DNA from: an uncultured Clostridia bacterium
Lineage (GTDB): Bacteria > Bacillota > Clostridia > Christensenellales > UBA1242
Assembly (NCBI GenBank): GCA_944377765.1
Contig: CALWFX010000031.1
Location: forward strand, 1-38,629
Direction: 5' to 3'
Length of the DNA stretch: 38,629 nucleotides
The notes under the pieces are model-generated. The model saw nothing but the letters and a program-made list of their open reading frames with translations. It did no database searches and was not told the origin of the DNA. This document shows, piece after piece, positions 1 through 38,629 of this stretch. The position numbers and the translations under genes are program-made. Every line of letters starts with the position of its first letter. Within the stretch, counting starts at the first letter, position 1.

Positions 1-153
1 CAGCGTATTGGAACAATTAAGGATGCGGATAAGATTATTGTGCTTGAAAGTGGAGATATGGTTGGAATTGGCACTCATGAAGAACTTCTTAAAAATTGTC
101 CTATCTATAAAGAAATTGCCTTGTCACAATTGTCAGAGGAGGAATTACAATGA
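1..153 (+). CDS. ABC exporter ATP-binding/permease protein, C-terminal fragment (5' end lies outside the window)
   Basis: Frame 1 reads QRIGTIKDADKIIVLESGDMVGIGTHEELLKNCPIYKEIALSQLSEEELQ*, the typical tail of an ABC nucleotide-binding domain downstream of the H-loop. The TGA at 151-153 overlaps the ATG of the next ABC gene (ATGA). The track ORF 8..199 is in the wrong frame. Confidence 0.85.
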   Translation, partial: QRIGTIKDADKIIVLESGDMVGIGTHEELLKNCPIYKEIALSQLSEEELQ

Positions 154-1937
154 GAATGCACAGTGTAGGTGGCGAAAAGCCAGCAAAAGGAATGTTTAAG
201 AAATCTATGCTTAAACTTATCAGATATTGCAAAAAATACTATTGGTTAATTGCAATTTCCTTAATTCTTGGAGCAATTTCAGTTGTATGTCAAATTATAA
301 CTCCAAACAAGATTGGCGATTTAACAGAAATTATTGCTGGAGCAATTGGAATGGGACTTCCAGTTGATATTGAAAAAGTTACAAGTGTGGCACTTCTTGT
401 GCTAACCTTGGCATTACTTATGGCAGTTCTTGGTTATTTTCAGCAGTTTATCATGGCAACAACAACGCAAAAAGTTGTCTATAAATTTAGAAGTGATATT
501 TCAAATAAAATTAACAAATTGCCTTTAAAATATTTTGATTCACATTTATATGGCGACACATTAAGTCGTGTAACCAATGATGTCGACACAATTGGTCAAA
601 CTTTAAACCAGTCCATTGCTTCACTCTTTTCCAATGTTATACTTTTTATTGGTGTTTTAATTGCCATGTTTATCACTCAGTGGATAATGGCGTTTACTGT
701 TATTGTTGCAACACTTATTGGCTTTTTGGTTATGTTATTGTTTCTTACAAAGTCACAAAAATATTTCAATATGCAACAAAAAGTTTTGGGCGATATGAAT
801 GCTCATATTGAAGAAGTTTACTCAGGTCATAATGTGGTTAAACTTTTCAATGCAGAAAGAGAAAAAGGCGAAGAATTTCAAAAAATAAACAAAAAACTTT
901 ATAACAGCGGTTGGAAATCTCAATTTTTATCAGGCTCAATGATGCCAATAATGAACTTTATTGGGAACTTTGCTTTTGTTGCTGTGTGCGTGGTCGGTGC
1001 AGTGCTTGCAGCAAACAATATTATCGGTCTTGGCCCAATTGCATCCTTTATGATATATGCAAGAATGTTCTCCAACCCACTTTCTCAAATCGCTCAGTCT
1101 TTAACAAGTTTACAATCAACATCGGCAGCAAGCACTCGCGTGTTTGAATTTTTGGAGGAGCAAGAACTTGAAGATGAAAGTCATAAAACTGAAGTTTTAA
1201 AAGATGTTAAAGGTAATATTTCGTTTGAACATGTAAAGTTTGGTTACAACAAAGATAAGGTTATTATTCATGACTTTTCTGTGGATGTTAAAGCAGGGGA
1301 AAAAGTTGCGATTGTTGGGCCAACAGGTGCAGGAAAAACAACCCTAGTAAATTTACTTATGAAGTTCTATGAAATAGATTCAGGAGATATCAAGATTGAT
1401 GGAAAATCAATTCATGATTTAACCAGAGAAAATATTCATGATTTGTTTGGAATGGTTTTGCAAGACACTTGGCTTTTTGAAGGAACAATAAAAGAAAACC
1501 TTCGATACAACAAAGAAGGTGTCACTGATGAAGACATTGTAAATGCTTGCAAAAGTGTTGGTGTTGACCACTTTATTCAAACATTGTCAAATGGCTATGA
1601 CACTGTTATTGACGATGCAGTCAATTTGTCAGCAGGGCAAAAACAATTGTTGACAATAGCAAGAACCATGATTGAAAACAAGCCAATGTTAATTTTGGAT
1701 GAAGCAACAAGTTCGGTAGATACAAGAACAGAAGAATTAATTCAAAAGGCTATGGATAAACTTATGGAAGGCAGAACTTCGTTTATCATTGCACATCGTT
1801 TGTCCACCATTAAAAATGCCGATATAATTCTGGTTCTTAAAGATGGAGATGTTATTGAAAGCGGAAATCACAACGAACTTATGGAAAAAGGTGGTTTCTA
1901 TGCAGATCTATATAACAGCCAGTTTGCCGAAGTTTAA
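150..1937 (+). CDS. ABC exporter ATP-binding/permease protein (fused TMD-NBD half-transporter, second subunit of a likely heterodimeric multidrug/lipid-type exporter)
   Basis: 595 aa. The N-terminal half is hydrophobic with multiple TM helices. It has Walker A GPTGAGKTT, signature LSAGQKQ, Walker B LILDEATS and H-loop IAHRLST. Its start overlaps the upstream ABC gene by ATGA. Confidence 0.92.
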   Translation: MRMHSVGGEKPAKGMFKKSMLKLIRYCKKYYWLIAISLILGAISVVCQIITPNKIGDLTEIIAGAIGMGLPVDIEKVTSVALLVLTLALLMAVLGYFQQFIMATTTQKVVYKFRSDISNKINKLPLKYFDSHLYGDTLSRVTNDVDTIGQTLNQSIASLFSNVILFIGVLIAMFITQWIMAFTVIVATLIGFLVMLLFLTKSQKYFNMQQKVLGDMNAHIEEVYSGHNVVKLFNAEREKGEEFQKINKKLYNSGWKSQFLSGSMMPIMNFIGNFAFVAVCVVGAVLAANNIIGLGPIASFMIYARMFSNPLSQIAQSLTSLQSTSAASTRVFEFLEEQELEDESHKTEVLKDVKGNISFEHVKFGYNKDKVIIHDFSVDVKAGEKVAIVGPTGAGKTTLVNLLMKFYEIDSGDIKIDGKSIHDLTRENIHDLFGMVLQDTWLFEGTIKENLRYNKEGVTDEDIVNACKSVGVDHFIQTLSNGYDTVIDDAVNLSAGQKQLLTIARTMIENKPMLILDEATSSVDTRTEELIQKAMDKLMEGRTSFIIAHRLSTIKNADIILVLKDGDVIESGNHNELMEKGGFYADLYNSQFAEV

Positions 1938-2003
1938 ATTAAAATTAAAAATGCATAAATTTTATTCTTTTTCACAAAATACCTTCTGTTAAAGGAGGTA
2001 TTT

Positions 2004-2519
2004 ATGTTAAATAGAATGATGTTTGCATTATTAGGAGTTCCCATGATGTTTTCAGCGATATTTAATGTTTGTGATGTTTTTCCATATGGAGAGATGAATT
2101 TAATTGCAAATGGAAATGTGATTGAAATTACTGACGAAGAAAAGGCAGATATTCAAGAAGAATTTATAAATTACATGGAAAATGCCATAGAAACGCCTGC
2201 TCTTGCAGTTACTTTTCCTGAGTTGTATAACAAAATGTTAAACGAAGGTTACTTTCTTAATTTTAAATTTGATTGCCATTTTGAAATCAATGGTTTGCCA
2301 TTTGATGAACTTACAATTCAAATTGGAGAAAATGACCAAGGTTTTAATATTTTTAGAGGCAATAAAGGCGTTTTTCAAGGTAGATGTTTTTATGTCAACA
2401 CAGAAAATTCATCTTCAAAGTTATATGAAGTTATAGATAAGATTGTTAATAGCAATAAGCAGGTCGATATGAATAAAAATGACAATATAATAATTGAAGA
2501 AGAAAAAACTCAAGAATAA
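2004..2519 (+). CDS. hypothetical protein with an N-terminal hydrophobic segment
   Basis: 171-aa ORF with a strong SD (AAAGGAGG, 5 nt before the ATG). The N-terminus MLNRMMFALLGVPMMFSAIF is hydrophobic. A hairpin terminator follows. I recognise no family. Confidence 0.6.
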   Translation: MLNRMMFALLGVPMMFSAIFNVCDVFPYGEMNLIANGNVIEITDEEKADIQEEFINYMENAIETPALAVTFPELYNKMLNEGYFLNFKFDCHFEINGLPFDELTIQIGENDQGFNIFRGNKGVFQGRCFYVNTENSSSKLYEVIDKIVNSNKQVDMNKNDNIIIEEEKTQE

Positions 2520-2526
2520 AACTAAA

Positions 2527-2554
2527 ATGTTATGAAAATCATAACATTTTTTTA
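2527..2554 (+). terminator. rho-independent terminator after the ABC/hypothetical unit
   Basis: Perfect 9-bp stem atgttatga / tcataacat with loop aaa, followed by a T7 run. Confidence 0.6.
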
Positions 2555-2572
2555 TAAATATTGCTATAACAT

Positions 2573-2600
2573 TTGACTTTAAATATAAGTATATTATACA
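2573..2600 (+). promoter_or_regulatory. candidate sigma-A promoter upstream of pflB
   Basis: TTGACT at 2573-2578, a 16-nt spacer, then TATACA at 2595-2600. The -10 is weak and there are alternatives nearby. Confidence 0.3.
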
Positions 2601-2689
2601 ATATGTAGGCAAAGGGGATGCAAAAATCACAATATAATGTGGTTTTTGGTTTTTAGAATACAATATATAGAGAAATAAAAGGAGAAGAT

Positions 2690-4927
2690 ATGAAGGAAGA
2701 ATTTAAAGAGTTTTGGAAGGGTTTTAAAGGTGGTAATTGGGAAGAAAATATTGATGTTTTCAATTTTATAGAAAATAACTATAAAGAATATAAAGGGGAC
2801 GATACTTTTCTTGCATCAATATCTCCAAAAACAAAAAAAGTTTGGCAAAAATGTGAAAAACTTTTGCAAGAAGAAAGCAAAAAGGGTCTTTTGGATGTTG
2901 AACTTGATGAAGTTTCTGGGATAACCAATTTTAAGCCGGGATATATTGATAAGAAAAACGAAGTTGTTTTTGGTTTGCAAACTGATAAACCATTAAAACG
3001 CATTGTCAATCTTTATGGTGGAACAAGAATGGCAGACAAGGCACTTGCCGCATACAACAAACAATTAAATCCAACTCTTGAAGGATATTTTAAAGAATTC
3101 AGAAAAACTCATAATGATGGCGTTTTTGATGTCTATACTCCAGAAATTAGAAGAGCACGCAAGGCAGGTCTTTTAACAGGTCTTCCTGATGCATATGGCA
3201 GGGGAAGAATTATTGGAGATTATCGTAGAGTTGCACTTTATGGTATTGATAAACTTATTGAATTTAAACAAAAAGATTATGCTGAAATTGATGTTTCAAG
3301 CGAAGAAAACATCAGACTTCGTGAAGAAGTTATGGAGCAGATTAGGGCTTTGAATAAAATTAAAGAAATGGCAAGTTCATATGGATTTGACATTTCAAAA
3401 CCTGCAAAAAATGCTCAAGAAGCAGTGCAATGGTTATATTTTGCTTATCTTGCAGGCGTCAAGGAAGATAATGGCGCTGCAATGAGTTTGGGCAGAACTT
3501 CAACTTTTCTCGATATTTACATTGAAAGAGATTTGCAAAAGAAAGTGCTAACAGAAGAAGAAGCACAAGAACTTATTGATCAGTTTATCATTAAACTTCG
3601 CCTTGTTCGTCATTTAAGAACTCCTGAATATGACGAGATTTTTGCTGGCGATCCAACATGGGTTACTGAAAGTGTGGGTGGAATGCTTAATGACGAGAAG
3701 AGTTTAGTCACTAAAAACTCTTTCAGATATTTGCAATCACTAATAAATTTAAACCCATCACCAGAGCCAAATTTGACCATTTTATATTCTGAAAAATTGC
3801 CAGTAAACTTTAAGAAATTTTGTGCAAAAATTTCCATACTCACTGATGCCATTCAATATGAAGGCGATGATGTTATGCGTCCAATTTATGGCAGTGATTA
3901 TGCAATTGCTTGTTGTGTTTCTGCAATGAAAGTAGGCAAACAAATGCAATTTTTTGGAGCAAGATGTAATTTAGCAAAGACACTTCTATATTCTCTCAAT
4001 GGTGGTGTGGATGAAAAATCTGGAACTTTGGTTGTTGAAGGATTAAAGAAAAACACTGAAAAGATTTTGACTTTTGATAAGGTTTGGAAAAATTATCAAA
4101 AAACCATGAAACTTGTTGCAAAAACATATGTTGATGCCATGAATATAATTCATTATATGCATGATAAATACGCATATGAAGCTGCTCAAATGGCACTTCA
4201 TGACACTCATGTTGAAAGGCTTATGGCGTTTGGTGTTGCAGGATTTTCTGTTGCTGTTGATTCACTTTCTGCAATTAAATACGCAAAAGTTAAACCAATC
4301 AGAAATGAAGAAGGTGTGATTGTTGATTTTGAAGCTGAAGGCGATTTCCCTAAGTATGGAAATGATGATGACAGAGTTGATGAGATTGCAGTTGACCTTG
4401 TTAAATATTTTATGGAATGCTTAAATGCACAAAAACCATACAGAAATGCCAAACAGACACTTTCACTTTTAACAATAACCTCAAATGTTATGTATGGAAA
4501 GAAAACAGGAACAACTCCTGATGGCAGAAAAGCAGGGGAACCTTTTGCACCAGGAGCAAACCCAATGCATGAAAGAGATTGCTCTGGAGCACTTGCTTCT
4601 CTTAATTCTGTTGCAAAAATTCCATATTGTAATTGCTGTCAAGATGGTGTTTCAAACACTTTCTCAATTGTTCCAGATGCACTTGGAAAGGATGAAAAGT
4701 CAAGAGTTAAAAACTTGGTTAGTGTTTTAGATGGCTATTTTGTTCAAGGGGCACAACATCTTAATGTCAATGTTTTAAACAGAGACCTTTTGATTGATGC
4801 AATGAATAACCCATGGAAATATCCAAATTTAACAATAAGAGTTTCAGGCTATGCAGTTAATTTCAACAAACTTTCAAGGGCACACCAAGAAGAAGTTATT
4901 TCAAGAACTTTTCATATATCACGATAA
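2690..4927 (+). CDS. pflB: formate C-acetyltransferase (pyruvate formate-lyase, glycyl radical enzyme)
   Basis: 745 aa. The adjacent catalytic cysteine pair sits in [11 protein letters not shown]. The C-terminal glycyl-radical motif RVSGYAV is at nt 4838-4858. SD is AAAGGAG. The activase gene follows directly. Confidence 0.95.
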
Positions 4928-4964
4928 TTTTGATTAAACATTATAGTCAAAAAAGGATAAACAT

Positions 4965-5666
4965 ATGGAAGTATATGGAAATATAGATAGTTTTGAAAGT
5001 ATGGGGTTGGTGGATGGACCGGGAGTTCGCTTTGTTGTTTTTATGCAAGGCTGTCCACTTCGCTGTGCATATTGTCATAATCCAGAAACTTGGTCTAATG
5101 AAAAGAAGATACAAATAACTCCAACTGAACTTGTGAAAAAAATATCAAAATATAAAACATATTTTGGTGAAGATGGTGGGGTAACCTTTTCTGGTGGAGA
5201 ACCATTGAATCAGCCAGAGTTTTTACTTGAAGCGCTTAAAAAGTGTAAAGAAAATAATATAAACACTTGTTTAGATACATCTGGTTTTGGCGATAATTAT
5301 GATGAAATACTAGATTATTGCGATTTGGTAATTTTAGATGTCAAGGAATTAGATGCTGAAAGATATCAAAAATTAACTGGCAAGAAAATAGATAAATTTT
5401 ATGCTTTTTTGCAAAAATGTCAAGAAAAAAATGTTAAACTTTGGTTAAGGCAAGTTATTTTGCCACATTATAATGATAGCAAAGAAAGCGTTTTAAAACT
5501 TAAAGAGTTTGCAAGCAAATTAAAAAATGTTGAAAAAATTGAATTGTTGCCTTACCATAGCATGGCAAAGGAAAAATATAAAAAAATGGGAATAAAGTAT
5601 AGGCTGGAAGATTTAGAAGACATGAATAAGGAAAAATGTAAAACTCTTGAAAAATTATTAAAATAA
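4965..5666 (+). CDS. pflA: pyruvate formate-lyase activating enzyme (radical SAM)
   Basis: 233 aa. It has an N-terminal G(L)VDGPGVRFVVFMQGC motif and the CxxxCxxC cluster CPLRCAYC at nt 5052-5075. It lies immediately downstream of pflB. Confidence 0.93.
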   Translation: MEVYGNIDSFESMGLVDGPGVRFVVFMQGCPLRCAYCHNPETWSNEKKIQITPTELVKKISKYKTYFGEDGGVTFSGGEPLNQPEFLLEALKKCKENNINTCLDTSGFGDNYDEILDYCDLVILDVKELDAERYQKLTGKKIDKFYAFLQKCQEKNVKLWLRQVILPHYNDSKESVLKLKEFASKLKNVEKIELLPYHSMAKEKYKKMGIKYRLEDLEDMNKEKCKTLEKLLK

Positions 5667-5687
5667 TTAAAAAATATTAAAAATTGA

Positions 5688-5726
5688 TTAATAAAAATGG
5701 TTTTTTCTATTTTTATTAATTTTTTT
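5688..5726 (+). terminator. probable rho-independent terminator after pflA (AT-only stem)
   Basis: Arms ttaataaaaat (5688-5698) and atttttattaa (5709-5719) are perfectly complementary, with a 10-nt loop and a following T7 run. There are no G:C pairs, so the structure is weak. Confidence 0.4.
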
Positions 5727-5855
5727 ATTTAATTTATAGGTGTTTTTTATGCTTATAAATACTGATAATTTAATTTTTTATTAATTTTTTATTAATTATT
5801 TAATAAAAAATATTATTTTTTAATTAAAAATAAATATTTTGTCAATAATTTTTAT

Positions 5856-6527
5856 GTGGATTATCTTTTATTATCTATATTGGCGATTTACAGTATTAAA
5901 GGGTTTGTAAAGGGATTTGTTAAAATGTTTCTTTCCCTTTTTAGTTCTTTGATTATTTTTATTATTGCTTATTATATTTCTAAAAGTTTATCTGAAAATT
6001 TTGTGCTAGTTGAAATTTATAACAAATTTGCTCTTGTGTTTGAAAATATGTTTAACAACGTTATTCCGGGAAATTTTCAAAACATAGAAGATTTATTAAG
6101 TGCAGCTGCTCTATCTAATTCTGTTTTTATTGCAATTATAAGATTGGTTTCAAAAAATATTTCAATTGATGGAAATTTAACCGCTGGACAAATTTTAGCG
6201 CCTTCCTTTGCCAAGTTAACTTATAATATTCTTTTGTTTATCATAGTTTTTATTACTTTATTTATTATAGTGAAATTTATCAATATCCTTCTTACTTTTA
6301 TATTCAAAAAAATGGGCGTTGGTGTGGCAAATCGTTTTATGGGGTTATTGCTAGGCGTTTTTAAAGGTTTTATTGTAACGACTTTTATATACATCATTTT
6401 AACCACATTTGCAAGTTTAAATTTAAGCAGTTGGCTTTTAGAGTTTGTGCAAAAAGGAACAATTTCAAATTATCTTTACCCAAATTTTGGTTTTAAAATT
6501 TTTGAATTTGTTTATGACTTATTTTAA
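5856..6527 (+). CDS. cvpA: CvpA-family integral membrane protein
   Basis: 223 aa with 4-5 hydrophobic helices. The N-terminus DYLLLSILAIYSIKGFVKGFVKMFLSLFSSL matches the CvpA N-terminal pattern (D..ll.i...s...G...Gf....sl). It has a GTG start and no clear SD. Its 3' end overlaps the convergent minus-strand ORF by 9 nt. Confidence 0.7.
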   Translation: MDYLLLSILAIYSIKGFVKGFVKMFLSLFSSLIIFIIAYYISKSLSENFVLVEIYNKFALVFENMFNNVIPGNFQNIEDLLSAAALSNSVFIAIIRLVSKNISIDGNLTAGQILAPSFAKLTYNILLFIIVFITLFIIVKFINILLTFIFKKMGVGVANRFMGLLLGVFKGFIVTTFIYIILTTFASLNLSSWLLEFVQKGTISNYLYPNFGFKIFEFVYDLF

Positions 6528-6989
6528 TTGGATTAACTGCAAATAGGTATCTTTTAAAATTTTTTCTTCGGCAGTTTTTATTTTTAATATTTCATTCAAC
6601 TGTCTTTTTATTTCCTTATTTTCAATTTTTGTCATGATGTTTTTGATGTCAATCGTGCTTTTTTCCACAAGTTCAATGTCAAGTTCAAGTGTTGATTTCA
6701 AATTTTTCATATAGTCAATATTCATCCCACTGATGTATTTTTTTGTTGAAGAATAGTATTTTGCATCTCCGCCCATATTAAAAATTAGTTGACAAACTTT
6801 TTCGCAACTTTCAAGTTCAAGTTTATATAGTGTTTGAAATTTATTTGAAAAATTATTATTAAAAACAAAAATATTGTTATATTGATAGAAAAAATGCAAA
6901 AAAAGTGAAAATAATCCATCATTTCCACAAAAAAGGTCTTGTAACAATCCTTCATAATATGAATTGTAAGATATAACTTTTTTATTCAT
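6519..6989 (-). CDS. hypothetical protein (possibly a degenerate ferritin-like four-helix bundle)
   Basis: 156-aa ORF with predicted helical character. The segments ELESCEKV...MGGDAKYY...DIELVEKS resemble the clostridial ferritin-like/bacterioferritin-annotated family, but the ExxH histidines are absent. SD is weak. Resemblance is judged by eye only. Confidence 0.5.
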   Translation of the reverse strand: MNKKVISYNSYYEGLLQDLFCGNDGLFSLFLHFFYQYNNIFVFNNNFSNKFQTLYKLELESCEKVCQLIFNMGGDAKYYSSTKKYISGMNIDYMKNLKSTLELDIELVEKSTIDIKNIMTKIENKEIKRQLNEILKIKTAEEKILKDTYLQLIQLK

Positions 6990-7043
6990 TGTTCTTATTT
7001 ATGTTTTAAATAGATAAGATGTTACCTATAAAATAAAATTAAT

Positions 7044-7859
7044 TTATAATTTATCTTTCAAATCAATATTCCATTTAGGCAAAATTTTAAATTCTTTGTT
7101 GTCGATTCCACTAAGTCCTATATTCCCAAAAATAAGTTTGTAAGCAAAAAGTTTTTGTTTTGTTTCTTTAAAACGCTTGAAGTCTTCTCGTTTTCCATAT
7201 TTGCCATCACCAACAATGGCATGTCCAAGATATGCTAAGTGAGCTCTTATTTGATGAGTTTTTCCACCCACAATTTCCACTTCAACAAGACTGCTTTCTT
7301 TGCCAATTTTGATTGGTTTTACGATTGTTTCAATCTTTTGAGAATTATTAGTTTTTTTGCTATATACTTTTACCAAGGATTTTTCACTATCCTTTTCTAA
7401 ATAAGCAGTAAACAGCCCATAATTTTTAAATTCTCCCACAACTTCAGCAATATAAAATTTTCTTATCAAATGCTTTTTGAATGCCTTTTCAAGTTTCTGT
7501 TTTGCGTCTTGCGTTTTTGCCAAAACAAGCAAACCTTCAGTGTTTCGGTCAAGTCTGTGAACAGCATATGCGTTTAAAAGATTGTCTACACCCTTTTCTG
7601 ATTCAATTCCAGAAAATTTATTGATTAAAACAACATCGTTATCTTCGTAAACAATTTCATAAGGCTTGCTTTCTTCCTTATAAAAGATTGTTAAAGTGTC
7701 ACCAATTTCTGTTTTAATATTTTCTTTGCATACCTTTCCATTAAGTTTAACATCTTTATTTCTAAGCATTTTACAGGCGCTTGCATAGGAAAAATTATTG
7801 TCTAAAATGACATCAATAACTTTTTTTGCCTTGTTAACGATTATGTCTTTTCTTTTCAT
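7044..7859 (-). CDS. RluA-family pseudouridine synthase with an N-terminal S4-like RNA-binding domain
   Basis: 271 aa. It has the catalytic motif HRLDRNTEGLLVLAK and the C-terminal motif GGKTHQIRAHLAYLGHAIVGDGKYG. The N-terminal S4-like segment is MLRNKDVKLNGKV...GDTLTIF. Confidence 0.9.
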   Translation of the reverse strand: MKRKDIIVNKAKKVIDVILDNNFSYASACKMLRNKDVKLNGKVCKENIKTEIGDTLTIFYKEESKPYEIVYEDNDVVLINKFSGIESEKGVDNLLNAYAVHRLDRNTEGLLVLAKTQDAKQKLEKAFKKHLIRKFYIAEVVGEFKNYGLFTAYLEKDSEKSLVKVYSKKTNNSQKIETIVKPIKIGKESSLVEVEIVGGKTHQIRAHLAYLGHAIVGDGKYGKREDFKRFKETKQKLFAYKLIFGNIGLSGIDNKEFKILPKWNIDLKDKL

Positions 7860-7946
7860 GAAAATATTTTAATATATTATAAATTAATTTTCAACTGATA
7901 TTCTAAGTTTTTTCTTTTTAACATATTATTTTTTAAGGAGTATGTG

Positions 7947-8198
7947 ATGGAAGAAAAAGTTGTGATTGAAAATAGAAAACTTTTAACAATTTTTGGGGCA
8001 ACCAGAGTTATTTCGTCAACAAGCAGTCAAGCGGTTGTGGAAGTTGGTGAAGCAAATATGGTTATTTCTGGCAATAATTTGGAGGTTGTTAAATTAAATT
8101 TAGATGATAAGGAAGTGGAATTTTCTGGAGAAATAAGTGGTGTTAAGTATATGGTCAAACATGAAAAGATTGGCTTTTTCAAAAGGATTTTTAAATAA
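7947..8198 (+). CDS. yabP: sporulation protein YabP
   Basis: About 83 aa. VVIENRKLLTIFGATRVISSTSSQAVVEVGEANMVISGNNLEVVKLNLDDKEVEFSGEISGVKY follows the YabP family pattern. I prefer ATG 7947 (AAGGAG 6 nt upstream) over the track's GTG 7944. The stop overlaps the yabQ start by 1 nt. Confidence 0.8.
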   Translation: MEEKVVIENRKLLTIFGATRVISSTSSQAVVEVGEANMVISGNNLEVVKLNLDDKEVEFSGEISGVKYMVKHEKIGFFKRIFK

Positions 8199-8590
8199 TG
8201 TTATATGAAACACTTGCTCAGCCATATATATTTTTAATTATAATTATTTCAGGTTTTTTAACTGGAATATTTTTTGATTTTTTAAATTTTATAAAAAATG
8301 TTATAAAAATTAAGTTTTTTTATAATTTTTTATTGTTTTTCTTCGTTTTTTTAACAATTTTTGTTTTCTATTATATAAATTTGAATTATAATTATGGAGA
8401 AATTAGAGTTTATACTCTTTTATCTTTTCTTTTAGCATTTATGATTGAAAGATTATTAATAGGAAATTTTGTTGCACATTTATTTGAAAAATGCTACAAT
8501 GTGTTTAAAGACAAAAGGGAAGATAAAAGTGAAAGTAAATCTAAAAAGAAAAGAATCAAAAGAGTCTATAGACGAGAAAAAAGAAAGTAA
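8198..8590 (+). CDS. yabQ: spore cortex biosynthesis protein YabQ (membrane protein)
   Basis: 130 aa, hydrophobic. It has the YabQ-like segment NYGEIRVYTLLSFLLAFMIERL and a basic tail. It keeps the conserved position directly after yabP, with a TAATG overlap. Confidence 0.7.
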   Translation: MLYETLAQPYIFLIIIISGFLTGIFFDFLNFIKNVIKIKFFYNFLLFFFVFLTIFVFYYINLNYNYGEIRVYTLLSFLLAFMIERLLIGNFVAHLFEKCYNVFKDKREDKSESKSKKKRIKRVYRREKRK

Positions 8591-8753
8591 ACAAGAGAAT
8601 AAGAAGGTCTTTAAAATAGTTTCTACCATTCTTTTGTGCCTGTTTATTGTTGCAATAATTGTGGAAATTGTTGTTATTTGTGTTCTAAATTCTAAGATTG
8701 ACCAAACAAAAGATGATATAAACAATATCCCAAGTGTGAGTGAAAAATATTAA
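8529..8753 (+). CDS. small single-pass membrane protein (start uncertain; occupies the position held by divIC in Bacillus)
   Basis: The ORF is open from 8469. The best start is GTG 8529, with AAGGGA 8 nt upstream. It has a Lys/Glu-rich N-terminus, one TM helix (FKIVSTILLCLFIVAIIVEIVVICVL) and a tail of only about 25 aa. It overlaps the yabQ 3' end, and a terminator follows. Confidence 0.4.
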   Translation: MKVNLKRKESKESIDEKKESKQENKKVFKIVSTILLCLFIVAIIVEIVVICVLNSKIDQTKDDINNIPSVSEKY

Positions 8754-8783
8754 ATTAATCATAAAAATTGTAATAAAATAATA

Positions 8784-8812
8784 AAAAATTCCATTTTTTT
8801 GGAATTTTTTCT
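8784..8812 (+). terminator. rho-independent terminator ending the yabP-yabQ unit
   Basis: Stem aaaaattcc / ggaattttt (9 bp) with a T-rich loop and a T-rich tail. Confidence 0.55.
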
Positions 8813-8923
8813 ATTATTTTTGCTGTTTTAAAAATAATTTATAATTTTATTTTTAATTAATTTTTTAAAAAATGTTTTATTATTTATATAATATATTTTA
8901 TTTATATTTTTTATCATTTTTAT

Positions 8924-8953
8924 TTGATAAATTCCCCCTTTAAGTGTTACAAT
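8924..8953 (+). promoter_or_regulatory. candidate sigma-A promoter of giant gene 1 (extended -10)
   Basis: TTGATA at 8924-8929, an 18-nt spacer containing a C5 run (8934-8938), then TGtTACAAT with TACAAT at 8948-8953. It lies 42 nt upstream of the ATG at 8995. Confidence 0.5.
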
Positions 8954-8994
8954 AAATATATTAAAAGTGAACTAAAAGAAGGGAGTGAGTGTTT

Positions 8995-11900
8995 ATGAAA
9001 AGAATTAACATTTTGTTGGTTTCAATTTTTACCGTTCTTATTGGGACTTTTCTTTCTGCATGTAACTTTAAAAATCAAACAGCAGAGTTTTCAGTTGCTG
9101 AAATTAAAACTTCAATCGGACAAGAGATTAATTTGGATGATTATCTTGAAACAAAAGAAGTTGATAAAAATGAAATCACTTTTAAATTTTCTAACTCTTC
9201 ACTCTTTTCAATTTCTGATCACACAATAACTGCTTTAACCCACGGGCAGACAATGGTTTATGCTACATATCAAAACAACATTCTTGCAGATATGAAACTT
9301 ATTGTTAAAAAACCTTTTGAACAAGTTGCAAATATTAAAATGGACGATATGGGACTTGTAACTTGGAACAAGGTGGTTGACAAATTTGATGAAACAGAAG
9401 ATTTCACTTCTCCTTCTCAATATAAAATTAATTTTGCTTATGAAAATATGGACACTGGCGAGCAAAAAAATTATGATGAATACATAGCAACAAATAGTTT
9501 TCAACTTGTTGAAAATGGAAAATACACTCTGTCTATAATTGCTTGTGGAGAAGGTAACTTTGATAATTCTCAGGCATCTTATATCACAGTGTATTTTGGA
9601 TATATGGCAAAACTTATAAAGTCAGATTTTTCTTTTGATAGTAGCACTAACATTGTATCATGGTCAAGTGTCAGCGATGCAAGTTATTCTGTTATATTTA
9701 ATGGCAAAGTGATAAGCGAAAAGCAAAGCGATAATTTTATTAAAATTTCAAGTTCGCTTGAAACTTTATCTTCTGGAAGTTACGAACTTTCTGTTGTTGT
9801 TCACGATAAGAATTCTGAAAAAATTAGTGTGGAAAGCGAAAGCATTTCAATAAACAAACTGAATGCTCCAACTTTTGAAAATCTTTTTGATGAGGAAAAA
9901 GGTGGTAGATATCAAATTTCTGCTCCTGAACATTTTAAAAATGTGGAAGTTAAAGTTGGAGATGAATATACCTTTAATTTCACTGAAAATATCAATGAAA
10001 CCACTTTTGAAGGTGTGGCAGAAGGAAAATATCAAGTTTCGGGCAAGGCTTTTGCAAATAGTAGTGATGAACAAGGTGTGTTTTATGCAGATAGTGATAG
10101 TGTTGAACTTGGAAAAATTTATAAACTTGGCAAGTTGACTTTGCAAGGAACTGGCGAAAACGAAGAAGATGCAACAACATTTAATTTTAATGTGGAAAGA
10201 AATTTTGATAACTATGAAAGCAATATCAAGATGGTTTTATCTGGTGCAAAAGAAAATGAATATGTTGAAAATGGTTTCACTTTGAGTGAAAAATTGATAA
10301 ATAAAGAAGTAACTGATTTAGAAAGTGGAAGTTATAATCTTTCTGCATTTGAGTTTGCTGGGCAACAAAATGTTAACATTGAAGGGGAAGATTTTGCTAT
10401 CATCAATGGCGATGAAAGTGAAAAAGTGAATTTTGTTAAACTTGATGCTTTTCAAGAATTTGATGATGGTAACATAATTAAACATTCTTATGTTGAAGGC
10501 AACTCAGTTTTTGAATTTAATATTGTTTCATATGCAACCAATTATAGTTTATATGTTAAAAATGGCGAAGAATATAATCTTGTTGAAAACACTCTTTATG
10601 ATTATGCTGATGGAAAGATAACCTTTAATGGCAAAGTTGAAAATCTTTTTGCTGAAAACATTAGTGAACAGCAAATTGAGTTCAAGTTGGTGGCAGAAAA
10701 TGAAGATAGATTGAATTACATTTTCTCTTCCACATTAAAAAGTTTTGAGATTTTGGATACTCCAACAAGTGATGGTGGAAATGTTGCAGGGGATGTTTTT
10801 ACCTTTGATGCAGTTGAAAATGCCGGAAGTTATTTAGTGCGTTATGCTATGATTGACAAGGCAAGTTTTGAAAGTGGAGTTGATGATATAGAAACTGAAA
10901 GTATGTCTTTTACCACAAAAGAGATTTTTGAAGAAAGTATCACTCTTGTAAGTGGTAATTATTACTATGTTGAAATTGTTGCAAATCCAGAAAATTCCAG
11001 TTTATATTTAACTTCAAATGTATTTAAAAAAGTGTTTTATCTTTCAAAACCACTTGAAACACCAGTTGTTTCTTTTGGTTATAATGAAAGTTATAAGGGT
11101 GTTATTACAGATGCAAGTGGATATTTTTTGAAAGTTGAAAGTGTTGAAAATCTTGAAAGTTTAGTTGTTACAAAGGATACTCTTGCAATTGAAAAATATA
11201 CAGATGATGGAAAGGCAACAATATATCTTTTTACAGATAGTTTTAGCGGTGGCAAAACATCTAATATTTCAGTTGTTGCTCATTCTGTTGACCCAACAAT
11301 TTACACAGATAGTTTACCATACAATTTGGAAATATCACGAATTAAAAGAGTGGAATATTCAGACTTAATTTTTGACGAACTTACAAAAAATTTAACAGTT
11401 AAGGGTGGAATTGAAGGAGCAACAAATATTCGTATTTATGAAAGCGAAAGTAATCAAGTTGAAAGACCTAACACCGACACAACTTTGCCTGTTTGGAAAA
11501 TTACCAATAGTTCAATTCAAATAGATGTTGATGGCAGTGCTTTGAATGATGAATACTTTGAAATTGTTGACAACAAGGTTTATCTTGACAGTGAAACAGC
11601 AACTTTTAATATTAGACGACTTGAAAAGCCAACTGAATTTGCTTTCTATAATGGAAATTTGACCTTTACTGCAACACCTGACCTTGTGGAATATTTTGTT
11701 TTAGATATGTTTGTGGAAGATGCCAATGGTGCTCAAACACTTTTGAAAGTAAATTTAACATCACCAGAAATTGATGTTGATGTTTATAAAGTGCAAGACG
11801 AAGATTTATTGCTTATAGAACAAGATATAAAACTTACACCAGAAAGCGAAATTGTGGCTGGCGAGGGCGAATATACCATAGATTTTAACGCATTATTAAC

Positions 11901-14900
11901 TTTAATTAAGGGAAATGAAAAGTTATATGCTTATTATTCTCAGTCATTAAAAGTGGAGTTTTCACTCTATTCATATGTAACCACTTTGGCAACTTCAATT
12001 TATCTTTCTTCCTATAACGCCACTCTTAAAGATAATGCTAGTGGGGACAGATTGATAATTGAAAAAATGGAGAGTCCAGTTATAAGTTATAACAAAGAAA
12101 CATCAAATTTAAGTTGGCAAAAGGTTGGCGAAGAAAGTGCGGAAACCGAATATGTTGTTTACGATGCTTCAAGTGGAGAAAAACAAGAAATTTCTCGTTC
12201 AAATGCCACATCATATGTTGTTGATTTGTCTAAACTTACCTTATCCACCGATTATAAATATGTTGTTGTTGCAACAAATCCATATTATCTTGAATCAGGA
12301 GAGTCTAATGAAATTTTAATTCATAAATTAAGCGGTATTGATAAAGTTAAATTGTCAGATAATAAACTTCAACTTTCCGCTTTAACACAAGATGCTAATT
12401 TTGTGGAAAAAACAATTCTAACCATTGATGATGGAGATGAAATTTCAATAACAAACTATGAACATACTATTTCCGCAGTTGGTAATTATAAGTTTAAATT
12501 TGTTGCAACAGAAAGTTTTGAAAGCGAAGGAAAGTTTTATATTGATTCTAGCGTTTCTTCCTTTACTGTAAATAATCTTTCTTCAATTGCACCAAGTGAT
12601 ACCACTGTGAAATTTGTGGATAACACTGTAAGTTTTGAAACTTTTGGACAAGATAAAAACCTTCAAAGTTTAAAATATTTGATTATTTTTGTTGATGAGC
12701 AAGGGAATATGGCACAAGTTTCAACAAAAGAAAATAGTTTTGTTATTGATGGTCAAGACGAACTTAATCCATTAAACAAATTGATTGCAGGAAAAATTGA
12801 TATTAAAGTTTACGCAGTTTTAGATGCTTACAACATTTCAAGTGGCGGAGAAGTTTTCTTTAACACAGAATTGTCTTTGGTAAATGGCGAAAAGATTTAT
12901 AATGCTTTTGAATATTCAAGTGATAAAAGCATTAGCAAACTTTCCACACCAATAATTTCAAATATTGAATTTGTTGAAAACAATGACTCACAACGACCAA
13001 CAATGAAACTTACTGTAAGCGGAAATTATAGCACAAATGAAACATTGTTAATTTTTGTTGGAAATTATACCGATTATATTTTTGAATATCCTTGCATAGA
13101 CGCAGAAGAAAATGTTGTGGAAATTGCCTTTGACCAATATTCTGACTATTTTGCAGTTGGCGAAGAAACTGAAATATTTGTCTATGTTAAAAGTAATAAC
13201 AACTTGCCTTCTTCATTTGGTTCGGCTAAGGTATATAGAAGTCCAGCGCTTGTGAATCTTGAACAAAACAGAAGTCAAGATAGTATATCCTATGTTCAAA
13301 ATGTTACTTTCACTTTTGAAAGCGAAGAAGTTGTTAAATATGCCACAGGTGGAATAACTTTGATTGTGAACTATACCACAAACGATGAAGAAAAAACAGA
13401 AACAATAAATGTTCCAGCTGATACCTTTGTGGATGGCAATAAAATTACATACAGTTTGATTAATTTCTTTAATCAAAACATGAAAAATGGTGGACAACTT
13501 TATTATCAGGCATTTGTGAACAATTATAGTAATTCAGCAAGTGGCAAATATTGCTTGTCATCAGAATCAATTTCAACTGAAACATATTACATACTTGAAA
13601 GTCCAAGTGATTATATTGAAAAGGTTGCAGGCGGAATAATTATTGGCGAAAAAGAAGATGGAACACTAATTAACTCTGAAAACACCAAATACGTTGTAAC
13701 AAAAGGCAGTGAACGCTTTGAAATTACCTTGCAAGATGGAAGATATTATTTTGAATATCCAACTGATTGGGAAAATGGCAGTCATACTTTTACAGTTGTT
13801 GCAATGCAAGACAATATGATTAATTCAAATGTTGCAACAGTGAATTTAGAAATGCAAAGGTTGGAAAAGGTTAATAACATAATTTTCAAGCGTGAACAAG
13901 GTTTGCAAGATTTAACATTATCTTGGGATGCAGTTGCAAATGCTGACAGTTATATGATTAGAGCATATGCTGACAATGATATTTTGATAAATGAGTTTGA
14001 AACAAGCTCAACATCATTTTTGATGACTGAAATTTTTGGTGAAAACTATGAAAAATTGGGCTCATATATAAGTCAAGGTGCACAAATTAGATTTGAAATT
14101 ACATCTTGTTCAAATAGCAACACTTTTAACAATTCTTCAATTCAATATGTAAATGCTGATTTTCTTGGAACGAATATAACAGTTCTTGATTTTGTGGTGG
14201 GCGAAGATGGACAACTTTATTTTAAAACCGAAGCTGGTAAAGATTATATGTATCGAGTTGTTGATGTCAGTGGTGCTGAATATTTAGGCTGGCAACAAAT
14301 AACTGCAGATGCTGAAAGTTATGTTATAGATTTAACCCAAATTGAAACATTAACTTCGGCAAACACCTTTAGGGTGCAAGTCATAACAACTGGTAATGCT
14401 GAAACTTCTGGAATAATTTATAATGACGATGCAATAAAACTTGTTATAGATTCAGCAATGGTTGCAAGTGAAGATGCTTTTATGCTCTCTCCTACTGCTC
14501 ACGAAGTTAAACCACACTACACCGATTTAAGTAAAGTTTGTGTCTCTCTTGAAGACCAAAATTCAGTGATTTATGCCAGTCTTTCTTCAAATTATGATTT
14601 TGATAATGTGATTAAACTTGACATAGATTATGCAAATATTCTTGAAGATAATGGCTATTATCTATATCAAATGGATTACACAGGCATATTCGATATGTTT
14701 GGAATTACAGAAACAACCAATATATACTTCTTTGTTAAAAAGTCAGGAGAAGAAGCTAATTATGTTATTTCTAAACCTTTTGAATATGAGTTTAAAATAG
14801 ATAATTCAACAAGTTTTATTAGCATTGAAAAAAATGTTGTTTCTGATGAAGAAGACTATGTGAACACTTATTTAACTTATGAAAAGCAAGATGGCGAAGA

Positions 14901-17900
14901 TATGGATAAAGTGTTAAACAACTTTGACATTCAAGGCTTTTACATAAAAATTGTTCATACTTCTTTGGAGGGAGAAGTAACAACAATTAAAGCAATTTAT
15001 AATAAGATTAATTTGGTTGAAGATATATTTGAAGATAAAATTGCTCTTAACATCACATATTTATTAAGTGAAGATTGCTTGGATGTCGATGAAAATCCTG
15101 TCGACCAAGGTGCTGGCAGTTACAAAATTTATATAAGCAATATCAAGGTTGTTAATGAAGGAACTGAAGATGAGCCTGTTTATATCACTTACTTTAGTCC
15201 TTATGTGGAAACAACCACAGGTGGCGAAGAATTTGTGTTTGAAAAATTACCTGAAATGTCGAGCGTGTACTTAAATAATGGAGACCTTTACTGGACATAT
15301 GACGCAGAAATGATGGGAAAGGTAACAAAGTATTACATATATTACATCAGCACTTCAAATTATAAAGATTATAATATTTATAAAACACAAAACAACACTC
15401 AAAATTCTTATAGCGGACTTCTTTTTGCTGGCGATAGCAATGCTTACAACATTTCAGTTCAGCCTGTTAGCAGTGACCCAAAAATTATTGCAGGTAATGA
15501 AAAGTATGTGGCAGATTCTGATGGAACTCCAATTAATGTTGTGAAAAACAGATTTAATAACACTCTTCATCTTTCAACAAATGGAACACTTTCAGTTAAC
15601 TGGAATGCCAATGTTGAAGATTCAACCACTGATCATGACATATATAAGTTATTAAAGCAGGAAAATATTACTGCAGAAATGGCTAACGATTTTATACATG
15701 AAACAATCTACTATCCTTTCACCTTTAATGTCAGCGAACTTGTTTATGGCTCAACAAAGGTAAGGTTTAGATTTACTTCATATCGAACAGATGATAAAAG
15801 TGAAATAGCTTTTCGTCGCTCAGTTGATGTGGATGCCATTTATCTTTTAGGAAATATCATCAATGAAGGATTTACTCTTGAAGAATTTGAAGGAAAACTT
15901 GACGAAATAAGTAATTTATTGGTTAACACTGCAGATAAAAACATAGTGCGTGACTTTAAATCTGTTATAAAAGCAAGGATGGGTGGAATTGGAAACTATA
16001 TCAATATTTTTGATGATTTCTTTGAGATTGTTCAAGAAGGAAAATATGAAATAGAATATTGTTTACTTGGAAATTCTTCAACATTAAATTCTGTTTGGTA
16101 TCAGTTAACTCAAGATGATGGCTCAAAAGATTTTTACATTAATCCAACTCCAAGTGTTGTTGCTGACAGGTCAGATGAACCTGTTGATGGAATTTCATAT
16201 GAATACTTTATTAAAGTTAGACAAAGCAACATCTATCTTAAAGATGGCTCAAAAGAACTTGCAAACACATATTTTATTCAAATGAAAACCAACAACGAAA
16301 CCAAAAAATATGGTTTTGAAATAAGCACTCAAGATAGTGGCAACACTTGGTCTCTTAAAATGGTGGGAAACGACAATGTTGCATCATATAATATCGATCA
16401 AGAAATTGTTTCTGAAAATGAAAAATATTTAATCATTTACTTTAACTTACATGATGGGCGTTCAATTAAAGCACAATATAACGATTATGTTAAAAATGAA
16501 GATTTTGCTTTGGAACTTTTTGCACAAGGGAACGCTGTTTCTTTGTCAAGTAAGTCTTCAAGATTTACAGTGTCTTTCTATAATGCTTGCGATTCTTTCA
16601 AAATTGAAGATGGAAAATTCTCTTGGATTTCACACTTAAATAACCCAACTAACATTTTATATAAATTTAAAGATGACAACAAAGAACAACCTGCAACCGC
16701 AGTTGCAGAACAAAACAGAATGTCTTATTTCAGCCTTGAAGGAAAACCAACTGGACTTTATGAATATATCAAATTTGTAACAGAAGGCAGAGTGGAAGGC
16801 AACACGATAAGAATTGACAGTGAAGTTTACACAATCAATAATGTATATAAACTTAATTCGCCAAGTTTGAACACAAGCCTTAATCTTATTTCAGTTGACG
16901 ACACTGCAAATGATAAGTTCTATACTGATAAGGCATATAGCGATAATGAATTCCACCGCTTTAAAGTTTACAACGATATATCCACAGAAAATTCAAGTTA
17001 TATTTTTCCATCTGGTGAAGCGGTTGGATATTATCAGCCGGGTATTACAAACTATCTTTCAACAGATGTTGACTATGCTTATAAAGCAACAGAAGAGTCA
17101 GCAAGCAAGTTCTATTTCACCAGTCTTGGAAGTACAGCAACTTTCAGCACAATATTGGACAGCAGTGATGCTTCTCATAATAATTATACCTTTAAAATTG
17201 CTGGCCATGAAGATGAAGATTTGTCTGTTTGTGTTATGTCTTCAGTTAAAGAATTTAATGCTAAAATGTTGAAGCCTGTTTCTGACATTTTGGTTGGAAA
17301 TGGAATAATCACATGGAACAATTTTAATGTTTTGGGTGAAGAAACTTATGATGAAGAAAACTACAGCATGGTGTATAAGGTATCAATGTCTTTCTATGAA
17401 AGAAATAACAGCAGTGCTGGAACAACTGAAGACATTGTGGGAACTCCAATTGAATGTTATACAACAAAAACCATGTTTGACACATCTAAAGTGGAAGATA
17501 AATTCCCACAAGGCTCTTACAGTTTCCTTAAAGTTACAATTCAAGCCATGATTTTAAGTTTGGTTGAGAATCCAACTTCTGAAAACTATGTTGAACTTGT
17601 GGAAGGCGGATATGCTCAGGGACAAAATATTACATATACAAGTATATCTAATAACATTTTAATTTCAAATGGCGAAGAAATTAATGATATTCAATTCTCT
17701 AAACCTGTTACTAACATCAAGGTTATATCTGATGAAGGCGACACCTATGGTAAAATTTCTTGGGAATACAGCGGAAATGCTAACTTTATTGTGGAAGATG
17801 AAAATGGGGAAGAAGTAAGTGGCAGTATTGCTAACAATTCTAATACTTATATTTTCACACCAAATGCAAATGAACTTGAAGGTGGAGAACATAAGTTGAC

Positions 17901-19710
17901 AGTTTATGCAACATCTTTGGATGGTGGAAATGTTGTTAAATCAAATGGTGTCGATATAACAATTTATAAACTCCAGAATTTCGGTCAAAACCCTGATGGC
18001 AACTATGAAATTTTTGAAGATACAAAAGAATTGTCAAATGGCGAAAGCATGAGTGTTGAAATAATTGATTTTAGTAAATATTTTGATAGTATACCTGAAA
18101 ATATTAATGCAACAGTAAATGTTTCATATCAAGTTGAAGAAGAGTCTCACAATGTAATCTTAACAAAAGATAATTCAACAATCATAATTTTAACAGAAGC
18201 ACTTGCTGAAAATGTTACATTTAAAGAAAACGAAAGTTATATTGTAATTGAAAGCAGTCTTGACTTAACCATTAAAGTTACAGGCAAGTATGCGGATTCA
18301 ACACTCTTTAACATTTTGAATGCTGATGAATATATTTTACATCTTGAAAGACCAAAGAATAACTATGTTATTTCTTGGGATACAATTAAGCAAATCTTCA
18401 CATGGCAACTTGAAGAAGGAGCAGAAAAGCAAGATGAAGATGCAATTGTTTTCGTTGTTACTGTAAATTATTTGCAAGGTGGCATGGATGGAACAATAAG
18501 AAGATATGAGATGACTGAAAAAGAATTTATGCCAACAATAATTCACGATAGTATCAAAATGGAACTTGCAGTTAAATTTGGCGAGCAGGGACTTATGTCT
18601 AACGCAGTTGCATATAATGGCGAGCAAGGCGATGCAGTTAGTTTCAACTTGTTTACAAGCGGAGATGGAACATCAGAAAATCCATATGTTATTGACGATG
18701 AAAACGAGTTTAAGAATATGCAATATAGAATGACAAAACCATCTTACTTAAATTCCTATATTGAATATCAAAATGGCGAACCAACTCAAAAAACAGAACT
18801 TGAACGCTTCTATTTTGAAATAAAATCTAAGTCAAACTTAAATATACAATTCGAAGAAGAGCAGGGTATTTTGTTTAAGGGAACTTTTGATGGAATTTTA
18901 AGAGGTAATGACAGCACGATTAACTTTACAACAAAATCAGTTGAAAAGTTATCTTCAAATGTTGTTATCAAAGATGGAGTTGTTAAAAGTTTGGAAAGTG
19001 GGCAGTCTACCACAACATTCAGTTATGGAATAAGTTTGTTTGAAAATATTGGTGCCAATTCTTCAATATCAAACTTAACCATAACTCCAAATTTAACTGC
19101 AAACGAAGTTATAACAACTCATGCGCTTATATCTGGTCTTGCAATTAACAACAGGGGAACAATAACCAATGTCAGCATAGGCGGAATGACATCAAACCTT
19201 GTGGTTTTCAAAAGCACAGAATCACTTATTGGTGCATATAGCGGAATTGTCAGTGTGAACAGCGGAACAATTTCATCATGCAGTATCAATGGAGATATCA
19301 TTCTTTCTGACACAAGCAGTGTAAGTGGAGAAGAGAAAGTGTATGCTGAAAACTTCTTTGTTGGTGGAATTTGCTATACCAATTACAGAGAAATAAGAAA
19401 CTGCGTTTTAAGAGCAAACATTTCTCTTTCAATTGGAAGCAATATGATGACAACTCATCAACTTGCTGGTTTTGCTGTTACATCAACTGAAACTGGAACT
19501 CTTTCAAATAATCAAATTGAAGCGAATGCAGGGGAAACTTATAAAGTTCAAATCACCTGTTTAACAACAAATCAATGTCGTGCCTATGTTGCTGGCATTG
19601 CAGTTTATGGGAAGGGTTCAATTAACAACAATGTTTCAAACGAAGGTTGTGCAGTTGCAAACAATGTAACAGAACCATACATTGCAAATGATATTGTTGA
19701 AGGCATTTAA
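8995..19710 (+). CDS. giant surface lipoprotein (3,571 aa): Big_2 domain, about 30 divergent FN3/Ig-like modules, C-terminal GLUG-like beta-helix; adhesin-like
   Basis: Uninterrupted ORF. I prefer ATG 8995 (GGGAG 9 nt upstream) to the track's GTG 8989. The N-terminus MKRINILLVSIFTVLIGTFLSAC carries a lipobox (L-S-A-C, Cys codon at 9061-9063). The body shows recurrent module signatures such as xxxW..V..A..Y and linkers such as KLNAP, LDTP, LETP, LEKP, MESP and LSTP about every 100 aa. There is no C-terminal LPXTG or TM segment. Confidence 0.9.
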   Translation: MKRINILLVSIFTVLIGTFLSACNFKNQTAEFSVAEIKTSIGQEINLDDYLETKEVDKNEITFKFSNSSLFSISDHTITALTHGQTMVYATYQNNILADMKLIVKKPFEQVANIKMDDMGLVTWNKVVDKFDETEDFTSPSQYKINFAYENMDTGEQKNYDEYIATNSFQLVENGKYTLSIIACGEGNFDNSQASYITVYFGYMAKLIKSDFSFDSSTNIVSWSSVSDASYSVIFNGKVISEKQSDNFIKISSSLETLSSGSYELSVVVHDKNSEKISVESESISINKLNAPTFENLFDEEKGGRYQISAPEHFKNVEVKVGDEYTFNFTENINETTFEGVAEGKYQVSGKAFANSSDEQGVFYADSDSVELGKIYKLGKLTLQGTGENEEDATTFNFNVERNFDNYESNIKMVLSGAKENEYVENGFTLSEKLINKEVTDLESGSYNLSAFEFAGQQNVNIEGEDFAIINGDESEKVNFVKLDAFQEFDDGNIIKHSYVEGNSVFEFNIVSYATNYSLYVKNGEEYNLVENTLYDYADGKITFNGKVENLFAENISEQQIEFKLVAENEDRLNYIFSSTLKSFEILDTPTSDGGNVAGDVFTFDAVENAGSYLVRYAMIDKASFESGVDDIETESMSFTTKEIFEESITLVSGNYYYVEIVANPENSSLYLTSNVFKKVFYLSKPLETPVVSFGYNESYKGVITDASGYFLKVESVENLESLVVTKDTLAIEKYTDDGKATIYLFTDSFSGGKTSNISVVAHSVDPTIYTDSLPYNLEISRIKRVEYSDLIFDELTKNLTVKGGIEGATNIRIYESESNQVERPNTDTTLPVWKITNSSIQIDVDGSALNDEYFEIVDNKVYLDSETATFNIRRLEKPTEFAFYNGNLTFTATPDLVEYFVLDMFVEDANGAQTLLKVNLTSPEIDVDVYKVQDEDLLLIEQDIKLTPESEIVAGEGEYTIDFNALLTLIKGNEKLYAYYSQSLKVEFSLYSYVTTLATSIYLSSYNATLKDNASGDRLIIEKMESPVISYNKETSNLSWQKVGEESAETEYVVYDASSGEKQEISRSNATSYVVDLSKLTLSTDYKYVVVATNPYYLESGESNEILIHKLSGIDKVKLSDNKLQLSALTQDANFVEKTILTIDDGDEISITNYEHTISAVGNYKFKFVATESFESEGKFYIDSSVSSFTVNNLSSIAPSDTTVKFVDNTVSFETFGQDKNLQSLKYLIIFVDEQGNMAQVSTKENSFVIDGQDELNPLNKLIAGKIDIKVYAVLDAYNISSGGEVFFNTELSLVNGEKIYNAFEYSSDKSISKLSTPIISNIEFVENNDSQRPTMKLTVSGNYSTNETLLIFVGNYTDYIFEYPCIDAEENVVEIAFDQYSDYFAVGEETEIFVYVKSNNNLPSSFGSAKVYRSPALVNLEQNRSQDSISYVQNVTFTFESEEVVKYATGGITLIVNYTTNDEEKTETINVPADTFVDGNKITYSLINFFNQNMKNGGQLYYQAFVNNYSNSASGKYCLSSESISTETYYILESPSDYIEKVAGGIIIGEKEDGTLINSENTKYVVTKGSERFEITLQDGRYYFEYPTDWENGSHTFTVVAMQDNMINSNVATVNLEMQRLEKVNNIIFKREQGLQDLTLSWDAVANADSYMIRAYADNDILINEFETSSTSFLMTEIFGENYEKLGSYISQGAQIRFEITSCSNSNTFNNSSIQYVNADFLGTNITVLDFVVGEDGQLYFKTEAGKDYMYRVVDVSGAEYLGWQQITADAESYVIDLTQIETLTSANTFRVQVITTGNAETSGIIYNDDAIKLVIDSAMVASEDAFMLSPTAHEVKPHYTDLSKVCVSLEDQNSVIYASLSSNYDFDNVIKLDIDYANILEDNGYYLYQMDYTGIFDMFGITETTNIYFFVKKSGEEANYVISKPFEYEFKIDNSTSFISIEKNVVSDEEDYVNTYLTYEKQDGEDMDKVLNNFDIQGFYIKIVHTSLEGEVTTIKAIYNKINLVEDIFEDKIALNITYLLSEDCLDVDENPVDQGAGSYKIYISNIKVVNEGTEDEPVYITYFSPYVETTTGGEEFVFEKLPEMSSVYLNNGDLYWTYDAEMMGKVTKYYIYYISTSNYKDYNIYKTQNNTQNSYSGLLFAGDSNAYNISVQPVSSDPKIIAGNEKYVADSDGTPINVVKNRFNNTLHLSTNGTLSVNWNANVEDSTTDHDIYKLLKQENITAEMANDFIHETIYYPFTFNVSELVYGSTKVRFRFTSYRTDDKSEIAFRRSVDVDAIYLLGNIINEGFTLEEFEGKLDEISNLLVNTADKNIVRDFKSVIKARMGGIGNYINIFDDFFEIVQEGKYEIEYCLLGNSSTLNSVWYQLTQDDGSKDFYINPTPSVVADRSDEPVDGISYEYFIKVRQSNIYLKDGSKELANTYFIQMKTNNETKKYGFEISTQDSGNTWSLKMVGNDNVASYNIDQEIVSENEKYLIIYFNLHDGRSIKAQYNDYVKNEDFALELFAQGNAVSLSSKSSRFTVSFYNACDSFKIEDGKFSWISHLNNPTNILYKFKDDNKEQPATAVAEQNRMSYFSLEGKPTGLYEYIKFVTEGRVEGNTIRIDSEVYTINNVYKLNSPSLNTSLNLISVDDTANDKFYTDKAYSDNEFHRFKVYNDISTENSSYIFPSGEAVGYYQPGITNYLSTDVDYAYKATEESASKFYFTSLGSTATFSTILDSSDASHNNYTFKIAGHEDEDLSVCVMSSVKEFNAKMLKPVSDILVGNGIITWNNFNVLGEETYDEENYSMVYKVSMSFYERNNSSAGTTEDIVGTPIECYTTKTMFDTSKVEDKFPQGSYSFLKVTIQAMILSLVENPTSENYVELVEGGYAQGQNITYTSISNNILISNGEEINDIQFSKPVTNIKVISDEGDTYGKISWEYSGNANFIVEDENGEEVSGSIANNSNTYIFTPNANELEGGEHKLTVYATSLDGGNVVKSNGVDITIYKLQNFGQNPDGNYEIFEDTKELSNGESMSVEIIDFSKYFDSIPENINATVNVSYQVEEESHNVILTKDNSTIIILTEALAENVTFKENESYIVIESSLDLTIKVTGKYADSTLFNILNADEYILHLERPKNNYVISWDTIKQIFTWQLEEGAEKQDEDAIVFVVTVNYLQGGMDGTIRRYEMTEKEFMPTIIHDSIKMELAVKFGEQGLMSNAVAYNGEQGDAVSFNLFTSGDGTSENPYVIDDENEFKNMQYRMTKPSYLNSYIEYQNGEPTQKTELERFYFEIKSKSNLNIQFEEEQGILFKGTFDGILRGNDSTINFTTKSVEKLSSNVVIKDGVVKSLESGQSTTTFSYGISLFENIGANSSISNLTITPNLTANEVITTHALISGLAINNRGTITNVSIGGMTSNLVVFKSTESLIGAYSGIVSVNSGTISSCSINGDIILSDTSSVSGEEKVYAENFFVGGICYTNYREIRNCVLRANISLSIGSNMMTTHQLAGFAVTSTETGTLSNNQIEANAGETYKVQITCLTTNQCRAYVAGIAVYGKGSINNNVSNEGCAVANNVTEPYIANDIVEGI
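9088..9312 (+). other. Big_2-like bacterial Ig domain at the N-terminus of giant protein 1
   Basis: FSVAEIKTSIGQEINLDDYLETKEV...ITFKFSNSSLFSISDHTITALTHGQTMVYATYQNNILADMKLIVKK matches the Big_2 pattern (...G....l.......v....v.w.SSn..vA.v...G.vtA...G.a.I.a...g....v.v). Judged by eye. Confidence 0.6.
9313..18640 (+). repeat. protein-level array of roughly 25-32 highly divergent ~100-aa beta-sandwich (FN3/Ig-like) modules
   Basis: Conserved-Trp module starts include GLVTWNKV (W at 9364), NIVSWSSVSDASYSVIF (W at 9661), NLSWQKVGEESAETEYVVY (W at 12115), LTLSWDAVANADSYMIRAY (W at 13924), DLYWTYDAE...YYIYYIS (W at 15292), KFSWISHL, GIITWNNF, GKISWEYSG and VISWDTI. I noticed no near-identical DNA repeats. 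The module count is an estimate from linker spacing. Confidence 0.55.
18661..19707 (+). other. C-terminal right-handed beta-helix / GLUG-like module of giant protein 1
   Basis: It starts with GDGTSENPYVIDDENEFKNM, the GxGTxxxPYxI entry motif, followed by FKGTFDGILRGNDSTINF. After that come about 22-aa rungs with I/V-x-N and G-(G/L)-x-x-x motifs: ISNLTI, ISGLAINNRGTITNVSI, YSGIVSVNSGTISSCSI, FVGGICYTNYREIRNCVL, LAGFAV, VAGIAVYG. Confidence 0.6.
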
Positions 19711-19715
19711 AGAAT

Positions 19716-19767
19716 AAAAAGAAGAGATTATGAATAGAATTTATCTATGAAAAAATCTCTTCTTTTT
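19716..19767 (+). terminator. long interrupted hairpin after giant gene 1 that overlaps the start of the next gene (terminator and/or translational occlusion)
   Basis: A perfect 14-bp inverted repeat pairs aaaaagaagagatt (19716-19729) with aatctcttcttttt (19754-19767). An inner 5-bp stem pairs ataga (19734-19738) with tctat (19744-19748). A T-rich run follows. The ATG at 19747 sits inside the structure. Confidence 0.5.
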
Positions 19768-20607
19768 CTTTTTGCAATTTTGTTTTGTGCTTTTCCTTTT
19801 ATTAATTCAAATTATGCAATGGCAGAAAATGACTATAAAAATAGCATTGAACTAATAAAAATTTCTTCTTCAAGTCAAAACGAGTTTGCCTATCTTTTTC
19901 CTGTGAACTCTAAAAAATTAAAAGAGATTGTTGACGACAGCATTTTAATTGAAGGTTTTAAATTTTATCTTAAAAGCAATGTCAATGTTTTAAGAAATAG
20001 TTATAACGAAAAGGCAAAGGATATTGAAGGTATGGCAGTGTCTGATGTTAAATATTACACAGATTATGATGCAATAGGTTTTGAAATTTCCTTTTCAACT
20101 TTGGAAGCATATTACAAATTTTTTGGAGAAAATAACACAAGTAATGATACTAACAAAAAGTCAAGTGGATTATTTTGGAAAAGAAAAGAATATGAAATTA
20201 ATTTTCCTTTTTCAGTTAAATCTGCTGACGCGTTTAGAAAAATGTATTCAAACTTAATTGCCACTTGGGGAGCAACTTTTGAAGTTAACGAAGAGAATTT
20301 AGAAGAACTAATAAATATATTTAATGAAACAACTTTCACATATGAACTCATTTCAGCAAGCGGTCAAATACACAGCGAAAATTCATTTGAAGTTAATGGT
20401 GTTCATTATAACATTTTTGAAAAATCTTATGAAGAGTTAGAAAAAGACAGCACAATAAAATTTTACACAATAAGCGTAAACGCAGGTTGGTGGTATTTTT
20501 TTGCTTTACTATTCACTCTTTTAGCAACTATCATAATTTTTCTTGTAATTAAATTTAAAAAAAGTTTTCCACAAATTAGCAAGTTTTCCACAAATCAAAT
20601 AAATTAA
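19747..20607 (+). CDS. hypothetical type-I membrane protein (cleavable signal peptide plus C-terminal TM anchor)
   Basis: 286 aa. The N-terminus MKKSLLFLFAILFCAFPFINSNYAMA looks like a signal peptide (A-M-A site). The C-terminus has the TM segment GWWYFFALLFTLLATIIIFLVI followed by the basic tail KFKK. There is no obvious SD. I recognise no family. Confidence 0.65.
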   Translation: MKKSLLFLFAILFCAFPFINSNYAMAENDYKNSIELIKISSSSQNEFAYLFPVNSKKLKEIVDDSILIEGFKFYLKSNVNVLRNSYNEKAKDIEGMAVSDVKYYTDYDAIGFEISFSTLEAYYKFFGENNTSNDTNKKSSGLFWKRKEYEINFPFSVKSADAFRKMYSNLIATWGATFEVNEENLEELINIFNETTFTYELISASGQIHSENSFEVNGVHYNIFEKSYEELEKDSTIKFYTISVNAGWWYFFALLFTLLATIIIFLVIKFKKSFPQISKFSTNQIN

Positions 20608-20686
20608 ATTGAATTTAAATTTGTTTTGTTTATTTAAACTTAAAAAATTTAGGTTGTTTATCCATATTTTCTATGTATTTTTGTTA

Positions 20687-20711
20687 TTTTTTCAAAACAT
20701 TTTTGAAAAAA
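20687..20711 (+). terminator. AT-rich hairpin between the 19747 ORF and the typA promoter (weak terminator or operator)
   Basis: ttttttcaaaa (20687-20697) pairs perfectly with ttttgaaaaaa (20701-20711) around the loop cat. There is only one G:C pair. Confidence 0.3.
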
Positions 20712-20723
20712 TTATTTTAAATC

Positions 20724-20752
20724 TTGTATATTTTCTAATTTTGTGATATAAT
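20724..20752 (+). promoter_or_regulatory. sigma-A promoter of typA (extended -10)
   Basis: TTGTAT at 20724-20729, a 17-nt spacer, then TGaTATAAT with TATAAT at 20747-20752. The SD AAGAGG precedes the ATG at 20777. Confidence 0.65.
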
Positions 20753-20776
20753 AGGGCGTTAGAATAAGAGGTAGTT

Positions 20777-22609
20777 ATGGAAAACAAACAGATTAGAAAT
20801 GTGGCTATTATTGCCCATGTTGACCATGGTAAAACATCCTTAGTTAATGAAATGCTCAAACAAGGCAATGTTTTTAGAGAAAATCAAGTTGTTGAAGATA
20901 GGGTTATGGATAGCAATGCCCTTGAAAGAGAAAGAGGTATTACAATTTTATCAAAAAATACTTCTTGCTTTTATAATGGTGTGAAAATTAACGTTATAGA
21001 CACCCCAGGACACGCCGATTTTGGTGGAGAAGTGGAAAGAGTTTTGAAAATGGTGGATGGAGTTTTGCTTGTTGTAGACGCTTACGAAGGTCCAATGCCA
21101 CAAACTCGTTTTGTGCTTGAAAAAGCACTTGCTTTGCAACTTAAAGTTGTTGTGGTTATAAATAAGATCGACAGACCTGATGCAAGAATTAAGGAAGTTA
21201 TTGATGAAGTTTTGGAATTATTTTTGGAACTTGACGCAAATGAAGAACAACTTAATTCTCCATTTGTTTTTGCTTCTGCAAGAGAAGGTGTTGCTTCAAC
21301 TGATATGAATCAAAAAGGAACTGACCTTAAACCACTTTTTGAAACTATAATTGATTATATTCCAGCACCAGTTGGTGATGAAAAGGCAGGACTTAAAATG
21401 CTTGTTTCTTCTGCAGAGCACAATGACTATGTTGGAAAACTTGCAGTTGGAAAAGTGGAAAGGGGAGAAATTAGAGTTGGTCAAAATGTTGTTGTTTGCA
21501 ATTATCATGATGAAAGCAAAAAAATTAAGTCAAAAATAGTCAGCCTTTTTGTATATGAAGGGCTTAAAAGAGTTAATGTTGAAAAGGCAACAGTTGGAGA
21601 AATTGTTTGTGTTGCTGGACTTGAAAATGTAACAATTGGTGATACCATTTGCGATGAAACAAGCGTTGAACCAATTGAATTTGTGAAAATTGCAGAGCCT
21701 TCTGTGGAAATGACATTCATGGTCAACGACAGCCCTTTTGCAGGTCGCGAAGGAAAGTTTGTAACTTCCAGACATTTAAGAGATAGACTTTATAAAGAAG
21801 CAGTTAAAGACTTATCACTTAGAGTGGAAGATGGTGAAACTGCTGAAAAGTTTAAGGTAAGTGGTCGTGGTGAAATGCATCTTTCAATTTTAATTGAAAA
21901 TATGCGTCGTGATGGCTATGAGTTTCAAGTTTCACAGCCAAAAGTTTTAATTAAAGAAATTGATGGGGTGAAGTGTGAACCAATCGACCTTTTGTATCTT
22001 GATGTGCCAGAAGATTGTGTTGGAACAGTTATGAACAAAATGGGAGTGAGAAAAGGCGAACTTCAAGGCATGACTCCACATGGAAGTCGTATGAGAATGG
22101 AATTTTTAATTCCTTCAAGAGGACTTTTTGGCTTTAAGAGTGAATATTTAACAGATACCAGAGGGGAAGGTATCATCAATTCAATTTTCCATGACTATGA
22201 ACCATATAAAGGAGAAATCAATCGTCGTGATTATGGTGCGCTTATTGCTCATGAAGAAGGCGAAGCCATTGTTTATGGACTTTTCAATGCTCAGGAAAGG
22301 GGAGAACTTTTCATTGGGCCGGGAACTCCTGTTTATGCAGGCATGGTTGTTGGAATTAACCCTAAGGGCGGAGATATTGTTGTTAATGTTTGCAAGCGTA
22401 AACATCTTTCAAACTGTCGTGCATCTGGCTCGGACGATGCGTTAAGACTTACTCCGCCAAAAATTATGAGCCTTGAAGACTGCATTGAATTTTTGGCTGA
22501 CGATGAATATTTGGAAGTAACACCAAAATCAATAAGAATAAGAAAAATCATCTTAGACCACAATATGCGTTTAAGAGAACGCGGAAAGGCTTTAAGAGGA
22601 GAAATTTAA
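20777..22609 (+). CDS. typA: translational GTPase TypA/BipA
   Basis: 610 aa. It has G1 [10 protein letters not shown]3 [12 protein letters not shown] and G4 NKIDR. The EF-G-like domain order and length are typical of BipA. Confidence 0.95.
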
Positions 22610-22631
22610 TCTGCCACAGGCAGATTTTTTA
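22609..22631 (+). terminator. rho-independent terminator of typA
   Basis: Stem atctgcc / ggcagat (7 bp, 4 G:C) with loop aca, followed by T6. It starts at the last base of the stop codon. Confidence 0.8.
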
Positions 22632-22660
22632 TTTAAAAATGAAAGAAAACATTTCATTCA

Positions 22661-22689
22661 TTGACAAAAATATTATAAATTGGTATACT
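22661..22689 (+). promoter_or_regulatory. near-consensus sigma-A promoter of the dnaB operon
   Basis: TTGACA at 22661-22666, a 17-nt spacer, then TGgTATACT with TATACT at 22684-22689. It lies 20 nt upstream of the ATG at 22710. Confidence 0.7.
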
Positions 22690-22709
22690 TTAAATATTAA
22701 GAGAAAATT

Positions 22710-22985
22710 ATGAAAGTTTCTGAAAGAATGATTTTAAAAGATAGGTTGAAAAAATTGGGCATTTTTTGCCTTATAGTTTTTTTGCCTATTTGTGTTGTTG
22801 CAGTTGCCATGGCGGCTGCTGGTGTAACTCAAGCGGTTGTTATTGTGGTTAATGTGGTGCTTCTTTTCTTACTTTTTGGGCTTTTTATGTATATATGCAG
22901 TGTTTTAGATAAGAAAAAGGAAAAACGACTTAAAGAAAGTAACAAAAAAGACCCTTTTGCTGACGATACAGAAAATAAGGAGTAA
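22710..22985 (+). CDS. small two-TM membrane protein with a charged C-terminal tail
   Basis: 91 aa with two hydrophobic helices (LGIFCLIVFLPICVVAVAMAAAG and VVIVVNVVLLFLLFGLFMYICSV) and then a Lys/Glu/Asp-rich tail. It is the first gene after the promoter. Its stop lies 3 nt before dnaB. Confidence 0.6.
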   Translation: MKVSERMILKDRLKKLGIFCLIVFLPICVVAVAMAAAGVTQAVVIVVNVVLLFLLFGLFMYICSVLDKKKEKRLKESNKKDPFADDTENKE

Positions 22986-22988
22986 GAT

Positions 22989-24362
22989 ATGGCTGATTAC
23001 AAAATTTTACCTAATAGTATTGAATCTGAACAGGCTGTGCTTGGTTGTATATTGATTGACCAAGAAGCACAAACTGACATTTTGTCGTCTTTAAACAAGG
23101 ATGATTTTTATTCTGAATCTCACAGAAATATTTTTCAAGCAATGCAAACAATTTTTTCAAAAAGCATTCCAGTTGACTTTGTAACACTTACAAATGAACT
23201 TGAAATTGAGAAAAAACTTGAAACTGTGGGCGGAATTGACTACATAACATTTTTGACAAATGTTGTTCCATCAGCAGCGAATTTTAAACATTATTGTGAT
23301 ATTGTTTTATCGAATTCTGTTAGAAGAAATCTAATTAAAAGCGGTCAATCAATTATTGAAAATGCTTTTAATAATGGTGATGATAAAAGTGCCATGCAAT
23401 TTGCTGAAAAAACTATCTTTGATTTGTCTCAAAAACAACAAGATAGCGACCTTGAACTTGTGGGAAAACCGGGTGGCGTTTTAACAGAAGTTTTGAAAGA
23501 ACTAAGTGAAATTGCTGAAAATCAAGGAAAGATGCGTGGTATTCCAACAGGTTATAAAGACTTTGATGCAATCACAAATGGTCTTCAAAAAAGCGATTTG
23601 ATTTTGCTTGCGGCTCGTCCGGGTGTTGGAAAAACTTCCTTTGCCATGAACATTGCAACCAATGTGGCAATTGAACAAAATAAACGAGTGGCAATTTTTG
23701 ACCTTGAAATGAGCAAAGCCCAACTTATGCAAAGAGCACTTGCAAGTGTTGCAAAAGTTAATTTGACTCATGTTCTTCGTGGCACAATGGATCAAGACGA
23801 GTGGAAAAGGCTTTGGACAGCAGAGAAAAAACTTGCTGAAAGTTTAATCTATCTTGATGATTCTTCCATGACCACTCCACTTGATATTATTTCCAAATGT
23901 AGAAAACTTAAAATGACAGAAGGACTTGACCTTATTGTTATTGACTATCTTCAACTTATGAAAGCGAGCAACAAAGGGGAAAGTTCTGGTGGGAACAGAA
24001 CACAGGAAGTTAGTGACATAACAAGAATGCTTAAAGTTGCAGCGAAAGACCTTAATGTTCCAATTATTCTTTTGTCACAATTGTCGCGTATGGTTGAGCA
24101 AAGAGAAGACCATAGGCCAATTCTTTCAGACCTAAGAGAATCAGGTTCAATTGAACAAGATGCTGACATTGTGCTTTTTCTTTATAATCCAGAAAATTAT
24201 AATGATGTTATTTCCAATGAAGAACCGGGAACTGTGCATTTAATTATCGCAAAGCATAGAAGTGGTTCAACTGGAGAAGTTAAACTTAAATGGGTAAAAG
24301 AAATTACAACCTACATGAATATGCCAACAAATCATCAAGAACAAAGAGAAGGAGAAGAATAA
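22989..24362 (+). CDS. dnaB: replicative DNA helicase (DnaB family; DnaC in Bacillus nomenclature)
   Basis: 457 aa. The N-terminus LPNSIESEQAVLGCILID is typical of DnaB. It has Walker A ARPGVGKTSFAMN, Walker B LIVIDYLQLM, SQLSR and a RESGSIEQDAD motif. SD is AAGGAG. Confidence 0.95.
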   Translation: MADYKILPNSIESEQAVLGCILIDQEAQTDILSSLNKDDFYSESHRNIFQAMQTIFSKSIPVDFVTLTNELEIEKKLETVGGIDYITFLTNVVPSAANFKHYCDIVLSNSVRRNLIKSGQSIIENAFNNGDDKSAMQFAEKTIFDLSQKQQDSDLELVGKPGGVLTEVLKELSEIAENQGKMRGIPTGYKDFDAITNGLQKSDLILLAARPGVGKTSFAMNIATNVAIEQNKRVAIFDLEMSKAQLMQRALASVAKVNLTHVLRGTMDQDEWKRLWTAEKKLAESLIYLDDSSMTTPLDIISKCRKLKMTEGLDLIVIDYLQLMKASNKGESSGGNRTQEVSDITRMLKVAAKDLNVPIILLSQLSRMVEQREDHRPILSDLRESGSIEQDADIVLFLYNPENYNDVISNEEPGTVHLIIAKHRSGSTGEVKLKWVKEITTYMNMPTNHQEQREGEE

Positions 24363-25162
24363 TGAAAAAAGGAATTATTATAACATCAATTTTCATTGTG
24401 ATTGCAGTTGTTTTAACAATTGTGTTTATCAATCTTTTCAGAGAAAAAGACACAAGAGATTTATCAAATCAGGTGGTAAATGCAGTGCAAGGTGGATACT
24501 TGGATGACGAAAAGGAAGATGGCGAATTTCAAAAAATAGATGAATATTTCGCAGTGGTTTCAGCAAGTGCAAATGAATATGAAGTTGAAATAAGAAATGT
24601 TCAAAGGTTATATCATTCATATGTCATCATGGCAGATTTTTATAACAACGAAATGGTATTTACTGAATTTAATGATGTTTATAAAGAAAACAAGAAAAAT
24701 GCTATCAATGGCTTGAACGAAGCAAAACAAAAAGCAGAAGAAATGGTAGAATATATTGATAGCAATGCAGAAAAAATATCTGGAAGCACTTATTGGCAAG
24801 CAAGAACATGGGTTGATGTGAGAGATATGGCATTCACTTTTGTTGATGCAAACAATAAGTTGTTCGATGCTTTGCAAAATATATATCAAGGTTGTGTTAC
24901 TTCAAAACTTGCGAATAACGATTTTTCAACATTGGTTTTAAAAACAATTAACAGTGAAGCAAAAAATGTTAGAGAAAATATAAGTGAAGAAATGTTGTCT
25001 ATTGATTGTGTTGTTAACATGACAACCACATACCTACAAAATGGTTACACAAAAATTATGAATTATTTATATGATGCCAGTCTTCAAACAGCAGTTGCTG
25101 ATATCAACAAAAATGGCGAAGAAAGTTCTTATTATCAAAATCTTCTTAATGGAACTTTATAA
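24362..25162 (+). CDS. hypothetical membrane-anchored extracytoplasmic protein (N-terminal TM), distant paralog of the next gene
   Basis: I prefer ATG 24362 (TAATG overlap with the dnaB stop, GAAGGAG 8 nt upstream) to the track's 24290, which overlaps dnaB. The protein starts MKKGIIITSIFIVIAVVLTIVFINLF and continues with about 240 aa that look helical. Confidence 0.7.
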   Translation: MKKGIIITSIFIVIAVVLTIVFINLFREKDTRDLSNQVVNAVQGGYLDDEKEDGEFQKIDEYFAVVSASANEYEVEIRNVQRLYHSYVIMADFYNNEMVFTEFNDVYKENKKNAINGLNEAKQKAEEMVEYIDSNAEKISGSTYWQARTWVDVRDMAFTFVDANNKLFDALQNIYQGCVTSKLANNDFSTLVLKTINSEAKNVRENISEEMLSIDCVVNMTTTYLQNGYTKIMNYLYDASLQTAVADINKNGEESSYYQNLLNGTL

Positions 25163-25176
25163 TTAAAGGAGTGAAT

Positions 25177-26235
25177 ATGAAAAAGACGAAAATTTTATCT
25201 TTGGCACTTATCTTTGTTTGCCTTGCGTGTGTGGTAACTTTTGCTGGCTGTGGCGGACTGTCGGTTAAAACAATTCAAGACAGTATGCAAAGTATGAATG
25301 ATAAATTGGCAGAATATAGCACAATTCTTGTGAAAGATGATGACTTGCACAACACTATCAACTATTATCAAATAAGTTATGGCGAAGATGTTGATGGGCT
25401 TGTCAGCAAGGGCGAAGAAAATTATAAAGACTTGAAAATATACAACTCAATTTTCTCAATTGCAATGAGTTATATTGAAGAAAATCATGTTGTTATAACA
25501 AATTTAACAGATGAAGAAACAAATGATGCAACAAAGGCAAAACTAAATGGTTTAAATGAAAGTATAACAAGTTTTACTTCTGAAATTGGTAATTTTGTTG
25601 AAAAAAGAAATAGTTTAGAAAAATTCTTTGCAGATTATAGCGACACTGTTGGTGAAGCAGATAAACTTGTTAAACTTAGAGAATTTAAAAGAGAGTATGC
25701 AAATTTTGTTAATAAAAGCGTGCTTGTTTCCACAAATTTATCTGATGCAGTGGTTGCAACAGGAGTGCTTGATGATTTAGATAATGTTCTTTTGATAAAA
25801 AATTATGTTTGCAACAAAATTTTAAAAGTATTCAATGAATTCTTTATCAACGAAATGGGAGATTTCAACTGGTCAGAGTCAGATAATAGTGCAACAAAAG
25901 AAGAAATTAACACAATAATTCAAAATCTTGAAACTCAGTTTGGTGTTTTCCAGCAAATTGTCAATTTAAAAGCAGAAAATCTTAAAGAATTAACTGTGGA
26001 AGACTTGAATGCTATTAAGCAAGAAGCAAATAATTTTATGACAGAAGCAGACAATTTCTTTGAAGCATTAAAAGGGCTAGATATAAGCAATTTAGCAACA
26101 AATTATTTAAATGATATTGATGAGTATGTTAAAGATAATTTATACGCAAAAGTTTATCTTGATAAGGTTAGCCAATTTGTGGAAGAAACTTTGCCATCAT
26201 ATTTAATTCAGTTTAATTTAAGTGTAAGTAAATAA
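25177..26235 (+). CDS. hypothetical lipoprotein, distant paralog of the preceding gene
   Basis: I prefer ATG 25177 (AGGAG 5 nt upstream), because the track's GTG 25171 lies inside the SD. MKKTKILSLALIFVCLACVVTFAGCGG carries the lipobox F-A-G-C. The mature part is rich in Asn, Glu and Lys and looks helical. Confidence 0.75.
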   Translation: MKKTKILSLALIFVCLACVVTFAGCGGLSVKTIQDSMQSMNDKLAEYSTILVKDDDLHNTINYYQISYGEDVDGLVSKGEENYKDLKIYNSIFSIAMSYIEENHVVITNLTDEETNDATKAKLNGLNESITSFTSEIGNFVEKRNSLEKFFADYSDTVGEADKLVKLREFKREYANFVNKSVLVSTNLSDAVVATGVLDDLDNVLLIKNYVCNKILKVFNEFFINEMGDFNWSESDNSATKEEINTIIQNLETQFGVFQQIVNLKAENLKELTVEDLNAIKQEANNFMTEADNFFEALKGLDISNLATNYLNDIDEYVKDNLYAKVYLDKVSQFVEETLPSYLIQFNLSVSK

Positions 26236-26245
26236 GGAGAAAAAA

Positions 26246-27877
26246 ATGGATAATCAAAAATTAGCAGAACTTCTTTTCCCAAACAATAAATGGACAGTGG
26301 AAGAAATTGAAGCAAAATATCCAAAAAGAAATTTGAAAGAAGGGGCAGAAGTTACTCGTTTTGCACCAAGTCCAACAGGATATATGCATATCGGTGGCTT
26401 TTTCCAAGCAATAATTGATAAAAACATTGCAAAACGCTCGAATGGTGTTTTCATGCTTAGAATTGAAGATACCGATAAAAAAAGAGAAGTCATTGGAGCA
26501 AGCACAATAATTCTTGAAATTTTAAAAAAATATGACTGTATGCCAGACGAATTTGAAGAAAAAGGTGTTCAAGTGGTTGGAAATTATGGTCCATATTTCC
26601 AAAGCGAAAGAGAAGAGTATTATAAGGCTTATGCAAAAAAACTTGTGAGCGAAGGCAAGGCTTTTCCATGTTTTTGCAGAAAAACAGAAGGACTTAACGA
26701 TGTTAAAGAAAAGCGTGAAAAGATGTTTGCACTTGGCATAACTGAAGATAAAGACCCTTGCAGAAATTTAACAATTGAACAAGTTGAAGAATATTTACAA
26801 GAAAAGAAACCTTTTGCAATAAAGTTAAAAGCCAAAGGAAATGGGCAGAATAAAATTAAAGTGCAAGATGTTTTAAAGGGCGAACTTGAAATTCAAGAAA
26901 ATGGCGAAGATGCTGTTCTTTTAAAAAGTGATTTCATGCCAACTTATGCTTTTGCCCATGCAGTTGATGACCATCTTATGGGCACAACTACTGTTGTTCG
27001 TGGAGAAGAATGGTTGCCATCATATCCACTTCACATTGAAATTCACAAAGCCCTTGGGTTTAAATTGCCAAAATATATTCACACACCACTTATATACAAA
27101 ATTCGTGAAAATGGTGGAAGAACAAAAATATCAAAGCGCATTGATGTTGAAGCGGACATGAGATATTTCTCAAAGGAAGGCTATGAACCACAAGCACTTG
27201 AAGAATATTTAATCAATCTTGCAAACTCTAACTTTGAAATTTGGAGAAAAGAAAACCCTTCTGCTCCACTTGATGACTTTCCATTTGATGGCTTTAACAT
27301 AACTGCAAACACTCCTGTTTTTGATATTGTTAAACTTAATGACATTTCCAAAGAAATGATTGCAAAATATGATGCAGAAACTTGTTATCAAAAACTTCTT
27401 GCCTGGGCGGAAGAGAATTCTTCTGAAAATGTTGATTATCTTAAAAAAGACAAAGATTATGTTATGAAAGTTCTTAACATCGACAGAGAAAAAGAAAAGC
27501 CAAGAAAGGATATATATAAATGGAGCATGGTTTTTGATTATTTTGATTATATGTTCAGCGCTCCAAAAACTTATGAAGTTGATGAAAGTGAAAGAAAGAA
27601 ATTTGAAGAAGTTTTAAGAAATTACAAAAACTATATCGACCTTTCAAACAAAGATATATGGTTTGGTAAAGTTAAAGAGATGGCAGAAAAACTTGGCTAT
27701 GCTGTTGACAATAAGGAATATAAAAAATATCCTGAAAAATTTAAAGGCAATGTAGCAAAAGTTTGTGAGTTTATAAGAGTGGCAATCACAGGCGAAAAGA
27801 ACTCTCCAGACCTTTATGAAATCATGTCAGTTTTAGGTCAAGAAAAAGTTTTGGAAAGAATTTCTTTAATTGTTTAA
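26246..27877 (+). CDS. gltX: glutamate--tRNA ligase (class I aaRS)
   Basis: 543 aa. It has RFAPSPTGYMHIGG (HIGH motif), LRIEDTD, KISKR (KMSKS motif) and a CxC-x27-C putative zinc-binding insertion (PCFCRK...DPCRNL). SD is AAGGAG. Confidence 0.9.
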   Translation: MDNQKLAELLFPNNKWTVEEIEAKYPKRNLKEGAEVTRFAPSPTGYMHIGGFFQAIIDKNIAKRSNGVFMLRIEDTDKKREVIGASTIILEILKKYDCMPDEFEEKGVQVVGNYGPYFQSEREEYYKAYAKKLVSEGKAFPCFCRKTEGLNDVKEKREKMFALGITEDKDPCRNLTIEQVEEYLQEKKPFAIKLKAKGNGQNKIKVQDVLKGELEIQENGEDAVLLKSDFMPTYAFAHAVDDHLMGTTTVVRGEEWLPSYPLHIEIHKALGFKLPKYIHTPLIYKIRENGGRTKISKRIDVEADMRYFSKEGYEPQALEEYLINLANSNFEIWRKENPSAPLDDFPFDGFNITANTPVFDIVKLNDISKEMIAKYDAETCYQKLLAWAEENSSENVDYLKKDKDYVMKVLNIDREKEKPRKDIYKWSMVFDYFDYMFSAPKTYEVDESERKKFEEVLRNYKNYIDLSNKDIWFGKVKEMAEKLGYAVDNKEYKKYPEKFKGNVAKVCEFIRVAITGEKNSPDLYEIMSVLGQEKVLERISLIV

Positions 27878-27886
27878 AAAATTATT

Positions 27887-27930
27887 AAAAATAAAAAATA
27901 GCAAAAAAACATGCTATTTTTTATTTTTTT
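27887..27930 (+). terminator. rho-independent terminator of the dnaB-gltX operon
   Basis: The stem is centred on aaaaatagca (27894-27903) / tgctattttt (27912-27921) and is extendable by A:T pairs. The loop is 8 nt, and a T-rich tail follows. Confidence 0.6.
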
Positions 27931-27957
27931 CTTAATTTTTCATGTATTTTTATATAT

Positions 27958-27988
<31 letters not shown>

Positions 27989-28133
27989 ATTGTAAAAAAT
28001 TCCTTATTTACGAACTATAAATATTTTTAATTATTTTTAAATTTAACAGCAATTTCTTTTATTTTTAAAAATTATTGAAATAAATTCTATTAAATTATTA
28101 AATAATATATATAATACTTTTTCTTTAATTTGT

Positions 28134-28163
28134 TTGCATTTTCATTTTGTTATTTTGTATAAT
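28134..28163 (+). promoter_or_regulatory. candidate sigma-A promoter of giant gene 2
   Basis: TTGCAT at 28134-28139, an 18-nt spacer, then TATAAT at 28158-28163, 41 nt upstream of GTG 28205. The region is so AT-rich that other hexamer pairs are possible. Confidence 0.4.
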
Positions 28164-28204
28164 ATTAATAACTAGAAAGTTTAGGAAAAGTATTGGAGTT
28201 GAAT

Positions 28205-31200
28205 GTGAAAATAAGAAGTTGGTTGTGTTCATTCTTATTAGTGATTTGTGGCATTATGGGTGCCTATACTTTAACTTTGCAAAATTTTGACAATGTAACA
28301 AACGCTGTAAGTGATGACGCAAGTGTTTGGGATGGAAAATATGCTGATGAAGTTGATGATTTTGACTTTGAAGGCGTGGATACGAATAATGACAACACTG
28401 ATGATACTTATTATATTTACACTGCAAAAGGCTTTTCATATTTTGCAAACAGAGTGAAAAGTGATAGTTTTGCAAATAAGGTTATCTATCTTGAAACTGA
28501 TGTCGACTTAGCAGGAAATGAATGGAAACCAATAGGCTCACATAGTGTTGCAAATGAATATTCGCCTTTTTCTGGACAATTTATGGGACAAGGACATACG
28601 ATTTATAATCTTACAATCAAAACAGCGACTAATGATACATATGTGGGTTTATTTGCTGGATTGAGTGGTGCAAAAATTAATGCTCTTAACATTGTTAATG
28701 TGAATATTGATTATGCAAAAGAAAACTCATATGTCGGCGGACTTGCTGGACAAGTTGCTGGTGGGACATCTTTACTATCTGTCAAGGTTACTGGTAATAT
28801 TAAAGCAGTCAATGCAATTTCTGTTGGTGGTATCGCTGGAAATATTCAAGGTTCAACCAACAACAGTCAAATTACTGAGTTAGAAAGTGCCTATATGCCA
28901 ATTGATACATCAAATTTTGGTGAAGTAGCTTATCTTTGTCCATATTTTTCAAAAGTGATTAACAGAGCAAATGTTACTGGTGGCACATATATTGGTGGGC
29001 TTTCTGGTTCAACAAACAATTTGGCAATAATTTCCGAAAGTGCAAACTATGGCACAATACAAAGTGAAAGCACAGCACAAAAACATGTCGGTGGTTTGGT
29101 TGGAAGTCAAAATAACAGCACAAAAAGTTGTTATATTGTAATTGAAAACTCATATAATATGGGAAATATTAAAATTCCAAATTCAGGTCAAAATGCCCTT
29201 ACATATGCGGGCGGTATTATTGGCTATACTTCAACTTCATCTAACCAAAATTATTTTGAACTTAGAAATGTATATAACGCAGGAGATTTTGTTCTTACAG
29301 GTTCAAATTTAACAAATATTAATGCTTCTGGACTTGTTGGCTTTTCTGCAAATCCAACCTATTTTTATAGTCAACAAAATGGTGGGGCATTTTCAACTCA
29401 TAAATACTATATCTATGGTGCTTTTAATATTGGAAATGTTGTAGATGAAAAAGGTGATGCAATTTCTAATAGCGGAGTAACATTTAGAGAAATTATTAAC
29501 TTTTCAACAAATAACACTTCGAGCGTTGAAATTGAAAAGGATACTGTGTTTTATAACGCAGACACAACATCTGGTTCTGCAAGCGATGTGGAGCACGCCA
29601 CCAAAACACACCATTTGGATGGAAAGGTAACAAATATAGACTTTTTAAATAACTCTCTTAAATTTAATGCAAAAAGAGATGAGAATGGTTTATTAACCGA
29701 TGAAAGTGCAACAATATGGTCAATTAACAGAAACTTTAATGAAAGTTTGCCATATTTGTCCTTCATGGATGAATCTGACTTTGAAGATACTGATGGTGAC
29801 AGATATTTTGCTCCTTGGGAAGGAGAAGGAACCATTGATTCTCCATTTTTAATTTATACAGCAGAAGACTTGGCATATGTTGCAGATGCGTATAATTGGC
29901 AATCAAAAGCAAACACCGAAGGATTAACAGATGATGAAGAAATCCTTCAAGAATTGAACGAAAAATTAACTAAAGGTCAAGTTTATTATTTTTCTCTTCA
30001 GAATAATATCAATTTAGCAAGCAAAGCATGGGAGCCTATTGGTATTAGCGGACAATTTATCAATGCGGTTTTTGATGGAAACAATCACTATATTACAGGT
30101 ATAAACTGTTCGTTACAAGTGGAATATGGCGAAGCAGTTGGTCTTTTTGGAACAATCAACAATTCCATTATCAGAAATTTAAAAATTAAAGATTTTAGAT
30201 ATATTGGCACTTCAGAATCTGCCGCTGCAAAAGCAACACTTGTGGGCAGAATGATAAATTCATATATTATCAACTGCTCGGATGAGACAGGCAGAAGTGA
30301 AAATACAATTGGACAAATTGGTATTGAAAATGGAACTGATGAGAATAAAAATTCAACATCTTACATAATTTATGGGAAAAATAATAATGGTGCAGAAAAG
30401 ACAAATATAAAATGTCCAACTGAAACTAAACAAGGTGGTTTAGTTGAAGGCTATCTTGTTGGTATAAATTTAAATGATGGAACATTGTATGACAAATTGG
30501 GCTTTGAAACAGATGCTAATGGAAGAAAGGTTAGGAAATATAGTGTGCATAAAGGTCCAGCAGAGTTTATTATCACAATGGAGTCGGGTGAGAGTGGTTC
30601 TGCTTTCACACTTAAAGATATGTCGAGTTTAGACTCAACATACTTAACAAGCCTTCCAACTGACACAAAAATTCCTGACACGACCACATCTAATGATACA
30701 TCTGACAACACAAGTTATACAGATGCAGAAATCAACGCACTTGTTAAAGAAGGTTTTAAAGTTATTGGCTACTCCTTAGAAAATAAAGAAAGTTCTAAGT
30801 TTGATGAAAAAAATGATTTTAATGTGGGTAGCTCAACTTTGTCAGATATAGCTAGTAGTGACAAAGATACTATAAACAAATTAGTTGAAAATGGTATTTA
30901 TGCCATTTTTGAGAAGGTTAATGATATTGCATACACAATTTACACAAATAGTTATGAAACAGCAGTCCACGCAAATGATGATAGTAATTATAATGGAATT
31001 AATGATGAAGTTACTGAAAATATTAATAATTTAGGTCAATATTTTACCATTTCAGTGCCATATAACACTTTTTGGAGTATTGCTGAATTTCAAACATTGT
31101 TAAATCAAGAACTTGCCACACAAACCAGACAAGGCTATAAAATCGCTGGCGTTTGGGAAAATTTTACAGATACAGAAGGGGTATATGAGTTTTCAGGCAA

Positions 31201-34200
31201 TAATTTATATGAAGGAACAGGTTCAGCGGATGGCTTTTTCTTAAATAAAGAAGAGGACTACTTTATTGAATGGGAAGGAAATGAAAATTATAGCATTCAA
31301 TTAGAAGTTAAGGATGCAAGCAATCCAGAAACAGACAACCCTTATTCAGATAGATTTGACTTTGAAGATGCAATTTTAAGTGTAGAATTTTCTTATAAAA
31401 GCGGAAGTACTGTAAGTGAAAGTAAATCTTTGAATTGTAAAAACTTAATAGATGGAAATCTATTTATTGACAATTATGAAATGACAAGCGTAGACAATAA
31501 GTTGCAATTAAAAGAAAATTCTTCTAGTGGTGCGTTTCCAGATGAAAAAATAGTAATAACTATTACACTTAAAGATGGTTTTCAGTTTAACTATGATGCC
31601 AAAACATATTTTGAAAATAGTGGAATATTAAATTTATCTGACACACAAAATGATGTTGGTAAAAATTATATAAGAAATTATGGTTCGGCAATTGCTAGTG
31701 CGACGCGAACCACTGACGATATTGGGCGTCAAACTTTAACAATCACTCTTGCACAACTTGTTGGCAATGTAAATTTAGATTTACCTATAATGAGAATGTC
31801 TAATAGTTTTCCAATGTATGTTGGAGAAGGTGTTTATTTTGGTCTTGCAGTGCCATCCACAATAGATCAAATTGGAAATTGTCAAATCCTTAATCCTAAA
31901 ACCAATAAATATATTCAAATGATAGATTATAACAGAGATTTTTATGATGTTCTTTTAAACGCAAAAGATTTCAGTTTTGGTATCAATATGTTTGATGATT
32001 ACCTTATCTCAACTGCAAAACAACAAACAGGCAATGTTGAACCTTTTGATGTTTCTGAAATTGATTTAGAGAGTGGATATTATTATCCAAGTGGATCTAA
32101 TGAACCAAGCGGAGAAGGTGTTTGGAAACAACTTATTGTTTATAGTTACACTGACGATGCCTATTATCTTTATGAACTTGCAAAAAGTGTTAATAAAGAC
32201 AATGGGGATGTAATTTATACACAAAACTTATATTTGATTGAACCTTTGGTAGACGAATTAACTTATGATAGCAGTAAATATAAAATTGTTGATAGACTTG
32301 CTAGCATTGAATTTAATCAAAGTATACAAAGTGATAGAGAATTGGGTTCTGCAGGAAGTGCTTTTGGTGATGACAACACAGAAATTGCGGATGGGAGCGC
32401 GGTTGTGGTTAATTATTTTACTAACGCAGAATTCCAACTTGTTTTCTCAACTAACACAACAGAAGCACAAATTAATAACTATCAAGAAGGTAAAGAGGTT
32501 CTTTCTTTCTTATATAGTGAAAATGCGGGTGAATATTTAAATTTATATAAATTAAGTTACAATTTCAGAGATTTAACAGAAGGAGATGATTGTATTCTTA
32601 AAGGGGATGGGAAAGATGAAAATTTAAAATTTTATAATTTTTCTGATATTCAAAATTACCTGTCTTCAAGTGCAAAGAAATTAAAAATCACTCAACAGAA
32701 ATCCACTGCAACTTTCTATATTCGTTTTGTTGATGAAGAAGGTAATGAATTATTAGAAAATAGGCCAACAGTTAAGGCAAGTATAGGTGGGGAAAATGTT
32801 AATAAAGTTGTTGTTGGCGATTCTTTGCAAGTTGATGTTAATAGAATAAGCAAAATTGCCTTTACAATTGAAAACAATAATTATTATCAATGGAAATATA
32901 GGGGTGGCACTTTAAATCTTGACCTTGGAAGAATAGGAAAAACCGAACTAAATAATCAATTATATATTGATTTAAGTGAAGACGTAGGTGCCGCACAAGG
33001 AGTAAAGATACCAGATGGTTTTGCAGAAAATGTAATAAATGGGGCAAGTGGCGTTGGATTTAGTATTTCAGATTTTGGAAAAACTTCAACAGAAAATAAT
33101 TATAATAAATCTTTTGATGTTACATTGGACTTTGATTTGCTCTATGCAGGTGGCGATGGTGTTACTCCGCTTGCATTTAACTATGATTTGACTTTCGTTT
33201 TGAAACAAGTTGACTATAAAATCTCTGTTGAAACAAAATTTAGACAAAATTCAAATGCCTTAGACGAAGATTATTATGACGACCAAGATGCAGCCATAAC
33301 AACAATTTCATTAGATAATGGTGAACAAGGTGGAGAAGTGAATATGACTTCTGATGACTCGTTCACAATAACTTCCAAGGCAAACACCAGTGGTTATTCC
33401 TTTGTTGGTTTTAGAGTTGTAACCAAAAATAGTGAAAATAAAGTTATCAAAAGCACTAAGTTAGATTTGGATGATGCAAATCCGCAAACATTAGAAATGT
33501 CACTTATGGATTTTGTGAATAGTTATCAAAAGGACTATGAAGTTTATTCTGATACTGATGATGAGTATACATACACCATTCAGGCAATTTATCAAAGTGA
33601 ATATGTAAACTTTATGGCAAGTTTTTCAAAGTTTATAATACAAAACTATAATGGCACAGAAGCATTTAGATATAACGACACAATGATTGGCTCATTTGAA
33701 ACCACAAATGGCATTTTAGACAATGGAACTTTCTATTATTATAAGGGGGAAAACGCAAGTTCGTCCACTGACATTTCAAATGGAGAGTTTGTTTACACTT
33801 TGAATTCAAGTTTTAATTCTAAATATTATTTAAAGGGCTTTGCGATTGTTGTTCAGGAGCATTATAGTAGCGAAACTTTTGGAGTGCTAGATAATGGAAA
33901 CACATATAGTTTCAGGTTATTTAATGATGTTGATAGTTCAAGTTTTGAGTTAACAACAAATGAAAATGGTATGCAAACTTTGAAAGTTAAAGGAAGTAGT
34001 GTTGTTAAATATTTCCAAGACTGCATGAGTGACCCTAACTTTATTGCAGATGTAAACTATAAAAATAAAAATTATTATATCATTCCAGTTGTTGAGCAGG
34101 CGACTTTGCTTGTAAAATTAGATTCAGGCTTAAATGGACTTGACACATCTCTCACTGAAAATGCTGGCAAAGGTGTTTATAACACAAATTCAACAAGCGA

Positions 34201-37200
34201 ACTTGATGAAACAACAAACAATGTTATAACTTTTAAGTATTATTACAGCAACAATATTAATATTGATTTTACTGCAAATTTGACCATGGATACAAATCCA
34301 AGTGAAAACAGAAAGTATACGCTTGTAAGCACAGATGTGAACGATATCAGCATAGTTTTAAATGATTATTTTGGTTATAGAATTGGCTATACTCCTGCCC
34401 AAAATGGTGGTTGGGAATATCTTACAAGCAATGGTTCAAAAACTCCAATATTGATGGGGACTTACAGACTGGACAATCTCTTCTTCTCTTCAAATTATCA
34501 ATATAAGCCAGATGCTGATGAACTTAACAAGCCAGAATATTTGAAAGCAGACTATGAGGTTTCAATAAGTAGAAGGTGGCAAGCGAACACATATAATGTT
34601 TACTATTCAAGTGGAGATAGCAGAAATAATAGCAGTATATATGGCAATTCCACTGGAACAGTTGAAAGTATAACTATGGCATATGATGAGCCATTTGAGA
34701 TAAGCAAAAACGAAAATGGCTATGCTATCACTGGCTATGAATTTGTTGGCTGGAACACTCAGGTTGATGGGAATGGGGTTTCATATCAGGCTGGAGAGTC
34801 TGTCATCAACCTAAAAATTGGTGCAGAAAAAAGCACAATAAGTGATTTACTTGTTGAAAATGGAATTCTTGTTGAAGATAAAATTGGAAGAACTTTAACT
34901 TTATATGCTCAATGGCAAGCGAAGGAATATCAAATTAAATTGGTGGCAAATGGTGGCAGTTTTATAGTTGGAGATAACGCCACAGAAATGTATCTTGGAC
35001 CGATAACCTATAACACTCAAATCTCTGGGCTTGCAGATGCGGGCAGTTCTTTGGTAAGAAATGGTTATAAGTTTGATGGTTTCTATGTTTATTATGAAAA
35101 TGCTGAAAAAAACACTGCAAATCTTGTTGAAGATGGCGATTATTTAAGAAGTAGTATAAGGTCATTTAACGATATTCCTTATGTTGAAAATTCTGATGGA
35201 GTGGCTCTTGTTTTGTATGCAACATGGTCTTTTGTTGGAACAACTGAGTTAAATTATTTGACGACAATTGAAAAACAATATATTGGAAGCGGAAAGAATA
35301 TTGAAATTACCTTTGGCGACTTAAATGAAGAAAGCTTTGTTGATGAAACTGGCAATTTAGTTGTTGAAATTTTAGGCGATGAAAACAGTGGATATTATTT
35401 AAATATAACCACTCCAAACTTTACTTATGTTAATACAAAATATTCAATTCTTGGCAATGAACAAGTAGTTGCTAGCGAAAGTAATTTGATTTATATTCCA
35501 AGCAGGGTCGGCAGTTACTATTTCACTATAAACATAGTTTTCGGCGATGCATATACTGCTGACGAAGGCGGAGTGTATAACTTGGGCGACAACATTTATG
35601 AATATAACTTAACTATTAATGTTAATGTTAGTAAAGCGAATGTTGGTTTTGTTGTTGATGAAAGTGTTCGACTTGTGAATATTAAATATTTGGTTTCACA
35701 AATTGAAAATAAGTTAATTTCAGATACTTACAGTAGGTTCGCCACTTTTGACGAAGTTGCAAGTTATATTAAATCTATTGACCTTAGCGAAAGTGTTGAT
35801 GCTAGTTATTTAACGAATGACCAAATATATGAATACTTGTTTATGAAATATTTCAACATGATTAATTCTAACGATGACCAATTTAGAGAATTTAGAAATT
35901 GGGAATATGAAGATTATTATGAATATTATGGCAACACAAACTATTTTGCTGGCGATGAGAATTTGGAAGAAATTACTGACGAAAATGTTAACATTTTAAG
36001 CAGACGTAATCAAAGAAAAAATATCTTACAAAATATCACATTCCTTTTAAGTTATGATTATCAAAAAACAACAAAAGAAGTTACAATTTGTTCAAATACA
36101 GATACATCATACGGATATAATTTAAATCAAGTTAGATTAACTTCTGAAACAGTTGGAGATAGTGTTAATAATGAATTATTAATTTCAAGTATTGTGGTAT
36201 CTTCAAATTACACTTTAACACCTTCCTCAAGTTATAGAGTTAAAGCATATCTAAGCGCGGTGGAAGGAGTTGCATCTAACTATAACTTATATTCTGATGC
36301 AGGTGGCAATTTCATTTATCTTAACGATGCTTATATGCTTGTTCAAGTTTTAAGACTTAAAAACAATGCAAGTATTGAAAAACAAGCAACTTTCTTCAAC
36401 AATACTTTGTCATATGTCAATGTTGAATGGACAAGCGAAGGGCAAAACGAACAGGTTTATATTGACAACTTTAGAGAGTATTATTATCCAATTGATATTG
36501 ATTCAAATTTATACATAAACTTGGTTGTAAACACAAGCAATCCTGGTCAGGAAGATGTTGACACAGTTTTCAATTTCTTCGATAAAACCAATTATTTTGA
36601 CCTTTCAAGTTATCAAATATATTTAAAAGATGAAGAAGGATATTATATAAATTATTCTGCGTATTTCAATTTGATTTTAGATGAATCTTTTGAATTCACA
36701 ATTTATAACATTAAAAACACATCTAAGATTGAACTTCAAACAGCGTTTTTAACAAAAGAAGATGGTTATGTTATTTCAAAAGATTTAGAAGAAAATCTTG
36801 CTAGTGAATTGTTTAATATTACAGGACTTACATATTCAATTAGCGGAGAAACAAAGTCAATTGAAATCACTGAAGATGGAAAATATTTCTCTTCTGAAGA
36901 AGAAGGTAGCATTCTTCTTATGGATATACAGGGCAACAACACAGGTGCTCCAATTTTCTATACTGGCGGAGCGGTTACAAGTGTTAATATTCAAATAACA
37001 AGTAAAAATTTAAGCACTTTTAACAGACTTTATCATGTTGGAAACAGCAAAATTTATGAACTTTCTGACGACCACAATGATAGCGATTTATTTACAATTG
37101 ATTTAACCAATATTGAATTTGTTGAAGGCGAAATTACTGATTTGGTTTACTATGCAAATTACACAGACTTAGTTAGAGTTGATTATGATATGAATTTGCC

Positions 37201-38629
37201 AGTTGAAACAACTCAATATATAAGTTATCTTCAACTTGGTGTTGACACTCAAGATGAAATAAACATGGTAACACAAGCAAACCTTAAACTTTCAAGACTT
37301 GTTTATGTTGAACCAAACAACAATGAAATTGATTATCAAAACATTTTCACTGGTGCTGATGGTGTGTATGTTGGCTATCTTGAAAACAATATTTATGCTC
37401 CTGTTAAACTTAAAGCATATTGGACAATTGACAAAATTTCAGCAAGTTCCAACAATTACACCTATACACAATCTGTTGGCACGCTAAGCGAAGTTTATGC
37501 ATCAAATGCTGGGGTTATAGGCTCTGAACTTATGTATGAACTTTTTGATTATCATTTTGAAATTGTTAAAGATGATGTGGTTATATCTTCTTCAAACGAT
37601 TTTAACACTTTAAAGGTTTCTTTTGAAAATGGCGGAACATTAAAAGATAATGGAACATATAAGGTAAACATTATTGCAACCATTAAAGATGAATTTAGAT
37701 ATGTTTTGGATGAAGAAAGTGAAACATCAGTTGTAACTGATGACATTGAATTTGTTGTTGATTTAAAACCAATTAAAATTATGGGTGCCGAGTTTATTGG
37801 AGAAAACAATATTACTTATGATGGGCTTGACCATAAATTGGAATTCCAAATTGCTTTGTCTTATCAGCAATATGACACTGACCTTGGAGATTATGACACA
37901 GAATCAAAAACTCAAACTTATCAATATGGTCAGTCAACTGTTTTCAACATTCAAATTTATAAGGATGAAGAACTTTTAACTCGTCTTTTAGATGCTGGGA
38001 TTTACAATATCAAAGTTTCTCCAGATTTAAATTATTATGATATAACTGAAATTGAAGAAAATAGTTTACAGTTTGTATATACTATAAACAAATACAATAT
38101 TAATTTGAAAGACTATGAAATTAAGCTTAGCAAACAATTCAACACAAGGGATGAAGCTTTAACTTACAGTTTTAATGTCAATTCAGAAACAATTGTGATC
38201 AACATGACAAGAGATGCAGGCGAAGAAGTTGGTGATTATGGGCTTTATCTTGAAACTTTCACAGCAAGAGATAATGAAAATTATCGTATAACTTTTGATG
38301 ATGTTGTTCTTTATGAAAATGAAATATATCAAAATCTTGAAACAAGAATTGGAACTTTCACAATTTCTGTTTCTGGGAATTTGAGAGTTTACTGGGAAGT
38401 ATCTGAAGGTGTTACAAAGAATTTAGAGTGTGTTTATAATGAAAATGGCTATAAAGCAGTTTTTGAAAATGGTAAGTTAGTGATATCTTCTGGCGACAGC
38501 ACCATAACTTCTCTTAACCTTGTTTTGTATGATGTTGGCACAAATGAAAGAATAACAGACCAAACTCTTTTAAACACAATTTATCCACTTTTGAATGATA
38601 TTAAGGTTTACTTATTCAATTCCAATAGA
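28205..38629 (+). CDS. giant secreted adhesin-like protein, N-terminal 3,475 codons (3' end beyond the window): signal peptide, 2 GLUG/beta-helix blocks, Flg_new repeats, MBG-like domains
   Basis: This ORF is not in the supplied track. Manual translation of the frame starting at 28205 gives no stop through base 38629 (10,425 nt, exactly 3,475 codons). An in-frame TAA at 28169-28171 bounds it upstream. The start is GTG, with GGAG at 28195-28198. The N-terminus MKIRSWLCSFLLVICGIMGAYTLTLQNFDNVTNA|VSDD looks like a Sec signal peptide. TTG codons at 28193 and 28199 are alternative starts. Confidence 0.88.
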   Translation, partial: MKIRSWLCSFLLVICGIMGAYTLTLQNFDNVTNAVSDDASVWDGKYADEVDDFDFEGVDTNNDNTDDTYYIYTAKGFSYFANRVKSDSFANKVIYLETDVDLAGNEWKPIGSHSVANEYSPFSGQFMGQGHTIYNLTIKTATNDTYVGLFAGLSGAKINALNIVNVNIDYAKENSYVGGLAGQVAGGTSLLSVKVTGNIKAVNAISVGGIAGNIQGSTNNSQITELESAYMPIDTSNFGEVAYLCPYFSKVINRANVTGGTYIGGLSGSTNNLAIISESANYGTIQSESTAQKHVGGLVGSQNNSTKSCYIVIENSYNMGNIKIPNSGQNALTYAGGIIGYTSTSSNQNYFELRNVYNAGDFVLTGSNLTNINASGLVGFSANPTYFYSQQNGGAFSTHKYYIYGAFNIGNVVDEKGDAISNSGVTFREIINFSTNNTSSVEIEKDTVFYNADTTSGSASDVEHATKTHHLDGKVTNIDFLNNSLKFNAKRDENGLLTDESATIWSINRNFNESLPYLSFMDESDFEDTDGDRYFAPWEGEGTIDSPFLIYTAEDLAYVADAYNWQSKANTEGLTDDEEILQELNEKLTKGQVYYFSLQNNINLASKAWEPIGISGQFINAVFDGNNHYITGINCSLQVEYGEAVGLFGTINNSIIRNLKIKDFRYIGTSESAAAKATLVGRMINSYIINCSDETGRSENTIGQIGIENGTDENKNSTSYIIYGKNNNGAEKTNIKCPTETKQGGLVEGYLVGINLNDGTLYDKLGFETDANGRKVRKYSVHKGPAEFIITMESGESGSAFTLKDMSSLDSTYLTSLPTDTKIPDTTTSNDTSDNTSYTDAEINALVKEGFKVIGYSLENKESSKFDEKNDFNVGSSTLSDIASSDKDTINKLVENGIYAIFEKVNDIAYTIYTNSYETAVHANDDSNYNGINDEVTENINNLGQYFTISVPYNTFWSIAEFQTLLNQELATQTRQGYKIAGVWENFTDTEGVYEFSGNNLYEGTGSADGFFLNKEEDYFIEWEGNENYSIQLEVKDASNPETDNPYSDRFDFEDAILSVEFSYKSGSTVSESKSLNCKNLIDGNLFIDNYEMTSVDNKLQLKENSSSGAFPDEKIVITITLKDGFQFNYDAKTYFENSGILNLSDTQNDVGKNYIRNYGSAIASATRTTDDIGRQTLTITLAQLVGNVNLDLPIMRMSNSFPMYVGEGVYFGLAVPSTIDQIGNCQILNPKTNKYIQMIDYNRDFYDVLLNAKDFSFGINMFDDYLISTAKQQTGNVEPFDVSEIDLESGYYYPSGSNEPSGEGVWKQLIVYSYTDDAYYLYELAKSVNKDNGDVIYTQNLYLIEPLVDELTYDSSKYKIVDRLASIEFNQSIQSDRELGSAGSAFGDDNTEIADGSAVVVNYFTNAEFQLVFSTNTTEAQINNYQEGKEVLSFLYSENAGEYLNLYKLSYNFRDLTEGDDCILKGDGKDENLKFYNFSDIQNYLSSSAKKLKITQQKSTATFYIRFVDEEGNELLENRPTVKASIGGENVNKVVVGDSLQVDVNRISKIAFTIENNNYYQWKYRGGTLNLDLGRIGKTELNNQLYIDLSEDVGAAQGVKIPDGFAENVINGASGVGFSISDFGKTSTENNYNKSFDVTLDFDLLYAGGDGVTPLAFNYDLTFVLKQVDYKISVETKFRQNSNALDEDYYDDQDAAITTISLDNGEQGGEVNMTSDDSFTITSKANTSGYSFVGFRVVTKNSENKVIKSTKLDLDDANPQTLEMSLMDFVNSYQKDYEVYSDTDDEYTYTIQAIYQSEYVNFMASFSKFIIQNYNGTEAFRYNDTMIGSFETTNGILDNGTFYYYKGENASSSTDISNGEFVYTLNSSFNSKYYLKGFAIVVQEHYSSETFGVLDNGNTYSFRLFNDVDSSSFELTTNENGMQTLKVKGSSVVKYFQDCMSDPNFIADVNYKNKNYYIIPVVEQATLLVKLDSGLNGLDTSLTENAGKGVYNTNSTSELDETTNNVITFKYYYSNNINIDFTANLTMDTNPSENRKYTLVSTDVNDISIVLNDYFGYRIGYTPAQNGGWEYLTSNGSKTPILMGTYRLDNLFFSSNYQYKPDADELNKPEYLKADYEVSISRRWQANTYNVYYSSGDSRNNSSIYGNSTGTVESITMAYDEPFEISKNENGYAITGYEFVGWNTQVDGNGVSYQAGESVINLKIGAEKSTISDLLVENGILVEDKIGRTLTLYAQWQAKEYQIKLVANGGSFIVGDNATEMYLGPITYNTQISGLADAGSSLVRNGYKFDGFYVYYENAEKNTANLVEDGDYLRSSIRSFNDIPYVENSDGVALVLYATWSFVGTTELNYLTTIEKQYIGSGKNIEITFGDLNEESFVDETGNLVVEILGDENSGYYLNITTPNFTYVNTKYSILGNEQVVASESNLIYIPSRVGSYYFTINIVFGDAYTADEGGVYNLGDNIYEYNLTINVNVSKANVGFVVDESVRLVNIKYLVSQIENKLISDTYSRFATFDEVASYIKSIDLSESVDASYLTNDQIYEYLFMKYFNMINSNDDQFREFRNWEYEDYYEYYGNTNYFAGDENLEEITDENVNILSRRNQRKNILQNITFLLSYDYQKTTKEVTICSNTDTSYGYNLNQVRLTSETVGDSVNNELLISSIVVSSNYTLTPSSSYRVKAYLSAVEGVASNYNLYSDAGGNFIYLNDAYMLVQVLRLKNNASIEKQATFFNNTLSYVNVEWTSEGQNEQVYIDNFREYYYPIDIDSNLYINLVVNTSNPGQEDVDTVFNFFDKTNYFDLSSYQIYLKDEEGYYINYSAYFNLILDESFEFTIYNIKNTSKIELQTAFLTKEDGYVISKDLEENLASELFNITGLTYSISGETKSIEITEDGKYFSSEEEGSILLMDIQGNNTGAPIFYTGGAVTSVNIQITSKNLSTFNRLYHVGNSKIYELSDDHNDSDLFTIDLTNIEFVEGEITDLVYYANYTDLVRVDYDMNLPVETTQYISYLQLGVDTQDEINMVTQANLKLSRLVYVEPNNNEIDYQNIFTGADGVYVGYLENNIYAPVKLKAYWTIDKISASSNNYTYTQSVGTLSEVYASNAGVIGSELMYELFDYHFEIVKDDVVISSSNDFNTLKVSFENGGTLKDNGTYKVNIIATIKDEFRYVLDEESETSVVTDDIEFVVDLKPIKIMGAEFIGENNITYDGLDHKLEFQIALSYQQYDTDLGDYDTESKTQTYQYGQSTVFNIQIYKDEELLTRLLDAGIYNIKVSPDLNYYDITEIEENSLQFVYTINKYNINLKDYEIKLSKQFNTRDEALTYSFNVNSETIVINMTRDAGEEVGDYGLYLETFTARDNENYRITFDDVVLYENEIYQNLETRIGTFTISVSGNLRVYWEVSEGVTKNLECVYNENGYKAVFENGKLVISSGDSTITSLNLVLYDVGTNERITDQTLLNTIYPLLNDIKVYLFNSNR
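28409..29520 (+). other. GLUG-motif beta-helix block 1 of giant protein 2
   Basis: YYIYTAKGFSYFANRV...DLAGNEWKPIG...PFSGQFMGQGHTIYNLTI...YVGLFAGLSGAKINALNIVNVNI is followed by repeated GG-x-x-G rungs: YVGGLAGQV, SVGGIAGNI, YIGGLSGST, HVGGLVGSQ, YAGGIIGYT, ASGLVGFS. Confidence 0.6.
29816..30290 (+). other. second beta-helix entry module of giant protein 2
   Basis: WEGEGTIDSPFLIYTAEDLAYVA...NLASKAWEPIGISGQFINAVFDGNNHYITGINCS...AVGLFGTINNSIIRNLKIKDF repeats the same GxGTxxxPFxI / W.PIG / F.G.FDGN.H.I.G / GLFG...I.NL pattern as block 1 and as the C-terminus of giant protein 1. Confidence 0.5.
34577..35233 (+). repeat. two tandem Listeria-Bacteroides repeat (Flg_new / InlB B-repeat type) domains
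   Basis: The first unit reads WQANTYNVYYSSGD...MAYDEPFEISKNENGYAITGYEFVGWNTQVDGNGVSYQAGESV...LTLYAQWQAKEYQIKLVANGG. The second reads ...ITYNTQISGLADAGSSLVRNGYKFDGFYVY...LVLYATWSF. Both show the hallmark W.A..Y.V.Y...G ... GY.F.GW....DG ... L.LYA.W pattern. Weaker partial copies lie near 30740-30920 (KEGFKVIGYSL) and 31130-31300 (RQGYKIAGVWENF). Confidence 0.7.
37766..38375 (+). other. two MBG-like (YGX/YDG-type) domains near the window end
   Basis: The first unit reads KPIKIMGAEFIGENNITYDGLDH...LLDAGIYNIKVSPDLNYYDI. The second reads YNINLKDYEIKLSKQFNTRDEALTYSF...TRDAGEEVGDYGLYLETFTARDNENYRITF. They fit the MBG pattern (k.YDG..., aG.Y.i, ...NY.i.f). Recognised by eye only. Confidence 0.5.

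Follow-up and report, generated by a model that had tools for sequence, protein, structure and literature searches.

SiiE, LapA and MpIBP are proteins of more than 3,000 aa with tens of Ig-like domains, an N-terminus at the cell and a ligand-binding C-terminal end. They are exported by type I secretion and retained at the outer membrane, and their Ca-binding BIg repeats are highly similar to one another. In periscope proteins, a rod of small beta domains projects a functional domain; the repeats are near-identical and the rod varies in length. Here, we compare with these systems a gene found in the window, by which we mean the whole 38,629-nt stretch of DNA that was analyzed, and its 3,571-aa product (hereafter, the giant gene and the giant protein).

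The window comes from an uncultured Clostridia bacterium. Its BipA is 88% identical to the BipA of a Ca. Caccovivens metagenome-assembled genome (MAG), with which it also shares synteny, and an orthologue of the giant gene is present in a Ca. Caccovivens sp. MAG (L027). The type genome of Ca. Caccovivens measures 1.1 Mbp, and the genus has been assigned to the GTDB family UBA1242 (PMC8035907); the BipA identity and the synteny are indirect evidence that the organism of the window belongs there too. Genomes of UBA1242 are mostly smaller than 1 Mbp; many biosynthetic pathways are missing from them, as are the standard transporters, and sporulation genes are unexpectedly kept. The lineage has been proposed to be partner-dependent, either as an obligate symbiont or as a parasite (PMC12306168). 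In chickens, UBA1242 was associated with lower body weight (PMC13155120). The lineage is widespread in the gut and uncultured, and the 10.7-kb giant gene takes up ~1% of a genome of ~1 Mbp.

Reading frame, locus and family

The giant gene is a single open reading frame on the forward strand that runs from an ATG at 8995 to a stop codon at 19708–19710 with no internal stop, as the initial annotation had described. We estimated from base composition that ~8% of random codons would be stops at 31% GC; 3,571 open codons are therefore beyond chance. A promoter-like site lies ~40 nt 5′ of the start codon, followed by a Shine-Dalgarno sequence (Table 1). The sporulation genes yabP and yabQ directly precede the giant gene, and an AT-rich hairpin with a T-run can be read by eye in the interval. 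The identical 3,571-aa product was found on two contigs, and a separate assembly yielded a further protein of 3,571 aa from its 90%-identity cluster. Lengths were also fixed in other 90%-identity clusters, with up to 18 contigs, and full-length members inside each cluster differed by a few residues at most. The giant reading frame is a real gene.

Downstream, a gene for a 286-aa protein begins 36 nt past the stop codon of the giant gene, with no terminator-like site between the two. In 54 related loci (55 with the window's own contig), this partner gene is the one directly 3′ of the giant gene, and it diverges as fast as its neighbor: at one related locus (L002), identity is 59% for the partner and 62% for the giant protein, versus 97% for BipA. 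A second giant gene follows 8.5 kb further downstream. Its product is also GLUG-bearing, and the two giants are conserved side by side; BLASTP detected no similarity between the two proteins.

Using BipA as bait, we collected 63 related MAG loci with a full upstream flank, and 55 of them carried a collinear orthologue of 3,126–4,041 aa upstream of bipA. An exhaustive phmmer search of 1.84e9 representative sequences with residues 2372–3571 returned 65 proteins, nearly all in the same length range. Other searches gave little or nothing. A word-indexed homologue search found no match for the N-terminal 1,200 aa and only the protein's own fragment for the middle 1,171 aa; a locus search of GTDB representative genomes with the giant protein as query returned nothing; and single-sequence phmmer of the PDB gave no match. 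The word index misses the family, and exhaustive searching and synteny recovered its members instead. The window protein has no significant match in Pfam or NCBIfam, including the adhesin, FN3, Big_2 and Glug models, and the family is invisible to both collections. A single source name turned up among the members, "hypothetical protein".

Orthologues are 22%–62% identical to the giant protein. The giant gene has a dN/dS of ~0.18–0.34, with dS saturated, and its dN is ~10-fold that of bipA; selection on it is purifying.

Table 1. Positions of the features of the giant gene and its surroundings in the window
Feature	Position	Strand	Basis
Promoter-like site TTGATA-18-TACAAT with TG extension	8924..8953	+	Consensus match only, 10/12
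Shine-Dalgarno AGGGAG	8980..8985	+	Direct sequence reading; 9 nt 5′ of ATG 8995
Predicted lipoprotein signal peptide, residues 1–23, lipobox L-S-A-C, Cys23	8995..9063	+	Sequence and orthologues
M1, residues 24–112, possible Big_2-like Ig domain	9064..9330	+	Weak orthologue and profile matches
M2–M12, residues 113–1195, 83–149 aa each, FN3-like	9331..12579	+	Profile homology
M13–M21, residues 1196–2180, modeled beta-sandwiches, 88–138 aa	12580..15534	+	AF2 and Foldseek
M22, residues 2181–2385 (205 aa), modeled mixed alpha/beta, helical hairpin	15535..16149	+	AF2 and DSSP
M23–M29, residues 2386–3212, modeled beta-sandwiches, 93–143 aa	16150..18630	+	AF2 and Foldseek
GLUG-type beta-helix (modeled), residues 3213–3571 (359 aa)	18631..19707	+	AF2, profile, Pfam in orthologues
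286-aa partner gene, signal peptide and C-terminal TM helix	19747..20607	+	Co-conserved

Anchor, module array and C-terminal domain

The N-terminus of the giant protein, MKRINILLVSIFTVLIGTFLSAC, has a K/R-containing n-region followed by a hydrophobic core and L-S-A-C. The rule for lipoproteins (PROSITE PS51257-type) asks that one of the first seven residues be K or R, that the hydrophobic core be free of charge, and that a lipobox [LVI][ASTVI][GAS]C place its Cys between positions 15 and 35; here K2, R3, the uncharged stretch from −10 to −1, and L-S-A-C with Cys23 all conform. Of 51 full-length orthologues, 47 have a lipobox, and conservation of the Cys23 column is 96%. The classical lipobox proposed in the initial annotation thus stands, and Cys23 is predicted to be lipidated. 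A regex and hydrophobicity scan of the giant protein found neither an LPXTG with a hydrophobic segment and charged tail, whose absence had been noted before, nor any TM segment beyond the signal peptide, and the C-terminus ends within the beta-helix. Sortase anchoring was rejected given the absence of LPXTG. The predicted lipid anchor would supply the surface attachment that a fibrillar adhesin requires.

Between the signal peptide and the beta-helix, we delimited ~29 strongly dissimilar modules of 83–205 aa. We ran AF2 on two tiles of ~1,200 aa that together cover residues 1201–3571; for residues 24–1195, we relied on profile evidence alone, and the alignment used 20 full-length orthologues. 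The models of residues 1201–2399 (me7a9cabb7286) and 2400–3571 (m094013c923fc) reached mean pLDDT values of 83.1 and 83.6. The modeled part is nearly all-beta, with 42%–51% strand by DSSP. Foldseek returned 251 PDB matches at E ≤ 1e-3 for the first tile, the best being the tandem FN3 arrays of gp130/OSMR (1e-13), and 79 at the same threshold for the second, to tandem FN3/Ig arrays. The best matches overall were the gp130/OSMR/LIFR ectodomains, fibronectin FN3 4–7 and 7–10, contactins and titin; Foldseek also listed the BSP domain of Bap and, at E 3e-9, the GhpA fibre (9flw). For the window protein, it is this structure search that supports an FN3-like fold. Pfam fn3 (PF00041) did not match the window protein at E ≤ 1 and matched 3 of 13 orthologues (best 1.9e-6); Ig-like Pfam matches also occurred in some orthologues. 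The pTM was 0.48–0.51 in the two tiles; a value of ~0.5 carries no information on inter-domain arrangement, so the giant protein may be doubled back or run along the surface of the cell. If straight, it would extend to roughly 100 nm; the initial annotation had inferred more than 100 nm.

At the DNA level, the giant gene lacks tandem and near-identical repeats; its longest direct repeats measure 21–37 nt with 70%–86% identity, in line with what the initial annotation had seen. At the level of the single protein sequence, self-BLAST and an iterative HMM recovered at most one module pair, with a best internal match of E 3e-4. When orthologue-based module profiles were compared by HHalign, however, 52 of 435 pairs reached a probability of at least 50%, as against 0 of 435 with reversed-profile controls, and 21 of the 29 modules joined one homology network. 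The remaining eight are seven distinct larger beta modules, singletons at the profile level, and the 205-aa alpha/beta module M22. The AF2, Foldseek and HHalign results together point to a tandem beta-sandwich stalk of the kind that characterizes fibrillar adhesins.

Pfam Big_2 (PF02368) had no match in residues 24–112 of the window protein. Among 24 orthologues, the M1 region matched Big_2 weakly in four (best 1.5e-3) and HL_N-beta in five. The M1 profile matched PDB 7quz (E 3.8e-4) and, below threshold, intimin (E 0.21), and M1 is a singleton in HHalign. M2–M12 appear FN3-like by profile homology: the linked pairs include M3–M4 (95.9%) and M2–M7 (94.5%), and the M3–M13, M4–M24 and M3–M27 links (at least 91%) tie this region to the modeled modules. 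Profile positions 1023–1087, roughly M11, gave weak matches to titin and neogenin FN3 (E 0.15–0.19). M15, M19 and M20 are profile-level singletons. M22 stands apart, with 26% strand and 30% helix in the AF2 model, the helices lying at ~2295–2328. Its conserved motifs include PFTF and LFD..FE..Q.G.Y..EYCL.G; G2331, F2339, D2340 and G2349 are invariant, and others are conserved. We considered a thioester domain for the EYCL.G stretch and dropped this reading, as the sequence has no Cys-x-Gln motif.

The array departs in part from the fibre first proposed. Beta-sandwich beads were recovered by structure prediction for residues 1201–3212 except M22, but the whole is heterogeneous, with ~21 FN3-like modules, seven distinct beta modules, one alpha/beta module and a beta-helix end. 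The ~100-aa recurring unit can be traced at the profile level, but its length is not uniform and eight modules lie outside the network; the Big_2-like first domain is suggested weakly, through orthologues; and the last 1.07 kb of the gene lies outside the array and encodes the beta-helix. Sequence markers fared unevenly and cover a minority of modules. [KR][LMI]xxP is enriched (7 observed versus 0.8 expected, z 7.5) and falls at six junctions, whereas A/S-x-Y is at chance (8 versus 8.9 expected). The marker Trp is partly upheld: the giant protein holds 16 Trp in total, the family has 18 conserved Trp columns, ~12–13 of which we estimated from consensus reading to be of a first-strand L-x-W type, and W2544, W2774, W2923 and W3137 are conserved at 90%–100%. 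Conserved [IV]x[KR][LM] motifs mark junctions at 288, 377, 482, 782, 875, 1024 and 1111. The claim of an old, stable array is supported, as the orthologues are collinear module by module within narrow length ranges despite their divergence. Every module can be paired with its counterpart at the matching position in the orthologues, and adjacent modules do not resemble one another, which makes the array a clean natural case for ideas on how repeat proteins avoid misfolding and recombination.

The last 359 residues, overlooked in the initial annotation, are modeled as a GLUG-type right-handed beta-helix. In the AF2 model, an N-cap helix is followed by short repeating strands in a pattern that fits this fold. 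A 57-sequence profile of the domain matched PDB 3n6z_A (E 1.2e-5), only over the 80-residue N-cap region, and Pfam Glug (PF07581) matched 9 of 57 orthologues (best 6.5e-5) and not the window protein. Conservation is almost solely of G, N and hydrophobic residues, and the surface of the domain shows no patch of conserved polar residues. Among acidic and His residues, only E3350 (74%) reaches 70% conservation; R3245 lies in the N-cap region. HExxH is absent from the giant protein, and a protease reading was rejected on that ground. Since only structural residues are conserved and HExxH is missing, binding is favored over catalysis. We consider the beta-helix a probable distal functional tip. The missing polar patch fits variable specificity and equally fits a purely structural cap. 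Our literature search found nothing specific on GLUG/beta-helix surface proteins.

Candidate function and competing explanations

On balance, and with moderate confidence, we favor a fibrillar adhesin whose polarity is inverted and whose N-terminus carries a lipid anchor. The giant protein would be exported by Sec, and lipidated Cys23 would fix its N-terminal end on the outside of the cytoplasmic membrane. Its ~29 modules (~21 FN3-like, the others Big_2-like, other beta or alpha/beta) would form a long stalk with the GLUG-type beta-helix at the distal end, the anchor being N-terminal and the binding tip C-terminal. The fibre may hold these genome-reduced gut Clostridia to a partner cell or to a host or particle surface, and its variable tip and stalk surface may track fast-changing ligands or evade immunity and phages. 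The 286-aa bitopic membrane partner probably aids anchoring, export or assembly; this role, like binding by the giant protein itself, is what we infer from the data at hand.

More tentatively, the giant lipoprotein, the partner and the second giant might together form a cell-to-cell attachment apparatus of an episymbiotic UBA1242. If true, it would be to a Gram-positive lineage what the proposed attachment structures are to Patescibacteria, docking on a metabolite-supplying partner cell. Conservation at one chromosomal site in dozens of species, with an adjoining second giant, makes the locus a concrete and testable candidate for a contact structure.

Alternatively, the giant protein could be a surface coat or spacer, that is, a sheath, S-layer substitute or envelope scaffold in which the beta-helix self-associates. 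We think this rather unlikely. The structural nature of tip conservation, the high acidity (537 D+E versus 260 K+R), the fixed length inside species clusters, and two giant surface proteins conserved side by side would all suit a coat, and the Foldseek matches include the B. anthracis Sap S-layer (probability 0.69). However, a Pfam scan found no SLH or CWB2 in the window protein or 12 orthologues, nor any other wall-binding module in the window protein, and a single lipid anchor at one terminus combined with a distinct domain at the opposite terminus is how a tethered fibre is built. S-layer proteins tend to be much smaller and abundant, which also speaks against a coat.

It seems improbable to us that the fibre carries an enzyme, with the beta-helix degrading polysaccharide or protein as beta-helix lyases and hydrolases do, at a distance from the cell and directed against a substrate or the envelope of a partner. 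Right-handed beta-helices often bear carbohydrate-active sites, and the best solved relative is annotated as a "putative immunoglobulin A1 protease". The lineage must also take metabolites from outside (PMC12306168). Nevertheless, the match to this relative is confined to the N-cap, no CAZy-type Pfam family was matched, and the tip lacks HExxH and, E3350 aside, well-conserved acidic or His residues.

A surface structure linked to sporulation (for instance, an appendage of the spore or a fibre of its exosporium) comes to mind because the giant gene directly follows yabP-yabQ, in a lineage that retains sporulation genes (PMC12306168), yet we regard it as a distant prospect. The giant gene has its own promoter-like site and is separated from yabPQ by the hairpin and T-run, its lipoprotein signal peptide would direct export across the cytoplasmic membrane of whichever compartment expresses it, and nothing resembling the known families of spore coat, exosporium or appendage proteins was seen. 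Lastly, an artefact (several genes fused through errors in sequencing or assembly, or a pseudogene in decay that happens to remain open) might be suspected of a metagenome assembly for which word-indexed searching recovered almost nothing, but it is already refuted by the identical full-length protein in independent assemblies, the more than 50 full-length orthologues that share the lipobox-to-beta-helix architecture, purifying selection and high AF2 confidence.

Comparison with described surface proteins

Among solved structures, the best matches are eukaryotic tandem FN3 arrays (gp130/OSMR/LIFR, fibronectin, contactins and titin; Foldseek probability 1.0). Sequence identity to these is 7%–12%, with no sequence-level relation detectable, which indicates similarity of fold and not family membership. 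For the tip, PDB 3N6Z and Glug (PF07581) share the N-cap motif LF-x-G-x-G-T-x-x-x-P-Y-x-I followed by G/N-rich repeats, as a sequence match only; the similarity is at the profile level, and the window protein misses the Pfam model and lacks a protease motif. For 3N6Z, too, the assigned function is no more than putative.

GhpA, the grappling-hook fibre of Aureispira (9flw; Foldseek #21 for tile 1201–2399), is likewise a giant bacterial beta-sandwich surface fibre. It comes from a different phylum, however, and we found no sequence similarity; GhpA uses a different secretion route and ends in a hook-like tip. Like periscope proteins, the giant protein would project a functional domain on a rod-like array of small beta domains, but it has no high-identity DNA repeats and its length is constant within 90%-identity clusters. 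With SiiE, LapA and MpIBP it shares size, an Ig-like domain array, an N-terminus at the cell and a distal C-terminus; it differs in its predicted Sec/lipoprotein route, its Firmicute host and its divergent modules.

The Gram-positive fibrillar adhesins (for instance, SasG/Aap, Rib/alpha-C, SraP and Ebh) are, like the giant protein, acidic and extracellular, with a tandem beta-sandwich stalk and a different domain at the far end. In the giant protein, by contrast, the modules are not near-identical, length does not vary between strains, and no Pfam stalk family is matched. The orientation is also reversed: these adhesins carry their adhesive domain at the N-terminus and an LPXTG at the C-terminus, whereas the giant protein has a predicted N-terminal lipid and a C-terminal tip. 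Overall, the best reading of our analyses is a fibrillar adhesin, a known kind of protein, here in a variant with an N-terminal lipid anchor, a C-terminal tip and hence inverted polarity.

The gene, its orthologues and its rate of evolution

The giant gene is a single uninterrupted frame encoding a predicted lipoprotein. Its start was placed at ATG 8995, because the MKK- beginning of the orthologues agrees with this codon; GTG 8989 was rejected as lying too near the AGGGAG. The N-terminus, MKRINILLVSIFTVLIGTFLSAC, combines a basic n-region and an uncharged hydrophobic core with an L-S-A-C lipobox (Cys23), bearing out the lipobox of the initial annotation, which also stated correctly that LPXTG is absent: no LPXTG, HExxH or further hydrophobic segment follows the lipobox. 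The protein is strongly acidic (537 D+E versus 260 K+R).

Two contigs carry the exact 3,571-aa protein, and its 90%-identity cluster has a second member of 3,571 aa, which derives from another assembly. Length is likewise fixed within other species-level clusters (3,746, 3,769, 3,796 or 3,646 aa), over many independent contigs. When 1.84 billion representative proteins were searched exhaustively by phmmer, residues 2372-3571 matched only 65 of them, nearly all 3,126-4,041 aa long and aligned over the entire query. We then used BipA as bait to collect 80 loci, from uncultured Clostridia MAGs. The upstream flank was complete in 63 loci, and in 55 of these a giant ORF ended 0.9-3.4 kb 5' of bipA; the giant ORFs were collinear with the window protein at identities from 62% down to ~22%. 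An assembly artefact is thus excluded by the same protein in independent assemblies, by fixed cluster lengths and by collinear orthologues, and the identical protein on two contigs, together with the 55 loci, rules out an ORF fused by sequencing errors. No giant ORF sits immediately 5' of bipA in eight related genomes (L031, L049, L068, L070, L073, L074, L080 and L081), whose BipA is 82-89% identical; they may represent a neighbouring lineage, or some of the clade may have lost or moved the gene.

The giant gene is fast-evolving and under purifying selection, since in the closest genome (L002) it is 62% identical as against 97% for BipA, with dN about ten times that of BipA and dN/dS of ~0.18 (dS saturated). 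The window protein had no significant match to Pfam, NCBIfam or PDB sequences, its best Pfam match being Big_13 at 22 bits, under the 27-bit cut-off, and the sole source name found for any relative was 'hypothetical protein'. Pfam fn3 matched 3 of 13 full-length orthologues (best 1.9e-6) while others matched Ig-like families, and the family profile matched titin and neogenin FN3 weakly.

A frozen array of dissimilar modules

We modelled two tiles of the protein with AlphaFold2, the alignment for each including 20 full-length orthologues. Residues 2400-3571 reached a mean pLDDT of 83.6 (strand 51%, helix 5%) and residues 1201-2399 one of 83.1 (strand 42%, helix 12%). Foldseek against the PDB at E<=1e-3 gave 79 and 251 matches, respectively, topped by tandem FN3/Ig arrays: the OSMR, gp130, LIFR, leptin and IL-12/23 receptor ectodomains, contactins, fibronectin FN3 4-7 and 7-10, and thick-filament chains, entries that we read as titin or MyBP-C. 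The lists further hold complement and TEP chains, which we take to be macroglobulin domains, the Aureispira GhpA fibre and the Bap BSP domain. Across residues 1201-3212, the beta-sandwich modules suggested initially are therefore matched by mostly beta models resembling tandem FN3/Ig arrays.

Between the lipobox and residue 3212 we delimited 29 modules (M1-M29) of 83-205 aa, mean 110 aa, using DSSP strings, a family-conserved '[IV]-x-[KR]-[LM]' junction motif and conserved first-strand Trp columns; borders in residues 24-1195 rest on the motifs. Single-sequence self-comparison revealed hardly any recurring unit (one pair, E 3e-4). Module profiles were cut from a 52-sequence alignment and compared all-against-all by HHalign, with reversed profiles as control: 52 of 435 real pairs reached a probability of at least 50%, and 26 reached at least 80%, versus none of 435 reversed pairs at either threshold. 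At >=50% and >=30 aligned columns, M2-M14, M16-M18, M21, M24, M26, M27 and M29 formed one 21-module network, which ties N-terminal modules lacking a model to modelled FN3-like ones (M3-M13, M4-M24 and M3-M27, each 91% or more). The recurring ~100-aa unit of the initial annotation therefore holds at the profile level, but not for the eight singletons (M1, M15, M19, M20, M22, M23, M25 and M28) or as a uniform length. Among these singletons, M15, M19, M20, M23, M25 and M28 are larger beta modules, and M1 may, on weak matches, be the proposed Big_2-like domain.

The proposed sequence markers fared unevenly. The first-strand Trp is real and conserved but confined to a minority of modules, an estimated ~12-13, with 16 Trp in the whole protein; [KR][LMI]xxP linkers are enriched (7 observed, 0.8 expected) but likewise occur in a minority; A/S-x-Y is not enriched.

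The gene's DNA contains no tandem or long direct repeats, in keeping with the initial remark that near-identical ones are absent, the best direct repeats being 21-37 nt at 70-86% identity. Every module has a positional orthologue in 50 full-length relatives within a narrow length range, with two exceptions. M16-M18 are seemingly absent from a minority of orthologues, judging by per-module length percentiles, probably the shorter ones of about 3,130-3,280 aa, and in many orthologues an additional 75-150 aa are inserted at M29, immediately ahead of the beta-helix. No other clear gain or loss of modules was seen in the family, and both changes appear to be features of the more distant orthologues (P0045-P0059, loci L045-L079). 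With constant cluster lengths and no DNA repeats, this positional orthology upholds the initial view of an array without recent expansion: the array is old and frozen.

The C-terminal tip and neighbouring genes

Contrary to what had been supposed, the beads do not continue throughout the repeat region: residues 3213-3571 were modelled as numerous short strands after an N-cap helix. A 57-sequence tip profile matched PDB 3n6z_A ('putative immunoglobulin A1 protease'; E 1.2e-5) via the motif LF-x-G-x-G-T-x-x-x-P-Y-x-I, and 9 of 57 orthologues matched the Pfam Glug motif (best 6.5e-5). Tip positions conserved at >=70% are almost all Gly, Asn or hydrophobic, the sole polar ones being T3226, R3245 and E3350. 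We read the tip as a putative right-handed beta-helix of GLUG type, with an exposed surface that differs among species, and this variation would favour binding over an enzyme.

The gene lies within a housekeeping block, with an ABC exporter, PFL and its activase, CvpA, pseudouridine synthase, YabP and YabQ on its 5' side and BipA, DnaB and GltX on its 3' side. No terminator-like site separates it from the 286-aa partner, which matches no Pfam family. In 54 related loci the partner stands immediately after the giant gene, and the two change equally fast, which points to a two-gene cassette. The AT-rich hairpin upstream, not picked up by a G+C-based terminator scan, probably terminates transcription of the preceding operon.

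The second giant ORF had no Pfam match at E<=0.01, and BLASTP detected no resemblance between it and the first giant protein; its N-terminal 1,500 aa keep their synteny in 33 or more related MAG loci. By eye, it contains a GLUG-like beta-helix (FSGQFMGQGHTIYNL), another unit similar to it around residue 600, as well as Listeria-Bacteroides-repeat-like units at residues ~2120-2340. The two orphan envelope proteins are 56-63% identical in the closest genome, versus 91-97% for flanking housekeeping genes.

Features of the giant gene and its surroundings
Feature	Position	Strand	Remarks
yabP, yabQ, small ORF	7944-8753	+	small ORF (8469-8753): charged protein, one TM helix, possibly DivIC/FtsB-like
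AT-rich hairpin + T-run	~8790-8818	+	AAAAATTCCA-TTTTTTT-TGGAATTTTTT; between yabQ region and promoter-like site
Promoter-like site	8924-8953	+	extended -10; upstream of giant gene
Shine-Dalgarno-type AGGGAG	9 nt 5' of ATG 8995	+	
Giant ORF	ATG 8995 to stop 19708-19710	+	3,571 aa
M22	residues 2181-2385		30% helical; helical hairpin, conserved motifs; singleton
Partner ORF	19747-20607	+	286 aa; signal peptide, C-terminal TM helix; 36 nt past giant stop
Orphan envelope protein	24290-25162	+	290 aa; N-terminal TM helix; between dnaB and gltX
Orphan envelope protein	25171-26235	+	354 aa; lipobox-like FAGC; between dnaB and gltX
Second giant ORF	28211-38629, beyond window end	+	at least 3,473 aa; N-terminal signal-anchor helix

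Possible function and lineage

Overall, our analyses support well an anatomy of N-terminal lipid anchor, ~29 dissimilar tandem modules, C-terminal beta-helix and co-conserved membrane partner. We infer that the protein is most likely a fibrillar adhesin of inverted polarity, which would extend outwards from the cell and end in a variable binding tip. Modules of this kind span ~3.5-4.4 nm each, so a straight chain would measure about 100-130 nm, the models leaving inter-domain geometry loose (pTM about 0.5). A surface coat or spacer is a rival reading, as are an enzyme-tipped fibre, disfavoured by the variable tip surface, and a spore-associated structure.

The lineage of the window seems to be genome-reduced, and YabP and YabQ fit the sporulation genes that UBA1242 keeps (PMC12306168). 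UBA1242 genomes are mostly <1 Mbp, without many biosynthetic pathways or standard transporters, and members of the family have been proposed as obligate symbionts or parasites; the searched text of that study does not refer to any adhesin, giant protein or lipoprotein (PMC12306168). One related locus, L027, is labelled Candidatus Caccovivens sp. (BipA 88% and giant orthologue 28% identical), a genus corresponding to GTDB UBA11517, family UBA1242, order Christensenellales, with a type genome of 1.1 Mbp and 34% GC (PMC8035907). We infer that the window's own organism belongs to UBA1242 too.

Giant tandem-Ig/FN3 adhesins are already known as a kind of protein. What is unusual here is lipoprotein anchoring with inverted polarity in a Firmicute, the conservation of positions in an array whose modules are nowhere closely similar, and a gene costing ~1% of a ~1 Mbp genome in a lineage that is suspected to live at the expense of other cells. 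Unlike stalks whose repeat count varies, from which its positional orthology and lack of DNA repeats also set it apart, the giant protein keeps a constant length within species clusters.

Follow-up and report, generated by a model that had tools for sequence, protein, structure and literature searches.

A giant gene truncated at a contig end in an uncultured, probable UBA1242 bacterium and its probable product, a membrane-anchored surface protein with N-terminal GLUG-type beta-helix domains

Staphylococcal Ebh/Embp proteins are anchored by a C-terminal membrane-spanning segment instead of an LPXTG motif. Together with the 7,651-residue adhesin of Mobiluncus mulieris they are giant Gram-positive surface proteins (PMC9302970 for Ebh/Embp and PMC10619420 for the Mobiluncus adhesin). 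These proteins are described as consisting of dozens of near-identical tandem repeats, with 51 Ig-like domains and FIVAR/GA-type repeats (PMC9302970, PMC10619420). The locus studied here belongs to a different setting. The relatives of its TypA were uncultured gut Clostridia, including Candidatus Caccovivens, which is GTDB UBA11517 of the family UBA1242 (PMC8035907). On this one marker protein, the host is probably a low-GC gut Clostridium of UBA1242 within Christensenellales. The gut lineage UBA1242 is uncultured and widespread; its genomes are mostly <1 Mbp, it is predicted to depend on a partner, and its lifestyle as symbiont, parasite or scavenger is undecided (PMC12306168). It showed a negative association with the body weight of chickens (PMC13155120). 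Surface adhesins are mentioned neither in PMC12306168 nor in PMC13155120. The protein described below is of an ordinary kind, yet one undescribed in the UBA1242 lineage.

As shown by direct translation, the forward-strand frame from GTG 28205 to base 38629 comprised 3,475 codons with zero stops and stayed open right up to the end of the window, i.e. the whole 38,629-nt stretch of DNA that was analysed. This frame, named ORF B, represents the 5' part only of its gene. The nearest in-frame stop on its 5' side was the TAA at 28169-28171, and a Shine-Dalgarno-like GGAG was read directly at 28195-28198 of the same strand, 6 nt upstream of the GTG. With a stop probability of 0.085 per codon, taken from the base composition (GC ~32%), 3,475 consecutive codons without a stop would arise by chance at P ~1e-133. 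The other five frames of 28205-38629 contained 183-502 stops and were open for at most 100 codons in a row. GC by codon position in ORF B was 0.41/0.33/0.22, a pattern usual for coding sequence. ORF B was free of in-frame stops of every type, TGA included, so nothing points to an alternative genetic code or codon reassignment. A previous sequence-only reading had reported the open frame of 3,475 codons, the TAA just upstream and the GGAG, and all three were recovered on recomputation. It had also held that the frame was hidden as an edge-open one. This was correct: after 27877 the ORF listing contained no ORF >=150 aa, and ORF B was missing because the listing, by its own description, leaves out ORFs extending past the source.

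An ENA metagenome assembly (ERZ28614025) contained the same gene, called partial with 3,463 residues and running off its contig. That contig was 100% identical to window positions 22527-37877, and its end lay within 34 nt of the break point of the window contig. The window had no DNA repeat exceeding 43 nt and no tandem repeats of note. Repeats were considered as the cause of the assembly break and rejected, as neither the window nor the full orthologue described below contained DNA or protein repeats. An exact 32-nt tag near the window end gave 0 matches in JGI metagenome contigs. The C-terminal 500 aa or 700 aa of the window protein retrieved no relatives from GTDB genomes and a protein database, the window protein itself included. 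ORF B is a real giant gene that is truncated by the edge of the window.

The complete size of the gene was estimated from orthologues. A contig walk in the closest relative gave one ORF of 6,363 aa, and protein B was colinear with its residues 1-3416 at 46.5% identity. In 18 species with start and stop on one contig, the two were 5,981-6,462 codons apart and in frame in all 18; for 17 of these the length is the start-to-stop distance, with 3.3-6.8 kb of the mid-gene unread. Among the C-terminal loci, 33/35 stayed open as far as the retrieved locus reached, a distance of ~3,660 codons where the full 10 kb upstream was present. The frame was open in every orthologue examined. The earlier statement that the true protein exceeds 3,475 aa agrees with these data, which put its length at about 6,000-6,450 aa; both this length and the anchor of B are extrapolated from orthologues 25-48% identical over the N-terminal region compared. 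Neither of two protein databases returned a B orthologue longer than 1,500 aa, so the giant orthologues are not retrievable that way.

The dN/dS of the orthologues was 0.11-0.16; for two orthologue pairs split into 300-codon segments, it was 0.05-0.25 in each segment. Compared with the closest species, B had 46.5% identity whereas TypA, GltX and DnaB had 97%, 92% and 91%. By these sequence comparisons, gene B is fast-evolving under purifying selection, as would be expected for an exposed surface protein. Its position was downstream of gltX in 33/58 related loci, and housekeeping genes flanked it on both sides. The genes 3' of the C-terminus of the orthologues appeared UppP-like, P-type-ATPase-like and HolB-like by inspection of their N-terminal sequences. 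A scan of the spacer between gltX and B for promoters and terminators gave nothing beyond shuffle expectation. The lone terminator-like hairpin was located inside the signal-peptide coding region; it was discarded as probably a chance match.

The start at 28205 was supported by the orthologues, which have ATG at the homologous codon and an N-terminus in which MK[IV][KR]S precedes a run of hydrophobic residues. Residues 1-34 of B (28205-28306, forward strand) form a signal-peptide-like segment according to hydropathy, an AF2 helix and conservation in orthologues. It has a K/R n-region and a hydrophobic core at residues 5-26, which a hydropathy scan identified as the sole hydrophobic segment in the 3,475 aa of B. 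AF2 placed a helix at residues 2-26. The N-terminal pattern was kept in 13 orthologues, with A34 invariant. A Sec-type signal peptide had been claimed for this region. The hydrophobic signal-like N-terminus is present; by inspection, cleavage after A34, between TNA and VS, is possible. The segment could also be an uncleaved anchor that tethers both ends of the protein.

The N-terminal region of B was related to GLUG proteins. AF2, Foldseek and an orthologue profile indicated a GLUG-type parallel beta-helix domain at residues ~65-385 (28397-29359, forward strand), over which the AF2 pLDDT was mostly 85-97. The best Foldseek match of this model was 3n6z (E 5e-7, TM 0.61), followed by the IgA1 proteases 6xja/6xjb. 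When the orthologue profile of B was compared with PDB, the IgA1 proteases 6xjb/6xja/7jgj were matched with E 1.4e-19 and 3n6z with E 1e-15. Homologues of the domain found by phmmer were GLUG / M26_N proteins with E down to 5e-27, and the consensus common to B and GLUG proteins was DIDLxGxxWxPIG...FxGxFDGxGHTI...GGLVG. Some distant GLUG homologues carry SLH (PF00395), only outside the region that they have in common with B. A second, shorter GLUG-type domain was assigned to residues ~536-701 (29810-30307, forward strand) by hhalign against the GLUG-protein alignment A1 (probability 98%, E 3e-14), and it showed many invariant columns across 14 orthologues.

The window copy of B did not reach the gathering thresholds of PF07581/PF05342. 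In a Pfam scan of 460-aa pieces, Glug scored 18.9 bits against a cut-off of 20.5 and Peptidase_M26_N 22.3 against 27.7. At E <=0.01, Glug was matched in 7/14 orthologues (best E 1.9e-10) and M26_N in 3/14. The identity of the GLUG beta-helix in B, as predicted from sequence profiles and the structure model, is solid despite the sub-threshold Pfam scores. The HExxH motif was absent from B, from its full-length orthologue and from the second giant protein of the locus (giant A), and Peptidase_M26_C of Pfam had no match in B or the orthologue. The zinc-metalloprotease catalytic domain of M26 IgA1-specific enzymes was accordingly not seen in B or the orthologue.

Further modules were found in the distal half of ORF B, all on the forward strand. 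A Flg_new-like (Listeria-Bacteroides repeat) unit at residues 2128-2237 (34586-34915) scored 23.1 bits with Pfam Flg_new against a cut-off of 27, and E 2.7e-18 with a local iterative HMM. A second such unit at residues 2240-2341 (34922-35227) was detected by the local iterative HMM with E 4.6e-12. An MBG_2-like unit at residues 3299-3366 (38099-38302) scored 21.4 bits with Pfam MBG_2 against 25. In the window copy, neither Flg_new (PF09479/PF18998) nor PF18676/PF17883/PF18657 reached its gathering threshold. A local HMM tied the MBG-like unit of B to three units of the 6,363-aa orthologue, and a Pfam YDG match above threshold overlaps one of the three. Above threshold, that orthologue had YDG (34.1 vs 25 bits), which falls in the section beyond the end of the window, and Flg_new_2 (25.1 vs 23.6 bits). 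The window holds two Flg_new-like units and one MBG-like unit; the full orthologue holds five and three.

Between the modules lie two unannotated cores, also on the forward strand. Core I (residues ~702-2127, 30308-34585) had no family match and no internal repeats. Core II (residues ~2342-3298, 35228-38098) had no credible match to families or PDB sequences, and by windowed identity no other part of B was as well conserved with the closest orthologue (50-65% identity). The whole B protein searched against Pfam, NCBIfam and PDB sequences gave no credible match for the cores and nothing with E<=0.01. Pieces of the cores gave isolated sub-threshold matches at chance level, such as Peptidase_C69 and Big_5 in core II. 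An exhaustive HMMER search of residues 901-2100 against 1.84 billion representatives returned only 2 short fragment matches, and a single-sequence AF2 model of residues 2761-3200 had a pLDDT of 30.6 and was unusable. We considered whether all of B might consist of very divergent Flg_new/MBG copies. This idea was dropped because the iterative HMMs, even at relaxed inclusion, did not extend into the core. By BLASTP (E 1e-3) and at the DNA level (E 1e-5), internal repeats were absent from B and the 6,363-aa orthologue. GLUG rungs, Flg_new repeats and MBG units had been named in the sequence-only reading. They were right in kind, as judged by profiles, hhalign and the structure model, and the 'coherent domain content' was overstated, since recognisable domains span only ~23% of the residues of B; ~77% match nothing and contain no internal repeats. 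The Pfam hmmscan that it recommended gave nothing with the whole protein and sub-threshold matches only with 460-aa pieces.

The C-terminus of B was deduced from relatives. A strongly hydrophobic helix with at least four K/R residues was located at the C-terminus in 34/35 species, and four database fragments and the 6,363-aa orthologue likewise ended in a transmembrane (TM) helix with a basic tail. The tail that follows the hydrophobic helix in the orthologues is of the type KKRKKRRE. The anchor missing from B is probably a C-terminal TM helix with a basic tail, as predicted from the orthologue sequences. LP.[TSA]G was absent throughout the 6,363-aa orthologue and from the aligned C-terminal ends of the four fragments. 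SLH and cell-wall-binding families of Pfam/NCBIfam had no match in B or in the C-terminal half of the orthologue. The anchor had been expected beyond the window, and the orthologues place it there; among the types then listed, a TM segment was found in the orthologues, and LPXTG and SLH/cell-wall-binding domains were not. The gene, its size, its domains, its conserved position and the conservation of its anchor in relatives are all established by these results.

We consider it probable that ORF B is the 5' ~55% of a single ~19-kb chromosomal gene for a giant membrane-anchored surface protein, whose role is most likely adhesive. The signal-like N-terminal segment would route B through the Sec pathway. 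By analogy with the orthologues, the C-terminal hydrophobic helix and its basic tail would stop transfer and hold B in the cytoplasmic membrane. As the anchor is C-terminal, the N-terminus would be the far end of the molecule. The tip would thus carry the two GLUG-type beta-helix domains, as at the N-terminus of M26 IgA1 proteases, without a protease domain. From tip to anchor, B may form a long non-repetitive stalk, probably beta-rich, with scattered Flg_new and MBG/YDG modules. We infer from this arrangement that B, if exported, cleaved and oriented in this way, would contact or adhere to a host surface, mucus, a glycan or a partner cell.

Other roles were weighed against adhesion. B and giant A might instead form a coat, spacer or spore-associated layer needed for cell integrity. 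This would fit the place of B among housekeeping genes, kept across at least 33 species, the fact that purifying selection has kept it in a lineage whose genomes are reported to be small, the location of giant A directly 3' of the sporulation genes yabP and yabQ, and the small membrane-anchored proteins of unassigned function beside both giants. However, no SLH, cell-wall-binding, known S-layer or spore-coat family was matched, the layout, one TM anchor and a beta-helix at the distal tip, is typical of a fibre or adhesin, and 46.5% identity beside 91-97% in the neighbours is more in keeping with an exposed protein driven by interactions than with a lattice that assembles itself. We regard such a structural layer as rather unlikely. 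It is unlikely, too, that B is an enzyme on a stalk, whose catalytic distal beta-helix, acting as a protease, as a lyase or hydrolase of polysaccharides or in cell-wall degradation, would be presented to a substrate or to a prey or partner cell. The N-terminal model is indeed a right-handed parallel beta-helix, lower-ranked Foldseek matches included pectate lyases, pectin methylesterases and phage tailspikes, and IgA1 proteases are the closest sequence relatives with solved structures. In addition, giant genes are tied to cell-wall degradation by predatory bacteria in a preprint (bioRxiv 10.1101/2023.11.21.568195). Yet the lyase and tailspike matches were weak (E >= 0.09, probability <= 0.35, TM <= 0.45), the similarity to IgA1 proteases was limited to the non-catalytic N-terminal domain (profile positions 116-331), and, besides the missing HExxH in B, the full-length orthologue and giant A, no peptidase, lyase or glycosidase family was found at the Pfam threshold.

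That B is giant, secreted and fast-evolving and comes from a dense gut community would also suit delivery, by way of a long filament, of a contact-dependent toxin or polymorphic effector. Polymorphic toxins, however, have variable C-terminal tips and adjacent immunity genes, whereas the most uniformly conserved feature of B is its C-terminal TM anchor with a basic tail, and the genes behind it are of housekeeping type (UppP-like, P-type-ATPase-like, HolB-like). Matches to toxin, Rhs, LXG, TPS or haemagglutinin-repeat families were absent, which makes this role very improbable. Chimeric assembly, pseudogene decay or a frame open by chance could be suspected from the contig ending inside the gene and the second contig ending within 34 nt of the same point. 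The in-frame stop, frameshift or chimera that had been named as grounds for rejecting the gene were not encountered: the frame is free of stops at a chance P of ~1e-133, the second contig is identical and the full-length orthologue is colinear. Frames were open in all orthologues examined, start and stop were in frame in 18/18 species, and dN/dS was well <1, so that, as far as sequence data alone can tell, an artefact is practically dismissed.

The adhesive surface protein that we favour may not act by itself. Giant A is a neighbouring lipoprotein of 3,573 aa located directly downstream of yabP and yabQ. It had no similarity to B by BLASTP; profile comparison alone linked its C-terminus to the GLUG domain. 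Small membrane-anchored proteins of unassigned function adjoin both giants. It is conceivable, though rather doubtful, that A and B constitute an attachment apparatus of genome-reduced, putatively partner-dependent UBA1242 Clostridia. The GLUG-type domain of A would then lie at its own membrane-distal end, and A and B would be oppositely anchored non-repetitive fibres taking roughly 2-4% of a 0.7-1.6 Mbp genome. If so, the cell would use the fibres to bind a host or partner cell and gain metabolites, and the pair would be the Firmicute equivalent of giant surface proteins in episymbiotic lineages.

For gene discovery, the locus indicates that an 'empty' 10-kb contig end may conceal half of the largest gene of an organism, and that length limits in gene or ORF listings and in protein databases conceal a whole family. 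With a length of ~19 kb, a constant location in at least 33 species and evidence of purifying selection, the gene is a concrete candidate for the means by which UBA1242 cells contact a host or partner. Its N-terminal GLUG domains offer a handle for binding studies or labelling antigens.

Compared with known systems, residues ~65-385 of B form the same predicted parallel beta-helix as in GLUG proteins and the N-domain of M26 IgA1 proteases (PF07581, PF05342; 3n6z, 6xja, 6xjb, 7jgj). Unlike the M26 IgA1 metalloproteases, B has no M26 catalytic domain or HExxH. The GLUG homologues listed are 566-1,500 aa, mostly 1,000-1,500 aa, in length, whereas the domain of B tips a protein of ~6,200 aa. The module types of Firmicute surface proteins with Flg_new (InlB B-repeat, PF09479/PF18998) and MBG/YDG (PF18676/PF18657) recur in B, in which, unlike in those proteins, they are sparse and very divergent. 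B and its orthologue gave no self-matches and so differ from tandem-repeat giant adhesins of the SiiE, Ebh or Bap-like type. Unlike Ebh/Embp and the Mobiluncus mulieris adhesin, they contain no internal repeats and have no sequence similarity to either. Like these, B is a multi-thousand-residue, putatively Sec-exported surface fibre and among the largest proteins of its organism. The giant genes of Omnitrophota, which are metagenome-derived and partner-dependent or predatory bacteria (bioRxiv 10.1101/2023.11.21.568195), belong to another phylum; B is far smaller, shows no detected similarity to them and has no degradative domains. Like those genes, B was obscured by assembly fragmentation and edge effects and comes from an uncultured lineage with proposed dependence on a partner.

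Translation of window positions 28205–38629 (+) gave 3,475 codons without a stop, and the frame of this giant ORF, B, was still open at the last base of the window. The nearest in-frame stop on the 5' side was TAA at 28169–28171, and an SD-like GGAG was located at 28195–28198 (+), 6 nt before the GTG start, so that the stop-free run, the upstream stop and the ribosome-binding signal of the sequence-only reading were all recovered on recomputation. An open run of this length has a chance of ~1e-133 given the composition of the region. The other five frames of the stretch contained 183–502 stops and open runs of at most 100 codons, and GC by codon position in B was 0.41/0.33/0.22. The ORF listing shows no ORF of ≥150 aa beyond 27877; as had been supposed, the 10.4 kb look empty there because ORFs running off the source are left out. 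An ENA metagenome contig 100% identical to window 22527–37877 carries B as a called partial gene of 3,463 residues.

The genes around B were ordinary chromosomal genes (ABC transporter, pyruvate formate-lyase and its activase, CvpA, pseudouridine synthase, YabP, YabQ, TypA/BipA, DnaB and GltX). TypA relatives at 82–97% identity came from 80 uncultured gut Clostridia MAGs, and a homologue of the B N-terminus followed gltX in 33 of the 58 related loci extending more than 1.5 kb past that gene. In the closest species, walking a 119-kb contig revealed one single ORF of 6,363 aa, whose residues 1–3416 were colinear with residues 1–3473 of B at 46.5% identity. A scan for the conserved C-terminal module identified 35 further species loci; 33 of these ORFs met no stop before the 5' limit of the fetched sequence, a stretch of ~3,660 codons where the full 10 kb upstream could be fetched. 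Start and stop lay on one contig in 18 species, 5,981–6,462 codons apart (median ~6,220) and in the same frame in every case (chance ~3e-9); the gene was covered completely in the closest species, with 3.3–6.8 kb mid-gene unread in the others. These comparisons indicate that B is a real conserved gene with only about half of its length inside the window, and bear out the earlier expectation of a protein longer than 3,475 aa. Protein searches returned no sequence longer than 1,500 aa and missed even B's own giant protein; giant orthologues clearly exist in GTDB MAGs, and a result of 'no homologues' from such searches of giants should be read with care.

In distant relatives (GltX only ~50–55% identical), no B-type N-terminus was found in the ~4.5 kb that follow gltX; many of these relatives still have a homologue of A, the other giant ORF of the window, 5' of typA. 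The B locus may be younger than A, or may have moved or diverged past detection.

Two contigs of the same strain end at most 34 nt apart inside B, the window at 38629 and ENA ERZ28614025 scaffold_5602 at ~38595. Assembly-breaking repeats are absent from both the window and the full orthologue, and in many relatives the whole gene was assembled on contigs of at least 100 kb. Co-existing strain variants downstream of the break are a plausible candidate cause. In a short ENA contig with a C-terminal fragment, homology to the orthologue began only at nt 638 (L084, region nt 1–800 examined); 5' of this point the frame had many stops and an unrelated minus-strand gene was called, so that this part of the contig looks like the product of a chimeric join or a rearrangement.

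Over the first ~1,450 codons of B, dN/dS was 0.16 and 0.11 in the two orthologue pairs close enough for measurement, and it ranged from 0.05 to 0.25 in every 300-codon window of these pairs. The flanking TypA and DnaB gave 0.012–0.056. Against the closest relative B was 46.5% identical, compared with 97% for TypA, 92% for GltX and 91% for DnaB. Judged from these values, B is under constraint, yet it is the fastest-evolving gene of the region compared.

GLUG, Flg_new and MBG units had been proposed for B. Pfam and NCBIfam returned nothing for the whole protein, and in 460-aa pieces the matches stayed below the cut-offs: Peptidase_M26_N, 22.3 bits against 27.7; Glug, 18.9 against 20.5; Flg_new, 23.1 against 27; MBG_2, 21.4 against 25. 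Peptidase_C69, Big_5 and a few other isolated sub-threshold matches look like chance. The GLUG identity of the N-terminal domain is nevertheless firm. The N-terminal 860 aa matched GLUG and M26_N proteins (E down to 5e-27), Pfam Glug was found at E ≤ 0.01 in 7 of 14 orthologues (best E 1.9e-10), and a profile of the 14 matched the N-terminal domain of solved IgA1 proteases (E 1.4e-19). An AlphaFold2 model from 36 sequences was confident for residues ~65–385; its first matches were 3n6z, a 'putative IgA1 protease' of Bacteroides ovatus (E 5e-7, TM 0.61), and streptococcal IgA1 proteases, followed by generic parallel beta-helices. HExxH occurs nowhere in B, which is therefore not a protease of the IgA1 protease (M26) family. 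A second, shorter GLUG-type domain spans residues 536–701 (hhalign 98%, E 3e-14). With local iterative HMMs, the window's part of B contained exactly two Flg_new-like units (residues 2128–2237 and 2240–2341) and one MBG-like unit (3299–3366), and the full orthologue contained five and three; YDG (34.1 bits) and Flg_new_2 (25.1 bits) exceeded the Pfam thresholds in the orthologue. These domains cover ~23% of B's 3,475 residues. For the remaining sequence, Pfam, NCBIfam and PDB sequences yielded nothing credible, and a search of 1.84 billion representative proteins gave just two fragment matches. No internal repeats were detected in B at the DNA or protein level; a repeat-free build is unusual among giant surface proteins.

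The only hydrophobic segment in the window's part of B is residues 5–26, preceded by K and R, and A34 was invariant in 14 sequences. The segment looks like the proposed signal peptide, and a signal-peptidase site after A34 is possible. The orthologue ends in ...NYWYIYIIIAIVLLLIILLIILLLV-NKKRKKRREELNVK. This type of ending, also present in four database fragments and in 34 of 35 species, consists in order of one GLUG-type first rung (FWTPIG...FNGxFxF), WYxY, a ~22-residue helix and a K/R-rich tail. The orthologue lacks LPxTG, and neither B nor the C-terminal half of the orthologue matched an SLH or cell-wall-binding domain; among the anchors suggested earlier, the C-terminal transmembrane helix is the probable one. 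B would be exported via Sec and held by a C-terminal stop-transfer anchor like that of its orthologues, with the basic tail inside the cytoplasm. With such an anchor, the GLUG beta-helix at the N-terminus would form the membrane-distal end of the molecule. We consider this model, orthologue-based at the C-terminus, very probably correct.

The N-terminus of A (window 8989–19710, +; 3,573 aa) is of the lipoprotein type (...LIGTFLSAC), and the last ~350 aa of A matched the GLUG-domain profile (hhalign 92%, E 6e-7). A appears to be anchored N-terminally and B at its C-terminus; anchored at opposite termini, both would carry a GLUG-type domain at the membrane-distal end. BLASTP detected no similarity between A and B. 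A was syntenic in most related loci, with 62% identity in the closest species and 22–39% elsewhere. Directly 3' of A, a 286-aa ORF (19747–20607, +; 59% identical in the closest species; no Pfam match) resembles a miniature B in its type I layout: its N-terminus carries a signal-like segment, and its C-terminal TM helix precedes KFKK. Between dnaB and gltX, a pair of conserved genes (24290–25162 and 25171–26235, +), likewise with no Pfam match, showed 56% and 63% identity to their counterparts in the closest species and diverge much faster than the adjoining housekeeping genes; a TM segment is present at the N-terminus of one, and the other bears a lipobox-like FAGC.

One TypA relative was labelled Candidatus Caccovivens, which is GTDB genus UBA11517 of family UBA1242, order Christensenellales (PMC8035907). 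Judged from this one marker protein and from record titles, the window's host probably belongs to UBA1242. UBA1242 genomes are mostly below 1 Mbp (range 671–1,611 kbp) and are missing standard transporters as well as many steps of biosynthesis and glycolysis; despite this reduction they unexpectedly keep sporulation genes, and they are proposed to belong to obligate symbionts or parasites (PMC12306168). The sporulation genes yabP (41.1 bits) and yabQ (35.1 bits), just upstream of A (7944–8590, +), agree with this retention. Giant proteins or adhesins are not mentioned in PMC12306168 or in another study devoted to UBA1242. Pyruvate formate-lyase (669.8 bits) and its radical-SAM activating enzyme (2690–5666, +) fit a strictly fermentative metabolism.

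In this model, B would combine a membrane anchor with a very long stalk and, at the far end, a beta-helix of the binding type. This layout, with fast divergence under purifying selection, is as expected for a contact-mediating surface fibre, and we hold the chances of an adhesive role to be evenly balanced. The beta-helix could instead be an enzyme on a stalk, but its structural likeness to lyases and tailspikes is weak and catalytic motifs are absent. A place in a structural envelope or spore-associated layer would sit poorly with a divergence quicker than a lattice would predict, and no SLH or S-layer family was found. A contact-dependent toxin would be expected to vary at its C-terminal tip, but here this end is conserved and would be the anchor. 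Sequence data, as far as they reach, exclude an artefact.

The earlier interpretation of B was essentially right. What is noteworthy about the B family is that it is undescribed, non-repetitive and fixed in chromosomal position, and that a lineage with reportedly very small genomes has kept B alongside another giant, A. B itself belongs, in truncated form, to a familiar class, that of giant anchored surface proteins.
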